From: an uncultured Spirochaetota bacterium
GTDB lineage: Bacteria; Spirochaetota; Spirochaetia; SZUA-6; Fen-1364
DNA: 64,000 nucleotides
NCBI GenBank assembly: GCA_963820525.1
Contig: CAWGAA010000001.1
Span: 1,984,001-2,048,000 of the forward strand
Direction: 5' to 3'
The notes under the pieces were generated by a model. The model saw only the letters and a program-made list of their open reading frames with translations. It ran no database searches and was not told the origin of the DNA. Every line of letters starts with the position of its first letter. Positions within the stretch are counted from its first letter, which is position 1. Positions 1-64,000 of this stretch are shown piece after piece. A program made the position numbers and the translations under genes.

Positions 1-834
1 CAGGGAATGGGTCCCGCCGTCCTCGTCGTGGGCCATGCAGCTTTTCGGGATGACGGCGAAGGCGCAGCGCGTGCCGGTGAACCCGGCGGTCTTGGAGAAG
101 CTTCGAAACTCGACGGCCACGTCCCGCGCCCCGGGGATCTCGAAGATGGAGTGGGGCAGCGACTCGTCCCTGATGAAGGCCTCGTAGGCGGCATCGTAGA
201 GGATGAGGGCCTTCGCGCTTCGAGCGTAGTCCACCCAGGCCGCCAGGCGATCGCGCGTGATGGCGACGCCGGTGGGGTTGTTGGGGAAGCAGAGGTACAC
301 GAGATCCACCCGGGTGCGCGGCGGGTCCGGGATGTAGCCGTTGTCCTCGGTCGAATCGAGGTAGATGAGCCCGCCGTACCTCCCGTCCCGGAATGGCCCC
401 GTTCGGCCCGCCATGACGTTTGTATCCACGTACACGGGGTAGACGGGATCCGGGATCGCGATGCGCAGGTTCCCGCTGAACAGCTCCTGGATGTTCGCCG
501 TATCGCTCTTGGCCCCATCGCTGATGAATATCTCGTCGGCATCGATTTCGGCGCCGCGGGCCCGGAAGTCCGTCTCGGCGATGGGCGCGCGGAGGAACTC
601 GTATCCCGGATCCGGCCCGTAGCCCCGGAAGGTCTCCTCCCGGGACATCTCGTCCACCGCTTCGTGGAAGGCCCTCACGCACGCTTGCGGCAGGGCACGG
701 GTGACATCGCCGATGCCGAGCTTGATGACCTCCACGTCGGGACGCCTCTTTGTGAACTCCTCCACCCTCGCCTCCACTTCCTTGAAAAGGTATGAGGAGG
801 CGAGCTTGCGGTAGTTCTCATTGATGCGGATCAT
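1..834 (-). CDS. dapL: LL-diaminopimelate aminotransferase (3' part runs off the window)
   Basis: Not in the ORF track because no stop lies in the window. Manual translation from ATG 834 gives MIRINENYRKLASSYLF...KLGIGDVT...GYGP..GY.FLR...ISDGAKSD...DPVYPVYVDTNVMAGR...CFPNNPTG...YDAAYEAF...SFSKTAGFTGTRC, the DapL PLP motifs. Confidence 0.93.
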   Translation of the reverse strand, partial: MIRINENYRKLASSYLFKEVEARVEEFTKRRPDVEVIKLGIGDVTRALPQACVRAFHEAVDEMSREETFRGYGPDPGYEFLRAPIAETDFRARGAEIDADEIFISDGAKSDTANIQELFSGNLRIAIPDPVYPVYVDTNVMAGRTGPFRDGRYGGLIYLDSTEDNGYIPDPPRTRVDLVYLCFPNNPTGVAITRDRLAAWVDYARSAKALILYDAAYEAFIRDESLPHSIFEIPGARDVAVEFRSFSKTAGFTGTRCAFAVIPKSCMAHDEDGGTHSL

Positions 835-839
835 GGCCC

Positions 840-868
840 CTTATACCCGGGGGAACGGCCCCTGTCAA
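840..868 (-). promoter_or_regulatory. sigma70-type promoter of dapL, probably leaderless
   Basis: Minus strand TTGACA (868-863), N17, TATAAG (845-840), then 5 nt to the ATG. Confidence 0.6.
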
Positions 869-913
869 CGAGCGGGCCTGTGCAGCACACGCGGATTTCG
901 CTACACTATCATC

Positions 914-1441
914 ATGGAAGAATTACAATATCCGATCGGCCGTTTCTCCGCTGAAAAGGAGCTTGCCCCGACTAAAAGACAGAACCTGATCCGCGAAATC
1001 GCCGGCCTGCCCGCGCGGCTTCGAAAGAGCGTGGAAGGGCTTTCGGCCGCGCAGCTCGATACGCCGTACCGCAACGGGGGCTGGACCCCTCGTCAGATCG
1101 TTCACCACGTCGCGGACTCCCACATGAACGCCTTCATCCGCTTCAAGCTCGCCCTGACCGAGGACAACCCGCAGATCAAGCCCTTCGAGCAGGACGGCTG
1201 GGCTGCGATGGTGGACAGCACCAGGGCGGATCCCGCCCTGTCGCTCGCCATCGTGGACGGCCTTCACGCGAGGTTCTCCGCGCTGCTCTCCTCTCTTTCG
1301 CCGGAGGATTTCGCCCGCACCTTCCAGCACCCGGAGCGGGGCGCCATATCCCTTGACTACAATCTTCAGCTCTACGCCTGGCACGGGAATCACCATACTG
1401 CCCATATCGAAGGACTTCGCGCGCGCAAGGGCTGGAAGTAA
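914..1441 (+). CDS. yfiT: YfiT/BstA-family (DinB superfamily) thiol transferase or metal-dependent hydrolase
   Basis: LQYPIGRF...LDTPYRNGGWT.RQIVHHVADSHMNAFIRFKLALTEDNP.IKPF...YAWHGNHHTAHI. Start taken at ATG 914. Confidence 0.88.
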   Translation: MEELQYPIGRFSAEKELAPTKRQNLIREIAGLPARLRKSVEGLSAAQLDTPYRNGGWTPRQIVHHVADSHMNAFIRFKLALTEDNPQIKPFEQDGWAAMVDSTRADPALSLAIVDGLHARFSALLSSLSPEDFARTFQHPERGAISLDYNLQLYAWHGNHHTAHIEGLRARKGWK

Positions 1442-1450
1442 TAACGACGA

Positions 1451-2251
1451 ATGAAATCTCCAAAACAGGTCGGCCTTGAAAGCGCCATTCTCAAAGGTCT
1501 TTCCGGCCCCGCTAGAAAGGTTGCGGAAGCCCTCCTCGAAGACGCCGAGGTCCGGGCCCTCCAGGAATACGCGAACACGGTCTCCATCAAGAGGCTGGGG
1601 TACAACGACCACGGTCCCGTGCATATGCGCAAAGTTGTGCTGAACGCCCTTCGTATGGCGGAAATCCTCCATTCGGCGGAGATCAAGCTCAGCCTCGAGG
1701 AGGACGAGGCGGGCGACTACGAAGACAGCCTCATCTCCCTGGTCATGGCGGGAATGCTCCACGACGTCGGGATGAGCGTGGGCAGGCACGACCACGAGCA
1801 CGCCAGCATCATGCTCACCCTGCCCATCATCGACAGAACGCTCCGCTGGGTCTACGCCGATGACGTGGCAAAGCGGGTGGTCGTGCGGTCTCTCGTCGTG
1901 GAGTGCATCGCGGGGCACATGGCCACCCAGCGGATATACTCCCGGGAAGCGGGCATCATCCTCGTGGCGGACGGCTGCGACATGGAGAAGGGCAGGGCCC
2001 GCATCCCCATGATGATCGCCACCGAGTCCCGCGTGGGGGACATCCACAAGTACTCCGCCTCCGCCGTGGAGCAGGTGAAGATCGAGAAGGGGGAAAAACG
2101 CCCGATCCGGATCACGGTGGAGATGCGAGCCACCGTCGGGTTCTTCCAGGTGGAAGAGGTCCTGATCGGAAAAATCAACTCCAGTCCCGTGAAGCCATTC
2201 ATCGAGCTGTACGCGGGAGTGATCGGCAGGAAGATGAAGTGCTACCTCTGA
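1451..2251 (+). CDS. HD-domain metal-dependent phosphohydrolase
   Basis: YNDHGPVH...MLHDVG...H...ADGCDM motifs. Confidence 0.85.
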   Translation: MKSPKQVGLESAILKGLSGPARKVAEALLEDAEVRALQEYANTVSIKRLGYNDHGPVHMRKVVLNALRMAEILHSAEIKLSLEEDEAGDYEDSLISLVMAGMLHDVGMSVGRHDHEHASIMLTLPIIDRTLRWVYADDVAKRVVVRSLVVECIAGHMATQRIYSREAGIILVADGCDMEKGRARIPMMIATESRVGDIHKYSASAVEQVKIEKGEKRPIRITVEMRATVGFFQVEEVLIGKINSSPVKPFIELYAGVIGRKMKCYL

Positions 2252-2322
2252 GGCTTTTTCGCCGGAGAGGCGGGCCGCGGCGGGGCGGCTGACAGGCGCG
2301 AAATGACGAGGCCGCCGTGAGC

Positions 2323-2505
2323 ATGGAAGACAGGCTCGCCTACATCAAGAAGAAGCTGAAGGACCGCAGGATCTACTACAGCTCGTACAACCCGCGCTCC
2401 TCGTACCTCTACGATATCGAGGACGCGGAGGACGACCTGTTGTGGCTCATCTCCGAGGTGGAGCGCCTGCGAGAGCAGAGCGAAGGCGAGGGACGCGCCC
2501 CGTGA
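2323..2505 (+). CDS. small hypothetical protein (~60 aa)
   Basis: Codon usage is typical for this genome (GC3-rich), and the TGA overlaps the GTG of the next gene. Alternative GTG start at 2317. Confidence 0.6.
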   Translation: MEDRLAYIKKKLKDRRIYYSSYNPRSSYLYDIEDAEDDLLWLISEVERLREQSEGEGRAP

Positions 2506-3353
2506 AGGCACGAGGGCTCGCCGCGCTCGTGGCGTGCGCCCTGTTGTGGAGCACGGGCGGGCTTTTCATAAAGCTGGTTCCCTGGAACCCGATCGCCATT
2601 GCCGGAAGCCGAAGCCTCATCGGGGGGCTGCTCATCCTCGCGTTCCTGCGAAGGCCCCGCTTCACGTTGTCGCTCACGCAGATCCTCTGCGGCCTCTCGT
2701 ACGCCGGCTGCATGATTCTCTTCGTTTCCGCCACCAAGCTGACCACGGCGGCCAATACGATACTCCTTCAATACACGGCGCCCCTGTATGCCGCCTTCCT
2801 TGCGGCGCCGCTCCTGGGCGAGCGGACAAAGCCGCTGGACTGGATCACTATCGCGATCGTTCTGGGCGGCATGGCCCTCTTCTTCCTGGACAAGCTGTCG
2901 CCCGGAAGCACATTGGGAAATCTCCTCGCCATGGCAAGCGGAGTTTTCTTCGCCCTCACGATCGTGCTCCTCAGAAAACAGAAGGAAGGCTCGCCGCTTG
3001 AGTCCCTCCTCATCAGTCACCTCGTCACGTTCGCGATATCCATCCCCTTCCTCCTGGCCGCTCCGCCGGCATTCAGCCTGTCAAGCGCGGGGGGCATCGC
3101 CTTTCTCGGCCTCTTCCAGGTCGGCCTCCCCTCCATCCTCCTGTCCTTCGGGGTGCGGCACGTGACGGCGGTGCAATCGCTTCTCACCTCCTTCCTCGAG
3201 CCGATCCTCAATCCCCTGTGGGTGTTCCTGGCCCTGGGAGAGGCGCCGGGAGCCTTCGCTCTTGCGGGAGGAGCAGTCATCCTGCTTACCGTCACGGCCC
3301 GCTCCCTCATCACGGTGTTCAGCGAGTCGAAGCCGGCGGGGGCCGCCTCGTAG
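2502..3353 (+). CDS. DMT/EamA-family transporter
   Basis: About 10 hydrophobic helices, with LWSTGGLFIK, LQYTAP, LLGER and LEPILNPLW..GE motifs. Confidence 0.88.
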   Translation: MKARGLAALVACALLWSTGGLFIKLVPWNPIAIAGSRSLIGGLLILAFLRRPRFTLSLTQILCGLSYAGCMILFVSATKLTTAANTILLQYTAPLYAAFLAAPLLGERTKPLDWITIAIVLGGMALFFLDKLSPGSTLGNLLAMASGVFFALTIVLLRKQKEGSPLESLLISHLVTFAISIPFLLAAPPAFSLSSAGGIAFLGLFQVGLPSILLSFGVRHVTAVQSLLTSFLEPILNPLWVFLALGEAPGAFALAGGAVILLTVTARSLITVFSESKPAGAAS

Positions 3354-3370
3354 CGCCTGGACGGCACGCG

Positions 3371-4291
3371 TCAGGAGGCGGGCGGCGAGACTGCGTCCTT
3401 GAGCGAGCGCGCGTTCACCATCAACACCCCGGCGATGATCACGATTCCGCCCAGGATCTGGATGAGGGAGATGCTCTCACCCAGCAGAACCACCCCGCCG
3501 ATCACCCCCACTACGGGAATGAGATTCACGTAGGGGCTGACGACGATGGGGCCCAGCCTCGAGAGGCCGTACATGTAGAGGAAGTTCCCCACGGCGGAGC
3601 TGAGAACCGCGAGGTAGAGAAGATTCAAGATCACGACAAGGGTTATCGGCACCCACGCGCCGAATTCCAGGAAGGCCAGCGGGACGAGGAACGCGGTCCC
3701 GAACAGCGACTGGTAGGCCGTGATTGCGAGATCCGAAAGCCTTTTATGCAGGTTCCTGCTCGCCATCATGTAGGCAACCCAGGAGATGCAGGCGCCGAAC
3801 ATGAAGAGGTCTCCCGTGAGGGAGCCGGAGAGAAGCGATGCGCCGGGAATGCGGACAACGAAATATACGCCCACAACGGAGAGCAGGATTCCCGCGATGC
3901 CCAGGATCCTGATGCGGGAGCGGAACAGGATGAGCTCCGCGATCACCGTGAAGACGGGGATGGCCGCGATGATGAGGGACGCGTGGGACGCGGAGGTGAG
4001 CTTGATGCCGCGCGACTCGAAGAAGAAGTAGATTGTCACGCCGAAGAGCCCGCTCACCATGAGGGGAAGCACGTTGCGCTTCGCGAGCCGCGTGGCGGGC
4101 TCCACTTTCCTGAGGAGCAGGTTGAGGATGAGGGTTGTGAGCAGGAAGCGCATGCAGACCATGGTCATGGGCGGGACGCCCGCATTGAGGATGGTCTTGG
4201 AGCTTACAAACGACAGTCCCCACAGCAGGACGGTGCCCCACACCGCCAGGAAGGGGAGCACCCTCGCGGGCAGAATCGTTTTTTCTTGCAT
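3371..4291 (-). CDS. DMT/EamA-family transporter
   Basis: LWGLSFVSSK...RF...NLIPVVGV...LLGE, with two EamA repeats. Confidence 0.88.
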   Translation of the reverse strand: MQEKTILPARVLPFLAVWGTVLLWGLSFVSSKTILNAGVPPMTMVCMRFLLTTLILNLLLRKVEPATRLAKRNVLPLMVSGLFGVTIYFFFESRGIKLTSASHASLIIAAIPVFTVIAELILFRSRIRILGIAGILLSVVGVYFVVRIPGASLLSGSLTGDLFMFGACISWVAYMMASRNLHKRLSDLAITAYQSLFGTAFLVPLAFLEFGAWVPITLVVILNLLYLAVLSSAVGNFLYMYGLSRLGPIVVSPYVNLIPVVGVIGGVVLLGESISLIQILGGIVIIAGVLMVNARSLKDAVSPPAS

Positions 4292-4310
4292 AGCGGCTTT
4301 CACAATCGGC

Positions 4311-4820
4311 CTATTCCAGGCCCATCTTTTTCAGTTTCGGCGCAATGACCAGGCGGCAGTACCCCGCGCTCTTGTTGCTGTCGTAGTAATCCTTGTGGTA
4401 GCCTTCGGCGGGATAGAACGCTTCAAGCAGCTTGCACTCGGTGACGATTCTGGGGCGGAAAGAAGCCTGCGCCTTGCGCAGGGACTCCGCCGCCGCCCGC
4501 TTTTGCTCCTCATCGGCGTAGAGGATTATCGAGCGGTACTGCGTGCCGACATCCGCCCCCTGCCTGTTCGGGGTGGTCGGGTCGTGAGCCTTCCAGAAGA
4601 TGTCGAGGATCCCGGCAAGGGCAATCTTTTGCGGATCGAAGGAGATCCTGACCACTTCGGCATGGCCCGTCGTATCCGTGCATACGTCCTGGTACGTGGG
4701 GTTGGCGACGGTGCCGCCCGCATACCCCGAGGAGACCGAGAGCACCCCATCGATCCTCTTGAAGATCGCCTCCAGGCACCAGAAGCAGCCGCCTCCCAAA
4801 ACGATGGTGGATTCCCTCAC
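4311..4820 (-). CDS. msrA: peptide-methionine (S)-S-oxide reductase
   Basis: GGGCFWC, SGYAGG, TGHAEVV, HDPT..NRQG.DVGTQYRS, AE.YH..YY and GYC motifs. Confidence 0.96.
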   Translation of the reverse strand: MRESTIVLGGGCFWCLEAIFKRIDGVLSVSSGYAGGTVANPTYQDVCTDTTGHAEVVRISFDPQKIALAGILDIFWKAHDPTTPNRQGADVGTQYRSIILYADEEQKRAAAESLRKAQASFRPRIVTECKLLEAFYPAEGYHKDYYDSNKSAGYCRLVIAPKLKKMGLE

Positions 4821-5803
4821 GCCGGGACCGCTTCCTTTCTCACGATTCGACGCGAGAGCTCGTCGATTCTCGCGAGCTCCTTGTCCAAGAGCCGAAAGCT
4901 CATGGCACCGGCGCTCTCCTCGGCCTGCCTCGGCTTGGACGCCCCCGGTATGGCCACGACCGTCTCTCCATGAAAATTGACCAACCAGTTCAGGGCAACC
5001 TGGGAAGCGGACACGCCGTACCCGCGGCCGATCTCGCGCATCTCGTGGACCAGGGGTGCCGTGCGCACGAGACCCTGGGGGCTGAAGGCGCCGATGAGCT
5101 TGCGGGCCCCCGACACTTTGGCCACCAGCGAGGGATCGTCGTGGAACTTCCCCGTGAGGACGCCCTGGGCGAGCGGCGAGTAGGCGATCACGGTGACGCC
5201 GAGCCGCTTCGCCGTCTGGAGAACTCCGTTTCGCTCGATCCTCCTGTCCAGGAGGTTGTAGCGGACCTGGTTGGATGCCAGGGGGATGCCCTCGGCGGCA
5301 AGCGCCGCGTGGGCCTCCTCCATCTGGCGGGCGGAGAAGTTGCTGACCCCCACGCTCGCGATTCTGCCCGAGCGCACGAGCGCCGCCATCTCCTTCATCT
5401 GGGCTCGGATGGAGGAAAAGCTCAGCGGCTGGTGGATCTGGTAGAGGTCTATGGGATATGCGCCGAGGCAGGCGAGCCTTTCACCGATGGTGCGGGCAAT
5501 GGAGGATGCCGTGCGGAAGAGGGGGAACCACTTTGTGGCGATCACGACGCTTCCGGGAGCGACCTTGCGCGCGGAGAGGGAAGCGGAGAGCACCTGCTCG
5601 GACCTTCCCTTGCCATACGCCTCGGCGGTGTCGAACCACCCGATTCCCTTGTCGAGGCTCGCGCCGACGATGCCCTCGATCGTGGCATCGTCGAGGACGG
5701 CCCAGAACCTGCCCATCATTCCCTGCCCCTGGGAGAACTGCCAGCAGCCCAGCCCGATGGGGGTGATCTGGATATCGGTCCGCCCCAGCCTGCGTTTTTC
5801 CAT
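4817..5803 (-). CDS. aldo/keto reductase
   Basis: RRLGRT..ITPIGLGCW, FDTAEAYG.G.SE, IATK, IDLYQIH, VGVSNF, IAYSPLAQG.LTGK and IPGA motifs. Start at ATG 5803. Confidence 0.92.
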   Translation of the reverse strand: MEKRRLGRTDIQITPIGLGCWQFSQGQGMMGRFWAVLDDATIEGIVGASLDKGIGWFDTAEAYGKGRSEQVLSASLSARKVAPGSVVIATKWFPLFRTASSIARTIGERLACLGAYPIDLYQIHQPLSFSSIRAQMKEMAALVRSGRIASVGVSNFSARQMEEAHAALAAEGIPLASNQVRYNLLDRRIERNGVLQTAKRLGVTVIAYSPLAQGVLTGKFHDDPSLVAKVSGARKLIGAFSPQGLVRTAPLVHEMREIGRGYGVSASQVALNWLVNFHGETVVAIPGASKPRQAEESAGAMSFRLLDKELARIDELSRRIVRKEAVPA

Positions 5804-5904
5804 GGAGACCCTCCTGCCTTTGACATGCGCGCTGCCGCGAAGGAAGCCGCAATCGATTACGGGAATAATTTCCCAAAGAGTGTGACGAAAGGCAAGGGGC
5901 GGGC

Positions 5905-7409
5905 TCAGGAGCGGGAGCCCGCGAACATGAAGCGTTTCACTTTTCGCGTCGAGGTCTTGGGGAGCTCTTCCCCGGAAACTTCGAATCCCCGGGGGACCTT
6001 GTATCCCGCCGCCCCGGCCATGCATTTCCTGATCTCCCCGTGCACGACCTCGTTCACCTGGGCTTCCGTCAGGGGCGCTCCGCGCTCGGCGCCCAGAGCC
6101 TGAAGCGCGTCGGGGTCGGGATACACGATGGCATACGGGTACTCCCCTCCCTCCTCGTCGAGCTTCCCGATGATGACGACCTCGGAGATGAGCGGGCTTG
6201 CCAGCAGGAGGTTTTCTATCTCCTCGGGGTAGATGTTCTTGCCGCCCTTGGTCACGATGATGTTCTTCAGGCGGCCCGTGATGGAGAGGTAGCCGTCGGA
6301 GTCCAGCTTGCCGATGTCTCCCGTGTGAAGCCACCCCTCGGGATCGATCACCTCCCGCGTCTTCTCCGGCATGTCGAGGTAGCCGAGCATCACATTGGAT
6401 CCCCGGGCCAGGATCTCGCCGTTTCCGTTCGCGTCCTTGCCCTCGATGCGCACCTCCACGTTTGAGAGGGGCAGCCCCACGGATCCGGGACGGTTGCGCG
6501 CCGGGCAGGTGCTGGAGATGACGGGCGACGTCTCGGTGAGCCCGTAGCCTTGATAGGTGGTGAGGCCGAGGGCCTCCATCCCGTCGATGACCTCCTTGGC
6601 TATCGGCCCGCCCCCGGAGACGAAGAAACGCAGCTTCTCAAGCCCCAGCTCCCGGGCCACGGACCGGAACAGCAGCTTGCCGATCCGCAGGTGGAGCACC
6701 TTGAATGAGAACCCGCTCAGGGCAAAGAGGAGGCGGAAGACGGCCTGCACGGCCGGGGGCCTTTCCTTCACCTTGGCCAGGATTCCCTTATAGATCTTCT
6801 CGATGAGGAGGGGCATCGCCGGGATGCACGTGGCCCCCGTCTCCTTCATGGTCTGGATGAGCACGTGGGTCTTCATCGAGGGGACCGTCGTGATCCGGGC
6901 GAAGGTGAGCAGGGGGACGAATATCCCCATGTTGGTGGGATACGTATGGTGGAAGGGGAGCACGATGATCCAGTTGTCCCCCGGGCCCAGGAGCGTGGTC
7001 TGCTGGACGCCGTCGCCGTTCTCCACCAGGTTCCTGTGGGAGAGCATCACCCCCTTGGGCACGCCCGTGGTTCCCGAAGTGAAGATGAGGGCGGCCAGGT
7101 CGTCGGGAGAAACGGGATAGGCGAAGGGGTCGATCCCGCGGCCCTGCAGGATCCGGCCCGCCGCGAGCAGGGAGAAGAATGGGATGACGGCGGATGCCGG
7201 CAGGGAGCCGTCGGGAAGGACGGGAAAATCGGGTGAAACGTCGGGGGCCGGGTCGAAGAGCACGACGTGCTTGTCGGAACCTCCCGCCTTCATCACCTTC
7301 TCCCTGTACTCGGCGGAGGTGAAGATGAACCGCGCTCGGCCCTGAAGGACTCCACCATCTGGCGGATGGTGTGCAGATCTCGAGACGGGACGACGCGATT
7401 GACGGGCAT
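5905..7409 (-). pseudogene. long-chain acyl-CoA synthetase (AMP-binding) with an N-terminal deletion and frameshift; intact ORF portion 5905..7296
   Basis: FTSGTTGVPKGV, GYGLTETSP, WLHTGDIG, GR.KN.I...GKNIYPEEIE and LPKT.T.KVKR are present. The N-terminus MPVNRVV...ESFRAE (ATG 7409) is out of frame with ARFIFTS..., and the usual intervening segment is missing. Confidence 0.7.
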
Positions 7410-7430
7410 GCTGCCTCTGGGCATCCCGCG

Positions 7431-7964
7431 CTACTGCTCGATGCGCAACCTTCCGAATACCGCCGCTGCCTTGATGTGCACCGCGTCGGCTCCCTCTCGG
7501 TATGATGCGGTGGTGTACGAGCTGTCTCCGAAGGCCACGGAGTTCCCGTTGGGCGCCTCCACGGCGCCGAAGGCCGCCGTCATGTCCACGCGCACGGGAG
7601 CCGCGGGGTTGATCCTCAGGATGCCGCTTCCAAACACGACATTGACTTCCTTGCGAACGCTTCCGCCCGAGGGGGCGAGCGTCGAGAGGTCCACGATGCC
7701 GCGGCTGAAGATGATGTTGTAGTCATTGGAGCCCTTGTTGCCGACGTATTCCATGCGCGAATCCGAGAACACGATGGTGTTCCGGTCCTTGATCTCGGGA
7801 CCCCGAATGAGGATCCGCACTCCGAGGTAGACGAAAAACAGGGCGAGGATGACCCGCACGAGCGGGATTTGAACGGGAACATAGCGGCGCACCATGATCC
7901 AGACGCCGACGATCACCAGGAGGAGCCCCCAGAAAATCCCGTCAAACAGAGAGATCATTCGCAT
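7431..7964 (-). CDS. membrane protein with a LiaF/DUF2154-like beta-solenoid C-terminus
   Basis: Two N-terminal TM helices followed by repeated xxFG/xxFS beta motifs (IVFS, IIFS, VVFG, AAFG, AVFG). Confidence 0.6.
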   Translation of the reverse strand: MRMISLFDGIFWGLLLVIVGVWIMVRRYVPVQIPLVRVILALFFVYLGVRILIRGPEIKDRNTIVFSDSRMEYVGNKGSNDYNIIFSRGIVDLSTLAPSGGSVRKEVNVVFGSGILRINPAAPVRVDMTAAFGAVEAPNGNSVAFGDSSYTTASYREGADAVHIKAAAVFGRLRIEQ

Positions 7965-8084
7965 TCCTTCTCCTTTCCCTGAGGATGGACCGCCGGCAGC
8001 CCGCTGTCAAGGCGGACCTCGCGCCGGCGCCCTGCGCGCCTGGAAGGGAGGCGGCCGAACGGCCGTCGGTTGCCCGCCCGCGTG

Positions 8085-9458
8085 TCATGTCGGGCGCCCG
8101 AAGCGCGCCAGAGCGCCGTTCAGCGCCGAGGCGAGCCACTGCCTCTCCCTCTCCGAGATATAAACCCCGAAACGGAGGCTTCGCGTCCCCGCTTCTATCC
8201 GCAGTGACCGCTGCCGGGCGCCCTGCTGCTCCAAGCCCTGCCGGGCAAAGGTCTCATCCACTGCGCACTCCCCCACTTCCGACAGGGGAACGGCGAGGCG
8301 GCGCTTCAGGAAGAGGAGCCTGCGGGTGAAGGAAAAGCCCTGCCGGTCTATGGAGATCTCCACTTTTCCAAAAACTCCCGAGAGGATCCGGGAAACGAGG
8401 AACAGGCCCACGCCCCAGAACGGGATTGAAAACAGGGGAAAGAACAAAGGGGCGCCCATGGAGATTGTTGCGGCGGTCCACGCCCCGACGCCGCAGAGCC
8501 AGAAGAAGCTGAATCCTCCGAGCGCCGCCAGGCCCCCGGCCCTGCCGCGCTCCGGCACCAGAAGCTCGAGGCGAAGGGGACTCTCCTTCACCCGGATCCG
8601 CGAGCCCAGGGGAGGATCCGCGATCCGGAGGGGCGGCGCGAAAGGCGCGCCCACGGGCTTCTTCCCTTCCAGGAGGTCGATCGCCTGTTCCTCGGGAAGG
8701 ATCCGCTTCGATTCATCGGGATCGAGGTATTCGTCCAGAATGCCTGCCAGAGCCGCGGAAGACAGCTCGATGACGGCGGGCACATCGATCTTCATCTCCC
8801 GCGCGGGCAGGTCCGCCGGGCTCTTGTGGGTGAGGAGGAAAAGGAGGGTTGCCGCGAAGGCATAGAGGTCGGAGCGGACCGTCGCCCGCCCGACAAACTG
8901 CTCCAGCGGCGTGTATCCCGGGGTTCCCACGAAAGTGGCTCCGGCGAGCGCCGAGGACCGAACGGCGTCCTGCACCCCGCCGAAATCAACGAGGAAGATT
9001 TCCCCGTCGTCGCTTTTGATCACGTTCTTGGGATTGATGTCGCGGTGGATTATCGGCGGCCGCAGCGCGTGGATGGAATGCACGATTCTGAGGAGCCGGG
9101 CGCCGATTCTCCGGATCTCCTCCTCGCTCCCCCTCCACCCCCGATCAACTGCCTCCTGGAGGCTCTGTCCGGGGATGTACTGGCGCACCAGGACAAAGGA
9201 GATCCCTCCCTCCCCTTCGGTAGTGAAGAAATCGATATACGCCGGGACCCCGGGAACGCTCAAGGCCCCCAGCACCTTCGCTTCCCTCTCGAAGAGCTCG
9301 ACGGTTTTCCAGTCCGTGACCTTGCCGAAGGTGAGGAGCTTTACGGCAACGCTTCCGCCGGTCTGCCTGTCGCGGGCAAGGAACGTGGAAGCCGTCGCCC
9401 CGGCTCCCAGCTGGCGGAGCGCCTCATAGCGGCCGGCGATGACATCACCCTCGCGCAT
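8085..9458 (-). CDS. Hanks-type Ser/Thr protein kinase with C-terminal TM pair
   Basis: LGAGA, VAVK, FERE, HRDINPKN, DFG, GTPGY.PLEQ and SDLY motifs, plus two TM helices. Confidence 0.9.
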   Translation of the reverse strand: MREGDVIAGRYEALRQLGAGATASTFLARDRQTGGSVAVKLLTFGKVTDWKTVELFEREAKVLGALSVPGVPAYIDFFTTEGEGGISFVLVRQYIPGQSLQEAVDRGWRGSEEEIRRIGARLLRIVHSIHALRPPIIHRDINPKNVIKSDDGEIFLVDFGGVQDAVRSSALAGATFVGTPGYTPLEQFVGRATVRSDLYAFAATLLFLLTHKSPADLPAREMKIDVPAVIELSSAALAGILDEYLDPDESKRILPEEQAIDLLEGKKPVGAPFAPPLRIADPPLGSRIRVKESPLRLELLVPERGRAGGLAALGGFSFFWLCGVGAWTAATISMGAPLFFPLFSIPFWGVGLFLVSRILSGVFGKVEISIDRQGFSFTRRLLFLKRRLAVPLSEVGECAVDETFARQGLEQQGARQRSLRIEAGTRSLRFGVYISERERQWLASALNGALARFGRPT

Positions 9459-9532
9459 ACCTCAGCCACACTACCAGATTCGAGGAGCGGCGTCAAAGTT
9501 CACACATTCACTGCCGATAGTATCATTGGGGT

Positions 9533-9826
9533 ATGAAAGAGAAAGCCGTCGAAACCGAACCCCCGGCTGATGGACCGACGGCAGCGCAAGAACGACGAGA
9601 AAGGATCGGCCGTATGGGCAAGAAGAAAATGAGGCTCGCCACTTACCTGATCGCCAAGAAGCTGCTCACCGTGGAGCAGGCTCAGCTCGTCTTGGCGGAA
9701 CAGGAAAAGCAGGGCAGCCGAATGCATGACAGATTTGGCCGGATAGCGGTAAAGAAGGGCTACATCAAGGAAGCCGATCTGAACAAAGCCATACTGGCCA
9801 AGGAACGGGAGGAGGCGGGTTTCTAG
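9533..9826 (+). CDS. small stand-alone MshEN-like (T2SSE_N-type) protein
   Basis: Tandem motifs RLATYLIAKKLLTVEQAQLVLAEQ and RFGRIAVKKGYIKEADLNKAILAKE resemble RLGxxLxxxGxIxxxxLxxxLxxQ. Confidence 0.6.
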   Translation: MKEKAVETEPPADGPTAAQERRERIGRMGKKKMRLATYLIAKKLLTVEQAQLVLAEQEKQGSRMHDRFGRIAVKKGYIKEADLNKAILAKEREEAGF

Positions 9827-10497
9827 CCCCGCATCCCCTCCTCCGGCTCCTTACGAATCCTCCCCTTCACCCAGGGGTAGGCCTCCTGAAGCGAATCGAA
9901 GCTCACATCCGATCTCTCGCTCAAGTCCATGCGGGCGAACTCGCGCACAAACGCCACGGGGGCCCCGGCGGCCCGCGCTGCCTCGATCCCGGTGGGGGAA
10001 TCCTCGAACACGAGCGCGTGCGCCGCGGATACCCCCAGGAGGGCGAAGGCGCGGAGGAAACCCTCGGGGTCGGGCTTGTACTTCAGACAATCGTCCGCGG
10101 AAATCACGGCGGCAAAGGCATCTTTGCGGATTCCTGCATTCTCCAGCATTGCATCGATCTCCACCCGCGCGCTCCCGCTCACGATCGCCCGAGGCACGGG
10201 GAGGGAAAGCACCAGGTCCGCTCCGCGAGCTGCCTTGAGCCTGTGCTCCTTGAGGGAGCGAAGCTTGAAAGCGAGGAATCGCTCCTGGATCCCTTCAGCC
10301 GTTTCATGGATGCCGTATCTCGGGGCAAGGGTGGAAAAGGCCTCCTTCCACGCGTAGCCGAAGATCTCGGCAATGTCCCGCTCCGTGAGGGTGACGTCGA
10401 ACTGCCTCTTCAAGAACCTCCCCAGGAGCAGGTCATTGAGCCTTTCGCTTTGCACGAGCGTGTCGTCGAAGTCGAATACGAGGGCCCGGATCTCCAT
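9823..10497 (-). CDS. HAD-family phosphatase (beta-PGM/CbbY-like)
   Basis: VFDFDDTLVQSE, KPDPEGF and VFEDSPTGIEAARAAG motifs. Confidence 0.9.
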   Translation of the reverse strand: MEIRALVFDFDDTLVQSERLNDLLLGRFLKRQFDVTLTERDIAEIFGYAWKEAFSTLAPRYGIHETAEGIQERFLAFKLRSLKEHRLKAARGADLVLSLPVPRAIVSGSARVEIDAMLENAGIRKDAFAAVISADDCLKYKPDPEGFLRAFALLGVSAAHALVFEDSPTGIEAARAAGAPVAFVREFARMDLSERSDVSFDSLQEAYPWVKGRIRKEPEEGMRG

Positions 10498-10657
10498 GGT
10501 ATCTGCGAAGGTACCAGAAGCTGCCCGCAAGCGGCAAGGCAGACAAATCCCCGCTTCCCCCATGCCGAAAAAAAATCTGTTTGCGCTCTGAAACTGTGAT
10601 ACATTGGAGATAAAAGAGCCCTTTTGGCCGCTGGCCGAGAGGCGGGAAGAAATCTCC

Positions 10658-11365
10658 ATGCGGTTGAAAAACTATAATGAAGACCTGGTGCTGGACACCG
10701 TCAAGATCGTTCTCAAGGACCGAGCGGACCTCAAGCCGAGCCGTTCGTTCATCCTCGACGTTGCGGCCTATACCCTGAACCGCATTCCGCCAAAGTACAT
10801 CACGAGCGAGCGGGGCTTCACCCGCGAGCTCATCCAGGCTTCGGTGGAAAAGGACGGGCAGGGGCTGATCGACGTGATCGAGCTCATCACCCTCATCAAC
10901 CGCGCCATCGACGTGGTTGTCGGGCGCCGCAAGGGGCCCGCCGGGACGCGGAAGAGAGTCCCGGCCCCCGTGAATGCGGTTCTTGCCGACGGGGAGATCA
11001 CCTACTACTACAACCTGCCGCACATCTTCGGCAGGGTGGTGGATTCTCGAGACGAAAGCCCCGTCATAGCCGCCGACGTGACCCTCTTTGTGAACAACCA
11101 GCTTTCCGTCCCGGCGGAGCCGGGATGGCAGAACCCCTACCGGACCAACGAACAGACCAAAGGCTACTTCAGCTTCTGGCCTCAGCCTGAAGCGGGGCCC
11201 CGGGACACTTTCCGCGTCGAGCTTTCCATCGGGTTCGAGCACGACGGGTACAGGCCCTTCACGTACAGGAAGAACCTGAAGGTGCCCGGCGAGTACTTCG
11301 TCCACGACTACATCCGCTCAGACAAGCTCCTGGACCTGGGCACGCTGACCCTCGACAAAACCTGA
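10658..11365 (+). CDS. ComFB-family protein with C-terminal beta-sandwich domain
   Basis: LKNYNEDLV...DVAAYTLNRIPPKYITS matches the ComFB core; the C-terminal part reads IFGRVVD...ADVTL...NPY.T...GYFSFWP. Confidence 0.78.
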   Translation: MRLKNYNEDLVLDTVKIVLKDRADLKPSRSFILDVAAYTLNRIPPKYITSERGFTRELIQASVEKDGQGLIDVIELITLINRAIDVVVGRRKGPAGTRKRVPAPVNAVLADGEITYYYNLPHIFGRVVDSRDESPVIAADVTLFVNNQLSVPAEPGWQNPYRTNEQTKGYFSFWPQPEAGPRDTFRVELSIGFEHDGYRPFTYRKNLKVPGEYFVHDYIRSDKLLDLGTLTLDKT

Positions 11366-11492
11366 AGCCCGCCCTCGGCGACGTTCGGCGGATAGGAGGT
11401 CCCCGCCGCACACGCGTATGGCCATTCTTGCCTTTTGCCCACCCCGTCTGTATTATCAATGGAGAGAGGTCTGGAGCTCAGGGAGGGTATCG

Positions 11493-11774
11493 ATGAACCC
11501 GAGAAAGATCACCGCGGATGCCCTGAAGAAGGTCTTCGGCGAGCTGAAGGCCGGCAGGGAGCAATCCACCGGCACCTACCTTTTCAAAGGATACCGCGTA
11601 CAGATAAGCAGATATCAGTCCTCCGGTACGGAGCGTTCGGCGCAGCTGTACAGAAAGCGCCGGGAGCTCGGCATGTGCGTTCGCTGCGGGAAAAAGGTCA
11701 CCAAGCGCAACCCCATCACCGGAAAGCTCTATCGGCTCTGCGACGAGCACAGGAGAGAAATAGATAGAAAGTAG
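11493..11774 (+). CDS. small basic zinc-ribbon protein (resembles Leptospira LIC10235-type proteins)
   Basis: GYRVQISRY...LY.KRR..G.CVRCG.KV...NP.TGKLYRLCDEHR gives CxxC...CxxH. GGAGG RBS upstream. Family recalled from memory. Confidence 0.7.
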   Translation: MNPRKITADALKKVFGELKAGREQSTGTYLFKGYRVQISRYQSSGTERSAQLYRKRRELGMCVRCGKKVTKRNPITGKLYRLCDEHRREIDRK

Positions 11775-11786
11775 CGTGAGCTGCTC

Positions 11787-12542
11787 TCAGGGCCGAATCC
11801 GGTATTGAACCAGCCCGAGATACTCGTGTACCGCCTGGAAGCTCTCCGCCAGCGTCTGGAAAGAGGGGAGGAAGCTTCGAAGGTCGTAGCGCGCCCTTCC
11901 CGTCTTGTAGTCGGTAGGCGCCGGTACGACGGAGATTCCCGCCTTGCTGAAGGCGAGCACGCTCCGGGGCATATGGTAAGCGGATGTCACCAGCGCCGCA
12001 TGGCTGACCCCCGCTGCATGGAGCAGGGGGGCAAGGTTTCCGGCGTTCTCCCACGTCGTTCGGCTCTTGTCCTCGATTCGAATCATTGCGGAGGGAAATC
12101 CGAGCTCGGCGGCGGTCCTTTGCGCCGCTTCAGCCTCTGATTCCACGTTCCGCGCCCAGACCCTGCCTCCGGAGACGAACAGCGGCGTATCGCCCCGCCG
12201 TGCCAGCATGATCCCATAGGCCAGCCGTTTCAGCGATTCCGGGAAGAGGCTCGCGTGGCCGCCGAGCTCGGCCGAGCGGTCAATGGTCCCCCCGCCGAGC
12301 ACGATGACGGCGTCGTAGCGGGCAGTACGCTCGAGGGCCGGATAGCGGTTTTCCAGGGGCAGGAGCAGCGCGTCATGGACCGGCTCGATGGAAGCGAGCA
12401 GGAGAACGAGCGCCGCCGCCCCCATCGCTGCACGGCCCGCCCTCTTTCGGCCGCGCGCGGCCAGGAGCGCTCCTACCGCAATGACGAGGATGAACAAGAG
12501 AGGCGAGAGAAAAAGCGTTGTGATGACGGCGGAGAGGATCAC
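11787..12542 (-). CDS. YdcF/DUF218 (ElyC/SanA-like) envelope protein
   Basis: Two TM helices, then VIVLGGG, VSGG, ESEA, EDKSRTTWENA, LVTSAYHMPRS, P.PTD and HEYLG. GTG start is uncertain. Confidence 0.88.
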   Translation of the reverse strand: MILSAVITTLFLSPLLFILVIAVGALLAARGRKRAGRAAMGAAALVLLLASIEPVHDALLLPLENRYPALERTARYDAVIVLGGGTIDRSAELGGHASLFPESLKRLAYGIMLARRGDTPLFVSGGRVWARNVESEAEAAQRTAAELGFPSAMIRIEDKSRTTWENAGNLAPLLHAAGVSHAALVTSAYHMPRSVLAFSKAGISVVPAPTDYKTGRARYDLRSFLPSFQTLAESFQAVHEYLGLVQYRIRP

Positions 12543-12608
12543 GGCGGGGAAGAGTATATCCCTTGCTCCAATGGGAGAAAAGGCCGATATTGGGAAAAGG
12601 AGGAGGCG

Positions 12609-13466
12609 GTGGTCGAGGAATATCTCGATAAGATCAAGGATCTCCCCGTGATGCCGGAGGTGGCGCAGAGGGTCGTGAACCTCACCGAAGGCAGGATGGA
12701 GATCTCCTTCAAGGAGCTGGAATCCATCATCAAGGAGGATCCGGGCCTGACAGCGAAGATCCTCAAGATCGCCAACTCGGCGCTCTACGCCCGGCAGAAG
12801 GAGATCAAGAGCCTCCAGATGGCCATTTCCCTTCTCGGCTTCAAGAACATCAAGAGCCTCGTCCTCCTCATCATGGCCTCGCGGCTCTTTCCGAAGATGA
12901 AGAACACCTCGTTCCACCGCACCTACTGGCGGCATTCCACGCTGAGCGCTTTCCTCTCCAAGAGCCTGTCCCTGCGGTGCAGCAGGAGCGATTTCGCGGA
13001 AGAGGCGTTCATCGCCGGCCTCCTCCACGAGATCGGCCAGGCGGCGATGCTCAGCGTCTCGGCAGAGGAGTACAGCAAAGCCCTGGAAGCCGCGGAGCTG
13101 AAAGCCATGAGCCTCGAGACAATCGAAGAGCAGATGTTCGCCACCAACCACAGGGAGGTGGGCGGCGCGCTCCTAAAAAAGTGGAATTTCCCGGATATCT
13201 ACGTCGACGTGGCGCGGGAGCATGAGACTCTCAACATCACGTCCCCCCACAAGCCCCTCATTATCATCGTCTCCACGGCATGCATCATCGCGGATGGGAT
13301 CGAGTCAGCCGAGCTCACCCGGGAGAAGCAGGAGCTTTTCACGCAGCTCCTCCCCTATACCTGCCTGCCTCCGGGAGACATCGCCTCGTACGTTCAAACC
13401 TACACGGCGGAGCTCACGCAGCTGCGGCTGTTCCACGAGTACCAGAACCTCCTCGAGATCTCGTGA
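12609..13466 (+). CDS. HDOD-domain signalling protein
   Basis: LPVMPEVA...I..DPGLTAKILK.ANSA.Y...I.SL..AI.LLG...W.HS...AGLLHEIG...H..VG..L..KW.FP. Confidence 0.9.
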   Translation: MVEEYLDKIKDLPVMPEVAQRVVNLTEGRMEISFKELESIIKEDPGLTAKILKIANSALYARQKEIKSLQMAISLLGFKNIKSLVLLIMASRLFPKMKNTSFHRTYWRHSTLSAFLSKSLSLRCSRSDFAEEAFIAGLLHEIGQAAMLSVSAEEYSKALEAAELKAMSLETIEEQMFATNHREVGGALLKKWNFPDIYVDVAREHETLNITSPHKPLIIIVSTACIIADGIESAELTREKQELFTQLLPYTCLPPGDIASYVQTYTAELTQLRLFHEYQNLLEIS

Positions 13467-13473
13467 GCGCGGT

Positions 13474-13499
13474 GGGGCGGCGCAAGTACGCGCCGCCCC
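13474..13499. terminator. hairpin between convergent genes (possible bidirectional terminator)
   Basis: Perfect 10-bp stem GGGGCGGCGC-AAGTAC-GCGCCGCCCC, with no U-tract. Confidence 0.5.
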
Positions 13500-13503
13500 G
13501 TCC

Positions 13504-16500
13504 TCACGGCGCCAGGATCTCGGGAAGCTTCATTGAATAGCCCAGCCGCACCACGAGCGACCAGTACGTGGCGGGGCCGGCAACCGTGGGAACGGCGATG
13601 TCGTAGACGGCATCCAGGGTGTATGCCGACGTCCCCTGGGTGAGGCTCGCCGTCGCCTCCCCCTCGAACTTCAGGAACGAGATGGGCGATGGGCTTGTGA
13701 GCTGCTGCTGATAGGTGCCCGCAAATCCGCGAAGGCTGGCGCCGAGCACCGCGCCGCCCCCGATTCCGATCCACGTCGAGCCCATGAGACTTCCTCCCGC
13801 GGTCAGCTCGGATACGGGAGAGTAGTAGAGGTAGGGCTCATTGCGGGCGCAATCCTGGTAGGTGACATTGGCGATGAGGGCGAGAAGCGAATACGGGCTT
13901 CCCCCCTTCACCAATGTCACCGTTATCTCTTCCGCCGCCGTGGCGATGGCGTTGTTGAAGCCGAAGCTTCCGTCAACCAGGTAATCCACCTTGCCGTACG
14001 TCCGAAGAGTCGTATCGCGAAGCAGGAACGCATCGATGAACGAGAGGGGAAGCGAAAGATTGAGCTCGGCAGATGCGTCATTGATCGGCGTGCGCAGGGG
14101 GTCAAAGGTCTCGGGATAGCGTCCCCACCTGACACTGGAGGTCAGGAACAGCACGTTCGGCACTCCCAGGCTGAGGTCGGCCTGCGCGTAGAGGCTTGCC
14201 GAGTAGGCCTCGAAGAGGTCTCCGGGATTCTGAGGCGCACCGAGGGTATCCGCCCGATAGAAGAGCCCGTTTCCCGTGAGATAGCCCCCCAGCCACGGGG
14301 TGAGCTTGAGGTTGAGGAAGTACAGGTCCATCGGCGCGCCGATCCCCACGTCCTGGACCGAGTACGCCGAGTGGTCGACGAGGCTGTTCGCCACCCTGTT
14401 GACCCGCCAGTCGTCGGCGCGGTATGCGACGGTAAGGCCCCAGACGCTGTCGAAGAGGCGGGTATAGGAGGCTTCCGCGTGAAGCTGGGACCGGGTCGTG
14501 TCCGCGAAATAGGATCCCGTCGATGCCAGGGTATCGGCGTGATCCCGCGAGACCTGGTTGAACAGGGCGGCCACGTTCTCGAAGTAGGGGTCGACGGCGT
14601 AGACGCCGCGGTAGGCATCAAGGGCGCTGTGCCAGTCCCTGCTCCACTGGTAGATCTTGCCCAGGCGGAATTGGGCGCTCACGTTCCCCGGGTCGATCGC
14701 CAGGACCCTGCGGAACTGCGCGATGGCGGGCGCCAGCTGCTCTTCTCCGACATAGTAGTCGCCGAGCTCGTTTCGAAGGCCGTAGGTATCCTCGTCGAGT
14801 GAGTAGAAGGCGCGCATGACCGCGCCGGAGTACATGCCGGAGAGAACGGCAAGCTCCTTCTGCAACGCGGTCCTGGTCTCGGATGCGACCTTCTCCAGAC
14901 CCGCAAGCTCCACCGCCAGCGCCTGTCCTTCGGCGGCGGGGTCAGCCGCGCCCTCTCCCCCTTCGGTGGGAGAGCTCGGGGCTGAAGCGGGAGCCGAGAG
15001 GTGTAGAGCGAGGCGGGCAAAGTCGGGGAAATAGGCAGGGACAGCGGCACCGGGAACCGCCGCCAGGCTCGCGATGATCGGCAGCGCCTCCTGCGCCCTG
15101 CCGCCCCACAGCAAGCATTGGGCCTTTGCATAGTCCAGGCCGATGCCAGCCGCGGATTCCCCCGACGCCGCTGCGAGCAGCGCCTGGGCGCCGGCCCACT
15201 GCCTGTCCGCGAGATAGATCTTGGCCAGGACGAGCCGCGCCAGAACATCCGCGGAGAGGCCGGCGCGAAGCTCCGCCGTCTCCCCCTGCCTGTCCCACGT
15301 CCACTTGTTGCTGCGGGTGAGATCCGCGAAGACCTGCCGATCCTTGTCGTCGCTCGCCTGGAGGGCCGCGATCCTGTCCTTGTGCGCCGCGGCGAGGTCC
15401 ACGACGAGCTGGAGGCCGCCGATCAGCGCGCGAGCCTCCTCGATGCGCTGATTGAGCGAAGCCGCTTCCCCCTCCATGCCGGCCTGATCCCCCGCCGCCA
15501 TGACCGTCTTGGAGCGGGAAAGCTGGGCTGTCAGCGCCGCCCTCGCCTTCTCGGCATCCGCCGGCAGGCGGCCGAGGAAGCTCACGGCGAGGGAGCTCTC
15601 ATCCATGGCCTGGAGAAGACCCGCCGAACGAACCTCCATGTCCTTGAGCGCGAGATGGGCATGAATGACCAGGATGCGCCGGTACTCCTCGATGGCCTCC
15701 TTCTTTTTTCCATTCCAGAAATAGGTCTGGGCGAGGAGCTGGCGCAAGGCGAGGTTGTCGGGGTGATCGGCGAGCTTGGCCCGATAATCCGCGATCACCC
15801 GGTCCTTCATCCCTTCCTGCGCCTTGAAGGAGTCGAGGTAGGCGGAAAGGGTGGGAGAGGGAAAGAAGGTATCCGAGATCTGCGCCTCCACCTTCTCTGA
15901 GTCCGCGGTCCGGCCAAGAAACAGGTACGCGTCGATGAGAAGCAGGTACGCTTCCAGGTCCTGGGGTGAGACGCGAATGGCGAGGGCGAAGTCCGCGGCC
16001 GCGCGGTCGGGATACCCGTTGACGCGATACACCCTTCCCAGCTGCTTGAGCAGGCCGCTGTCGGTGCCGGCGATGTTCTGCGCTTCCCGAAGCTCGCTCT
16101 CCGCCTCAGAGCCCCTGCCCGCCCACAGGTACGTGAGGCCGAGGTTCACGGTAAGGTCCAGGTCCCTGGGGAACGCGGCAAGCCCTTCCCTGAAAAAGGA
16201 CACCGAATCGTCGTAGCGGCCGGTCCAGGCGGCGACCTTGCCCGCCTCCATCCACAGGTCGTGCCGATTCGGATCTTTCGAGAGAAGCTCGCGATACTTG
16301 GCAAGGCCCTCCGTCACGTCTCCCTTCCAGATCCTGTTCTTCGCGGTCAGGAGGAGCACCTCGGGGTTGCCGGGCTGGATGGGCGCGGCGCGATTGAGGT
16401 ACTTCAGCGCATTGAGGTAGTCTCCCAGCATGGTGTAGATCTGCGAGATGTAGACATAGGGCTGGATGCTCCCCGGGTTGTCGCGGATGCGGATGAGGTA

Positions 16501-17211
16501 GTCGTCTATTGAGAGGAACGGCGCGTTGATGGATTTGTCGTCAAGGTCCTTCGGGAAAACCGCGGGCAGGGGGGGAGTGAGGACCCGCTTCCCGTTGTCC
16601 TTGCGGACGAGGAAGAAGCAGTCGAGGTAGAAGAAATAGCGGCCGTCGATGCGCCTCTTGTCCGAGATCCCGAAGCGCAGGCTGTGCGCCTTGGCGTCCA
16701 GGGTGAGATCTCCCACGAGGTTCCAGTAGTACGCGGGAGCATAGTTCCCGGCCACCGTCACCGTCTCGCGGTATACGGGGATAGGCCTGCCCGAATCCAG
16801 CGTGATCTGAAAGGGAGAGGAGTAGGAGGGATACAGATCCTCTCGCGGCCCTGGAGGCGTCCCGCCATACCACAGCTCGTACACCCCCGCGGAGGGAACG
16901 GTGAACGCATAATCGGCGTAGAACGTCCCCACCCCGGCAAGCCCCGCGGCGCTGTTCAGCTGCAGCGTGCGCGAGCCTGAGCAGGAGTAGCTGAGGACCG
17001 GCTCGCGGGAGAAATTGGTGGAAACAGCGTCTTCCCCTTCGACGAAAACGAGGGTATCGTTTTTCTGGGGAAACACGGGCTCCAGCCGGCCTTTGCCCGG
17101 CGCGGGCTGGGCGGAGGGCTCGGCGGAAGAGGCCTGGGCGAAGAGCTTTCCGCCCGCCAGGGCCGCGATTGCGGAGGCGAAGAGAAGAACAGCTGTCAGT
17201 TTCCTGCACAT
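13504..17211 (-). CDS. large exported protein: CBM-like domain, TPR repeats and putative C-terminal beta-barrel (PelB/PgaA-analogous polysaccharide export protein)
   Basis: Signal peptide. Galactose-binding-fold pattern (VEGEDA...VPSAGVYELW...LTLDAKAHSLRF...YLDCFFL). Many TPR-like helices (A...Y...L..DP.N). Aromatic-rich alternating C-terminal ~330 aa. Divergent from the pel operon. Confidence 0.65.
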   Translation of the reverse strand: MCRKLTAVLLFASAIAALAGGKLFAQASSAEPSAQPAPGKGRLEPVFPQKNDTLVFVEGEDAVSTNFSREPVLSYSCSGSRTLQLNSAAGLAGVGTFYADYAFTVPSAGVYELWYGGTPPGPREDLYPSYSSPFQITLDSGRPIPVYRETVTVAGNYAPAYYWNLVGDLTLDAKAHSLRFGISDKRRIDGRYFFYLDCFFLVRKDNGKRVLTPPLPAVFPKDLDDKSINAPFLSIDDYLIRIRDNPGSIQPYVYISQIYTMLGDYLNALKYLNRAAPIQPGNPEVLLLTAKNRIWKGDVTEGLAKYRELLSKDPNRHDLWMEAGKVAAWTGRYDDSVSFFREGLAAFPRDLDLTVNLGLTYLWAGRGSEAESELREAQNIAGTDSGLLKQLGRVYRVNGYPDRAAADFALAIRVSPQDLEAYLLLIDAYLFLGRTADSEKVEAQISDTFFPSPTLSAYLDSFKAQEGMKDRVIADYRAKLADHPDNLALRQLLAQTYFWNGKKKEAIEEYRRILVIHAHLALKDMEVRSAGLLQAMDESSLAVSFLGRLPADAEKARAALTAQLSRSKTVMAAGDQAGMEGEAASLNQRIEEARALIGGLQLVVDLAAAHKDRIAALQASDDKDRQVFADLTRSNKWTWDRQGETAELRAGLSADVLARLVLAKIYLADRQWAGAQALLAAASGESAAGIGLDYAKAQCLLWGGRAQEALPIIASLAAVPGAAVPAYFPDFARLALHLSAPASAPSSPTEGGEGAADPAAEGQALAVELAGLEKVASETRTALQKELAVLSGMYSGAVMRAFYSLDEDTYGLRNELGDYYVGEEQLAPAIAQFRRVLAIDPGNVSAQFRLGKIYQWSRDWHSALDAYRGVYAVDPYFENVAALFNQVSRDHADTLASTGSYFADTTRSQLHAEASYTRLFDSVWGLTVAYRADDWRVNRVANSLVDHSAYSVQDVGIGAPMDLYFLNLKLTPWLGGYLTGNGLFYRADTLGAPQNPGDLFEAYSASLYAQADLSLGVPNVLFLTSSVRWGRYPETFDPLRTPINDASAELNLSLPLSFIDAFLLRDTTLRTYGKVDYLVDGSFGFNNAIATAAEEITVTLVKGGSPYSLLALIANVTYQDCARNEPYLYYSPVSELTAGGSLMGSTWIGIGGGAVLGASLRGFAGTYQQQLTSPSPISFLKFEGEATASLTQGTSAYTLDAVYDIAVPTVAGPATYWSLVVRLGYSMKLPEILAP

Positions 17212-17230
17212 GACGAGATCTCCGTTGGTA

Positions 17231-17239
17231 TGCTACACT
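17231..17239 (+). promoter_or_regulatory. extended -10 promoter of the pel operon (leaderless)
   Basis: TGcTACACT lies 6 nt before GTG 17246, and there is no Shine-Dalgarno sequence. Confidence 0.45.
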
Positions 17240-17245
17240 GATTCC

Positions 17246-18673
17246 GTGAAGAAGGATAGCACCACACTGACTCTCGCGGAGATCGCCGCTTTTTCAGCCG
17301 TCATTGGAGCGGCCAACGCCTTCTTCCCCTCCAACCCGGGGTTTTTGCAGGGTGTCTTCAACCCCTACCTCGTCGTCGCACTGTTCTGCGCCGTCGTCTA
17401 CGGCAAATACCAGGGATTCGCAAGCCTCCTGTTCTCTGCCGTCATCGTCTGTTTGCCCTTCCCGCTGGCCGTCGGGTACCTCGCCCTGGGCAGGCCCCCC
17501 GATTTCATCGCCTCCTGGGCATCGCTGTGGGTCCGCGCCCCGGTGCCCCTGGCAATCACCCTCATCGAGGTATATTTCCTGGGACTCATCCGCGATTCCC
17601 TGGTCGCGCGGGAAATGAAGAGCAAGAAGAGAATCAGCACCATCGCGCGGGAGAAGGGCCTGGTGATGCGCCAGATGAGGGTGCTCCAGACCGCCAACAT
17701 CGAGCTGGAGGAGAGGATTTCGCGCCAGGAGGACAGCATCACCTCCCTCTATGAGCAGATCGAGGTGCTTCGCTCCCTGAACCTCTCCAAGGCGCTGCAG
17801 GCGATGCTCGGCATGGTGCGCCGGTTCGTCGGCGCGACCCGATGCTCGATCTGGGAGCATAAGCCGGAGTCGAAGAGGCTGGAGCTTGCGGCCGGCATGG
17901 GCAGGGAGGAGGATGCGGAGACCTCGCTTGCAGACGAGAGCACGATCGAAGGCTGGGTGGTGCGCAACAACATGATGTTCTCCGTCAAGATGCTCCTCGA
18001 GCACGACAGCCTGGCAAAGCTCGACACGGGGCGGAGCATCATGACCCTCCCCATCTCGGCCGGGAGGCGGATCTGGGGCGCGCTCACCATAGAGGAGATG
18101 CCCTTCGCCAAGTACAACCTCTACACGGAACGGCTCCTCCTTCTCATCATGGCGCTCGCGGCGCCCGCCCTGGAGAGGGCGATCGAGTACGAGTCCATGA
18201 TCAGGCAGGAGGAGATCGACGCCGTGACGGGCCTCCCCACATTCTCCCAGTTCTATTCCCTGTTCGAGAAGGAAATCACCCGGTCCGCCCAGGAGAAGGG
18301 GACCTTCGCCGTCGTGATATTCGAGCTGTTGAACTACCCCACCCTCGTGGAGCGCTTCGGAAGGGAGGAAGTCCTGCGCCTCCTCGGGGAAATAGCCGTC
18401 ATGGCGCAGGCCCTCGCCGGGCCGCACGCGCGGTTCTTCCATTATAAAGGGGAGGGACAGCTGGCCGTTCTCTGCCCCAACCTGGACAGAGACGGCGCTT
18501 CCCTGTTCTGCCTGAACGTCCTGGGCAAGGTCAACTCCGACGTCTGGCAGGCGCGCGGCGAGAGGGCATACCTCGAGTTGATCCTGGGGTTCTCCGCGCA
18601 GGCCGGGACCGTGAAGTCTCCCGACGAGCTGTTGAAGGCGGCGGAGAACCTTCTGGACATGCAGAAGGTATAG
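17246..18673 (+). CDS. pelD: PelD-like protein (TM helices, coiled coil, GAF, degenerate GGDEF)
   Basis: About 4 TM helices with NPY...YG...G, a coiled coil, a GAF domain and a GGDEF-fold remnant (DAVTGLP...FG...KGEGQL). First gene before pelE/F/G. Confidence 0.72.
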   Translation: MKKDSTTLTLAEIAAFSAVIGAANAFFPSNPGFLQGVFNPYLVVALFCAVVYGKYQGFASLLFSAVIVCLPFPLAVGYLALGRPPDFIASWASLWVRAPVPLAITLIEVYFLGLIRDSLVAREMKSKKRISTIAREKGLVMRQMRVLQTANIELEERISRQEDSITSLYEQIEVLRSLNLSKALQAMLGMVRRFVGATRCSIWEHKPESKRLELAAGMGREEDAETSLADESTIEGWVVRNNMMFSVKMLLEHDSLAKLDTGRSIMTLPISAGRRIWGALTIEEMPFAKYNLYTERLLLLIMALAAPALERAIEYESMIRQEEIDAVTGLPTFSQFYSLFEKEITRSAQEKGTFAVVIFELLNYPTLVERFGREEVLRLLGEIAVMAQALAGPHARFFHYKGEGQLAVLCPNLDRDGASLFCLNVLGKVNSDVWQARGERAYLELILGFSAQAGTVKSPDELLKAAENLLDMQKV

Positions 18674-18676
18674 GCG

Positions 18677-19417
18677 ATGCCGGGATTCGATTTCTTTCGC
18701 AGGAGAACCAGGGGCTACGTGCCCAAGACCCCCGGCGCCGCCCTGCGGGCCGTGGGCTCGGGGGCCGCGTCCCCCGAGCACTTCATCTGGGAGAGCTGCT
18801 CATCCAAGCCCTTGGACGAGGAGCCGTTCGATCTCGATGCCATCGAGCGGACACTCTCCCGCCCTGACCTCGGCGTAGAGACCGCCAGGCTGCTCAAGGA
18901 GATCTTCGAGAAGATGATAGGCAGCAAGGAGCCCGAGACTGCCCTCTTCGGCGCCGAGGGGATCAACACGCTGGAGGGACGATGCGTCTCCAGCATCGAG
19001 GCGCTGAAAAGGAAGCTGTCGCTCCAGGAGAACGCGGCGCTCTGGCGCGCTCTGGCGCTCGCGTACTTCGCGCTGGCGGAGCTCCACGTGAAGGCCCGGC
19101 TGATCAGGGCCTTCTACCTGAAGGAAGCGCACGCGGCGCTTACGAAGTCCATCGCCATGCAGGGGGCCCTCGATAACGAATCCCTCGCCCTGGCGGTCGA
19201 CATCCTCGTCGGGCTCGGCCTTCACGATCAGGCCGCCCGAATGCTGGAGGGCGCCTCAGGGAAGGCGGATCCGTTCGTGACACTCCTTTCGGCGCGGGTG
19301 GCCTTCCATCGCGGGGAGTACGGGAAGGTGATCGGCCTGTGCCGCGCCCTGGCGCCGCACAGCAAAGAGCTTCGCGACGCGGACAGGCGCGTCATCGATT
19401 TCTGGACGGGGCGCTGA
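18677..19417 (+). CDS. pelE: PelE-like TPR protein (no N-terminal TM helices)
   Basis: ETALFGAEGINTLE motif, helical TPR-like repeats, C-terminal FW, and position between pelD and pelF. Confidence 0.6.
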   Translation: MPGFDFFRRRTRGYVPKTPGAALRAVGSGAASPEHFIWESCSSKPLDEEPFDLDAIERTLSRPDLGVETARLLKEIFEKMIGSKEPETALFGAEGINTLEGRCVSSIEALKRKLSLQENAALWRALALAYFALAELHVKARLIRAFYLKEAHAALTKSIAMQGALDNESLALAVDILVGLGLHDQAARMLEGASGKADPFVTLLSARVAFHRGEYGKVIGLCRALAPHSKELRDADRRVIDFWTGR

Positions 19418-19418
19418 C

Positions 19419-20840
19419 ATGAAGCGCATCACCGTCTGCCTCATCCTGGAGGGCTCCTACCCCTACATCACCGGCGGGGTCTCGGCGTGGGTGCAGGAGC
19501 TGATCGGCGCTCTCCCCCAGATCGATTTCACCCTCTATACCTTCTCTCCCAAGAGCGGCCAGGAGATCCGCTACGCTTTCCCTCCCAACGTGATCGGACA
19601 CAGAGATATCGTGATCGGACAGCGGAGGAGATCCCGCGGGAGGGCGCGGGGAAAGAGGGAGCTTCTGGCTGAAATCCAGGCCCTGCACTCCGCCCTCGCC
19701 TCCGGCTCCGCCCCCGCCTTGAACGAGATCCTCGCCCGCGCGCCCGAAGGCTATTTCCTCTATAACGAGGCCGTCGCGAGCGAGGAGGGCTGGGAGATGA
19801 TCGTGACCGCCAACCAGGAGCACAATCCCATCTACCCCTTCTCCGATTACTTCTGGTCATGGAAGTCGGCCCACGACCTGGTTTTCACCGTGCTGGGCGA
19901 TTCCCCTCCCCCCGCAGACATCTACCACGCCGTCTCGACGGGGTACGCGGGCCTCGCCGCCATGGCGGCCAAGGGCCGGACGGGAAGGCCCTTCCTCCTC
20001 ACCGAGCATGGGCTGTACCACAAGGAGCGCGAGATGGAGATAAAGCGGGCGGCATTCGTTCGCGGCTACCAGCGCGATCTGTGGATCGGGATGTTCAACG
20101 GGCTCTCCCGGATGTGCTACCGCTCGGCGGACCTCGTCATTTCACTCTTCGAGTACAACCGCCGGCGTCAGATGGACCTGGGGGCCGAAGCGGACAAGGC
20201 CATCGTGGTGCCCAACGGCATCGACATCGCGCGCTTCAGCTCCGTGATACGAAAAAAGAGGGGGGGCTTCCACGTCGGGTTCGTGGGGAGGGTGGTGCCG
20301 ATCAAGGACGTGAAGACTTTCATCCTCATGGCCAAGATCGTTTCAGAGGCGCTTCCCGAGGCGCGCTTCTGGTGCATCGGCCCCACCGACGAGGACCCCG
20401 CCTACTACGAGGACTGCCGGGCCCTCGTGGAGACCCTCCGCTTGGGCGGGCAATTCAGCTTCACGGGGAAGCAGGACGTGCGCTCGTACTACGAGTTTCT
20501 CGACGTGCTGGTGCTCTCCAGCATCCGCGAGGCGCAGCCCCTGGTCATCCTGGAGGCGTTCACGGCGGGGCTTCCCGTGGTCTCCACCACGGTGGGAAAC
20601 GTCGCCGAGCTCCTGGACTACGACGAGCGGTTCCTCGCCCCCTCGAAGGACGCGGAGAAGCTGGCGCGGGCGGTGCGCTTCGTGCACGGCCACCCCGACG
20701 AGATGGAAAGGATCGCGGCGGCGAACAAGGAGAAGGCGGGGCGCTTCTACGACAAGGCCGACGTCTTTCGACGCTACGGGGAGATCTACGGGAAGCTCGT
20801 GGAAAGCGACAGGGCATGGCGGGAATCGGCTTCGAGCTGA
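19419..20840 (+). CDS. pelF: GT4 glycosyltransferase PelF
   Basis: CLILEGSYPYITGGVSAWV, HAVSTGYAG, LTEHG.Y..ER, GRVVPIKDVKTF, EDP.Y..C and S.REAQPLVILEA motifs. Confidence 0.93.
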   Translation: MKRITVCLILEGSYPYITGGVSAWVQELIGALPQIDFTLYTFSPKSGQEIRYAFPPNVIGHRDIVIGQRRRSRGRARGKRELLAEIQALHSALASGSAPALNEILARAPEGYFLYNEAVASEEGWEMIVTANQEHNPIYPFSDYFWSWKSAHDLVFTVLGDSPPPADIYHAVSTGYAGLAAMAAKGRTGRPFLLTEHGLYHKEREMEIKRAAFVRGYQRDLWIGMFNGLSRMCYRSADLVISLFEYNRRRQMDLGAEADKAIVVPNGIDIARFSSVIRKKRGGFHVGFVGRVVPIKDVKTFILMAKIVSEALPEARFWCIGPTDEDPAYYEDCRALVETLRLGGQFSFTGKQDVRSYYEFLDVLVLSSIREAQPLVILEAFTAGLPVVSTTVGNVAELLDYDERFLAPSKDAEKLARAVRFVHGHPDEMERIAAANKEKAGRFYDKADVFRRYGEIYGKLVESDRAWRESASS

Positions 20841-22309
20841 AGAAGGCCCTCCAGCGCGGAGGGATCGGGCGGTTCGTCACGGTGAGCCTGGCCGGCACCG
20901 CGATCGTCGCGGGGCCGTGGCTCCTCTCCGTGCTGGGGATATTCCTCATCCAGCGCTTCGCCTCCGCCCTTCTGGCGCAGGCAGCCGCCCTGTTCATGGC
21001 CGTCATCATCTACTCCTACGCTTTCTCCCTCATCGCCTCCAGCGGCTTCGCCTACGTGTTCACCCGCTGGGTCTCGGACCTCATCTACGAGGAGAAGAGG
21101 CGTGAAGCGGGGGGAGCGCTCCTGGCCTATCTGATCCTCGTGGTTGCCGGCGCCGCGGCCCTCGGCCTGGCGGGGGCCCTGCCGCTTTCCCTGGCGGGGG
21201 TCGTGGCGCACCCCCGGCTCTTTGCCGCTTCCGCGGTCCTGCTTTTCGTCGCCATCAATGCGAGCTGGGTCCTCATCTCCTTCGTCTCGCTTTTGCGGCG
21301 GTACCTGGGGATCCTCCTGGTGTACATCGGCGGCTCCCTCGGCTCCTTCATCGGCGTCGTGCTCCTGGGCCGCGCCTTCGCGGCCGCCGGCGCCCTGCTG
21401 GGCTACGCCCTCGGCCAGTGCCTCACGGCCGCTGCGCTCTACGCAATGACCCTGGGACGCTTTCGCCCCATGAGCCTCCCCTTTTCCGGCATCGCAGCGT
21501 ACCTCCGCCGGTACCGCTTCCTGTTCTTCTCCGGCATGCTCTATGCCTGGGCAACCTGGGTGGACAAGGTCGTTTTCTGGCTTGCCTTCGGCACCAGGGT
21601 CCCCGGGGGGTGGCTCTCCATATTCGACCCCTATGACGCGCCTGTATTCTTCGCCGTGCTCACCCTGATCCCCGCTCTCATCTACTTCACCATAGAGGCG
21701 GAGACGACCTTCTACCCGCGCCTCCGCGACTTCCTCAAAAACCTCACCACCGGGCCGTACAAGAAGATCCAGGAGAAGAAGTACGCGATGATCCGCTCGA
21801 TGAACAGCGGCCTGAGGGAGCAGGCTCTCCTCCAGGGGATCTCCACCGCCGTCGGGCTTCTGCTGGCGCCCATCATCGCCGCACGGGTGCTCGGCGGGCA
21901 GGCATCCGTGCCGATCCTCCGCCTCACCCTGGGCGCCGTCTTCTTCCACTCCCTCTTTCTCACACTCATGATCTTTCTCTTCTACCTGGAGCTGTACGCG
22001 CGGGCCTTTGCGGCGACCCTCGCCTTCTTCGCGGTGAATCTGCTGGCCAGCCTGCTTCTTGCGCTCACGGGGGCAAGCGGACTCGCCGGCGCGAGCTACC
22101 TGGCGGGGGGCATCGCCGGCTGTATCGTCGCGGGCATCCTGTTGTCGCGCTCCGCGTCACGGATAGACCGGACGCTCTTCTCCCGGGCCGCGAGGAGCGG
22201 TGGGGTTGTCAAGGTGGAGACGGTCAGCGAGAGACGGGGCCGGGATACGGCGCGGCGACGTCCGGAACGGAAGGCCCAAGGGGCACGGGGTCGGGGAACC
22301 TCCCCATGA
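20816..22309 (+). CDS. pelG: Pel exopolysaccharide transporter PelG
   Basis: Signature N-terminus MAGIGFELKK, AGPWL, TRW.SD.IY, W.DK..FW, YD..VF.A.L...P and ET.FY motifs, about 12 TM helices. Confidence 0.93.
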   Translation: MAGIGFELKKALQRGGIGRFVTVSLAGTAIVAGPWLLSVLGIFLIQRFASALLAQAAALFMAVIIYSYAFSLIASSGFAYVFTRWVSDLIYEEKRREAGGALLAYLILVVAGAAALGLAGALPLSLAGVVAHPRLFAASAVLLFVAINASWVLISFVSLLRRYLGILLVYIGGSLGSFIGVVLLGRAFAAAGALLGYALGQCLTAAALYAMTLGRFRPMSLPFSGIAAYLRRYRFLFFSGMLYAWATWVDKVVFWLAFGTRVPGGWLSIFDPYDAPVFFAVLTLIPALIYFTIEAETTFYPRLRDFLKNLTTGPYKKIQEKKYAMIRSMNSGLREQALLQGISTAVGLLLAPIIAARVLGGQASVPILRLTLGAVFFHSLFLTLMIFLFYLELYARAFAATLAFFAVNLLASLLLALTGASGLAGASYLAGGIAGCIVAGILLSRSASRIDRTLFSRAARSGGVVKVETVSERRGRDTARRRPERKAQGARGRGTSP

Positions 22310-23060
22310 GGTACCGATACCGCTCGCTCATCTGGTGGCTTCGCTGGAATGTGCTCACGTTGTAGCGCAGGGGATTGGGAAGAATCGTGACCAGCCGGCG
22401 CTGCTCGTCGAGGGAAAGACCCGACGGCTTGGACTTGTAGTAGTAGGAAGAGGCCGCACCGATCCCGTACACGCCCCGGCCCCACTCGATATAGTTGAGA
22501 TACAGCTCCAGGAGCCTCTCCTTTTTCAAGAGCAGGTCCATCTCCACGGCGATGAGGGCTTCGACGTACTTGCGAAGATATGTCTTTCTGGGCGTGAGGA
22601 AGAGGGTGCGGGCGAGCTGCTGCGGGATGGTGCTCCCGCCGTACAGGGTGTAGCCGATCGACCTGTTCACGTTATAGGCGTCCCTGATCGCCGCGAAGTC
22701 GATCCCCGCGTGCGAGTAGAACCTCATATCCTCCACCCTGATGAACATCTCCCGGGCGGAACGCGGCACCTGGCGCAAAGGAACGAAAGCCAGAGGCTTC
22801 GCCTTCTGGTGCGATATGACGCTGCGATAGATCATGAGGGAAGTGACGGGGGGATTGCGGTGGGCAAGCACAAGGCAGGCGGCGAAAACGGCCAGAAAGA
22901 GCGCGACATGACCCGCCACGAGCGCGCCGAGGAGGAACCTGCCGAGCCGGGAGACGGCCAGCAGGAGAAAATCGCCGAGCCGGGAGGCGGAGCCTGTCCC
23001 GAAGCGGCGCAGGACGGCGGCGGCATGGTGGCGGATACTGTCCGGGATGCTTGAGATCAT
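22224..23060 (-). CDS. mtgA: monofunctional peptidoglycan transglycosylase (GT51)
   Basis: EDMRFY.H.G.D, GGSTI.QQLA..LF, RK..E, K.RLLELYLN.IEWG.GVYG..AAS motifs. Start uncertain. Confidence 0.88.
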   Translation of the reverse strand: MISSIPDSIRHHAAAVLRRFGTGSASRLGDFLLLAVSRLGRFLLGALVAGHVALFLAVFAACLVLAHRNPPVTSLMIYRSVISHQKAKPLAFVPLRQVPRSAREMFIRVEDMRFYSHAGIDFAAIRDAYNVNRSIGYTLYGGSTIPQQLARTLFLTPRKTYLRKYVEALIAVEMDLLLKKERLLELYLNYIEWGRGVYGIGAASSYYYKSKPSGLSLDEQRRLVTILPNPLRYNVSTFQRSHQMSERYRYLMGRFPDPVPLGPSVPDVAAPYPGPVSR

Positions 23061-23152
23061 GGTGCGGATTCCGGGGGCACACGGTACGGAGTGCCGCCGG
23101 GAAAGTCAATACGTGCGCGGCAGGGCGCGAGACGGAGCGCTCTCCTTGAGTC

Positions 23153-23181
23153 TTGCGCGCCGGGCAGCGGACGGCTAGGAT
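23153..23181 (+). promoter_or_regulatory. sigma70-type promoter (leaderless) of the rRNA methyltransferase gene
   Basis: TTGCGC-N17-TAGGAT-N6-ATG (23188). Confidence 0.5.
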
Positions 23182-23187
23182 GGGTTG

Positions 23188-24165
23188 ATGCCCGCGGGAA
23201 AGACTTCATCCATCGGGGAAGTGAGGAGGCGGCTTCCCCGCGAGTTCATAGCCCGGCTCTCCGCGGAGCTTCCGCCCAACCTGGCGGACCGGATCCTGCA
23301 CGGCATGGGGGCAGACCGCCCCACCACCCTGAGGGTGAACTCGCTCTCCTGGGATGCCCGCTCCCTCATGCGCTTTTTCAAGGAGAACGCCGTAAAGCAC
23401 CGCCGCGTCTCCTGGTACCCGGACGCCTTCCTCCTGACGGATGCGCGCGAGAGGGACGTGGAGGCATGGGAGCCCTACCGCCAGGGGCGCATCTACATGC
23501 AAAGCCTCTCCAGCTTGATCCCCGCTCTAGCCCTGGAGCCGCGCCCGGGGGAGAGAGTCCTGGACCTGGCGGCGGCGCCGGGGAGCAAGACCACCCAGAT
23601 GGCTGCGCTCATGGCCGGCCGCGGGCTTATCCTGGCCAATGAGGTGAACCCGGTGCGCGCCGAGCGGCTCGCATACAACGTTCGCCTCCAGGGATGCGCG
23701 GCCGTGGAGGTGCGCGTGGGGCGGGGAGAAAAGATCGGGGCCGAGATGCCATGCCGCTTCGACCGCGTTCTCCTGGACGCGCCGTGCAGCGGGGAAGGTC
23801 GGTTCATCGCGGGCCGGCCCGCAACGTCCCGCTTCTGGTCTCCCCGGATCGTGGCCGAAAGCGCGCGTCTCCAGCGGAGGCTCATGGCGAGCGCCGTTGC
23901 AGCCCTGAAGCCCGGCGGGACTCTCCTCTACTCCACCTGCACGCTCAACCGCGAGGAGAACGAGAGAATCATTTCCTGGGCGCTGGAGAGCTTCCCCCTG
24001 GAGACCGAGCGTATCCCCGTGAGCATCCCCGGCGCGCTGGCGGGCCTGGCCGACGGCCTGGATCCCGCGGTGGCCAGGGCACTTCGGATCCTGCCCGACC
24101 GCGAGTTCGAAGGATTCTTCATCTGCCGGATGAAAAAAAGGGTCGATACGGCGGGGGGGCGATGA
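23188..24165 (+). CDS. RsmB/RsmF (NOL1/NOP2/Sun) RNA m5C methyltransferase
   Basis: LRVN, Q..SS, VLDLAAAPGSKT, DRVLLDAPCSGEG, YSTCT...EENE and EGFF motifs. Confidence 0.92.
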   Translation: MPAGKTSSIGEVRRRLPREFIARLSAELPPNLADRILHGMGADRPTTLRVNSLSWDARSLMRFFKENAVKHRRVSWYPDAFLLTDARERDVEAWEPYRQGRIYMQSLSSLIPALALEPRPGERVLDLAAAPGSKTTQMAALMAGRGLILANEVNPVRAERLAYNVRLQGCAAVEVRVGRGEKIGAEMPCRFDRVLLDAPCSGEGRFIAGRPATSRFWSPRIVAESARLQRRLMASAVAALKPGGTLLYSTCTLNREENERIISWALESFPLETERIPVSIPGALAGLADGLDPAVARALRILPDREFEGFFICRMKKRVDTAGGR

Positions 24166-24284
24166 GAACAGCTGCTGGTTTTACATTTATCATTATGGTA
24201 AAATGTCTTGCTTTGAACATCGGCTCGTCAAATCGACGGCACTGCTTGTGCGAAATCGGGTCAACGTAGTAGGATTATTCGGTC

Positions 24285-25475
24285 ATGAAAAGCAACATTT
24301 CGATTCTTCCGGTCGTCATGCGCTCAACTCCGAGGTACGTCATGCCGCTCGCCAAAGCTTTCCTGAGAAAGCTCATGGCAGAAAAGTTCGATTATTACCT
24401 TGGAACGGGACGCAGCAGCAGGCTCGCCCTCGTGACCTTCAAAATCACACCGATCTGCAACCTCTCCTGCAAGATGTGCGGCCAGCGCGGGAAAACAGGC
24501 GTGCTCAAGGGCCAGCGCGCTCTGGAGGAGGCGAAAAAGATCGTCCCCATCGAGCGTTACAGGGCTCTGGTCGAGGAGCTGGCGCCCATGAACCCGATCC
24601 TGTATATCTGGGGCGGAGAGCCCTTCCTGTACCCGGACTTCATGGACCTGGCTGCCTACATGGCCAAGAAGTGCCGTGCCTTCACCGTGAATACAAACGG
24701 CACCTACCTGGCGGACAACGCCGAGCGGATCGTGCGCGATCGGTGGGGAGGCGTCTACGTCTCCCTCGACGGGACGGAGGAGGTCAATGACCCAATCCGC
24801 GGGAGAGGCACCTACAGGCGGGTGGTCGAGGGATTCAAGGCGCTGAACAGGGAAAAGGAGAAGCAGGGAAGCAAGCTGCCCTACCTGGGGCTGGTCACGT
24901 GCGTGAGCAACATGAACTACATGCACCTGGAAGAGCTCATGGAGGAGGCGCGCCAGTTCAAGCTTTCCTGGCAGGTGATCAACCTCGGCACCTATTCCAA
25001 CACCGCCGTTGTGGTCAAGCAGCGCGCGTTCATGCAGGAGACCTTCGGAATCCGCGCCAACTGCCTCGAGGGGTTCACCAACGGCTACAACGAGGGAATC
25101 GACGCGAAGCTCTTCGAGGGGATCCTTACCCGGATCCAGAAGCTCGACTACGGCTACCCCATCCTCTGCGAGCCCGCGCTCAACGCGGACAAGATCGAAA
25201 AGTACTACAGCGATTTCGACGCCGCCCCCCGCAACCGCTGCATCTGCCCCTGGGTGCATGCCGACATCGACTACAACGGGGACGTGCATTTCTGCGTGGA
25301 TTTTCCCGAGTATGTGCTGGGCAACATCAAGGAGGAGAGCTTCCTCACCATCTTCAACAACGACAAGGCCGCCCGCTTCAGGAAAACGCTCCGCGCGGAT
25401 CCCGACGGAATCTTTCCCGGCTGCAGCCGCTGCTATCAGCTCATGCTCCTGGGGCGCAGGAACAGGAGCTTTTAA
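24285..25475 (+). CDS. radical SAM protein with SPASM/twitch domain
   Basis: CNLSCKMC, GGEP, NTNG, SLDG, then C..PW....I..NG.V..C.D and C..C. Confidence 0.9.
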   Translation: MKSNISILPVVMRSTPRYVMPLAKAFLRKLMAEKFDYYLGTGRSSRLALVTFKITPICNLSCKMCGQRGKTGVLKGQRALEEAKKIVPIERYRALVEELAPMNPILYIWGGEPFLYPDFMDLAAYMAKKCRAFTVNTNGTYLADNAERIVRDRWGGVYVSLDGTEEVNDPIRGRGTYRRVVEGFKALNREKEKQGSKLPYLGLVTCVSNMNYMHLEELMEEARQFKLSWQVINLGTYSNTAVVVKQRAFMQETFGIRANCLEGFTNGYNEGIDAKLFEGILTRIQKLDYGYPILCEPALNADKIEKYYSDFDAAPRNRCICPWVHADIDYNGDVHFCVDFPEYVLGNIKEESFLTIFNNDKAARFRKTLRADPDGIFPGCSRCYQLMLLGRRNRSF

Positions 25476-25511
25476 GGGCCGCGCATTATTCGGCCGTCCG
25501 GCGGAGCGTTT

Positions 25512-26720
25512 TCAGGAAATCTTTTTCAGCTCGGACAACCGCTCATCTATCGCCCTCTCGTACACGGCGAGGAGCATCTCCGTGGTCTTTTCCAGCGTCC
25601 ACCGCCGCGAAACGGCTCGGGCCCGCTCCCCGGCGGCCTTCCTTGCATGCTCGTCACGAAGGTAGTAAAGCACCCTGTCCGTAAAGGCCGCGATGTCCTC
25701 TTCGACGAGCGAGCCCCCCTCTCCATCGGTCAACACTTCCTCGGTGGCGGTGGCCCGCAGGGCCACCACGGGGGTGCCGCAGGTCATCGCTTCCACCAGG
25801 ACGAGGCCCTGGGTCTCGGTCTTCGAGGAGAAGACAAAGAGGTCTGATGCCCCATAGATGTAGGCGAGCTTCTTCCTGTCGAGGTAGCCGGGGAACAGGA
25901 CATTGCCGCCAAGCCCCTGCGCCGCGGCTTTCCGTTCGAGGCCGGCCCGATACGGGCCGTCCCCGGCCATGAGGAGCAGCGCCTTGGGGACGGTGCGGAT
26001 AACGCGGCCCAGGCACTCCAGAAGGAAATCGATGTTCTTCTCGTGGGCTATGCGCCCCACGTACAGGAGAAGCCGTCTGCCGGCCAGTTGCGGCATGACT
26101 CTCCTGAAATAGGCGGCCTGCTCGGCGCGCTCGGCGGGGCTCATGGTGAACTCTTCGGGATCCACGCCGTTGGGGATCACCTCGATCGGCGTCTCCACGC
26201 CATAGGTGAGGAGATGGCGCTTGAGAAACTGCGAAGGAACCGTGAGGCGGTCCACCAGCCTGTAATCGCTTCGCGACCACGTTCTGGCGATGAGCTTCGC
26301 GGCCGCCGGCAGGAGGAAGGGGAAGTAGGCCTGGATGTAGTGCTCCCAATACGTATGGCATGTCATGACATGGGGCACCCCGGACCGCCTGCAATAGCTC
26401 TTCCCCCCGAAGCCGATGGTGAACTCCGAGTGGGCGTGAACGACATCCGGCTTCAAATCTTCCAGCAGGCGGGTGATCCTCCACCGGGCCGCGGGATATC
26501 CCAATCGATCCTCCGGGGAGAAGGGCAGGCTGAACGCGGGGAAGCGGATGATCCTTTCGTCGTCCGGCGGGGAGGCGTCGCCCTCGGGTCGCGGATACAG
26601 CGGCGCGAGGACGATGACCTCATGGCCCAGTTTCGTGAGGGCTCGCCGGAAGCCCTCGACAGCAACGGTCACCCCGTTGATCCGGGGCCAGTATGTGTCG
26701 GTGGTCATCACGATTCTCAT
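25512..26720 (-). CDS. GT4 glycosyltransferase, 1,2-diacylglycerol glycosyltransferase (glycolipid synthase)-like
   Basis: MRI.MTTDTY.P.INGV, H.EF.IG, HTYWE.Y..Y, GR.A.EKN and F.SKTETQGLVL.EA motifs, typical of the MGS/UGDG-like subfamily. Confidence 0.85.
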   Translation of the reverse strand: MRIVMTTDTYWPRINGVTVAVEGFRRALTKLGHEVIVLAPLYPRPEGDASPPDDERIIRFPAFSLPFSPEDRLGYPAARWRITRLLEDLKPDVVHAHSEFTIGFGGKSYCRRSGVPHVMTCHTYWEHYIQAYFPFLLPAAAKLIARTWSRSDYRLVDRLTVPSQFLKRHLLTYGVETPIEVIPNGVDPEEFTMSPAERAEQAAYFRRVMPQLAGRRLLLYVGRIAHEKNIDFLLECLGRVIRTVPKALLLMAGDGPYRAGLERKAAAQGLGGNVLFPGYLDRKKLAYIYGASDLFVFSSKTETQGLVLVEAMTCGTPVVALRATATEEVLTDGEGGSLVEEDIAAFTDRVLYYLRDEHARKAAGERARAVSRRWTLEKTTEMLLAVYERAIDERLSELKKIS

Positions 26721-26825
26721 GCGAACCCCAGCTCCTCCCGTCGACGATACCCCTTTTCCCGACGGAACGGCAACGCCTCTCCCCCTACCCCGAAACCCTT
26801 CAATTTGATATATAATGCACCGATT

Positions 26826-29800
26826 ATGTCCAGCAAACCCGAGACAACACGGCCGGCCGTCGGCATCTGTTTGGGCGCTTCCACTCTCTCCATTGTCCGC
26901 GTCGAATCGGAGCGCGGAGAATCTCGAGTGGTTTCGGTCGTGCAGGCCCAGCACGACGGGGATCCGAAGGCCGTATTGGCCGGCGCCCTCGACGAATACG
27001 ATCTGTCAGGCTCCTTCATCGGCGCCACGGGAAGGAAGTTCCGGCGGATCCTGGCCATCCCGTCCATAACGGAGCCGGAAGCCACGGAGCATGCCCTGGC
27101 GTACGTGAACGGGGAGGGAGCGCATTACGACGCCGTCGTGTCGGCCGGCGCGGAGAGCTTCATCGTCTACCAGATGGACCGCAAGGGCAAGGTCTCCCGC
27201 ATCAGCTCGGGCAACAAGTGCGCCTCCGGCACAGGGGAGTTCTTCCTCCAGCAGATCCGGCGGATGAACGTCTCGGTGGGCGAGGCGGTGCGCCTCGCCC
27301 GCACATCCCAGCACCCCCACCAGCTCTCGGGCAGGTGCTCCGTGTTCTGCAAGTCGGACTGCACGCACGCCCTGAACAAGGGCGAGCCGATCGCCGACGT
27401 GGCCGCGGGCCTTGCCCGCATGATTGCCAAGAAGATCGAGGAGCTGCTGGTCAAGGTCAACGCGCGCTCGGTCCTCCTGGTCGGGGGAACCACGCGAAAC
27501 GACGTTGTGGTGGGATACCTGAAGGAACGCTTCCCGAGGGTGGACGTTCCCCGAGAAGCGCCCTACTTCGAAGCCCTCGGCGCGGCTCTCTGGGCGCTTT
27601 CCACGGGGCAGGAGAAAATCCCGGCCAGGGGCGAATACTACAGGGACGCGGGCTCATCCTTCGAGTTCCACGAGCCCATCTCCTCCTACAGCTCCCTGGT
27701 GGATTTCAAGGAGATGCCCTTCGAGGAGCCCCGCCAGGACGACGAGTGCATCCTGGGCATCGACGTGGGCTCCACAACAACCAAGGCGGTTCTGGTGAGG
27801 CTGGCCGACGAGAAGATCCTGAAATCGGTGTACCTGCGCACGAACGGCAACCCCATAAAGGCCTCCCGCGAGTGCTACGGCTCCATAGCCGCGGCGCTCG
27901 GTGAAACGCGGGTGCGCGTGATCGGGCTGGCCGTGACGGGGAGCGGGCGCTACATCGCGGGGCTGCACGCCGGAACCGAGGGGATCATCAACGAGATCAT
28001 CGCCCACGCCCGCGCCGCGGCCCACTTCGATCCCGAGGTGGACACGATCTACGAGATCGGCGGCCAGGACGCCAAATATACGTACCTCACCAACTCCGTG
28101 GCCTCCGATTACGCGATGAACGAGGCATGCTCCGCGGGCACGGGAAGCTTCCTGGAGGAGTCCGCCCAGGAGACGCTGGGCATCCGCATGGAGGAGATCG
28201 CCGACATCGCCCTGCGCGCCAAACGCCCGCCCAACTTCTCGGACCAGTGCGCCGCGTTCATCTCATCGGACATAACCACGGCCTTCCAGGAAGGCATCGG
28301 CAAGGAAGACATCATCGCGGGCCTCGTGTACTCCATCTGCATCAACTATGCAAACCGCGTGCGCGGATCCCGGCATACGGGCGCCAAGGTCTTCATGCAG
28401 GGCGGGGTGTGCTACAACAGGGCGGTTCCCATCGCTATGGCGGGGCTCATCGGCCGGAAGATCGTGGTGCCTCCCCATCCCGGCCTCATGGGCGCCTACG
28501 GCGTGGCCCTCGAAGCGAAGAACATGCTCTCCCTCGGCCTGCTGGAGAGGAAGAGCTTCGACCTCGCCGCCCTTGCCTCACGCGAAGTCTCCTACGGAAA
28601 AAGCTTCGTCTGCCATGGAAAACCCGAGAACTGCGACAGGAAGTGCGAGGTGGCGATGATCGAGGTGGAGGGGAAGAAGTTCCCCTTCGGCGGGGCGTGC
28701 AACAAGTACTACAACAAGGTGAGGCACGTCCACTACGAGGTGGCGGAGCACAACCACGTGGAGACGCGCTTCCAGATGCTCTTCGACAGGTTCGCGGCGC
28801 CGCGCGCCGACCTCCCCGCCGATGCGCCGACCGTCGGGATCAACCGCTCCTTCCACACCCACACGCTGTATCCCCTGTATCATACATTCTTCACGGAGCT
28901 GGGTTTCCGTGTCGTGCTCCCCGACACCCCGCGGCAGAGCGGCATCGACAAGGGGATGACCAGCTACTGCCTCTCCGGCCAGATCGCTCTCGGCATGTTC
29001 GAGGACCTCCTCTCCAAGAAGCCGGACTACCTCTTCGTCCCCCAGATCAAGGAGATGCACGTCTCGGACCAGGACGAGTACAGGATCGAATACCAGACAA
29101 CCTGCATGTTCGTGCAGGGGGAGCCGTGGTACCAGAAGGCCACGTTCCTGCGGGAGCTTCCCGGAGGGCCGAAGCTGATCGCGCCGGTCCTCAACTTCAT
29201 GACAGGCTTTCACGCAGAGGAGCGGCAGTTCATCCAGATCGCGCGCGGGATGGGCGTCGGGACGGCGGAGGCCCGCCGCGCCCACAGCCTGGCGGTGGAG
29301 AGGCAGCACGAGTTCTTCGCCGCAATGAAGGCCGAAGGGCGGAGGATCCTCGCCGAGCTGGAGAAGGACCCTTCCCGCATCGCCGTCGTTCTCTTCGGCA
29401 GGCCGTACAACGCCTTCACCGACGACGCCAACAAGGGTGTGCCGTTCAAGTTCGCCTCCCGCGGGGTGGAGATCATCCCCTACGATTTTCTCAAGCTCGA
29501 GGAGGAGGAGAACTTCCGCGACACCTACTGGGAAATGGGCCAGAAGATCATCAAGGCGGCCCGGATCGTCAAGCGCCATCCCCAGCTCTTCGGCTGCTAC
29601 CTCACCAACTTCCTCTGCGCCCTGGATTCCATGATGGTGCCCCACTTCCGCGACCTGATGCGGACCAAGCCGTCGCTCACCCTGGAGGTGGATTCCCACA
29701 CGGCGGACGCGGGGGTCAACACGCGCATCGAGGCTTTCCTCGACGTGATGCGAAACTACATAAAGATCCGCGACAGCGTGCGGGATCCCGACGAGCCCTT

Positions 29801-31288
29801 CGTCCCGGCGCACACCGAGGTGGACCAGACGGGAAAGGTGCTCTTCGTCGGCTCCGACGGGACGCGCCTCTCCGTCAGGGACCCCCGGGTGCGGGTGATC
29901 GTCCCCTCCATGGGAGACTTGTTCTCCTGCGGAATGGCGGCGGTGCTCCGCGGCCTGGGCTGGCATGCCGAAGCCCTGCCGGTCTGCGACCGGGAGGCCC
30001 TGGACCTGGGCAGGTCCGTGACCACGAGCAAGGAATGCCTTCCCATCATCAACATCCTGGGAGAGATCCTCAAGTACCTGAAGCACAGGAAGGACCCTCG
30101 GAGAGACTCATCATAGGAATGGTTGATGCGGGGGGATGCTGCAGGGTGGGCCAGTACGAGATCCTCATCCGGGCGCTGATCGAGAAGAAAAGGCTCACCG
30201 ACGTCGCCCTGCTCCTCGTTTCCAACGACGACGGCTATGCGGGCCTCGGAATCAGGTTCCGCCTCCAGGCCGTCAAGGCCCTCTACCTCACGGACGTCAT
30301 GGATGACGTTCGCTCGGTGATAAAGGCGCTCGCGGTGGACAGAAAAGCCGGCATGGAGATTTACGAGGAGGAGGTGAAGAAGCTCCTGGGCACCCTCGAC
30401 GGCTCCACCGGCCGCTCCACGTACGGGCAGCTTCGCTCCAGCGTGAAGCTGCTTTCCCGGATCCGGCTTCGGCTGCCCCTGTCCAAGGCGAAGTACATCG
30501 GCGTGGTGGGAGAGATCTTCGTGCGCCGGGACCACTTCTGCCTCATGGGGATTCCCGAGAGGCTGGCCGAGCAGGGATTCGTGATGCTCGACGCTCCCGT
30601 TTCCGAATGGGTCCGCTACACGGATTTCCTCCGGGACATCGGGATGTACACGGCCAAGCACAGCTTCATCGGCTCCATCGAAGCCTTCCTCTCGGACTGG
30701 GTCCAGGCCTACCACGAGCGAAAAGTGAAGAGGCTCCTGGCAAAAACCGGGCTCTACGAGTACGAGCTCATCGACATCAAGGGATACCTGGCCCATTCCA
30801 CGCACTACTTCCCCCTGGAGCTCACCGGGGAGCCGGGGCTTTCCTCGGGCTCGGCCCTGTATCACTTCGTGGACAAGTACTGCGGCACCATCAGCGTCGG
30901 GCCCTTCGGCTGCATGAACTCGCGCATGACGGAGGCCGTTGCCACCGTGGAAATGACCACGGCGGGAAAAGAGAAGGCGGCGGCGAATGCGGGCCGGCGC
31001 GTGGACCTCGGCGAGATACGAACCAACGTCGATATGCTTCCGTTCCTCAACGTCGAGCTCGACGGCAATGTGTTCACCCAGATCGAGGAAGCGCGCTTCG
31101 AGACCTTCCTCCTCCAGGCACGGAGGCTCGGCGAGGAGATGGAGAGGCATCGAAGCGGAAATGGCTCCAACGGCAATAACGGATCGGGGAACAACGGAAA
31201 CGGCGCCGCGCGCTCCGGCAACGGAAATCACGGCCGCCTCGAAAAGGCTCAGCCGTCGTCCCTCCGGGGCAGCGGTCCGAAGAATTGA
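26826..31288 (+). pseudogene. fused 2-hydroxyacyl-CoA dehydratase activase-like protein (two BadF/BcrAD ATPase domains, DUF2229-like, reductase-like; PlsA/Ger architecture), split by a frameshift near 30095
   Basis: KCASGTGEF, RCSVFCKSD, GIDVGSTTTK, TGSGR, EIGGQDAK, MNEACSAGTGSF, CAAF, GGACNKY, GRPY, C.LDS, LE.DSHTADAG..TR.EAF and KECLP lie in frame 26826..30116. GCCRVGQY, GEIFVR, GPFGCM and P.L..E.DG lie in the frame ending at 31288. The break may be a sequencing error. Confidence 0.8.
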
Positions 31289-32502
31289 TGGAAATAGCAG
31301 CGGATATTCCCGTTGTACAGCTTCCTGTTCTTGGTAGCGCGCGCCCCGAGCAGTTTTTCGAATCCGGGATGCGGCGTAAGGGCGAAGAGCGACCAGGTGG
31401 GCAGGGCCGCGAAGAGCCGGCCAAGGCTGCGGTACAGCTCCTCCACCTCCTTGCTTTCCCCCAGACGCTCCGCGTACGGGGGATTGGTGACGATGCAGCC
31501 GTACTGCCCGTCAAGGTGGAGGCCTTCCAGCCGTGCGCGGCGAATCGCTACGGCGCTCTCCACCCCGGCCCGCTTCGCGTTCCTGCCCGCAGCCGCCAAC
31601 ACGCCCTCATCGCGGTCCGAGGCGAGGATCTCCAGCTCCGCACCCGGCAGCCGCATTGACCGTGCCTGCTCGCGGGCGCGCTGCCAGACCTCCTTCGGGA
31701 TATGGGGCCACTGCTCGGCCGCGAAGCTTCTGCCCAGTCCCGGTGCGATATTCAGCCCGATCATCGCCGCCTCGATCGGGATGGTTCCCGATCCGCAGAG
31801 GGGGTCCGAGAACGGCCGCGGTGGTTTCCAGCGGCTCAGGATCACCATTCCCGCGGCCAGGGTCTCCCGAAGCGGCGCCTCTCCCGCCTCGGTCCTGTAT
31901 CCCCGCTTGTGCAGTCCTGAACCGGATGTGTCCAGGGTCACCGAGGCGTTTCCCGCCGCCATTGCAATCTCCACGGGATACAGCGGGCCCGTCTCCTCGA
32001 TCCTTCCGCCCTTTCCCCCGCTCATGACGTCCACGATTGCCTTCTTGCCCACGGACTGGAGGGAAGGCACGCCGATTGTCCCGGCCCGCCGAACCGCGCC
32101 GGAGGCGGGGCGCGCCCTTGCCCCCGACCGTTCCTGACGGGAGCGCGGCGTCGCTGCCGTATGGTCGCGCATTGAGCCCCCGGCCGCGGCTCCTCGCTCC
32201 GCTCGCGAGCGCGCCGTCACGACTACCCGCGCGTCCGGCGGCAGGAAATCCCGCCAGGGAACAGCGCGGACCCCTTCATAGATATCGTCAAGGCTCGCCG
32301 CGGGAAACTCGGCCAGACGTATCAGGAGACGATCGGCGGCGCGCAGCCAAAGGTTCAGCTGCGCGATGTCCTGGTCTCCGCCCTCGAACACAACTCTTCC
32401 ATTTTCCGTGGCCGTTTGGGGGACCCCCAGGGTCGCGAGTTCGCCCGCCACGACAGATTCGAGCCCGAAGGTGGCCGTAGCGGCAAGCGTGTATCTGCCC
32501 AC
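31249..32502 (-). CDS. THUMP-domain RNA methyltransferase (RlmL/YpsC-like)
   Basis: FGLE..VA.EL, NLWLR.ADR, DTSG.GLHKRGYR...EAPLRETLAA, DP.CGSGTIPIEAA, VTNPPY and RKLYNG motifs. Confidence 0.9.
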   Translation of the reverse strand: MGRYTLAATATFGLESVVAGELATLGVPQTATENGRVVFEGGDQDIAQLNLWLRAADRLLIRLAEFPAASLDDIYEGVRAVPWRDFLPPDARVVVTARSRAERGAAAGGSMRDHTAATPRSRQERSGARARPASGAVRRAGTIGVPSLQSVGKKAIVDVMSGGKGGRIEETGPLYPVEIAMAAGNASVTLDTSGSGLHKRGYRTEAGEAPLRETLAAGMVILSRWKPPRPFSDPLCGSGTIPIEAAMIGLNIAPGLGRSFAAEQWPHIPKEVWQRAREQARSMRLPGAELEILASDRDEGVLAAAGRNAKRAGVESAVAIRRARLEGLHLDGQYGCIVTNPPYAERLGESKEVEELYRSLGRLFAALPTWSLFALTPHPGFEKLLGARATKNRKLYNGNIRCYFHQFFGPLPRRDDG

Positions 32503-32554
32503 CGCGCCAATGTAGTATACTCTGCCGCATCATGCACAGAGAGAAGGGAAAGCC

Positions 32555-33472
32555 ATGAAAAAGGCCTGGATCGCGGTCCTCGTTTGCGCGTGCCTCCTGG
32601 CTCTCGGCGGATGCGGCGGACGGCAGCGCGGTGCCATGTCGGCGGCGCCGCTGGCCGAACCGGCCGGCCGCTCGGAGGCCGCACAGAGCAAGGCACAGCC
32701 TCCCGCTCCGGCCGCCGCTATGGAGAAAGGAGGGGCGGAGGCAAGCAGCCTCTCCCTGCCCTCCAGCGCTGCGGCCCAGGCCCGCATGGTCATCAAGACC
32801 GCTTCCCTTTCCCTCCGCGTCAGGAACGTGGGGGCGGCGTTCGCCCGAGCCATCCAGCTCGCCGAGACGGGCGGGGGCTACGTCCAATCAAGCTCCCAAT
32901 CCGCGGAGGGAGGCGATCGTGCGGACCTCACCCTGCGGGTCCCTCCTGAAGGCTTCCTGCCCCTCATCGCCGCCCTGGAATCCCTGGGCACCGAGGAGAG
33001 CAAGAGCATAGGAGGTCAGGACGTTACCGAGGAGTATTACGACCTGGATGCGGAGCTTCAGAACAAGCTCGAAGTGCGCTCACGGCTCTTCCAGCTCTTG
33101 GGCAGGGCCGCGAAGGTTTCCGACGCCGTCCAGGTGGAGGAGCAGCTCGAACGTGTGGGCTCGGACGTCAACAGGATCAAGGGCAGGATGAAGTATCTCC
33201 AGACCATGGTGGGGCTTTCCACCGTGAACCTCAAGCTCTACTCCGAAGCCCGCCCCGCGGCGGTCGAGTTCATCAACTGGAGCCTGATCGGGGGCGGGTT
33301 TGTCACCGCGGCCCGCATCCTGGTGCAGGCGCTCTTCTTCATCCTTCAGGCCCTCGTGGTGCTCGTCCCGCTGGCAGCCATCGGCGGGGGGGCCGCGTGG
33401 GGGATAGTCGGCCTGGTTCGCTGGAGAAAAAAGGCCCGGGGTGCGAGCGCTGCGCGCACCGGCTCAGAATGA
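32555..33472 (+). CDS. DUF4349-domain lipoprotein
   Basis: Lipobox LGGC, RMVIKTA.L.L, GGYV, LT.RVP, DVTEEY.D, a coiled coil and a C-terminal TM helix. Confidence 0.85.
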   Translation: MKKAWIAVLVCACLLALGGCGGRQRGAMSAAPLAEPAGRSEAAQSKAQPPAPAAAMEKGGAEASSLSLPSSAAAQARMVIKTASLSLRVRNVGAAFARAIQLAETGGGYVQSSSQSAEGGDRADLTLRVPPEGFLPLIAALESLGTEESKSIGGQDVTEEYYDLDAELQNKLEVRSRLFQLLGRAAKVSDAVQVEEQLERVGSDVNRIKGRMKYLQTMVGLSTVNLKLYSEARPAAVEFINWSLIGGGFVTAARILVQALFFILQALVVLVPLAAIGGGAAWGIVGLVRWRKKARGASAARTGSE

Positions 33473-34885
33473 ATCCAACGCCTCGGCGCGTGTCAGGTCG
33501 GCCTCGGCTATCCGGACGTCCACCTGTTTGCTTTCAACGCTGAACCGGGCTCGCGCCAGGCCGAGCTCCGCCTCCAGCACCTCCGAGTGTTTTGCCACTC
33601 CGTTTGAGAACTTCTGCTGGACCACCCTGAGGTTCTCTTCAGCCTGCGGAACGGCGCCCAACGTCAACTCCAGATCGCTTCTGGCGCGGTCGAGGGCAAG
33701 CAGGCAGGTCTGGACGTCCAGAATGATCGACCTCTGCTGCTTCTCCGCCTGGAGCCGGGCTTTGCTCGCGTCTTGCTCAGCGGAGCTCATCTGCGCCAGA
33801 GTCGAAGGCAAGCCCCCGACGTCGAAGCTGAGCTGAACGCCGAGCTCCCACGTCCCGGTGAAAACGGCGGAAGGGGGAAAGATGCGCTGGTTGGGGTTGG
33901 CGTAGGTGTAATCTCCCACGACGGCGAGCGTCGGGTACAACCCGGCCGCCGCCGCGGCGGCCGCATGGTCCGCCATCTCGGTGGAGAGAGAGCTTATGCG
34001 CATCTCGGGGCGGCGGGAGAGGGCCTGGGAAACGGCGGAAGCAGCGTCGGCCGGCGCTGCCGGTCCCTCGTTCGCGTCGGGCCGGGAGACGAGCGCGTAG
34101 GGAAGCGCGTTCTCCTGCCCGCCCTGCTGGGTGACGGAGACGATGGCCCGTGCCGCATCCTGCCGGCCGAGCATCGAAGCCAGCACCAGGAACGCCTGGT
34201 TTCGAAAAGATGCGGCGTCGTTCAGCGAAATCTGCGCCTGGGTGCGGCGCTGGTCGGCGGCGAGCTGGTCGGAAGCCATGGCAAGCCCCTGCGTGACGAG
34301 GGCTTTCGTTTCACTGCTCATGGCATTGGCCAGCTCGAGGCCCTTCGCGGCGGTATCCACGGAGGCCGCCGCGCGCACGGCCTCCCAGTATGCGCGGCGC
34401 ACCTCGAAGGCGAGGGCGCGTTTCATGACATCGACGGCGGCCTCCCGGGTGGTGGTCTGGAGATCAGCTATCTTGGCCGCCTCCGTGAGGCGAAAGCCCG
34501 CGAAAACCGGGTACTGCAGCCGCGCCGCGAAGCTGATCGAATCGAGAGGACTTGCGGGGAAGGGAAAGCTGGCCTGGGGCGAGCCCGGGAAAAAGCTGTT
34601 GGCGGGAATATCCAGGCTGACCGCCCCCACGTCGCTCAACCGCGTATAGCCGCCGGAGAGCGTGAGGGAAGGCAGCATCCGCAGGCGCGAGGCAACCGCC
34701 TTCTCGGCCGAGCTGCGTGCGTCCGCGAGAGCGCCCTGGATATCGGAGCTGCCGTCGAGCGCGGCTTGCACGGCCTGCTCCACGGAGAGATCTTGCGCCT
34801 GCGGCCAGGCAGCGGACGCCGCAAGAAAGAGGGCAAGCGCGAGGGCCGCGGTAAAGCGGCCAGGCATCCGGGAATGGCTGCTCAT
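33464..34885 (-). CDS. TolC-family outer membrane efflux protein
   Basis: Signal peptide, LS.EQAV..AL, LP.L.L.G.Y, EV..AY, RPE, YP.L and F..G......VL.AE: two OEP repeats. Confidence 0.88.
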   Translation of the reverse strand: MSSHSRMPGRFTAALALALFLAASAAWPQAQDLSVEQAVQAALDGSSDIQGALADARSSAEKAVASRLRMLPSLTLSGGYTRLSDVGAVSLDIPANSFFPGSPQASFPFPASPLDSISFAARLQYPVFAGFRLTEAAKIADLQTTTREAAVDVMKRALAFEVRRAYWEAVRAAASVDTAAKGLELANAMSSETKALVTQGLAMASDQLAADQRRTQAQISLNDAASFRNQAFLVLASMLGRQDAARAIVSVTQQGGQENALPYALVSRPDANEGPAAPADAASAVSQALSRRPEMRISSLSTEMADHAAAAAAAGLYPTLAVVGDYTYANPNQRIFPPSAVFTGTWELGVQLSFDVGGLPSTLAQMSSAEQDASKARLQAEKQQRSIILDVQTCLLALDRARSDLELTLGAVPQAEENLRVVQQKFSNGVAKHSEVLEAELGLARARFSVESKQVDVRIAEADLTRAEALDSF

Positions 34886-36030
34886 TGCGACACCCCGACC
34901 GTCATGCCGTCGCGCAGTGCGGCGACGTTCGACGTGACCACTCGCTCGCCCGCCGCGATGCCGCCGGTCACCTGGATCTCCGTGGCGTTCTTGAGCCCTA
35001 CCGTGACCGCTCTCCTGCTGACCTTGCCGCCGTCAACCACGTAGAGGAAGCTGCCGGCGTCCGAGGCCAGAACGGCGGAGAGGGGGACGAGGAGCCCCTG
35101 CACAGTGGAAAGCTTCACCTCCGCGGTGGCCGTCATTCCCGCCAAAAGCGTACCGTCGTTCGCCACCTGGACCACCACGGGGAAGTACTGCCCCGTGGAG
35201 GCCGCCACCGGGCCGATCTGGACGATCGTCCCCTTCAGCTTCTTGTCCGGCATGCCGTCCACCCTTATCACTGCCTGGTCGCCGGCCTTGAGCAGCGGCA
35301 CCTCGTCCTGGGACACGTTGCCCTGGAGCCTCAGTACGCGCGTGTCGGCGATAGTCAAAAGCGGCGCGGCCGGGCTCGCCAACTCTCCCGGGTTGATATT
35401 CCGATTGGTGACGATGCCGTCCATGGGGCTGGTGATGGTGGCATTGTCTATCTGCACCTGGATGAGGTTGACCTGGGCCTGCGCCTGGGCGAGACCGGCG
35501 CTGGAGAGAAGCTGGTACTGCCGGTTGGCATTCTCGTAGGCGGTCTTCGCCAGGTCCAGCCTGGTAGAGGCGTCATCAAGCTGGCTCTGGGTGGCCGCCG
35601 CGCTCTTGAAAAGGTCTGTCACCCTGTCGAAGGACTTCTGCGCCATATCGAGGTTCTCTTTCGCCGTATCGATGCCGAGCTTCGCCTGCGCGGCCTGGTC
35701 GCGAACCCCCTGGAGCGCCGCCTCGGCCACGCCGAGCTGGGCGGCAAGCTGGCGGGTATCGATCTCTATGAGCATCTGGCCTGCCTTGACGCGCGAGCCC
35801 ACGTCCACCGCCACGGTCTTTGCCTGGCCGGGAAGCCTGCTGAATATGTTGGCCGTCTTGTTGGGCGCGAGCACCCCGGAGATCTCGATGGCCCGCGCCA
35901 GGGCTCCGCTTCGCACTTCCGCCGTTGCCACCGTCACGCGATCCGCCGCTCGCGCACCGCAGCCGGCCAGGGCCAGGGCGATGGCGAGGACTACCGCATA
36001 TGCGGCGAGCTTTCTTTTCCCGTACATCAT
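34882..36030 (-). CDS. efflux periplasmic adaptor (MFP) lipoprotein
   Basis: Lipobox LAGC, V.VG.RV.AGQ.L, alpha-hairpin, I.SP.DG.V, GM.A and V.VG...G..GE.VV motifs. Confidence 0.88.
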   Translation of the reverse strand: MMYGKRKLAAYAVVLAIALALAGCGARAADRVTVATAEVRSGALARAIEISGVLAPNKTANIFSRLPGQAKTVAVDVGSRVKAGQMLIEIDTRQLAAQLGVAEAALQGVRDQAAQAKLGIDTAKENLDMAQKSFDRVTDLFKSAAATQSQLDDASTRLDLAKTAYENANRQYQLLSSAGLAQAQAQVNLIQVQIDNATITSPMDGIVTNRNINPGELASPAAPLLTIADTRVLRLQGNVSQDEVPLLKAGDQAVIRVDGMPDKKLKGTIVQIGPVAASTGQYFPVVVQVANDGTLLAGMTATAEVKLSTVQGLLVPLSAVLASDAGSFLYVVDGGKVSRRAVTVGLKNATEIQVTGGIAAGERVVTSNVAALRDGMTVGVSQ

Positions 36031-36050
36031 TGCTTTCTCCCGTCAAACCG

Positions 36051-36746
36051 TTATCGGATGTGGATCCGTACCGTTGAGTTCATCCCGATCATGAGCCGGG
36101 CGTCCGAGGCGCCCGGGAGCTGGATCTTTATGGGCACTACCTGAGTGACTTTCGTGTAGTTTCCCGAGTTGTTCTGGGCCGGCAGGAGCGAGAAGGTGGA
36201 CGTCGTGGCGCGCCCGATGCTCTCCACCTTGCCGGCAAAGACACGGTGGGGCGCCGCGTCCACGCGGACGTCCACGGCCTGCCCCACCTTCACGTGCATG
36301 ATGTCGCCTTCCTTGATGTTCGCGCTCACGTAGAGGTGATCCACGTCGCCCACCATGGCGAGAACCACTCCCGGCGATGCCATCTCGCCAACCACGGCAT
36401 TGTTCATGATGATCTGGCCGCTTATCGGCGCCCGTATCAGCGCCTTCTCCGCGATGACGCTGCCCACGGTGCCGATGGTCTGGGGACTCAAGCCGCCGGA
36501 CGTGAGGGACACCCCGAGGTCCTGGCGTCCGAGGACCTGTCCGGCCTGGACCACGTCTCCTTCGGCGGCCTGCCACGATATGATGGCGCCGGGAATCTCG
36601 GGGGTCACGGCCACGACGTCCGCGGCCACGCGGGCATCGTCCGTGGAGACGTAGGAGAGGCCCTGATGCCTGTAGTACAGCGCGATGGCCAGCGTTCCCG
36701 CCAGGATCGCCGCGGCCGATATGATGATGATGGTTCTGCGCGACAC
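36051..36746 (-). CDS. short EmrA/HlyD-family adaptor lacking the alpha-hairpin
   Basis: N-terminal TM helix, STDDA.V, IRAPISG, AN.KE, FSLLP..N.SGNYTKVTQ.VP.KI and GM...V.I motifs. Confidence 0.85.
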   Translation of the reverse strand: MSRRTIIIISAAAILAGTLAIALYYRHQGLSYVSTDDARVAADVVAVTPEIPGAIISWQAAEGDVVQAGQVLGRQDLGVSLTSGGLSPQTIGTVGSVIAEKALIRAPISGQIIMNNAVVGEMASPGVVLAMVGDVDHLYVSANIKEGDIMHVKVGQAVDVRVDAAPHRVFAGKVESIGRATTSTFSLLPAQNNSGNYTKVTQVVPIKIQLPGASDARLMIGMNSTVRIHIR

Positions 36747-36761
36747 GTTTGCGCCTCCTTT

Positions 36762-38303
36762 CTATTCAGCCGGTTGAGCCCGGCGGGCGGGCCCCGATCC
36801 CCTCTTCAAGAAAATCGCCGGGATGACCCCGATGAGCGCCAGGACCGCGGCGATAATGAAAACATCGTCGATGCCGGACACGAAAGCCTGCCGCCCTATG
36901 ATGCCCTGCAGGTACGCCAGGGCCGCCGCCCTGGACTGCCCGAGGGCCGCCCCGGCCGCTGCCGTGAACTTCGAGAAGAAATCAGCCAGCGCCGGGTTCC
37001 ACGGCGTGACGCTCTGCGCCATGTGCGCCGCGTGCACCGCGATCCTGTTGTTGAGCACGCTCGTGAGGACAGCGAGGCCCATGGAGCTGGAAACCCTGTT
37101 GATGATGTTCGTCATGGCGGATGCTTCGCCCACGATTTCAGTGGGGATGTCGACGAGCGCCGCGGTCTGGGCGGGCAGGTTCGCGAGCGCCAGGACGACT
37201 CCCCGGACCATGACCCAGATCGTTATCGTGGCCCAGGGCGTGTCCAGGTTCAGGAAATGGAATATGTACGTGATGAACCCCAGAAGGAGCAGGCCGGCAA
37301 CAACCAGAACACGAGGGCCGACGCGGTCGTACAGGCGGCCGGCTATCGGCATCATGATCCCCGAAACGATGGCTCCCGGCATCATCAAGAGGCCCGTCTC
37401 CATCGCTCCCAGGCCCCGGATGGTCTGGAGGAACAGCGGCAGATAGAAGAGCCCGGCGTACATGCCCACGGTCGCCACGACGATGGCCAGGTTGGCATAG
37501 GTGAAGGAGGGGTAGCGGAAAACCCGAAGGTCGAGCAGCGGGCTGTCCGATGTGAGCTCGAGGTAGATGAAAAGCGCGAGCAGGGCGGCGCTCAAGAAGA
37601 AAAGGATCACCGTGGGCTCGGCTCCCCATCCCCAGTCCGCGCCCTTGCTGAACGCCAGAAGCAGGCAGAACAGGGCGCCGGCCGACGTGATGAAGCCGCC
37701 CACGTCCAGTTTTTTCGTTCTGGCGGTCGTGAACTCCGGCAGGACGAGCAGGGAGAGCAGGATGCCGATGGCGCCGATGGGAAGGTTGATCGTGAAAATC
37801 CACCGCCAGTCCACGTACTCGACAAGATACCCGCCGAGGGTCGGACCGACGGCGGGGGCAACCAGCAGGGCAATGCCGAAGATGCCCATTGCCCCTCCTA
37901 TCTTCTCCCGGGGGACCATCCTGAAGACCATGGCCATCGTGGTAGGCATGATCATGCCGCCGCCGAGCGCCTGGACGACGCGCGCCGCGATGAGCGAGGT
38001 GACGCTCCAGGAAAATGTGCACAGCAGGGATCCGAACATGAACACGGCCAGGGAAACGATATACAACCGCTTCAGCCCCAGCCGCTCGCCCATCCAGCCG
38101 CTCAGCGGAACCACCACCCCGAGAGCCAGCAGGTACGCCGTGGCCACCCATTGAACGTCGCTCGTTCCCGCATTGAAAACGTTCATGATCGTTGGCACGG
38201 CCACGTTGACGATGCTGGAATCCAGGATCGACATGAAGGCGCCGATGAGCGCGACGAGCACCGCGGGAACCCAATGCGTCGAGCCCGCGGATATGCCCTT
38301 CAT
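36762..38303 (-). CDS. DHA2 (EmrB/QacA) MFS efflux permease
   Basis: FMSILDSSIVNVA.P, W..TAY.L, RV.QALGGG...P, PA.GP.LGG...W.WIF.IN.PIG motifs, about 14 TM helices. Confidence 0.92.
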   Translation of the reverse strand: MKGISAGSTHWVPAVLVALIGAFMSILDSSIVNVAVPTIMNVFNAGTSDVQWVATAYLLALGVVVPLSGWMGERLGLKRLYIVSLAVFMFGSLLCTFSWSVTSLIAARVVQALGGGMIMPTTMAMVFRMVPREKIGGAMGIFGIALLVAPAVGPTLGGYLVEYVDWRWIFTINLPIGAIGILLSLLVLPEFTTARTKKLDVGGFITSAGALFCLLLAFSKGADWGWGAEPTVILFFLSAALLALFIYLELTSDSPLLDLRVFRYPSFTYANLAIVVATVGMYAGLFYLPLFLQTIRGLGAMETGLLMMPGAIVSGIMMPIAGRLYDRVGPRVLVVAGLLLLGFITYIFHFLNLDTPWATITIWVMVRGVVLALANLPAQTAALVDIPTEIVGEASAMTNIINRVSSSMGLAVLTSVLNNRIAVHAAHMAQSVTPWNPALADFFSKFTAAAGAALGQSRAAALAYLQGIIGRQAFVSGIDDVFIIAAVLALIGVIPAIFLKRGSGPARRAQPAE

Positions 38304-38734
38304 CGAGAGCCCCCCTCTTCCTCCAGGCAATCGAGGAGAGCCTGCAGATCGCCCGCCATCCTCTCCATCCTCTTCCTTGGAATCGAGCCGAACATTGCCG
38401 AGAGCTTCCTGCGGCTGATCGACGTCAGGCGTTCGATCGCGGCAACGCCCTCGGGCGTCGCCTTGAGCAGGGTTGCGCGCCTGTCCTCCGGGTCCGGCAG
38501 CCGCTCAAGCCATTTGCCCTCGACCAGCCGATCCAGGACCCCCGTAAACGTGCTGGGCGGCACGCCGATCTCCTCGGCAAGCTCGGTGACGCGGCACTCG
38601 TGGTTGCGGCTCATTTTCCACAAGACCAACGCCTCGGTTGTGGAGAAGCCCTCCGCTTCCGCGACGAGCTTCACCTGCCGCAGGAGCTTGCGCGTGATTG
38701 AACTGAAAAGCCCGATGATCTTCTGCTGCTCCAT
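38300..38734 (-). CDS. MarR-family transcriptional regulator
   Basis: ELA...GV..ST.TG.LDRLV..W.ER..DP.DRR...L..T..G. Confidence 0.92.
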   Translation of the reverse strand: MEQQKIIGLFSSITRKLLRQVKLVAEAEGFSTTEALVLWKMSRNHECRVTELAEEIGVPPSTFTGVLDRLVEGKWLERLPDPEDRRATLLKATPEGVAAIERLTSISRRKLSAMFGSIPRKRMERMAGDLQALLDCLEEEGGSR

Positions 38735-38747
38735 GCGCTGCCGTTAG

Positions 38748-38811
38748 TTCAAATTCGTATATTTCGAATCCGAACAATTCTGAAAATACAAATCGCCGGC
38801 GCCGGCGTCAA
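38748..38811 (-). promoter_or_regulatory. marR-operon promoter and putative MarR operator
   Basis: Minus strand TTGACG (38811-38806), N17, TATTTT (38788-38783). Palindrome TTCG-AATC-CGAA (38763-38774) with further TTCG/TTCA half-sites in an AT-rich leader. Confidence 0.55.
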
Positions 38812-38828
38812 CAAAATCGCGGCCGCCC

Positions 38829-38856
38829 TTGACAGCTCACCGGCCGCCCCTACACT
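38829..38856 (+). promoter_or_regulatory. sigma70-type promoter
   Basis: TTGACA-N16-TACACT upstream of ATG 38868. Confidence 0.55.
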
Positions 38857-38867
38857 GGGGGAAAATC

Positions 38868-40448
38868 ATGGACAAGGAGAACGGCAGCATGAAAAAGGCG
38901 AGCCGCTTCGTTCCGCACGCCGTCGTCTTCATCTCCAGCATGGGAATCATGATCGTGGAGCTCGTGGCGAGCCGGCTGGTCTCGAAATACCTGGGAAGCT
39001 CCCTGTATACCTGGACGAGCGTGATCGGGATCGTGCTGGGGGGCATCAGCCTGGGCAACTGGCTCGGCGGCAGGCTCGCGGACCGCCATAAGCCCCGGAA
39101 AATAATCCCCTTCATCCTCCTGGCCGCCTCCGTCCTCACCGTGCTCATCGTTGTATTGGATATCGTGGTCGGCCGTATGACCAACATCTTCCAGAACACG
39201 ACCATCAGCATGAACATCCTCATAAGCTCGGTTCTCCTCATAGCCGCCCTCTTCTTCCTTCCCTCCTGCGCGATGGGGACGGTGTCCCCCGTGATGGCCA
39301 AATACGCGCTGGAGCAGGCACAGGGTGTCGGGAAAACCGTTGGGGGAATCTACGCTGCCGGCGCCCTGGGAAGCATCGCGGGGACGTTCCTCACCGGCTA
39401 CCTCTTGATCCCGGCTCTCGGTCTCACTACCAACATCCTGCTGGTCGGCGCGGCGTTGGCCGCCCTCTCCCTGGCCATGGGAGGGCGCCGCATTGTATCA
39501 GGGGCATGGCTGCTCGCCCTGGCCGCCCTCACGGCCCTCGGAGCGCCGCGCGCCCTTGCGCTCAGGGCCGCGGCCGACCCATTGGGCCGCACACGGCTCG
39601 TCTTCGAGAAGGATTCTCCCTACTCCTACATCCAGGTCACGGACGACACCAGCTGGGGAACGACGGAGAGGGACCTGCGCCTGGATGCCCTGATTCACAA
39701 CCGTTTCGACCCCACCCGTCCCGATGAGCTTCTCTACAGCTATGAGCGGATTTTCGCGGCAATCACGCTGACGGCTTCCCGGGGACTCTCGGCGGATGAA
39801 TCCCTGAAAACCCTGACCCTGGGAGGCGGCGCGTTCACCCTCCCTTCCTACCTTGAACGACACTACCCCAAAGGATCCCACGAGGTCGTGGAGATCGACC
39901 CCGACGTCGTGGAGACGGCGCATCGCTGGTTCGGCCTGTCGCGGGATACCCGCCTCGGCATCACCGTAAAGGACGCGAGAAACTATCTGGATGGGGTCGT
40001 CGGGAAAAAAACGTTCGACATTGTGTACTGCGATGCCTTCAATGCCTTCTCCGTTCCTTCCCATCTCACGACGCGGGAGTTCATCGAGAAAACCGCTGGC
40101 GTCCTTCGCCCGCGGGGATTGTTCCTGGCAAACGTCATCGACATGTTCACGACCGGCAGGTTCCTCAACGCATACCTCAACACCCTGCGCGCGGTCTTTC
40201 CCCAGGTATCGGTTTTCATGTCGTCGGACTCCGGGTTGAGCGGCCGCGCCACGTTCGTCGTCGTGGCGGGGAGGGAGCCCTTCCCGGCCGAGATCCTAGA
40301 GGATTCCACGGGCGCTGTAGTCGGCACTCGCCTTTCGCGAGAGCTCTTGGAGGACCTGGCCGCCAGAAACGGAGGCGCGATCCTCACCGACGACCATGCG
40401 CCGGTTGAAAACCTCATGGCCCCTGTGTTCCTTGGAAATGTGGACTAG
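38868..40448 (+). CDS. fused membrane domain / spermidine-synthase-like SAM-dependent protein
   Basis: ELVASR....GSSLYTW..IG..L.G..LG, G..YA...GS..GT, SPY..I.V, LGGGA, VEIDP.V, DAR, DAF...P.HL.T.EF and LTDD.APVE motifs. Confidence 0.85.
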   Translation: MDKENGSMKKASRFVPHAVVFISSMGIMIVELVASRLVSKYLGSSLYTWTSVIGIVLGGISLGNWLGGRLADRHKPRKIIPFILLAASVLTVLIVVLDIVVGRMTNIFQNTTISMNILISSVLLIAALFFLPSCAMGTVSPVMAKYALEQAQGVGKTVGGIYAAGALGSIAGTFLTGYLLIPALGLTTNILLVGAALAALSLAMGGRRIVSGAWLLALAALTALGAPRALALRAAADPLGRTRLVFEKDSPYSYIQVTDDTSWGTTERDLRLDALIHNRFDPTRPDELLYSYERIFAAITLTASRGLSADESLKTLTLGGGAFTLPSYLERHYPKGSHEVVEIDPDVVETAHRWFGLSRDTRLGITVKDARNYLDGVVGKKTFDIVYCDAFNAFSVPSHLTTREFIEKTAGVLRPRGLFLANVIDMFTTGRFLNAYLNTLRAVFPQVSVFMSSDSGLSGRATFVVVAGREPFPAEILEDSTGAVVGTRLSRELLEDLAARNGGAILTDDHAPVENLMAPVFLGNVD

Positions 40449-40502
40449 AAACTCAAGTACATGGCGAGCGGCGGGCGTGGTGACGGCCTCGCGTTTCCCA
40501 CT

Positions 40503-42095
40503 CTACTCTTCCGCATAGCCCACCAATATCCCGCTACCGGTGATCTTCCCGGAAGTCTGTTGGCTTGTCTGAATAAACTGGATACCGTTTACATCAAAGG
40601 TGTGTTTCAAGGTGTACTGCGCGATGCCGTCGGTGGTGTACTGGTATTCCATGAAGCTTCCATCATCCAACCAGGCCCCCTTGAAGCCGACGATATTCGT
40701 CCACGCGGGGTCCGGGCTGTCGTTGTTCAGCCGATAGGCGCCGTCGAGGCCTCCACGATACTCGATCGAGCGCTTCATCCCGCCACTGGTGCTCACGACG
40801 ACCATTCGATATTCGTCCCCCGTTTCGAAGTACAGGGTCACGCTTTCAAGCCCCATCGGATTCGCATTCAGCCGATACGTTCTTCCGGAAACTTCCTTTG
40901 CCGCCTCAGGCAGGACGGTCAGCGGTTTTCTGGGAGGCCGGCCGCTCGCTCTGACAAGCTCAGCGAGGGCCCTGTTGGATTGCTCGTTTTTCGGCAGCGG
41001 GCCTCCGGGGCTCAGAGCCGGTACAATGTAGGTTTTCATAAGCTCATGGCAGGTGGGAAACGCCGGATTCGGGAAGCCTCCGGTGAATACGGCGACGGCA
41101 TTGAACCGGGGAAGGACGAAGATGTACTGCCCGCCGAAGCCGTGCGCGGAGAAACCCCCGAAGGAATTCATCCACCACAAATATCCATAGCCGTCGTCCT
41201 CCGCAATGTTCATTTTGTCCCTGGTATCCATGTGGCGCATAGTCGACTTATGGACCCAATCCTTCGGCACGATCTGGCGTCCATTCCACATCCCCTCACT
41301 GAGGTAGAGATAGCCGAACCTCGCCAAATCGACGGGCCGGAGCTTCAGCCATGAGTTTCCCAAACTCCGCCCAAGGGAATCTGCGAGCCAGCAAAACTCG
41401 CCAATGCCGAGAGGCGTGAAAAGCTTTTCCCGGGCGTACTCCTTTGCCGTTCTTCCCGTCGCGATTTCGATGATGGCGGAGAGGACATGGGCGGCGCCCG
41501 AGTTGTAGAGAAATGTGCTGCCGGGTTTATCCGCAATGGGCTTCGAGAAGAACTTCTGCACCCAATCCTCCGCGGTGTACGGTCCGGGCGCGATTATGTC
41601 GGCGTATCCCGCGGACATGGTGAGCAGGTTTTCGATCGTCAGCTCGGCAAGGTATGCGTCGCTGTTTTTCTCCCTGACCTGGGGGAAAAAATCGAGGACT
41701 TTCTGATCTCCGCCCCTGATGAAACCCTCACTGATGGCGATCCCCACGAGGGCTGACGTCACGCTCTTGGTCATCGAATAGAGCAGATGCGTTTGATCCC
41801 TCGCGGCGGGGGCGAAGTATGCTTCCGTGACGAGGAAACCGTTTCTGATCAGCAGGAAGCTGTGAACGGGGAGGCCTTCATGAACGATCTTCTCGAGCAT
41901 CTGCACGATCCCGCGGGAATCGATGCCCTGCTCCTCGGGGGTCGACGTCCTCCACTCCTTTTGCGGGTAGTATGCCGCCGGAACCCCGATCTCCGTCGAA
42001 GGCCGGCCGGGCGCGGTAGTCATTGTCGAACAAGCCGCCAGCGCGAGGAGCATCCCCGATATAATGCCGCAAAAGAGCAATGGGAGAGATTTCAT
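40503..42095 (-). CDS. serine hydrolase (beta-lactamase class C-like) lipoprotein
   Basis: Lipobox LAAC, SxxK (SMTK), LLTM.AG, PG..F.YN, YGY.WW and HGFGGQ motifs. Confidence 0.88.
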   Translation of the reverse strand: MKSLPLLFCGIISGMLLALAACSTMTTAPGRPSTEIGVPAAYYPQKEWRTSTPEEQGIDSRGIVQMLEKIVHEGLPVHSFLLIRNGFLVTEAYFAPAARDQTHLLYSMTKSVTSALVGIAISEGFIRGGDQKVLDFFPQVREKNSDAYLAELTIENLLTMSAGYADIIAPGPYTAEDWVQKFFSKPIADKPGSTFLYNSGAAHVLSAIIEIATGRTAKEYAREKLFTPLGIGEFCWLADSLGRSLGNSWLKLRPVDLARFGYLYLSEGMWNGRQIVPKDWVHKSTMRHMDTRDKMNIAEDDGYGYLWWMNSFGGFSAHGFGGQYIFVLPRFNAVAVFTGGFPNPAFPTCHELMKTYIVPALSPGGPLPKNEQSNRALAELVRASGRPPRKPLTVLPEAAKEVSGRTYRLNANPMGLESVTLYFETGDEYRMVVVSTSGGMKRSIEYRGGLDGAYRLNNDSPDPAWTNIVGFKGAWLDDGSFMEYQYTTDGIAQYTLKHTFDVNGIQFIQTSQQTSGKITGSGILVGYAEE

Positions 42096-42270
42096 GCCCA
42101 ACAAGGGTAGGAGGAAGAAAAGCGCGTGTCAATGAGAGGCGCCGTCACTTGTGGCGCACATTCAAAGGAACGCGAGTGGATCGGGGCAACGCTCGCGCCT
42201 ATCGCTGGGTTGATTCCCATTATTCAAGTCTGTACGCTGGGCGTGGTGGCTCAGCAGCCGGAGGATCGAG

Positions 42271-44364
42271 ATGAACAAAGTATCGTACATTTTGAAAGCA
42301 TTCATCCTGCTCGCCATGACGGCATGCAGCACTTCACCCGCCGGCGTCCCTGTCGGTGAACGATATGCAAAGGACAGGCTCGTATTCGTCTCACGGAGCA
42401 CGGGAAACGACGAGATCTATGCCATTAACCTCGATGGCAGCGGCCTGGTCAATCTCTCCAACAATCCCGCAAACGACGGGTTTCCGATCTGGTCGCCGGA
42501 CGGGCTTTCCATTGCATTTCAATCCGATCGCAGCGGGAAGAATGCAATCTACATTATGCGCTCGGATGGCACGCAGGTCCGGGAAGTGGCGGGCACCGGA
42601 CCGTTGGACTATCTCTCCGGATGGTCACCCGACGGACGCTGCCTGCTCATAACCTCCACCCGCGACGTCAATGGGGAAATCTACATTATTACAATCGATA
42701 GCGGAGAAGCGATCAACCTTACCCGGAACCCGGCGGCTGATGAAGCGCCCGCATGGTCGCCTGACGGCAAGAGGATCCTGTTCACATCGGACCGGGAAGC
42801 CCCGAGGGGCAGGCGGATCCTGCAGATCTACGTACAAGACCTCGAGAGCGGGACTATCGCGCGGCTCACCGATTTCGAGCAAGGCGCGGTGGATCCTCTC
42901 TGGTCACCAGATGGAAAGCAAATAGCCTTTGGCGTGGTGCAGAGCAACAATGTTTCGGTGGATACATTCGTGATGCAGGCCGACGGTTCCAACCCGCGGC
43001 CGTTGACGAAATACTATGGCGGCTGGGCGGTGCCGCAGACCTGGTCTCCTGATGGACGCTCTGTGGTGATCAATTACTTCACGGGCGTCCATGGAGAGCA
43101 ATGTGCGACGCAGATCAAGTCTCCCCTTGGCCTCACGGACACGTTTTCACTGCCGGAGGCGGCGATCGCGGGCGCTTACCGACAGCGTTGGTGGACGCCC
43201 CAGACGGCCGCTATCTCCCCGATCGTGCTGCCGCAGGCACCCGCCCCAGCAGCTTTGGAGACGCCGACGACCCTCGTCCTGGTCAACGGCACGCTGATCG
43301 ACGGCACTGGCGCGGGGCCCCGGCATGACGCGGCGATCATGATCAGTGGCGGCAAAATAGCGGCAGTGGGAAATCGTGCCGACGTGAAGATACCGGATAC
43401 GGCGCACGTGATCGACGTCCACGGCGCAGCCATCCTGCCTGGGTTCTTCAACACCCACGTGCACGACGCCTACGATGCATTTAATCTCAAGGCGTGGGTG
43501 CAGGCCGGCGTCACCACAGTGTGCGATCTCAACAACGGGACGCCCGCGTACGACCGGCTTTTCGCATTCCGCGACGCCGTTCTCGCTCACCCCCGCTATA
43601 CGCGCCTGGTAGCAGCCGGCCCGATGGTCACGGTGCCGGGCGGCTACCCCATCGCGTACTGGAACGCCGGCGGCCTCACCGTCACCTCCCCTTCCGACGC
43701 CAGGGAGAAAGTCATGCATCTTCTGGACGCCGGGGCGGATATCATCAAGATACCCCTGGAATCCGGAAGCATCTTCGGTCAGGTCATGCCTATGCTGTCC
43801 AAGGAAGAGGCATCCGCCATTGTCTCCGTCGCCCACGAACGCGGCACAACCGTTCTGGCCCATGTGAGCGTAGTCAAGGATCTGGAAACGGCGATAAACG
43901 CGAAAGTAGACGCCATCGCGCACATGGTGATAGATAAGCTGCCCGACGACCTGATCGCACGGATGGTCGCCGACGACATCTACTGGATCCCCACGCTCGA
44001 GCTCTGGCATAAGACCCACCTCGGTTACGCATTCGTCGAGGACAACCTGCGGCGTTTTGTCGCTGCGGGAGGCAAAGTTGCCTTGGGGACCGATTATGAC
44101 GGCGCGCCGAATGTCAAATTCGATCTTGGAATGCCGACGGACGAAATCAAATACATGAGCGAGGCCGGAATGAATCCCCTGCAGATCATCGTGGCCGCCA
44201 CCAGGAACGCCGCCCATGTAAGCGCCCAGGAAAAAGAGTTGGGAACGCTGGAAACGGGCAAAACCGCCGATGTGCTCGTGGTGGATGGCGATCCGCTGCA
44301 GGACATGAGCGCTCTCACGCGCGTGAAGATGGTGATCCACGGCGGCGTTATTGTCCGCGAATAA
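42271..44364 (+). CDS. lipoprotein: TolB-like (PD40) beta-propeller fused to an amidohydrolase domain
   Basis: Lipobox MTAC. Five WSPDG repeats. LIDGTG...PG...THVH, GVTTV, GAD.IK, AH, GTD and G.LE.GK.AD....GDPL.D. Confidence 0.88.
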   Translation: MNKVSYILKAFILLAMTACSTSPAGVPVGERYAKDRLVFVSRSTGNDEIYAINLDGSGLVNLSNNPANDGFPIWSPDGLSIAFQSDRSGKNAIYIMRSDGTQVREVAGTGPLDYLSGWSPDGRCLLITSTRDVNGEIYIITIDSGEAINLTRNPAADEAPAWSPDGKRILFTSDREAPRGRRILQIYVQDLESGTIARLTDFEQGAVDPLWSPDGKQIAFGVVQSNNVSVDTFVMQADGSNPRPLTKYYGGWAVPQTWSPDGRSVVINYFTGVHGEQCATQIKSPLGLTDTFSLPEAAIAGAYRQRWWTPQTAAISPIVLPQAPAPAALETPTTLVLVNGTLIDGTGAGPRHDAAIMISGGKIAAVGNRADVKIPDTAHVIDVHGAAILPGFFNTHVHDAYDAFNLKAWVQAGVTTVCDLNNGTPAYDRLFAFRDAVLAHPRYTRLVAAGPMVTVPGGYPIAYWNAGGLTVTSPSDAREKVMHLLDAGADIIKIPLESGSIFGQVMPMLSKEEASAIVSVAHERGTTVLAHVSVVKDLETAINAKVDAIAHMVIDKLPDDLIARMVADDIYWIPTLELWHKTHLGYAFVEDNLRRFVAAGGKVALGTDYDGAPNVKFDLGMPTDEIKYMSEAGMNPLQIIVAATRNAAHVSAQEKELGTLETGKTADVLVVDGDPLQDMSALTRVKMVIHGGVIVRE

Positions 44365-44665
44365 TTCTTCTGCGGGTGCACAGTACGGCAATATCGTCGT
44401 ACTGGGGATCTTCTTTGAGATGGGAATACATCACGGTGTCATCCTCGCCGTTTGTGGGAAGAGAAAAGTATCTGTCAAATTGGACAAAGTTCTTCCTGAG
44501 TGAATCGTGCACGGCGGGATCGAGGGAGATCTCCTCCGCATCGACTCTGCTGGAAAGCCTTCCAAGAGCGAACGCATACACTCTGTGCTGGAAGTGGTTC
44601 ACAATCTGCGTAAACGCGCGGAGATCGCCGTCTTTCGCCTTCTGAACCAGGCTGATCGGATCCAT
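44348..44665 (-). pseudogene. truncated ECF sigma factor (start of region 2 only)
   Basis: GGAGG RBS, then LV..AK.GD..AF..IV..FQ.RVY..A...L....DAEEI. Similarity then stops and no region 4 is present. Confidence 0.65.
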
Positions 44666-44738
44666 CAGGGCCTTGCCTCCTCGCAATGATAGATGCTTGG
44701 ACCGGGAAATGGTCGGAAAAGATGCACGAAGGCCTCTG

Positions 44739-47114
44739 TCAATTCAGGAGCCGCCGGCGGGCCGACAGAGCGCGAAAGGCGGCGATAGACAAGAGAGCGT
44801 AGGCAACGGCGCCCACGGCGAACAGCGCCCCCACTCCCCGGCTCATCGCGACGATTGCAGCAGCGGCCGACGCGATGACCGAGGCGCATCCATTGGCCGC
44901 CCATGCGAAAGAGCGCGCCGCGTCGCCGGCTGCTTCGAACCGCATGCCCAGGGGGAACGGGATGCCGAGCAGGAACCCGGGGACGGCGAGCAGGCCGATG
45001 CAGGCCGCCGTCCGCGTGACCGGCGGGAGCGGGAGGAGAAGGCTCATCGAGCGCGTGAGAAACGCGCCGAGAAGAAGGAGCACGAGGGCGATGGCGCAGG
45101 AGATCGGCCCCAGCATCTTTCGGGAGAGCCTGTCCGCGATGAGGCCGCCCACCCCGCTGGAGACCAGGAGGCCGCCGAGCACGATCGACAGGGTCACGAA
45201 GGGATTCGAGAAGAGGAGCGTGAACGAGTCGAGGAACGCGATCTCCGCGAACAGGAATCCCATTCCGCTCGCCATAAAGAGAACCAGGAGACGAAGGGGG
45301 AATCTCCCGCGTCCGCTAAGAAGGGGCGGCAGGAGGAGCGGGATGCTCAAAAGGAGCGCTTGCGCCAGGACGGCGAGCGCGACCATCTCTCCGGACAAGA
45401 GGAGGCTGTACGTCCGCGCACCCATGGCGCGGAAGTACTCTCCGATGCGGGTCCACCTGATGAACCTGTTGGGGAAAGGCCGTTCATCCCCCTGCGGGCT
45501 CACGTCGAGAAAGTACGTCGCGGCAAAGCCCGGGTCTTTCGCGATAGCGGAGAACGCTTCGAAGAAGGGCGCTCCGGGAAGCCTGTTGAACCTGTTTGTG
45601 TCCTCCGGGCCGATGCCGGGAAACCAATCGAGATCGAAGCTCGCCGCTTTGGCGAACGAGACGACCGCGGCGGCGGGGGCTCCGCGGACCTGCCCGCGGG
45701 AAACGAGAATCGAGCAGGTGTCCCAGTTGCGCACGACCACCAGGCGCTCTTCCGGCTTCTCGACTCCCTCCCTGACAAGCGCCAGGAGCGCCGTGGAGAA
45801 CAGCCGCAGAGAGTCCGACGGCGGAAGAACGATGCGGCGCGACACGATGAGCACCCCGTGGTCGCTCAGCCGCCTCCAGTAGGCCCGGAAAGCGTCGACG
45901 GTCAGGAGCGCGTCCTCGGCGAGGCTCGCCATGCCGGGAAGCGATGGGCCCCAGTCCTCGACGTGGATCGTGTCGAAACGCTCGCCCCCGCGGGCCACCA
46001 GAGAGCGGGGATTTTCCGCAACCACCTCGATTCCCAGCGGCGCATAGACCTTGACCATTTCCCGCGACACCTCCGGCTGCTCGACGACCAGGAGGATCCG
46101 GCGGGACCCGGAGGCGAACGCGCACGCCACGCCGAGGCCCCCTCCGCTCTGGATCACGAGGCTCGCCGAAGGCGAGCCTGCGAGGATGTATCCCGCGAAC
46201 GAGTGGCTCCAGCGTGCGAACGCCGCCCCGCCTCCCGATGAGAGGTCGCTCGCCACGGTGAGCTCGTCGCCGTCGCGGATGATCGCGCTCTGGGAGGGAA
46301 GCGTGCCCGAGAAACCGAGGCTCAGCCCGGGAGCGAAGCGCAGCGCGGGGCTCTCCACGGCATCGAAGGTCCCCCGGATGCTCGCCGCGTGAGCCGTGAC
46401 GCGTGAATTGGGGGTTTGGAGCAGCTGGGGGAGCGCCATGTACGGAGAAGGGGGGACGGTGAAGAATCTGTCCCGCCCCCAGACGAAAGAGAGGGATATT
46501 ACGGCGGCGAGACAGACGGCCAGGGCGATCATGCCGAGAGAGGGCGCGGTCCTTTCCGATGGACCCGCGGCAAACGCGGAGGCGAGCGCGGGAAGAAGCG
46601 AGAGCAGGGCGGCGGCGGCTATGGCTCCACCGACGTCAAGGGACGGAAGGAGAATCGCGGGAGCAATGGCGCCGAGTCCCGATCCCGCCATGGAAGCGGC
46701 CGCTACCAGTCCGCTCGCGCCGGGGGAGGAAACGTACGCGATGCAGGTTCCCAGGCCGGCGAAAAAAAAGGGAAGGGCGAGCAAGAGGATCGAAACGAGC
46801 AGATACAGGAACTGGAGCCGCTCGATGGGGAAGCGCAGGTAGTCCAGGGGGATGAGACGCACCAACAGGAAAGAGCCCGCGGTGCTCGCCGCGCACGCCA
46901 GCGACACGACGGGGAAAGCGGTCCTCAGATCACTCCTCTCCCGCCGGCCGGCCGCCAGCGCGAACAGCGTCCCGGATGCGCCGTAGCCCAGCATGGCGAT
47001 GCCGATCACCATGAAGGAGAGATGGTTGCCGTGAGCGATGGCGAAGTAGCGCGTGAGGATCAGCTCGAACAGCAGGGACGAGGAGGAAAGGCAGAAAACG
47101 GCGAAAAGCGTCAT
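44739..47114 (-). CDS. large membrane protein with central spermidine-synthase-like SAM-binding domain
   Basis: FE..LTR.F...F.VI.IA.LG.G.SG, PFF.AG, LVIQSGGG, FD.I, LTVDAF..Y...L...G, D.RPF, G.GF.F.EI, G.PFP.G and WA.NG.ASV motifs. Confidence 0.75.
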   Translation of the reverse strand: MTLFAVFCLSSSSLLFELILTRYFAIAHGNHLSFMVIGIAMLGYGASGTLFALAAGRRERSDLRTAFPVVSLACAASTAGSFLLVRLIPLDYLRFPIERLQFLYLLVSILLLALPFFFAGLGTCIAYVSSPGASGLVAAASMAGSGLGAIAPAILLPSLDVGGAIAAAALLSLLPALASAFAAGPSERTAPSLGMIALAVCLAAVISLSFVWGRDRFFTVPPSPYMALPQLLQTPNSRVTAHAASIRGTFDAVESPALRFAPGLSLGFSGTLPSQSAIIRDGDELTVASDLSSGGGAAFARWSHSFAGYILAGSPSASLVIQSGGGLGVACAFASGSRRILLVVEQPEVSREMVKVYAPLGIEVVAENPRSLVARGGERFDTIHVEDWGPSLPGMASLAEDALLTVDAFRAYWRRLSDHGVLIVSRRIVLPPSDSLRLFSTALLALVREGVEKPEERLVVVRNWDTCSILVSRGQVRGAPAAAVVSFAKAASFDLDWFPGIGPEDTNRFNRLPGAPFFEAFSAIAKDPGFAATYFLDVSPQGDERPFPNRFIRWTRIGEYFRAMGARTYSLLLSGEMVALAVLAQALLLSIPLLLPPLLSGRGRFPLRLLVLFMASGMGFLFAEIAFLDSFTLLFSNPFVTLSIVLGGLLVSSGVGGLIADRLSRKMLGPISCAIALVLLLLGAFLTRSMSLLLPLPPVTRTAACIGLLAVPGFLLGIPFPLGMRFEAAGDAARSFAWAANGCASVIASAAAAIVAMSRGVGALFAVGAVAYALLSIAAFRALSARRRLLN

Positions 47115-47815
47115 GGCCGCTCTTCGATCGCCTTCCCCGTCATCGGGACGAAGAGCACGCCGATGATGGAATCCGTGGTGTACGAGCCGCCCTTCTTGGT
47201 GACGAGGACGAGGTTCTGATAGCTGAAGGGGTTGCCGAGGGGGAGGATCAGCCTCCCACCGTCCTTGAGCTGAGCAAGAAGCGGCGGTGGAACGTGATTC
47301 ACGGATGCCGTGATCATGATGCAGTCGAAAGGGGCTTTCTCCTCCCAGCCGTAGTAGCCGTCACGATTGAAGGCGCTCACATTGCCGAATCCCAGGGACG
47401 AGAGAAGCCGCGACGCCCGCTCGAAGAGCGGACGCTTGATCTCCAGCGTGTACACCTCTTTGGCGAGGAGCGAGAGAACGGCCGCCTGGTAGCCCGAGCC
47501 GGTCCCGATTTCCAGCACCCGCTCCCCGCCCGTGAGCCGCAGGGTCTCCGTCATGAGAGCGACGATGTAGGGTTGGGATATCGTCTGTCCTTCGCCAATC
47601 GGCAGCGGATTGTCGTCGTAGGCCTGCGCCCTTAAGTATTCCGGCACAAAGAGGTGCCTCTCCACGGTGCGCATGGCCGCAAGGACTCGAGGGTCCGACA
47701 CGCCGCGGGCTTCGATCTGGCGCTTCACCATGAGCTCGCGGGCTGCCTGATAATTCTGGGCCGGGGCGTGAATGCAAACGATGAGGAGGATGGCAGAAAC
47801 GAGCCTGCGGCGCAC
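47111..47815 (-). CDS. pcm: protein-L-isoaspartate O-methyltransferase with N-terminal signal-like segment
   Basis: MV..QI..RG, V.RH.FVP, AY.D.PLPIG.GQTISQPYIVA.M, VLEIGTGSGYQAA, DG..GW...APFD.I and FVPM motifs. GTG start with a GGAGG RBS. Confidence 0.93.
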   Translation of the reverse strand: MRRRLVSAILLIVCIHAPAQNYQAARELMVKRQIEARGVSDPRVLAAMRTVERHLFVPEYLRAQAYDDNPLPIGEGQTISQPYIVALMTETLRLTGGERVLEIGTGSGYQAAVLSLLAKEVYTLEIKRPLFERASRLLSSLGFGNVSAFNRDGYYGWEEKAPFDCIMITASVNHVPPPLLAQLKDGGRLILPLGNPFSYQNLVLVTKKGGSYTTDSIIGVLFVPMTGKAIEERP

Positions 47816-47891
47816 TGGCGTGCCCTCCGTCTCGTGCAGTATATCCCAGGGGTGAGCGGCGGCGCAACAGACACCTGACGGCCTCGCGCCA

Positions 47892-49907
47892 TCAGGTATG
47901 GAGGGGCAGCTCGGCGTTATCCCGCAGGAACAGCGGAATGAGATGGAGCGGCGCATCGGCTTCGACTGTTTCTCCTCCCTCGTGCCTCTGGCCCGTTTCG
48001 GCGTTCTTCCATTTCGAGCCGGCCGGCAGATAGACCGCTCGTTTGCGCATCCCCGGGTACATGACGGGGGCAACCAGAACATCCGGGCCGAACATGTACT
48101 CATCCTCGGTCTGCCATGCCCTTTCGTCCGCCGGGAAATCATAGAAGAGCGGGCGCATCACCGGCGTTCCCTTCTCGTGCGCCGCCTTCATGATGCGCGC
48201 GATATATGGCTTCAAGCGCGCGCGCATATGGAGGTACTTCGTGAGAATCCCGTACGCTTCCTCGCCGTAGCTCCATACCTCGTTTGGGCCGCCTGAGAAT
48301 ACGTCCTCGCTGGAGTCGCCGTCGGGGTGGGTAGGGGTATGGGGGCGCGACCTGTCCACCCGAAACCCGTGCAGGCGGAACACGGGGCAGAAGGCTCCCC
48401 ACTGGAACCAGCGGATGAGCAGCTCCCGGTATGCCGGGTCGTCGGGATCCCCGCCGCTGAAGCCTCCAATATCCGTCGTCCACCAGGGAATCCCCGCGAT
48501 CCCCATGTTGAGCCCCGCGGCCAGCTGCCTTTGAAACGTCTGGAAGGTGCAGTCGATATCGCCGGACCACACCAGGGCGCCATAACGCTGGCTCCCCGCC
48601 CAGGCGCAGCGCAGGAGATTGATGACGTTCTCCTGGCCTTCGGCTCGCATTCCATCGGAGAAAGTTTGGGCATATTTCGCGGGATAGATGTTTCCCACCT
48701 CCATGTCGCTGCCGAGGTGATACCGGTAGTTGTCGTAATCGTAGACCGAGTATTCCGGCTCAGCCTCGTCCAGCCAGAAGATCCTGATCCCCTTGCTGTA
48801 GTAGTTCGTCTTCACGATGTTCCACACGAACTCCCGCGCCCCGGGATTGGTGGGATCGAAGAACACGGTATTACCCATGAAGTCCATCGTGGTGCGGATG
48901 CCCCGCTCCACCCGCACAAGAAAGCCTTCTTCGAGCATTTTCGCGTAGTTTTCGCTGCGCTTGTCCACCGTGGGCCATATCGAGACCATGAGCTCGATGC
49001 CCAGAGCCGAAAGTTCCTTCACCATCCCATCGGGATCCGGCCAGTGGCGGAGATCGAATTTCCAATCCCCCTGCATGGGCCAGTGGAAGAAATCAGAGAC
49101 GATCACGGAGATGGGAAGCCCGCGTTTCTTGTATTCCCGCGCCACTGCCAGAAGCTCCTCCTGGGTCTTGTAGCGCAGCTTGCACTGCCAGAACCCCATC
49201 GCGAAGTCCGGCATCATCGGGACCGTCCCGGTCACCGCGGCATAGCGTTCCTCGATCTTGGCGGGGGTGTCGCCCGCGGTGACCCAGTAGTCGAGCTCGC
49301 TTGATTGCTCAGCCACGAACTCGGTCATATTCGTGGCGAATGCGGCGCGGCCGATGGCGGGATTGTTCCACAGAAAGCCATACCCGCGGCTCGACAGGAA
49401 GAACGGAACGCTTGCCTGGGAGTTTCTCTGGGCAAGCTCCAACACGCACCCCTTGAGGTCCAACCGGCCGTCCTGGTACTGCCCCATGCCGAAGATCTTC
49501 TCCCCGTCTTTGGCCTCGAAACGGCTGGTGACCCTGTACGTGGCGCCTGAAAGGGGCCGAAGCTCCCGGCCCTTCACTTCCGTCGCATAGAGGAAATCCC
49601 CGCCGGACAGCCGGGAACGCCAGCGCTCCTCCAGGAGAACGGCGCCCTTTTTGTCGAAAAACGATATCCGCCCCCCGTGGTGCACCCGCGCGGTGATGCC
49701 GCCGTTTGTGATCGTGCCGCCGTCTCCATCAGCCGTGATCCGCGCGCCCTTTGCCTTCGAAGGCAGAAGCGCCCAATCCCTGCTCTCATCGATTCTGGGA
49801 AGACAGGTGGCGCGAACGCGCAGGCCGCACTCGCCCCAGGGCTCGATCCAGAGCTGCTCGCCGTCATGAGCGCGCACAAGCCGTCCATTCTCGACTTTCA
49901 CAGACAT
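47892..49907 (-). CDS. glycoside hydrolase family 31 (alpha-xylosidase-like)
   Basis: GFWQCKLRY, DFFHW, WP.V, nucleophile motif FWLDEAEP, WSGD, WTTDIGGF, RLHG, RP.F.DF and YLP.G. Confidence 0.92.
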   Translation of the reverse strand: MSVKVENGRLVRAHDGEQLWIEPWGECGLRVRATCLPRIDESRDWALLPSKAKGARITADGDGGTITNGGITARVHHGGRISFFDKKGAVLLEERWRSRLSGGDFLYATEVKGRELRPLSGATYRVTSRFEAKDGEKIFGMGQYQDGRLDLKGCVLELAQRNSQASVPFFLSSRGYGFLWNNPAIGRAAFATNMTEFVAEQSSELDYWVTAGDTPAKIEERYAAVTGTVPMMPDFAMGFWQCKLRYKTQEELLAVAREYKKRGLPISVIVSDFFHWPMQGDWKFDLRHWPDPDGMVKELSALGIELMVSIWPTVDKRSENYAKMLEEGFLVRVERGIRTTMDFMGNTVFFDPTNPGAREFVWNIVKTNYYSKGIRIFWLDEAEPEYSVYDYDNYRYHLGSDMEVGNIYPAKYAQTFSDGMRAEGQENVINLLRCAWAGSQRYGALVWSGDIDCTFQTFQRQLAAGLNMGIAGIPWWTTDIGGFSGGDPDDPAYRELLIRWFQWGAFCPVFRLHGFRVDRSRPHTPTHPDGDSSEDVFSGGPNEVWSYGEEAYGILTKYLHMRARLKPYIARIMKAAHEKGTPVMRPLFYDFPADERAWQTEDEYMFGPDVLVAPVMYPGMRKRAVYLPAGSKWKNAETGQRHEGGETVEADAPLHLIPLFLRDNAELPLHT

Positions 49908-50044
49908 GTGCCCACCTCACTCTCGAAGATACACCGTCTATGCGCCGGGCGCCAGCGCACGTCTGCCGTTCGCTGGGGGGCCGCATGCAGGGGCGTGGGT
50001 CGGGCGCCGGCGACAGCCCCAGCCCCCCGGTCCGGCCGCCGCCG

Positions 50045-50887
50045 CTACCCCTTGACCGCGCCGCTGGTCAATCCGCCGATGATGTATTTCTGAAGCAGGA
50101 TGAAGATGATCATCACGGGGAGCACCAGGATCACCCCGAATGCCATGATCCGGTTCCACTCGATGCCGTACTTTCCCATGAAATGGTAGATCTGGGCCGT
50201 CAAGGGACGGAGGGATGTCTTGTTCATGAACGTGATCGCGTACATGAGGTCGTTCCAGGCGAAGATGAAGGAGAAGGAGCCCGCCGTGATCAGGCCCGGA
50301 GTCGAGATCGGCAGAATGACCCTGAGAAACGAAGAAAAGCGGGAGCAGCCGTCGATGCGCGCGGAATCCTCCAGCCCCTTGGGCAGGCCGATGAAGTAGG
50401 TTCGCAGGAACAGGATGATGAAGGGGATCGCCACGGTGGAATCCGCGATGATCGAGGACAGGTAGTTGTTGATAAGATGAAAGCGGGCGAAAACGAGATA
50501 CAGCGGGGTCAGGATCAGCGTCGAGGGAAGCATCTGCGTGACCAGGAAGCTCATGATGATCGCCTTCTTGCCGCGGATGGCGAAACGGGCCATCCCATAG
50601 GCCGCGGGAATGGCCAGAAGCATCGAGAGGAACATGGTTGCCGGCGCGATGACGAGGCTGTTCAAGAGCGGGTTGACTACGTTGAACTCGCCGTGAAGCT
50701 GCTCGAGATAGGCCACGAAGCTCGCGTGCGCAGGCCAGAAGGTCTGGCTCACCTGGAAGATCTCCGCGTTGGTCTTCAGGGAGCTTGCCAGAATCCAGTA
50801 GAGGGGGAAGAGGAATACGCAGGAGACCGCGAGCCCCGCGATGTTCAGGGCCGCCTCCCGCGCGCGGCCGCTCCGGTTCATCCTCAT
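50045..50887 (-). CDS. carbohydrate ABC transporter permease (MalG-like)
   Basis: P.YW..SSLK, NS, EAA loop (LEDSARIDG), WND and GGLT.GAVKG motifs. Confidence 0.92.
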   Translation of the reverse strand: MRMNRSGRAREAALNIAGLAVSCVFLFPLYWILASSLKTNAEIFQVSQTFWPAHASFVAYLEQLHGEFNVVNPLLNSLVIAPATMFLSMLLAIPAAYGMARFAIRGKKAIIMSFLVTQMLPSTLILTPLYLVFARFHLINNYLSSIIADSTVAIPFIILFLRTYFIGLPKGLEDSARIDGCSRFSSFLRVILPISTPGLITAGSFSFIFAWNDLMYAITFMNKTSLRPLTAQIYHFMGKYGIEWNRIMAFGVILVLPVMIIFILLQKYIIGGLTSGAVKG

Positions 50888-51789
50888 GCATGCATCTCCT
50901 CGTCTCTTTGGATGAGGCGAAGGTAGCCGAGCCCGACAATGAAAAGGCACAGGAACAGGATGTTCGCCGCCGCCGCTCCTTCGCTGAAGTGGAACAGCAC
51001 GAAGGAGAGCTTGTAGGCGTAGGTGGAGAGCACCTCCGTGGCGTGCACCGGGCCCCCGTTGGTCATGACGTAGATGAGGTCGAAGACCTTGAATGTATAG
51101 ACGAATCCCAGGACGAGCACGGAGTAGATGGCGGGCTTGAGCATGGGAAGGGTTATCCAAAAAAGCCTCTGGGGCGCCGTGGCGCCGTCTATCGAGGCGC
51201 TCTCATAGAGGTCCTCGGGAATGCTGCAGATGCCGGTCGAAAGGAGGATCATGTTGAAGGGAATCCCGATCCAGGTGTTCGCGATGATCGTTCCCCACAG
51301 CGCCGTCGTCTCCGAGGTGAGCCAGCCGATCGGCTCCCTTACCAGCCCCGTGCCGACCAGGATGTAGTTGAGGATCCCGCAACTGGGGCTCAGCATGAAC
51401 TTGAAAAGGAGGGCGACAACGGTGGAGGGAATTATCCATGCAACGGTGAGGAGGCCGCGAAGGCGCCCTTGAAGCCGGAAGCCGGTATTGAAGAACAACG
51501 CCAGGGCGAATCCGATGGAGAACTGAAAAACGAGGCAGCCGATCGTATAGAGGAGGGTGTTGGCGACGCTGACGGACAAAACGTCCCCCGAAAAGATCTC
51601 CCGATAGTTCCGCAGGCCTATGAAATGCCGCACCGAGCTCTTGATGTTCATGATATCGACCTTCTGAAAGCTCAGAACGAAATTGTAGACGATGGGATAC
51701 CCGATGAAGGTGATCATGAACGCGAGCGCAGGCAGAACCCACAGGAACCCCGCCAGTTTCTCTCCCCTTTCGAACGTGACCCGTCCCAT
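50884..51789 (-). CDS. carbohydrate ABC transporter permease (MalF-like)
   Basis: F.GL.NY, LYESASIDGA...F..ITLP.L.P, FD.IY.MT.GGP motifs. Confidence 0.92.
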   Translation of the reverse strand: MGRVTFERGEKLAGFLWVLPALAFMITFIGYPIVYNFVLSFQKVDIMNIKSSVRHFIGLRNYREIFSGDVLSVSVANTLLYTIGCLVFQFSIGFALALFFNTGFRLQGRLRGLLTVAWIIPSTVVALLFKFMLSPSCGILNYILVGTGLVREPIGWLTSETTALWGTIIANTWIGIPFNMILLSTGICSIPEDLYESASIDGATAPQRLFWITLPMLKPAIYSVLVLGFVYTFKVFDLIYVMTNGGPVHATEVLSTYAYKLSFVLFHFSEGAAAANILFLCLFIVGLGYLRLIQRDEEMHA

Positions 51790-51814
51790 AGCTGATCTCC
51801 GATACCGTGAAGTA

Positions 51815-51923
51815 AATGCGCGCGGGCCGGGGCTCGCAGTCAGGCGCCCGCCTAGGGCCATGGACGGCCTTAAAGCGGGCGCGGGACATGGACGTCCAGG
51901 CGCCCGCCCAGGGCCCGCGCATT
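51815..51923. repeat. REP-like composite palindromic element between the binding-protein and permease genes
   Basis: Outer arms AATGCG(CG)CGGGCC / GGCCCGCGCATT. Inner arms GCGCCCGC / GCGGGCGC. Two small hairpins share the loop ATGGAC. Direct repeat CAGGCGCCCGCC at 51841 and 51897. Confidence 0.65.
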
Positions 51924-51938
51924 ATCGAATCAGAACGA

Positions 51939-53138
51939 TTAATCCGAGAGAGCCTTTACCACCTTTGCCTGGGCGTCCTTCAGGGCCTGCTCGGGAGTCT
52001 TGGCCTTGGTGAAGGCTTCCTGGAGCGCCGTAGAGATGGCGCTGGAGATGTCGGGCCACTTCGGGTGCGGACCACGGGGCATGGCGAACTGCATCTGCTC
52101 CGCGAACACCTTCAGGAGCCGGTCCGATTTCCAGAACGTGGAGCCGTTCATGACGTCCGCGCGGGGAGGGAACTTGCCGCTCGACTTCATGTACTCCTCC
52201 ATCATGGGCGGGCTGGACATGAACTTCAGGAATGCCCAGGCTTCATCCGGATGCTGGGAGGAGGCCGTGATGCCCATGTTCTCGCCCCCGAGGACAGAGG
52301 AGAACTTCTTGTCCCGGGGAATTTTGGCGAGGTACCAGTTCATCGTGGGCGCGTCGGTCTGGACCGCCTGCAGGTTCCAGGGGCCGTTCACCATCATGGC
52401 GGCGCGGCCGGTGGCGAACTGTTTCTCCGCGTCGGCCTGGGTCCAGTTGATGACCTCGCTCGACATGGAGCCGTTCTTGATGAGATTGGTGAGGTAGGTG
52501 AGGGACCTGATCGACTCGGGGCTGTCGAGCTTGGTGATCGTAGCGCCCGAGGAGAGCAGCCAGGGCAGGTACTGGAAGGTGCCTTCCTCGTTTCCCACGG
52601 CGGAGATGGCCAGCGCGTACACGCCCGGCTTGGTCAGCTTCTTGGCGGCCGCGGAAAGATCGTCCCATGTCACCGGAGGGTTGACGCCCGCTTTTTTCAG
52701 CATGTCGACGTTGTAGTACAGGGCCAGACAGTTGGAGTTCTGGGGCACGCCGTAGACCTTGCCCTGGTACGTGCAGGAGAGCCATGGGCCTTCGAAGAAC
52801 TTGCCCTTGCCTTCCCATCCCTTCACCTTGTCGGTGATGTCGAGGAAGAGCCCCATCGCCGAATAGGAAGCGTGGTCCGGGTTGTCGACCATGGCGATGT
52901 CGGGAAGGTTTCCGCCGGCAAGCCCGATGGTGTACTGCCGGTTGAGCTCCTCACGGGGAAGCATCTGGGCGACGACCTTGATCTTGGTCTGCGAGGCGTT
53001 GAAGTCGTCGATCACTTTTTGGAAGGGGACGGCCTCGAAGCCCGCCCAGTAGTGCCAGACCGTGACCTGCACGGGATCCGCAAAGGCCAGTCCGGCCAGC
53101 AGGAGAATACCGAGAGAGAGCAGGAGAATCTTTTTCAT
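51939..53138 (-). CDS. sugar ABC transporter substrate-binding protein
   Basis: Signal peptide, PDI, YGVP....LALYYN, PP.TWDDL, F..G.AAM..NGPW and GG...GI motifs. Confidence 0.92.
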   Translation of the reverse strand: MKKILLLSLGILLLAGLAFADPVQVTVWHYWAGFEAVPFQKVIDDFNASQTKIKVVAQMLPREELNRQYTIGLAGGNLPDIAMVDNPDHASYSAMGLFLDITDKVKGWEGKGKFFEGPWLSCTYQGKVYGVPQNSNCLALYYNVDMLKKAGVNPPVTWDDLSAAAKKLTKPGVYALAISAVGNEEGTFQYLPWLLSSGATITKLDSPESIRSLTYLTNLIKNGSMSSEVINWTQADAEKQFATGRAAMMVNGPWNLQAVQTDAPTMNWYLAKIPRDKKFSSVLGGENMGITASSQHPDEAWAFLKFMSSPPMMEEYMKSSGKFPPRADVMNGSTFWKSDRLLKVFAEQMQFAMPRGPHPKWPDISSAISTALQEAFTKAKTPEQALKDAQAKVVKALSD

Positions 53139-53232
53139 CTCAACCTCCTTCTAGAAGCGTTTCCCCAGCCTAAGGGGCTTTCCGCGTACCGTAAATTGGA
53201 CGATTTTCAGAAAGATGCAGTTTCTTAATATT

Positions 53233-54675
53233 TCATGCGTGAAGGCGCGAGTATTCCCGGGGCGAGAGCCCCGTGTGCTTCTTGAAGACGCGGCAGAAAT
53301 ACCGCGGGTCCGCTATGCCGACATTCCGCGCCACCTCGAATACCCTGCCTTCGCCGGATGCCAGAAGCCGCTTCGCCTCATTGATGCGACATTCGACGAC
53401 GAAGAGGCTGAAGTTCTTGCCCGTCTCCTTCAGGAAGAGCGAGCTCAAGTATTCCGGGGTGAGACCGATCCGCTGGGCCGCCTCTTCCAGGGAAATCCTG
53501 CCGCGGTAGCCGGTTCGAACGTAGTTGAGCGCCTGCCTGATGGGGAGGCTGTGCGCGTCCAGGGAGGCTGCGGATGTGCTTCCTGCCGTCGATGAGATGA
53601 AGTCTTCGATGATGATGCACAGCTCCCGCGCGCTTCGAAAACCCTCGACGCGCTGGAGGATGTTTTTTTCTACAATTGACCTGAAACGCGGATAATCCAC
53701 CTCCTTCAGGAGGTTGGCGATGGTGAAAAAGAAACGGAAAGCGATTTCCTCGAGACGCACGGGCGAATAGCCGCCTGAGATACAGAAGGCGCGAAAGTCG
53801 CTCATCGCGGCCTCCAGCATACCCGGATCTCCGGAACGAAGCGCGCCGAGAACCGCGCTTTCAACAGCCACTGGATACTCGGGCTTCCGGCACGGGGTGC
53901 GTGCTATCAGCTCGGCGTGGATCACTTTGAGAGGCCCAACGAGCATCGACCATTTGAGGCTTTTAGAAAGCTCCGCAAGGAGCTTTCGAGGGTCTCCCCC
54001 TTCGGGGAACGGGCACGCAGAGCAGATGAGCCCTCCGCGAAGGAGACGGCCCTTCGCCGTTTCCATCTCGTCCTCCAGCGCCTGGATGAATCGCTGGAAG
54101 GTGGCGGTGTGAGCGACATGGAAGAGCAGGCTCGCGGGATCGGGGCGCTCCATAAGCGTGACGCCATCCGCTCCAGCTCGCCTGGCGCTTCTCCTGAGCA
54201 CGGGGGAGAGGATCTTCTCGGAATCGGGTGAGCGATCCGGCGAATGGAAGAGAAGAAGCGCCCCCGCCGCCAGGCGGAGAGGCGGATGCGGGACGTCGGC
54301 CGCCGCCGGGCTTTCCGAGGATATCTTTTTCAGGACCTCCTCGATGGCCTGCGCGGTTATGGGCTTTAAAAGGTAGTCCCTGACTCCCAGCACTATCCCC
54401 TGCTTTGCGTAGTCGAACTCGGCATAGCCGGAGAGGATCACGAACTTGGACGCGCACCCCTGCGAGCGCAGGCCCCGGATCATCTCCAATCCGTCCATCT
54501 CGGGCATCTTGATGTCGGTGATCACAAGCTCGGGGGAGAGCTTCCCGACTATCTCCTTGCCCTCCCTGCCGTTTCGCGCCTGGCCGACGACGCGATAGGA
54601 GGCGTCGAGGCGCGAGATGAGACGGACGAGACCTTCCCGGGGCTTCGACTCGTCTTCGACAACCACAATCCTCAT
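53233..54675 (-). CDS. YesN-type response regulator (REC plus AraC HTH)
   Basis: VEDE, ITDIKMP.MDG, LSGY..F.YA, YLLKP; C-terminal YLS.LF..ETG and YF.RVFKK.TG.SP.EY. Confidence 0.93.
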   Translation of the reverse strand: MRIVVVEDESKPREGLVRLISRLDASYRVVGQARNGREGKEIVGKLSPELVITDIKMPEMDGLEMIRGLRSQGCASKFVILSGYAEFDYAKQGIVLGVRDYLLKPITAQAIEEVLKKISSESPAAADVPHPPLRLAAGALLLFHSPDRSPDSEKILSPVLRRSARRAGADGVTLMERPDPASLLFHVAHTATFQRFIQALEDEMETAKGRLLRGGLICSACPFPEGGDPRKLLAELSKSLKWSMLVGPLKVIHAELIARTPCRKPEYPVAVESAVLGALRSGDPGMLEAAMSDFRAFCISGGYSPVRLEEIAFRFFFTIANLLKEVDYPRFRSIVEKNILQRVEGFRSARELCIIIEDFISSTAGSTSAASLDAHSLPIRQALNYVRTGYRGRISLEEAAQRIGLTPEYLSSLFLKETGKNFSLFVVECRINEAKRLLASGEGRVFEVARNVGIADPRYFCRVFKKHTGLSPREYSRLHA

Positions 54676-56468
54676 GCCTTCTCCAATGGGCGGGGAACAC
54701 GGATGGACACGCGCGTACCCTTGCCCGGCTCGCTTTCGATTCTCACCTCCCCCGCATCACCGTAGTACGCCGCGATGCGGCTCACGGCATTGGAAATGCC
54801 GATATGGGACCGATCGCTCGAGAGGGAGCTTTCCAGGGTCTCCTTGCTCATCCCGCAGCCGTTGTCCTGGATCAGGATCGACAGCGCGCCCCGCTCTCCC
54901 GGGGCTATCTCTATCTTCAGGAGCCCTCCGCCGCTGACATTCGCGAAGCCGTGCACGATCGCGTTCTCCAGAAAGGGCTGCATGAGAAGCTTATAGACGG
55001 GGAACGATTCCACCGCGAGGTTGACGCGCAGATCGAGATCGAAAGCGTGGCTGAATCTGACCTGCTGGATCTCGACATACTGCCGGATCCATTCGACCTC
55101 CTCCGCGACCGTCACCACGCCGTTGCTCTTGCTGATGCCGTAGCGCAGGATCCGGCCGAGGCCGGATACCATGGCGCTGATCTCGTTTTCGTTCTTCTCG
55201 ATGGCCATCCAGTTGATGCAGTCCAGCGTATTGTAGAGGAAATGCGGGTTCAGCTGGGCTTCCAGGGCTCGGATCTCCGATTCCTTGCGCTTCTGCGTCT
55301 CGGTGTACACCGCGTCCCTCTCGTGCTGGAGCTTCACCATGAGCGCATGGATCTCCTCTATCATTTCATCGAAGCCGCGTGCCAGGTAGGAAAACTCGTC
55401 GTTCCGCCCGGCGAGCTTCTCCGTCTTCACGAAATTCCCGCTCTGGGCCGAGCGCATGACGGACACAAGCTCGCCGACGGCACCGGAGAACCGCCTCGTG
55501 AACACGACGATGACGAAAAGGGAGACGAAGACCAGGCCGCCCATGAGGAGGAAGCTCGCGAGCGCCAGGATATCGACCTCGCGGAAGAACGCGTCTCGGC
55601 TGACCACGCTCACGATGGTCCAGCCGAGGTCGGGCACGCGAACGCGGTTGATGAAGGTCCTTCCTGCGGTGAGCAGGGCGTTCTGCTTGAGGAATCGCGA
55701 AAGCTCGCCATCCGTCGGGGACGTGCCGTCGGAGCCTTCGATGCCCTTGCCGATGAGGGCCTTGACGGGAAACGACACGATGCGGCCGTTTGAATCGAGG
55801 ATGAACGTGATCGAGTTCCTCATCCCGGAGCAGATCTCGGCAAGGATCCGCTCGTCGATGCTCAATACGAGGACGCCCAGCAGCTTGTGGTCTCGAAGGT
55901 CGTAGTACGGCAGGGGGAGGTGAAAGAGGTTCTTGACCAGAGGGGCCGGCGTCGCGTAGGTCATCGACATCGTAGGGATGACGGCGGAACGCCCCGCCTT
56001 TCCCGCGTCGTAGAGCAGGGTTTTTGTCGCTTTCAGGGTGAGGGGCGATTGGCCCAGAGAGTCTATCCCCTTCTCGTATCCAGAGATCTCCAGGTTGGGC
56101 CAGATGAAGGTGATGGCCTGGATCTCGTCCTTGCTGAAAGCCAGGGAGAAAAAACGCGTTTTCAGCTGCTTGTTGGTAACCGCTTTTTCGGTGGCATCCC
56201 CCGACTCGAAGCCCCTGATCAGGGGGAAAAGCGATTCGTCGCCGAAGATCTGCAGGAGCAGGTATCGATACGCGTCATTGTGGCTCTCGAGGTTCTTGCC
56301 GATCTGGGCGAGGTTGCTGTCGATCAGCGCGGCAACGCGGCGGGAGAAATAGATGGAAGAAAACCCGTACATGAGCATGGTGATGACGAGGATGGGGAGG
56401 ACGGAGATGAAGATGTACATGAATATCAATTTCGCCCGTATACCGAACGGGCGGATCAATGGAAACAT
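54672..56468 (-). CDS. YesM-type sensor histidine kinase (Cache, HAMP)
   Basis: Two TM helices, HAMP, LEAQLNPHFLYNTL, QP..ENA..HG, DNG.G and G.GT motifs. Confidence 0.93.
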   Translation of the reverse strand: MFPLIRPFGIRAKLIFMYIFISVLPILVITMLMYGFSSIYFSRRVAALIDSNLAQIGKNLESHNDAYRYLLLQIFGDESLFPLIRGFESGDATEKAVTNKQLKTRFFSLAFSKDEIQAITFIWPNLEISGYEKGIDSLGQSPLTLKATKTLLYDAGKAGRSAVIPTMSMTYATPAPLVKNLFHLPLPYYDLRDHKLLGVLVLSIDERILAEICSGMRNSITFILDSNGRIVSFPVKALIGKGIEGSDGTSPTDGELSRFLKQNALLTAGRTFINRVRVPDLGWTIVSVVSRDAFFREVDILALASFLLMGGLVFVSLFVIVVFTRRFSGAVGELVSVMRSAQSGNFVKTEKLAGRNDEFSYLARGFDEMIEEIHALMVKLQHERDAVYTETQKRKESEIRALEAQLNPHFLYNTLDCINWMAIEKNENEISAMVSGLGRILRYGISKSNGVVTVAEEVEWIRQYVEIQQVRFSHAFDLDLRVNLAVESFPVYKLLMQPFLENAIVHGFANVSGGGLLKIEIAPGERGALSILIQDNGCGMSKETLESSLSSDRSHIGISNAVSRIAAYYGDAGEVRIESEPGKGTRVSIRVPRPLEKA

Positions 56469-56474
56469 CGCGTA

Positions 56475-56502
56475 ATGATACCGCCGTCCCAGCCGCCGTC
56501 AA
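56475..56502 (-). promoter_or_regulatory. sigma70-type promoter (leaderless) of the two-component/ABC locus
   Basis: Minus strand TTGACG-N16-TATCAT-N6-ATG (56468). Confidence 0.55.
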
Positions 56503-56626
56503 GGCGGATGCACTGGTAGCGTCCGCTCTCGCAAATCCGTGGTTGGCGGCGAGGCGTCCAGCAGGGGGGCCATCATAGCGGTCAAAAAGCCGGCTTGGCG
56601 TGAGAGATGGGTCGCAAAAAAAATAC

Positions 56627-56672
56627 TTGACACGTTGGGATTTCAAGGCTACTGTATAAACAGGCATTTATA
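56627..56672 (+). promoter_or_regulatory. promoter and putative ArsR operator
   Basis: TTGACA (56627), N17, TACTGT (56650). Palindrome TATAAA-N6-TTTATA (56655-56672) covers the predicted transcription start. Confidence 0.65.
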
Positions 56673-56675
56673 TCT

Positions 56676-56975
56676 ATGGCAATTTATATGGCGGAGCTGG
56701 AAACTTTAAGTGCGCTTTTTCAGACTCTTGCGGACGTCAATCGCCTGCGGATCATTTTCTTCTTGGGGCAGGATGAGCGGTCCGTGAATGAGGTCGTGAA
56801 GGCTCTCAAGCTCTCACAACCCCTGGTGTCCCACCACTTGAAGGTTCTGAAGCAGGTCGCGATCGTGCAGACCACACGAGATGGCCCCTTTGTGCTTTAC
56901 CGGCTCACCGACAAGAAATTCACCGCGTCACTCAATCGCTTCCTCTCTGTATTCGAGGAGAAAAGCGAGAATTAA
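56676..56975 (+). CDS. ArsR/SmtB-family transcriptional regulator without cysteines
   Basis: F..LAD..RL.I...L....SV.E....L.LSQP.VSHHLK.L....V...R.G..V.Y.L. Alternative start at 56688. Confidence 0.9.
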   Translation: MAIYMAELETLSALFQTLADVNRLRIIFFLGQDERSVNEVVKALKLSQPLVSHHLKVLKQVAIVQTTRDGPFVLYRLTDKKFTASLNRFLSVFEEKSEN

Positions 56976-56985
56976 AGGGGGTTCT

Positions 56986-57549
56986 ATGGGATTAAAGGAA
57001 CGGATGATGGATGGCATGATGGACAAGATGTCCGCCGAGGAAAAACAAAAGGCCATGGAAGCAATGATGGAGAAGTTCCTTGACGGGCTTCCATCCGAGG
57101 AACGCGGCAAAATGATGGAGGGTATGATGGAGAAGTTTCTCGGCGGCATGAGCGCTGAGGAACGGAACGCCATGATGGCTCGCATGATGCCCAAAATGAT
57201 GGGGTCCATGATGGGAGGAAGAGGCCCAATGGGCATGATGAACATGATGATGGGCGGCGGCCAAAGCTCTGAAGGCGACGCAGAAATGCCGTGGGACATG
57301 TGCCAGAAAATGATGAATACAATGACCGAAGGCACGCAGACCGCGCGTTTTGCCACGCCCGAGGTGCGCGGACTTTTCGACGAATGGGCCGCGCAAATCG
57401 AGGAAGAGATGCTCCAATTCGCAAAGGAAACGGGCGAGGTGGACGTGGAGAAGGCTGCCGAGCACTTCAAGCTGTCGAAGGAAAGCACGATCTATTTCCT
57501 GACCCGCCTGGCTCAAAAGGGAAAGATAACATTCGGAAACAAGGAGTAG
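56986..57549 (+). CDS. methionine-rich repeat protein with C-terminal winged-helix-like domain
   Basis: About 34 Met in 187 aa. Three ~20-aa repeats (xSxEER..MME.MMEKFL.G). C-terminus D.EK.A..F.LS.ES.IY.L..L..KGKI. Confidence 0.75.
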   Translation: MGLKERMMDGMMDKMSAEEKQKAMEAMMEKFLDGLPSEERGKMMEGMMEKFLGGMSAEERNAMMARMMPKMMGSMMGGRGPMGMMNMMMGGGQSSEGDAEMPWDMCQKMMNTMTEGTQTARFATPEVRGLFDEWAAQIEEEMLQFAKETGEVDVEKAAEHFKLSKESTIYFLTRLAQKGKITFGNKE

Positions 57550-57551
57550 AA

Positions 57552-58385
57552 ATGGAATCCACGTATTTGCAGGATACCATCGGTGCAGATTGCGCGTGTT
57601 CGACTGAAAAATGCGACATGCTCGATTTCATGGCCCAACACATGGGCATGAAGGTGCTGCACCCGGGCGGCTTCCAGGCCACGAACAGGCTGGTGGAGGC
57701 CATGCGACTGGAGGGCGGACCGGGCCTGCTGGACATCGCCTGCGGCAAGGGTACAAGCAGCCTCTATTTCGCGAAAACTCTCGGGTGCCAAGTCACCGGC
57801 ATAGACATGAACGAGGTGCTTTTGCGCACGGCGGAAAAGGACGCGCGAAAAAAGAGAACCGGAAAAAGGATCATTTTCAAGCTCGGCAACGCGGAGGCCC
57901 TTCCCTTTGAAGACAACGCCTTCGACGCCGCCGTGTTTCAGGCCGTGCTTGTGCTCGTGGATGACATGGAAAAGGCCGTGTCCGAGTCCTTTCGCGTACT
58001 ACAGCCCGGCGGCACACTCGGCATGCTTGAAATCTGCTGGCTCAAGGAACCAACGCCTGAGTTGCTGGAGATCGCGAAAAGAGACGTGTGCGCTTATTGT
58101 ATCGCGCGGGCGAAAACCGTGGGGGGGTGGAGGGACCTGCTCATGCGCGCCGGGTTCGCTATCAACCACCTGTCGAGCTATTCAATGGAATCGCAACGCA
58201 TCGGGAGCGACGAAACCATCGGTACAATGATGAAAGCAATGTTCAAGATGGCCGTCGACCCCTCGATCAGAAACCGGATAAAGAAGCTGAACAACTTTTT
58301 CAGTGAGGCCAAGGGCTATTTGGGCTATGCCATCGCTGTGGGGATCAAGCCATCGCGGTCTGCGGATTCAATGGAATCCGCCTGA
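57552..58385 (+). CDS. class I SAM-dependent methyltransferase, Cys-rich
   Basis: LHPGG...T, LLDIACGKG, GID, GNAE.LPF.D..FD and RVL.PGG motifs, plus CxC...C and CxxC. AAGGAG RBS. Confidence 0.88.
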   Translation: MESTYLQDTIGADCACSTEKCDMLDFMAQHMGMKVLHPGGFQATNRLVEAMRLEGGPGLLDIACGKGTSSLYFAKTLGCQVTGIDMNEVLLRTAEKDARKKRTGKRIIFKLGNAEALPFEDNAFDAAVFQAVLVLVDDMEKAVSESFRVLQPGGTLGMLEICWLKEPTPELLEIAKRDVCAYCIARAKTVGGWRDLLMRAGFAINHLSSYSMESQRIGSDETIGTMMKAMFKMAVDPSIRNRIKKLNNFFSEAKGYLGYAIAVGIKPSRSADSMESA

Positions 58386-58397
58386 TTCATTGCCGTT

Positions 58398-59192
58398 TCA
58401 CATCTGGGCTTCGTACGAAGCCGGTTTGGCCGGCGTGAACCACTGATTGATACCGGCGAGGTGGTATTTGCCGAAAACTTTGCCTGCTTCCTGTTCGACG
58501 AAACCGGAAGCCTCAGCGGCGATCACCAGACGGCCGCCGGCGATGGCTTTCGCCGAGGTTTCAAGCATTGCTGTCACATCATTCTCGAAGTCAGCTGCGA
58601 TCTTTTGATCCTGTTCACTTGATTGGGGCAGCATGCCCCGAAAGAAACCCATGACGACGTTTACCCGGAGGGTGTTGCCCATATCGACCTTCCAGCCGCC
58701 GCCGCCTTTCACCAGCGCTATCCAGGCCGCGCGCCACTCCAGGGGCACCGGGCTTTCGGCGGGCGGGATGTTGCCGCGGGTGAGCCTTATCGGTACTCGC
58801 GCCGTGTTCCCATTGACCTGGATGTATTGGTCGTCCAGGTTTTCGAGCGTTTTCTCAATCAGCACTTCGAAGCCGCCGTCTATCCTGGGGAAAAAGACGA
58901 ACGAGAATCCTTTGAATTGCATCGGATCCTTGAAGAACTTCGCGGCCCAGGCGTCCTGCAGACTGCGGATCGCGCCATTTTGATGCATCGCCGCCATGAC
59001 CATCGCACCGGCTCCATCGTTGGAAACAATCATACAGCGATCGATGGCCGGCTTGTCATTGGCGCGGATTGCTTTTGCCAAAAGCTCCAGCGCGGCCCGG
59101 ATCTTTTGCTTTTCCGCATCGGTGGGAAGCGAGGCCTCCCCTTGGTTGGCGAGGGATGCGCAGGCCATGAAAACAAGCGTGAATAAAAACAT
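58398..59192 (-). CDS. hypothetical exported protein or lipoprotein (NTF2-like fold possible)
   Basis: Long ORF. Hydrophobic segment ending FMAC; I.V.G.TA.V...LVK..G.WKVD pattern. Start uncertain; the frame is open to 59327. Confidence 0.55.
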   Translation of the reverse strand: MFLFTLVFMACASLANQGEASLPTDAEKQKIRAALELLAKAIRANDKPAIDRCMIVSNDGAGAMVMAAMHQNGAIRSLQDAWAAKFFKDPMQFKGFSFVFFPRIDGGFEVLIEKTLENLDDQYIQVNGNTARVPIRLTRGNIPPAESPVPLEWRAAWIALVKGGGGWKVDMGNTLRVNVVMGFFRGMLPQSSEQDQKIAADFENDVTAMLETSAKAIAGGRLVIAAEASGFVEQEAGKVFGKYHLAGINQWFTPAKPASYEAQM

Positions 59193-59247
59193 CTCGATTA
59201 TCAGCGCGATCCGTGTCCAATGCTTTGCTTTCCATGCATTTTTAATA

Positions 59248-60180
59248 TCAAGACCTCTTTTCAAACGGGACAAACTTCGGAATAAGCAAAGACGGCGAAG
59301 ATCTAGGCGTATTCCTGACAAAGTCATTGAGCGCTTTCAAAGGGAGCTTTGATTCAGGGAACAGGTCACGGATTTTATAAGCATGAGCGCCTTTTTTGAA
59401 CTCATCTTCGAATTTCAACTTTACCACTTCCGCAAAATTATGGAAAAAATAGACATATATCTCGTTATTGTTCAAATCGAAAATGTTTGAATAAACGGTG
59501 AAAACCCCGCTCCCAGAGGGGTTTTCCACGTGAACGAGGTTGAGAATCGAGCGGAAATTCTCAACGTTCGGGTCACTATTGTCATTAAGTTTTTCGGTTG
59601 CCATTTCAAACCTGTCGCATGGATATCCGCCTTTATTGCGATTGTTCGGGAAGAAATTTGTGCAGACCATGAAACTCCCTTGTTTGCGAATAATATCCAC
59701 GTCTTCGCCGTTTTTCCCGGGACCTCCAATTATTACGGCGTCTCCTTTCCGGTCGACAACCATCAACTGCCCCTGTGTTGCGAGATCCTGAAAAGCATAT
59801 TCATCGACTACTTTCAATACTTCCTCAACGGTTGCACATTCTTCCATGATTTTATCCATCAAAGGCCGGTCGTACAGTTTCTTATTCCCGGAGAATTTCA
59901 GATTGGAAGGAGGCGTTGAAGCACCGTCAAAACACAATCCGTGGTCATTCATGCCCCCCTGCGGGAATCCGTTATTGTACCCGAAATACAATCTGCCGTA
60001 TTTTCCGGCTTCCGGCGGGAAAAACCATATATTCGTATCGGCATCCATAAAATCCTCATTATTGCCGAACCAGGTCTTTCCGTTCAGGGTTGACATGAAA
60101 AAGGTGCAGGCAAAGCCGGAATAATTTATCAAAAAAATAAACATAGAAACAAAGAGAATTCTATTCAACATATTTTTCAA
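59248..60180 (-). CDS. exported Ntn-hydrolase (C45 / choloylglycine hydrolase-like)
   Basis: Signal peptide ending GFA followed by Cys (CTFF...FGNNED), plus QGGMN..GL.FD, TV.E, TNF, C.R and TVYS.IFD motifs. Confidence 0.78.
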   Translation of the reverse strand: MKNMLNRILFVSMFIFLINYSGFACTFFMSTLNGKTWFGNNEDFMDADTNIWFFPPEAGKYGRLYFGYNNGFPQGGMNDHGLCFDGASTPPSNLKFSGNKKLYDRPLMDKIMEECATVEEVLKVVDEYAFQDLATQGQLMVVDRKGDAVIIGGPGKNGEDVDIIRKQGSFMVCTNFFPNNRNKGGYPCDRFEMATEKLNDNSDPNVENFRSILNLVHVENPSGSGVFTVYSNIFDLNNNEIYVYFFHNFAEVVKLKFEDEFKKGAHAYKIRDLFPESKLPLKALNDFVRNTPRSSPSLLIPKFVPFEKRS

Positions 60181-60192
60181 TCTACCTCAATA

Positions 60193-61836
60193 TTATTCGG
60201 TTGGGATAAACTCAACATCGTCGAGGTAAAAATTATCACCTCCCGCCTCATTATAAGTGCAGTACCATTCCAATGTGTGTTCGCCACTTGGAATTTGAAA
60301 AATATATTCCTTCCAACTAAAATAGGTTGAATTTGTGAACAATTGCATAGAAGTATCTATGGAAAAAGCTAATGAATAATCCGGATGTATTTGAACCCCA
60401 ACTCCATAAACGCCACCTTGTAGCCAAAATTTGACAATTTGTGGTCCGGTAATGGTCTTTCGCAGCCAGCTGGTTTGGCCTGCAATTGTGCAAGTTCCAT
60501 TTCTAGCGGAATAGCTTCCAGAATGTGTTCTACTATTTAAGAACCAAGGATAATCCCCTCCGGTACTCCATGAGCTCGGCATCCCATTCTCGAAACCTTC
60601 GAACTCTCCAATGGCGATAGTCTTTGTTGTAGAAGAGGTAAGGCCACTACTGTTTTTTACTCCAAGTTTCACAGTAAATGTGGTTTTTTGCACACTGAAC
60701 TGATGTGTAATCGTCGCTGTTGTGGAGTATCCTGTATCCCATGTACCATCATTCTCAAAATCCCAGCGGTATTCGAGGCTTCCTCCACCCGGATTGGTGG
60801 AACTGGATGCATCAAATGAGAATGGTGTATTTATTGTTCCGGCGGAAGGCGTTACGGTAAAAGAGGCCTGCGGGCTCTGGCTGCTTGTGACGATAATATC
60901 CTTTGAAATACCCCCTGTAAGCTCATATTTATCTTTCGCTTCAAGTTTTACAGTATGCACGCCTGCAGTCGTATAGATATGTGTCGCTGTTTTTGTCGTT
61001 GTCCAATCCACGTCAAAGGTGCCATCGTTTTCAAAGTCCCAGCGTACTTTGATCTCGCTTAATGAGGTGTCGTCGTCCGATGCTGAGGCATCAAAGGTAA
61101 TGGTCTCATTTATCCATGAACTTGCGGGAGACCAGGTGAAGTTTGCAAGCGGCGGCTGGCTTGAAACTACGTTTATATCCTGTGTTTTAAAACCTACAAG
61201 GTCGAACCTGTCCCTGACCTCAAGCCTTACGGTAAATGTTCCCGCTGTTTCAAAGATATGGGTCGTTATCTTTGTGGGAGTCCAGTCCACGTCGAATGAG
61301 CCGTCATTCTCAAAGTCCCAGCGTATTTCAAGCTCTTCCTGAGGCGTATCATCATCAGAGGAGCCGGACGCGTCAAAAGAAACCGCAGAGCCGACGGCGA
61401 TATTTGTAGGGGAGTGGCTAATGGAAGCGCTTGGCGCCTTGCTATCATAGGTCGTGACGGTCTTCGTTATCTTATCAGTATGCCCCTCATCATTCTTTAC
61501 CTCGAGCGTGCATTCATAGGTTCCCACACCTGGATATTGATAATAGGCTTTGGGATTCAGAGTAAAGGCTGTATCGAAGGTGCCGTCGTTTGTAAAGTCC
61601 CAGCGATATGAGAGTGCGCTTGCCGTAGGGCTTAAAGAGGCACTGCCATCAAGCTCTGCCGGTCCGTTTATCGCTACGGATAATCCCCCATTTGCCGTAA
61701 AATCCGCAGTAGGTATTGAATATTTCGCACTGCCTGGATCCCATGGGTTTTCCCTCAGTTTTTGAGGCTCACAAGAGAAGAACAAAGCTGCAATAATGAA
61801 TACTATAAACAAGAGCCTGTTTTTCATGATTGCCAC
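60193..61836 (-). CDS. surface lipoprotein with four PKD domains and a C-terminal beta-sandwich
   Basis: Lipobox FFSC with NPWDP. Four repeats of P.A.F...F/LDAS.S....L..RWDF.NDG..D....H.Y/F...G...V.L.V at about 280-bp period. Alternative start at 61827. Confidence 0.85.
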   Translation of the reverse strand: MAIMKNRLLFIVFIIAALFFSCEPQKLRENPWDPGSAKYSIPTADFTANGGLSVAINGPAELDGSASLSPTASALSYRWDFTNDGTFDTAFTLNPKAYYQYPGVGTYECTLEVKNDEGHTDKITKTVTTYDSKAPSASISHSPTNIAVGSAVSFDASGSSDDDTPQEELEIRWDFENDGSFDVDWTPTKITTHIFETAGTFTVRLEVRDRFDLVGFKTQDINVVSSQPPLANFTWSPASSWINETITFDASASDDDTSLSEIKVRWDFENDGTFDVDWTTTKTATHIYTTAGVHTVKLEAKDKYELTGGISKDIIVTSSQSPQASFTVTPSAGTINTPFSFDASSSTNPGGGSLEYRWDFENDGTWDTGYSTTATITHQFSVQKTTFTVKLGVKNSSGLTSSTTKTIAIGEFEGFENGMPSSWSTGGDYPWFLNSRTHSGSYSARNGTCTIAGQTSWLRKTITGPQIVKFWLQGGVYGVGVQIHPDYSLAFSIDTSMQLFTNSTYFSWKEYIFQIPSGEHTLEWYCTYNEAGGDNFYLDDVEFIPTE

Positions 61837-61838
61837 CC

Positions 61839-62693
61839 CTAATAGCTTAGCCGTACTGAAAGATACATGCCATCATTTGTAGGCATTATATTGAATGCAT
61901 ATCCGGTTACAGGCTCCGTATAAAGCATCATATACACCGAAATACCCGTAAGTATGGCACCCCCAGCCCAGAGCCCAATGCTTGTCCAGAAAAGGGCCTT
62001 CGATGTTTGATATGATGAGGTATATTTGTTCCAAAGAGACGTATAATCGGGGCCTACGCCTGAGGCATTGTTGTATTCATTCAAGAAACCTACCGAGTCT
62101 TTTTGATACTGATCAGAATAATAATAGGTAGCAAACCCTCCCCCTACCGATGCAAGCCCGGCTACCAGCATCCCAATTCCAATGCCCAATGATGGATGCT
62201 TTGCCGGGGGTTTCATTCCAAAAAGCTCGGAAACGCATATGTCAGTCGCAAATTCAAGGCCATCCAATTCCGCAGACTTTCCTCTCGAGGTTCCAACTAC
62301 CTCCGTGGTATTCACATCGACAATTTGAAGGGTTACAGTGTAAAAAGAGCCAAATCTACCACAGCTTCCAAATATCATGTACTGGGCTTGGAGGAATTTC
62401 CCAATCTTTATTGCACAAGAGGATTCATCACACATCACGGAAAGCCCAAATTCCTGCTCTTTGAGGATACTATCCCTTGATTCTCTGGATATAATTCTAT
62501 ATTTGGCTTTGCCGTACTTGTATACAGAATTGAAGACAAAATCAGAAACGAAACCCGCTTCTGATTCCGAGATTCCCTCCCGGAGAACTATATCCATAAT
62601 GCCTAGAACAGGGATATCCTCGGAATATGAAAAATAAGATAAGAAGGTAAATGCTATTATTATAATTAGAAGTTTAGATTTTCTTGTTTTCAT
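61839..62693 (-). CDS. exported protein with CsgG/FlgO-like N-terminal domain and hydrophobic C-terminus
   Basis: Signal peptide, R...IL.EQ.F....C....CA.KIG..L.A.Y...G....G..Y.V...VDV.T.EV, two Gly-rich hydrophobic helices, and a terminal beta-strand ending in Y. Confidence 0.65.
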   Translation of the reverse strand: MKTRKSKLLIIIIAFTFLSYFSYSEDIPVLGIMDIVLREGISESEAGFVSDFVFNSVYKYGKAKYRIISRESRDSILKEQEFGLSVMCDESSCAIKIGKFLQAQYMIFGSCGRFGSFYTVTLQIVDVNTTEVVGTSRGKSAELDGLEFATDICVSELFGMKPPAKHPSLGIGIGMLVAGLASVGGGFATYYYSDQYQKDSVGFLNEYNNASGVGPDYTSLWNKYTSSYQTSKALFWTSIGLWAGGAILTGISVYMMLYTEPVTGYAFNIMPTNDGMYLSVRLSY

Positions 62694-62943
62694 TTAAGTA
62701 TTTCTCCTTTTTAATGCTTATCTTGCCAGCAATGCCAGATAACATGAAGCTTGGTTGCGCCGCTGCTAGGGAGTGCTACATTTAGTGAGGACAGGTAACA
62801 TTTGGGCATAGCGAATCCTCTCTCTTATAGACAAAGAGCATAGCACGGCAGGTTCTGCAAGTAAAGCGATTAGTCGAAACCGTTACAAATAACGATCCCC
62901 TCCTCTCCAGCGGATTGCGCAGTTCTTTTAGAGCGCTTGACAA

Positions 62944-64000
62944 TTACCTTTTTTTCTGGAATTTCCGAAATGTTGCTATGGCGAATACCCCTGCCAGGAA
63001 AAACAGACTCAACCAGGCAACCCAATCCCCGCTAAGGCTATAAAACGTTCGCCCCGGTCCTGAGCGAACATTACCAACCAACAATACATCTTGCGCCCGA
63101 GAACTTCTGTCTTCAGCAATAATCCGTCCAAGGTGATCGCTTATTGACAATTGCCCATCTTGTGCAGAGCGAACGACCGCAAACCCACCTTCGATGCCAC
63201 GTGTCATTGCCATACGTGAATGCCATTGCCCATCCTGTCCAAAATCCCAGGCCGGGACAACGACGATACCAACGCCACCTCTGGAATACTGAGAAAGCAA
63301 GTCGGGGAAATCCATGTCCTTGCAAATCGCCAAACCGATGGTCATCCCTGAAACAGAAAACTCGACAGGCTTTGTACCCGGTTGATAATGGTCTTCGAAG
63401 CCTGGTACGAGGTGAATCTTGCTGTACTCGGTCAGGACTTGACCCTCTGAGGAAAATACTACGGCCACATTCCGAGAAGATTTCCGGTCGATCATGTTGA
63501 GACCCGCAACCACGACAACGCGGTGATCGCGTGCGGCTGCCCCAAGGATTTTATATACATTGCCGGAATAACTCGGGGTGACCCCAACGAACTTTTCCGG
63601 TAGGACGATTAACTCCGTCCCTTGAGCTGCCAGTTGATCTATGCGGCGGGCATAGGCTTGTACGACAGGCAGCGCTTCTTCCGATTTTTCAGTGCGAAAA
63701 TACCTTATCGTTGTATCCGTAGCCGTGAGCCCGACACGCATGGACTGTCCCTGGTCCGTTTGATGAATACGTATCGAACCATAGACTATAACGGATAGAA
63801 CCAAGACCACGGGCACTCCCGAGGCCAGTATCGATAACCTCTTGTTTTTCCGGAGATGCCATGCAATCGCGAAACCGGCAGGTACAAGCGTGAGAAGGAA
63901 CGTGATCCCCCAAATACCGGTCAGGGAAACAAGCTGGATCAGTGGAAGAAAACCGGTTTGTGTATACGCCAGACTCCCTGCTGTTCCATTGGGAGAAAAT
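62944..64000 (-). CDS. apolipoprotein N-acyltransferase-like carbon-nitrogen hydrolase (5' end outside window)
   Basis: The frame is open to the window edge. SLAYTQ...PLIQL.S.TG.WG.TF, with triad motifs LPEK, YSKIHLVP and ICKD, and R.IE.G..VVR.A. Confidence 0.85.
   Translation of the reverse strand, partial: FSPNGTAGSLAYTQTGFLPLIQLVSLTGIWGITFLLTLVPAGFAIAWHLRKNKRLSILASGVPVVLVLSVIVYGSIRIHQTDQGQSMRVGLTATDTTIRYFRTEKSEEALPVVQAYARRIDQLAAQGTELIVLPEKFVGVTPSYSGNVYKILGAAARDHRVVVVAGLNMIDRKSSRNVAVVFSSEGQVLTEYSKIHLVPGFEDHYQPGTKPVEFSVSGMTIGLAICKDMDFPDLLSQYSRGGVGIVVVPAWDFGQDGQWHSRMAMTRGIEGGFAVVRSAQDGQLSISDHLGRIIAEDRSSRAQDVLLVGNVRSGPGRTFYSLSGDWVAWLSLFFLAGVFAIATFRKFQKKR

Follow-up and report, generated by a model that had tools for sequence, protein, structure and literature searches.

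A candidate deacetylase-less Pel system in Spirochaetota with a predicted one-piece exporter

A spirochaete genome carries what is, judged by sequence, the pelDEFG core of a Pel exopolysaccharide system, set head-to-head with the gene of a large predicted exporter. We lean modestly towards reading it as a Pel system specific to Spirochaetota, in a subtype that has no deacetylase and would export an unmodified, neutral polymer without a PelC ring. Literature searches found no description of this Pel architecture. The window analysed is a stretch of 64,000 nucleotides, and positions below refer to it unless a genome and contig are named.

The locus and its synthase core

The features of the system are as follows.

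12609..13466, + strand: 285-aa stand-alone HDOD protein, its gene convergent with that of the exporter (PF08668, E 3e-54)
13504..17211, - strand: exporter gene, 1235 aa, ATG start (ORF call)
13525..14535, - strand: predicted 16-strand beta-barrel, exporter residues ~893-1229 (16 long strands in the model)
14542..16509, - strand: predicted periplasmic helical part, residues ~235-890, with a TPR array, long helical hairpins and final TPRs (Pfam TPR; DSSP of the model)
16594..17061, - strand: CBM6/CBM35-like beta-sandwich, residues ~51-206 (model pLDDT 91; fold matches)
17212..17245, no strand: 34-bp gap between the divergent starts of exporter and pelD (sequence)
17246..18673, + strand: PelD, 475 aa, membrane region, GAF and degenerate GGDEF without RxxD (GTG start; GAF_3 and GGDEF matches)
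18677..19417, + strand: PelE-like protein, 246 aa (position; weak similarity; kept in related loci)
19419..20840, + strand: PelF, GT4 glycosyltransferase, 473 aa, motifs intact (NF038011, PF11997)
20816..22309, + strand: PelG inner-membrane transporter, 497 aa (ATG start; PF16933)
G000:C1:1083053-1085050: lipoprotein with an unnamed domain and a LamG lectin-like domain, unlinked to pel here

The pel locus is compact and its layout is conserved. An ORF check found the reading frames at the positions in the preliminary description, and coordinates and family matches bear out its tightly coupled pelDEFG operon 34 bp from a divergent 1235-aa gene; pelF and pelG overlap by 25 bp. The extent it proposed, 13504..22309, is right in its contents and too narrow in that a further member, the HDOD gene, lies just outside (12609-13466) and a lipoprotein partner is unlinked. 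With 34 bp separating the two starts, any promoters would necessarily extend into coding sequence; the gap holds no sigma-70 consensus site, and a promoter and terminator scan gave matches no more frequent than chance. Exporter and pelD are head-to-head in 51 of the 59 fetched loci holding both and co-oriented in the remaining 8, so their arrangement is not chance, and the short gap is itself conserved (median ~46 bp, a rough estimate from 54 divergent loci). All 73 Spirochaetia genomes found with the exporter encode pelG, mostly head-to-head; pelG was counted in 24/24 carriers among 60 relatives and in 48/48 further carriers, and 17/17 pelF-positive genomes from other classes have an exporter homologue. 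The synteny survey proposed at the outset thus found conserved linkage, and the exporter's relatives in the homologue search bear spirochaete names, in keeping with the suspected spirochaete origin.

Other neighbours did not qualify as members. ComFB (10604-11365) is linked in two genomes of one genus only, and mtgA is linked mainly in the same two. A block of TPR, LamG and HDOD-paralogue genes adjoins the exporter in one genus (L063-L065) and lies 650 kb away here. Two f2 genomes (L059, L062) carry, downstream of the exporter, a lipoprotein family that gave no match here. Separately, a GalE-like epimerase gene adjoins two related loci (L100, L110), and three others (L038, L056, L057) are frameshifted.

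The synthase genes match Pel families to different degrees. PelF scored 349 bits against NF038011 (cut-off 100) and also matched PF11997; it shares motifs with three reference PelF proteins and is 33-37% identical to plasmid-borne PelF proteins from other phyla. In relatives, PelF proteins of this clade occur together with PelA-DA and GH114. PelG scored 292 bits against PF16933 (cut-off 29). PelE is named mainly by position, because profile searches gave it no family match and its similarity to Pseudoalteromonas PelE is weak (25% identity, E 3e-5). PelD shows an N-terminal hydrophobic region in its sequence, followed by Pfam GAF and degenerate GGDEF domains; it had no match to PF16963 (PelD_GGDEF), and the RxxD c-di-GMP site was found in none of the aligned PelD rows (0/65). 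Regulation would therefore also differ from that of canonical Pel, although another c-di-GMP site is conceivable.

A predicted secretin with a carbohydrate-binding-like tip

We predict that the 1235-aa protein is a TPR-barrel exopolysaccharide secretin of the PgaA/PelB/BcsC class, coupled genetically to the synthase. An AlphaFold (AF2) model of residues 41-1235 (pLDDT 91.1, pTM 0.82), together with a signal peptide read directly from the sequence, gives the order signal peptide, CBM6/35-like domain, TPRs, long helical stalk, TPRs and 16-strand beta-barrel. Compared with the three secretins named in the preliminary description, the modelled barrel aligned best with PgaA (4y25; Z 27.7, rmsd 2.3, 280 aligned), followed by PelB (9h80; Z 24.1) and BcsC (6tzk; Z 23.2), and its Atlas score for PgaA_barrel was 0.94. 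We are highly confident that this protein is the exporter of the system. The model upholds the four-part layout first proposed for it, the "coiled-coil middle" being a set of 40-65-residue helices.

Sequence searches were less specific. The exporter has 176 homologues at E<=1e-20, but a PDB sequence search returned TPR proteins only and the barrel region had no Pfam match. PelB signatures did not appear: neither PF24604, which both reference PelBs score, nor PF13429 (TPR_15) reached its cut-off, and hhalign against a PelB profile gave a probability of 3.7%. TPR proteins also dominated a Foldseek search with the full model, in which BcsC ranked 13 and 15 and PgaA 50 (TM 0.81 on target).

The N-terminal domain is predicted to have a CBM6/CBM35 jelly-roll fold. 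Its structural matches were 3zm8 (Z 12.5), 7ehg (Z 12.1) and 4qb1 (Z 11.4), with a Foldseek E of 5e-7, and E58, E60, Y157, W163, R186, D189 and D197 are invariant in 116 aligned rows. The acidic ones fall at the calcium-binding positions of CBM6/CBM35 modules. Pfam CBM families had no match to the exporter at E<=0.01, and the Atlas gave leads only (0.88-0.89). This jelly-roll fold is also found in non-CBM domains, and carbohydrate binding here is putative.

Deacetylase absence and two partner proteins

Searches of this genome (G000; 96.7% complete, 4 contigs) found no Pel deacetylase. GH114, DUF2194, Agd3_CE and Spherulin4 had no match, tblastn with spirochaete and reference PelA and PelA-DA sequences reached a best E of 0.11, and a six-frame search with a PelA-DA profile of 26 sequences had no match at E<=10. 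PelA, PelA-DA and GH114 are thus very likely truly absent from the genome. For PelC, tblastn and a two-sequence profile returned a sole match, an ABC-type binding protein at E 0.04, and none was found among the loci fetched. This genome has seven matches to the LpoB family, all unlinked and without homologues in those loci; because one reference PelC scores weakly with this family, a distant helper of PelC fold is conceivable. The preliminary description had noted no pelA or pelC at the locus, which holds for the genome too at the sensitivity tested, and a search for a canonical pelABC elsewhere found none.

The deacetylase-less state is not a property of the exporter. A DUF2194 deacetylase is encoded by 28 of the 73 exporter carriers, often directly behind the exporter, and is missing from 45; catalytic-type motifs are kept in the 23 full-length PelA-DA-type copies examined. 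This corrects the preliminary description, and by gene content the exporter is no replacement for PelA. Since PelA-DA persists behind this exporter in other families and in another class, the deacetylase-less state is probably a derived subtype that arose by loss. Group-specific exporter residues, which could mark a docking site for deacetylase or lipoprotein, were limited to scattered positions. Among 63 full-length exporter rows (>1150 aa; truncated or split copies dropped) that also served for the tree, the barrel lumen charge, estimated from strand parity and not from coordinates, was -2.8 +/- 2.7 without deacetylase (n=38) versus -7.2 +/- 4.9 with it (n=16; Mann-Whitney p 0.002), and this pattern was not significant in a kinship-aware test with two paralogues dropped (3 independent pairs, sign test p ~1).

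A lipoprotein likely belongs to the Pel system. By a profile built from many of the genomes counted, it occurs in 41/45 deacetylase-less carriers versus 7/28 with DUF2194, four of the 45 having neither, and in related loci its gene often directly follows pelG. The same kinship-aware test found this anti-correlation not significant (3 independent pairs, sign test p ~1). The family spans 191 clusters at 50% identity. Across 117 rows, E138, Y140 and Y270 are invariant, D161, E272 and R324 are near-invariant, and no histidine column is conserved. Its unnamed domain had no Pfam or PDB sequence match; as a PelC homologue it fails in that only signal peptide and lipobox align, and as a PelA homologue in giving no match.

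The HDOD protein is a conserved member and would be a candidate regulator. Its gene, with GGAGG before the GTG start at 12609, is present in 46/59 loci holding exporter and pelD, and an orthologue profile, again built from many of the genomes counted, matches 55/58 exporter carriers versus 7/243 other genomes.

Proposed mechanism, alternatives and comparison with known systems

In the mechanism we propose, PelDEFG would build poly-alpha-1,4-GalNAc, with UDP-GalNAc substrate and linkage suggested by PelF orthology. The exporter would form a rod whose CBM-like tip, placed in the periplasm because it sits N-terminal of the TPRs, faces the inner membrane and catches the chain leaving PelG; the TPRs would guide the chain to the PgaA/PelB/BcsC-type barrel with no need of a PelC ring. 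The polymer would leave unmodified and plausibly neutral, and the favoured role of the lipoprotein would be to bind it and tether it to the envelope. We give an even chance to the HDOD protein acting as the switch of the synthase through protein contact, a task that direct binding of c-di-GMP to PelD would otherwise perform.

Published work bears on this proposal in both directions. BcsC and PgaA function without a PelC-like lipoprotein (PMC12141448), and the Pel of S. intermedius has been proposed to consist mainly of GalNAc and to be neutral (PMC12345266). That species still requires pelA-DA (PMC12345266), and PMC13254593 reports that neither P. aeruginosa nor B. cereus yields detected Pel when active deacetylase is missing. 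A pathway free of deacetylation thus conflicts with all systems tested so far.

The lipoprotein could instead be a new modifying enzyme. With the same synthase and exporter, a metal-free de-N-acylase, hydrolase or lyase would do PelA's job and the polymer would still be processed. Its distribution and frequent place after pelG fit this reading, the six conserved residues resemble a sugar site or a catalytic one, fusion to LamG is a typical trait of enzymes that act on glycans, and production in tested systems depends on modification (PMC13254593). Yet the lack of a conserved histidine argues against a CE4/CE18/CE21/CE26-type metal esterase, no PelA, Pfam or PDB sequence match was found, the anti-correlation does not survive kinship, and both genes coexist in several genomes. 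We judge this reading unlikely, though of some weight.

An improbable reading is that the product is not a Pel-like biofilm polymer but some other glycan or a short one (with another hexosamine or linkage, or forming a cell-bound sheath), and that loss of the deacetylase followed from this change of product. GT4 donor choice is unreadable from sequence, PelF is distant from the plasmid-borne PelFs, and the lineage has an exporter, a regulator and an accessory lipoprotein of its own. However, PelF keeps the motifs of the three references, its clade has PelA-DA and GH114 partners in relatives, and the epimerase stands beside two loci.

Ordinary deacetylation by a missed enzyme has slightly less to commend it. 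One candidate is a PelA-DA in the unassembled part, given the completeness of the genome and that some relatives carry PelA-DA away from pel; another is a CE4 protein encoded elsewhere, such as G000:C2:209665-211986. Missing sequence does not account for the absence, however, since DUF2194 is missing from 13/13 carriers of two families and from three single-contig genomes. The two CE4-like genes here have housekeeping genes and a separate surface-polysaccharide cluster as their surroundings, and neither resembles PelA-DA by tblastn or profile. Decay of an inactive locus after deacetylase loss is very improbable: in tested species, mutating the deacetylase abolishes Pel (PMC13254593), and a few related loci are frameshifted, but those frameshifts lie in low-completeness assemblies (G001 60%, G017 69%, G024 72%), and dozens of deacetylase-less genomes from many families keep full-length genes and conserved motifs.

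Beyond the favoured export of an unmodified neutral polymer lies a bolder claim, which we hold only tentatively. It sees a third, phylum-wide Pel design, with a lectin-tipped one-piece secretin, HDOD switching a c-di-GMP-blind PelD and, in most Spirochaetia, a lipoprotein in place of the otherwise essential deacetylase, its family undescribed and its glycan-binding or -modifying fold new. If true, this would be the first Pel pathway to dispense with deacetylation or to achieve it by new chemistry, and a stand-alone spirochaete HDOD protein would have its first assigned target.

Deacetylation is a prerequisite for polymer in both tested Pel systems, PelC is indispensable in diderms, and PelD binds c-di-GMP directly. 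Compared with Pseudomonas-type pelABCDEFG (references Pseudoalteromonas NZ_CP045419.1 and Paraburkholderia NZ_CP024936.1; PelBC structure 9h80), the locus shares the pelD-E-F-G order and families and, as predicted, an exporter of TPRs plus 16-strand barrel. It differs in that no PelA (GH166+CE21) or recognisable PelC was found, PelD lacks RxxD, HDOD and lipoprotein are partners, and the exporter, unlike PelB, bears a CBM-like tip, contains a long stalk of helices and is divergently transcribed.

The Gram-positive pelDE-A(DA)-FG systems of B. cereus and S. intermedius have no PelC, and none was recognised here; relatives of the present system use the same DUF2194 stand-alone deacetylase (PelA-DA, CBM114+CE26; PMC13254593). 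Streptococcal PelD is also c-di-GMP-blind (PMC7112168, PMC12345266); PelD here keeps the GGDEF fold without the site, whereas streptococci lost the domain. Unlike those systems, this one belongs to a diderm with a predicted outer-membrane exporter, and PelA-DA was not found in the genome.

With PgaA (4y25), the best structural match, and BcsC (6tzk, 9b8h) the exporter shares a single polypeptide with TPRs and a predicted 16-strand barrel; those secretins have no lipoprotein ring, and none is proposed here. It differs in its ~10% identity, below PgaA family cut-offs, in its tie to a GT4 Pel synthase and in its N-terminal CBM6/35-like domain. That domain resembles CBM6/CBM35 modules (3zm8, 7ehg, 4qb1, 2cdo) in its jelly-roll over 120-135 residues (Z 11-12.5); it departs from them in its 10-23% identity, lack of a Pfam match, putative ligand and fusion to a secretin, not a hydrolase.

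The system is a natural, widely conserved variant without deacetylase, recognisable PelC or RxxD, and the deacetylase persists in close relatives that share its exporter. This pair of states offers a ready comparison for learning why synthesis depends on deacetylation and which purpose PelC serves. Free-living sediment spirochaetes gain a candidate matrix polymer, two uncharacterised families (the pel-linked HDOD clade and the lipoprotein) gain a testable context, and secretins gain a new predicted architecture with a built-in CBM-like domain.

The pelDEFG locus and its predicted exporter

A pelDEFG operon stands head-to-head with the gene of a large exported protein. Four coupled plus-strand genes begin 34 bp from the exporter ORF, and the ORFs together with the PelF and PelG family scores confirm this arrangement as first described from the sequence.

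10604-11365, plus strand: ComFB-domain protein (PF10719), 1.2 kb from the HDOD gene
11787-13151, minus strand: DUF218 ORF, its listed start overlapping the HDOD gene on the opposite strand
12609-13466, plus strand: stand-alone HDOD gene, ending 37 bp from the exporter end
13504-17211, minus strand: exporter ORF, 1235 aa, read from the sequence
GTG start 17246, plus strand: PelD, with GAF and degenerate GGDEF domains
Between pelD and pelF, plus strand: PelE-like protein, 246 aa, weak match to a reference PelE
Plus strand: PelF, passing NF038011 at 349 bits
ATG start 20816, plus strand: PelG, passing PF16933 at 292 bits
22224-23060, minus strand: monofunctional peptidoglycan transglycosylase (TIGR02070, just below cut-off), converging on pelG and overlapping it by 86 bp
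Within 24285-31288: Radical SAM/SPASM gene, GT4 glycosyltransferase and BadF-type CoA-activase ORF

PelG of the window is ~35 aa longer than its relatives. Downstream, the BadF-type ORF (26043-30116) overlaps a 1053-aa ORF (28127-31288) on the same strand, and their different frames suggest a frameshift near 30100. Seven DNA sequencing runs, all wetland or sediment metagenomes, contain at least half of the locus words.

The exporter is predicted to end in a 16-strand barrel. Pfam recognised only TPRs in the 1235-aa protein. An AlphaFold2 model of residues 41-1235, computed from 116 aligned sequences (mean pLDDT 91.1, pTM 0.82), begins with a beta-sandwich, continues through a TPR array, helices 40-65 residues long and further TPRs, and closes with 16 long strands. 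In a comparison with 48,161 representative chains, its top structural match was PgaA (4y25; Z 27.7, rmsd 2.3, 280 aligned), followed by PelB (9h80, Z 24.1) and BcsC (6tzk, Z 23.2), with the next barrel at Z 18.1; an Atlas ranking returned the same order. When the N-terminal domain was modelled separately, it matched CBM35 and CBM6 modules (Z 11-12.5), closely followed by domain III of Cry toxins and by GH115 domains. A CBM6/35-like fold is clear from the model, and the domain may bind sugar; its invariant residues include E58, E60, Y157, W163, R186, D189 and D197. Both ends of the protein agree with the preliminary description, which had proposed a carbohydrate-binding-like N-terminus and a barrel-like C-terminus and had suggested a comparison with PelB, PgaA and BcsC.

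Conserved linkage and a variable deacetylase

Linkage between exporter and pel genes, for which a synteny survey had been proposed, is conserved. Among 60 relatives, pelG occurs in 30 and the exporter in 24, all 24 with pelG; loci from five of the six pelG-positive relatives without the exporter show other pel arrangements. The CBM domain of the exporter was found in 58 of 301 genomes of the class, and all 48 newly examined ones have pelG. Where exporter and pelD share a locus, 51 of 59 are head-to-head and 8 co-oriented. Named homologues belong to Spirochaetia, including Salinispira pacifica and Spirochaeta isovalerica; one partial match on a 2.7-kb contig bears an Acidobacteria label. Two genomes (G025 and G039, loci L059 and L062) have two exporter paralogues each, one of them followed by another unnamed lipoprotein family of 420-460 aa.

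Other classes of the phylum carry a longer form. A phylum sample of 301 genomes yielded pelF in 20, and all 17 from other classes have an exporter homologue with ~430 additional C-terminal residues, which we take to resemble Ig-type repeats and an OmpA-like domain. The homologue is followed by separate PelA-DA and GH114 genes in two loci and by PelA-DA in one more. Loci L152-L158, from another class, encode an exporter of ~1670 aa with this extension and an unassigned 350-410-aa gene between exporter and pelD; in several of these genomes pelF and pelG occur as a pair a second time, next to a separate, weaker HDOD-like gene.

The preliminary description noted no pelA at the locus, and the genome of the window likewise has no recognisable pelA. 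This assembly (96.7% complete, 4 contigs) gave no match to GH114, DUF2194, Agd3_CE or Spherulin4. The best tblastn E was 0.11, with PelA, PelB, PelC and GH114 of two annotated operons, one Cetobacterium DUF2194 and two spirochaete PelA-DA as queries, and a PelA-DA profile (26 sequences) found nothing in six frames. A PelC search returned an ABC-type binding protein as best match; seven LpoB-family matches lie apart from the locus, none of them with a homologue among pel loci, and two CE4-like genes lie in unrelated settings.

One point of the preliminary description needs correction: absence of PelA is no property of the exporter, since DUF2194, the family of the stand-alone PelA-DA deacetylase, occurs in 28 of 73 carriers. 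It exceeds the cut-off in all 12 carriers of four related families and in none of the 13 that belong to the window's family or to one second family; of 48 additional carriers, 16 have it. Two of the 28 (L132 and L133, in G275 and G285) represent a different kind of locus: their Cetobacterium-like DUF2194 gene lies ~30 kb away from the pel locus, at a site that lacks pelFG. The full-length copies examined retain the HGxNH motif (23/23) and the DD motif (22/23); sections of PMC13254593 describe similar catalytic motifs in B. cereus PelA-DA. The trait switches four or five times on the exporter tree; loss would be the simpler reading on this tree, because another class also has the deacetylase with an exporter homologue.

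A different pel-like locus (L042 and L049, in G040 and G035) joins pelF-pelG to a HEAT-repeat gene, an MBOAT O-acyltransferase, an AlgX-type SGNH protein and a GHL-type hydrolase, possibly for an O-acetylated Pel-like polymer; neither genome has DUF2194.

Associated HDOD and lipoprotein genes

The HDOD gene travels with pelD. It is present in 46 of 59 loci, still adjoins pelD where the exporter sits elsewhere, and flanks pelG in seven other-class loci. At E<=1e-60, a profile built from 51 HDOD sequences out of pel loci matched 55 of 58 carriers; beyond these it matched 7 of 243 genomes, and one of the seven does have the exporter, in truncated form. P. aeruginosa SadB has an HDOD domain. SadB is reported to be an adaptor (PMC12075610). 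RxxD, a mark of c-di-GMP binding in B. cereus PelD (passages of PMC7112168), is missing before the degenerate active-site loop in all 65 aligned PelD rows, which show strong conservation of the C-terminal helix. The HDOD protein may provide the switch. ComFB is a c-di-GMP receptor family according to a report in part of PMC12448109, and its linkage to pel occurs in only two genomes of one genus. The overlapping part of the DUF218 ORF is an antisense shadow of HDOD, present in many loci; the gene proper is probably shorter and ends before ~12560.

A lipoprotein family recurs in 35 of 59 loci by neighbour clustering, often directly after pelG. The genome of the window has a single copy, 0.9 Mb away:

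C1:1083053-1085050: lipoprotein with lipobox, ~370-aa unnamed domain and LamG domain

Its profile (33 rows) matched 46 genomes out of 301, and 43 of these carry the exporter; ~30 of the positive genomes had supplied rows of that profile. The three others include two with pelF and none with the exporter at E<=1e-40. One genome, 96% complete, has pelF adjoining the lipoprotein (G276:C24:13629-15742), and no exporter was detected in it. Among carriers lacking DUF2194, 41 of 45 have the lipoprotein, against 7 of 28 among those with DUF2194, a pattern that reduces to 3 independent pairs once kinship is considered (sign test not significant). Among 1.84 billion representatives, the family had 191 matches; LamG alone was recognised in the 43 scanned for domains, and three of ten looked up had names, all spirochaete hypothetical proteins. 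The family keeps E138, Y140 and Y270 without exception and has no conserved histidine. In L039, L043 and L056, loci of the window's family, a gene for a small outer-membrane barrel of 225 aa (weak PF13505) lies between pelG and lipoprotein.

Polymer export and known systems

The spirochaete Pel variant is real, conserved and apparently unpublished. Literature searches, whose reach largely excluded subscription papers, listed no account of a pel system in spirochaetes. The string "Spiroch" is absent from the main text of PMC7112194 and PMC7112168, and four spirochaete names are absent from 12 of the 18 supplements of PMC7112194, including its table of ~940 predicted operons. Support is good for the parts list and for the fold of the exporter; the chemistry of the polymer, control by HDOD and the role of the lipoprotein we infer.

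Most likely, PelDEFG would synthesise poly-GalNAc, probably left neutral here. According to sections of PMC12022489 and PMC12141448, PelC funnels cationic Pel by electrostatics and the lumen of PelB is anionic, so a neutral chain would need neither. Barrel lumen charge, by a rough parity-based estimate, is -2.8 in deacetylase-less versus -7.2 in deacetylase-bearing exporters (window exporter -4), a difference that fails a kinship test. The chief argument against this mechanism is that P. aeruginosa and B. cereus deacetylase mutants make no detectable Pel (passages of PMC13254593); for this reason the lipoprotein may alternatively be a new modifying enzyme acting on the polymer.

The CBM-like tip of the exporter would most likely take up the poly-GalNAc chain in the periplasm and the TPRs would guide it toward the barrel. 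The exporter would resemble PelB in working, with TPRs and a barrel, but its orthology to PelB is not established: PF24604, the PelB barrel signature present in both reference PelB proteins, is absent, and profile comparison was negative. The barrel would most likely release the polymer without a PelC ring, as do BcsC and PgaA according to parts of PMC12141448.
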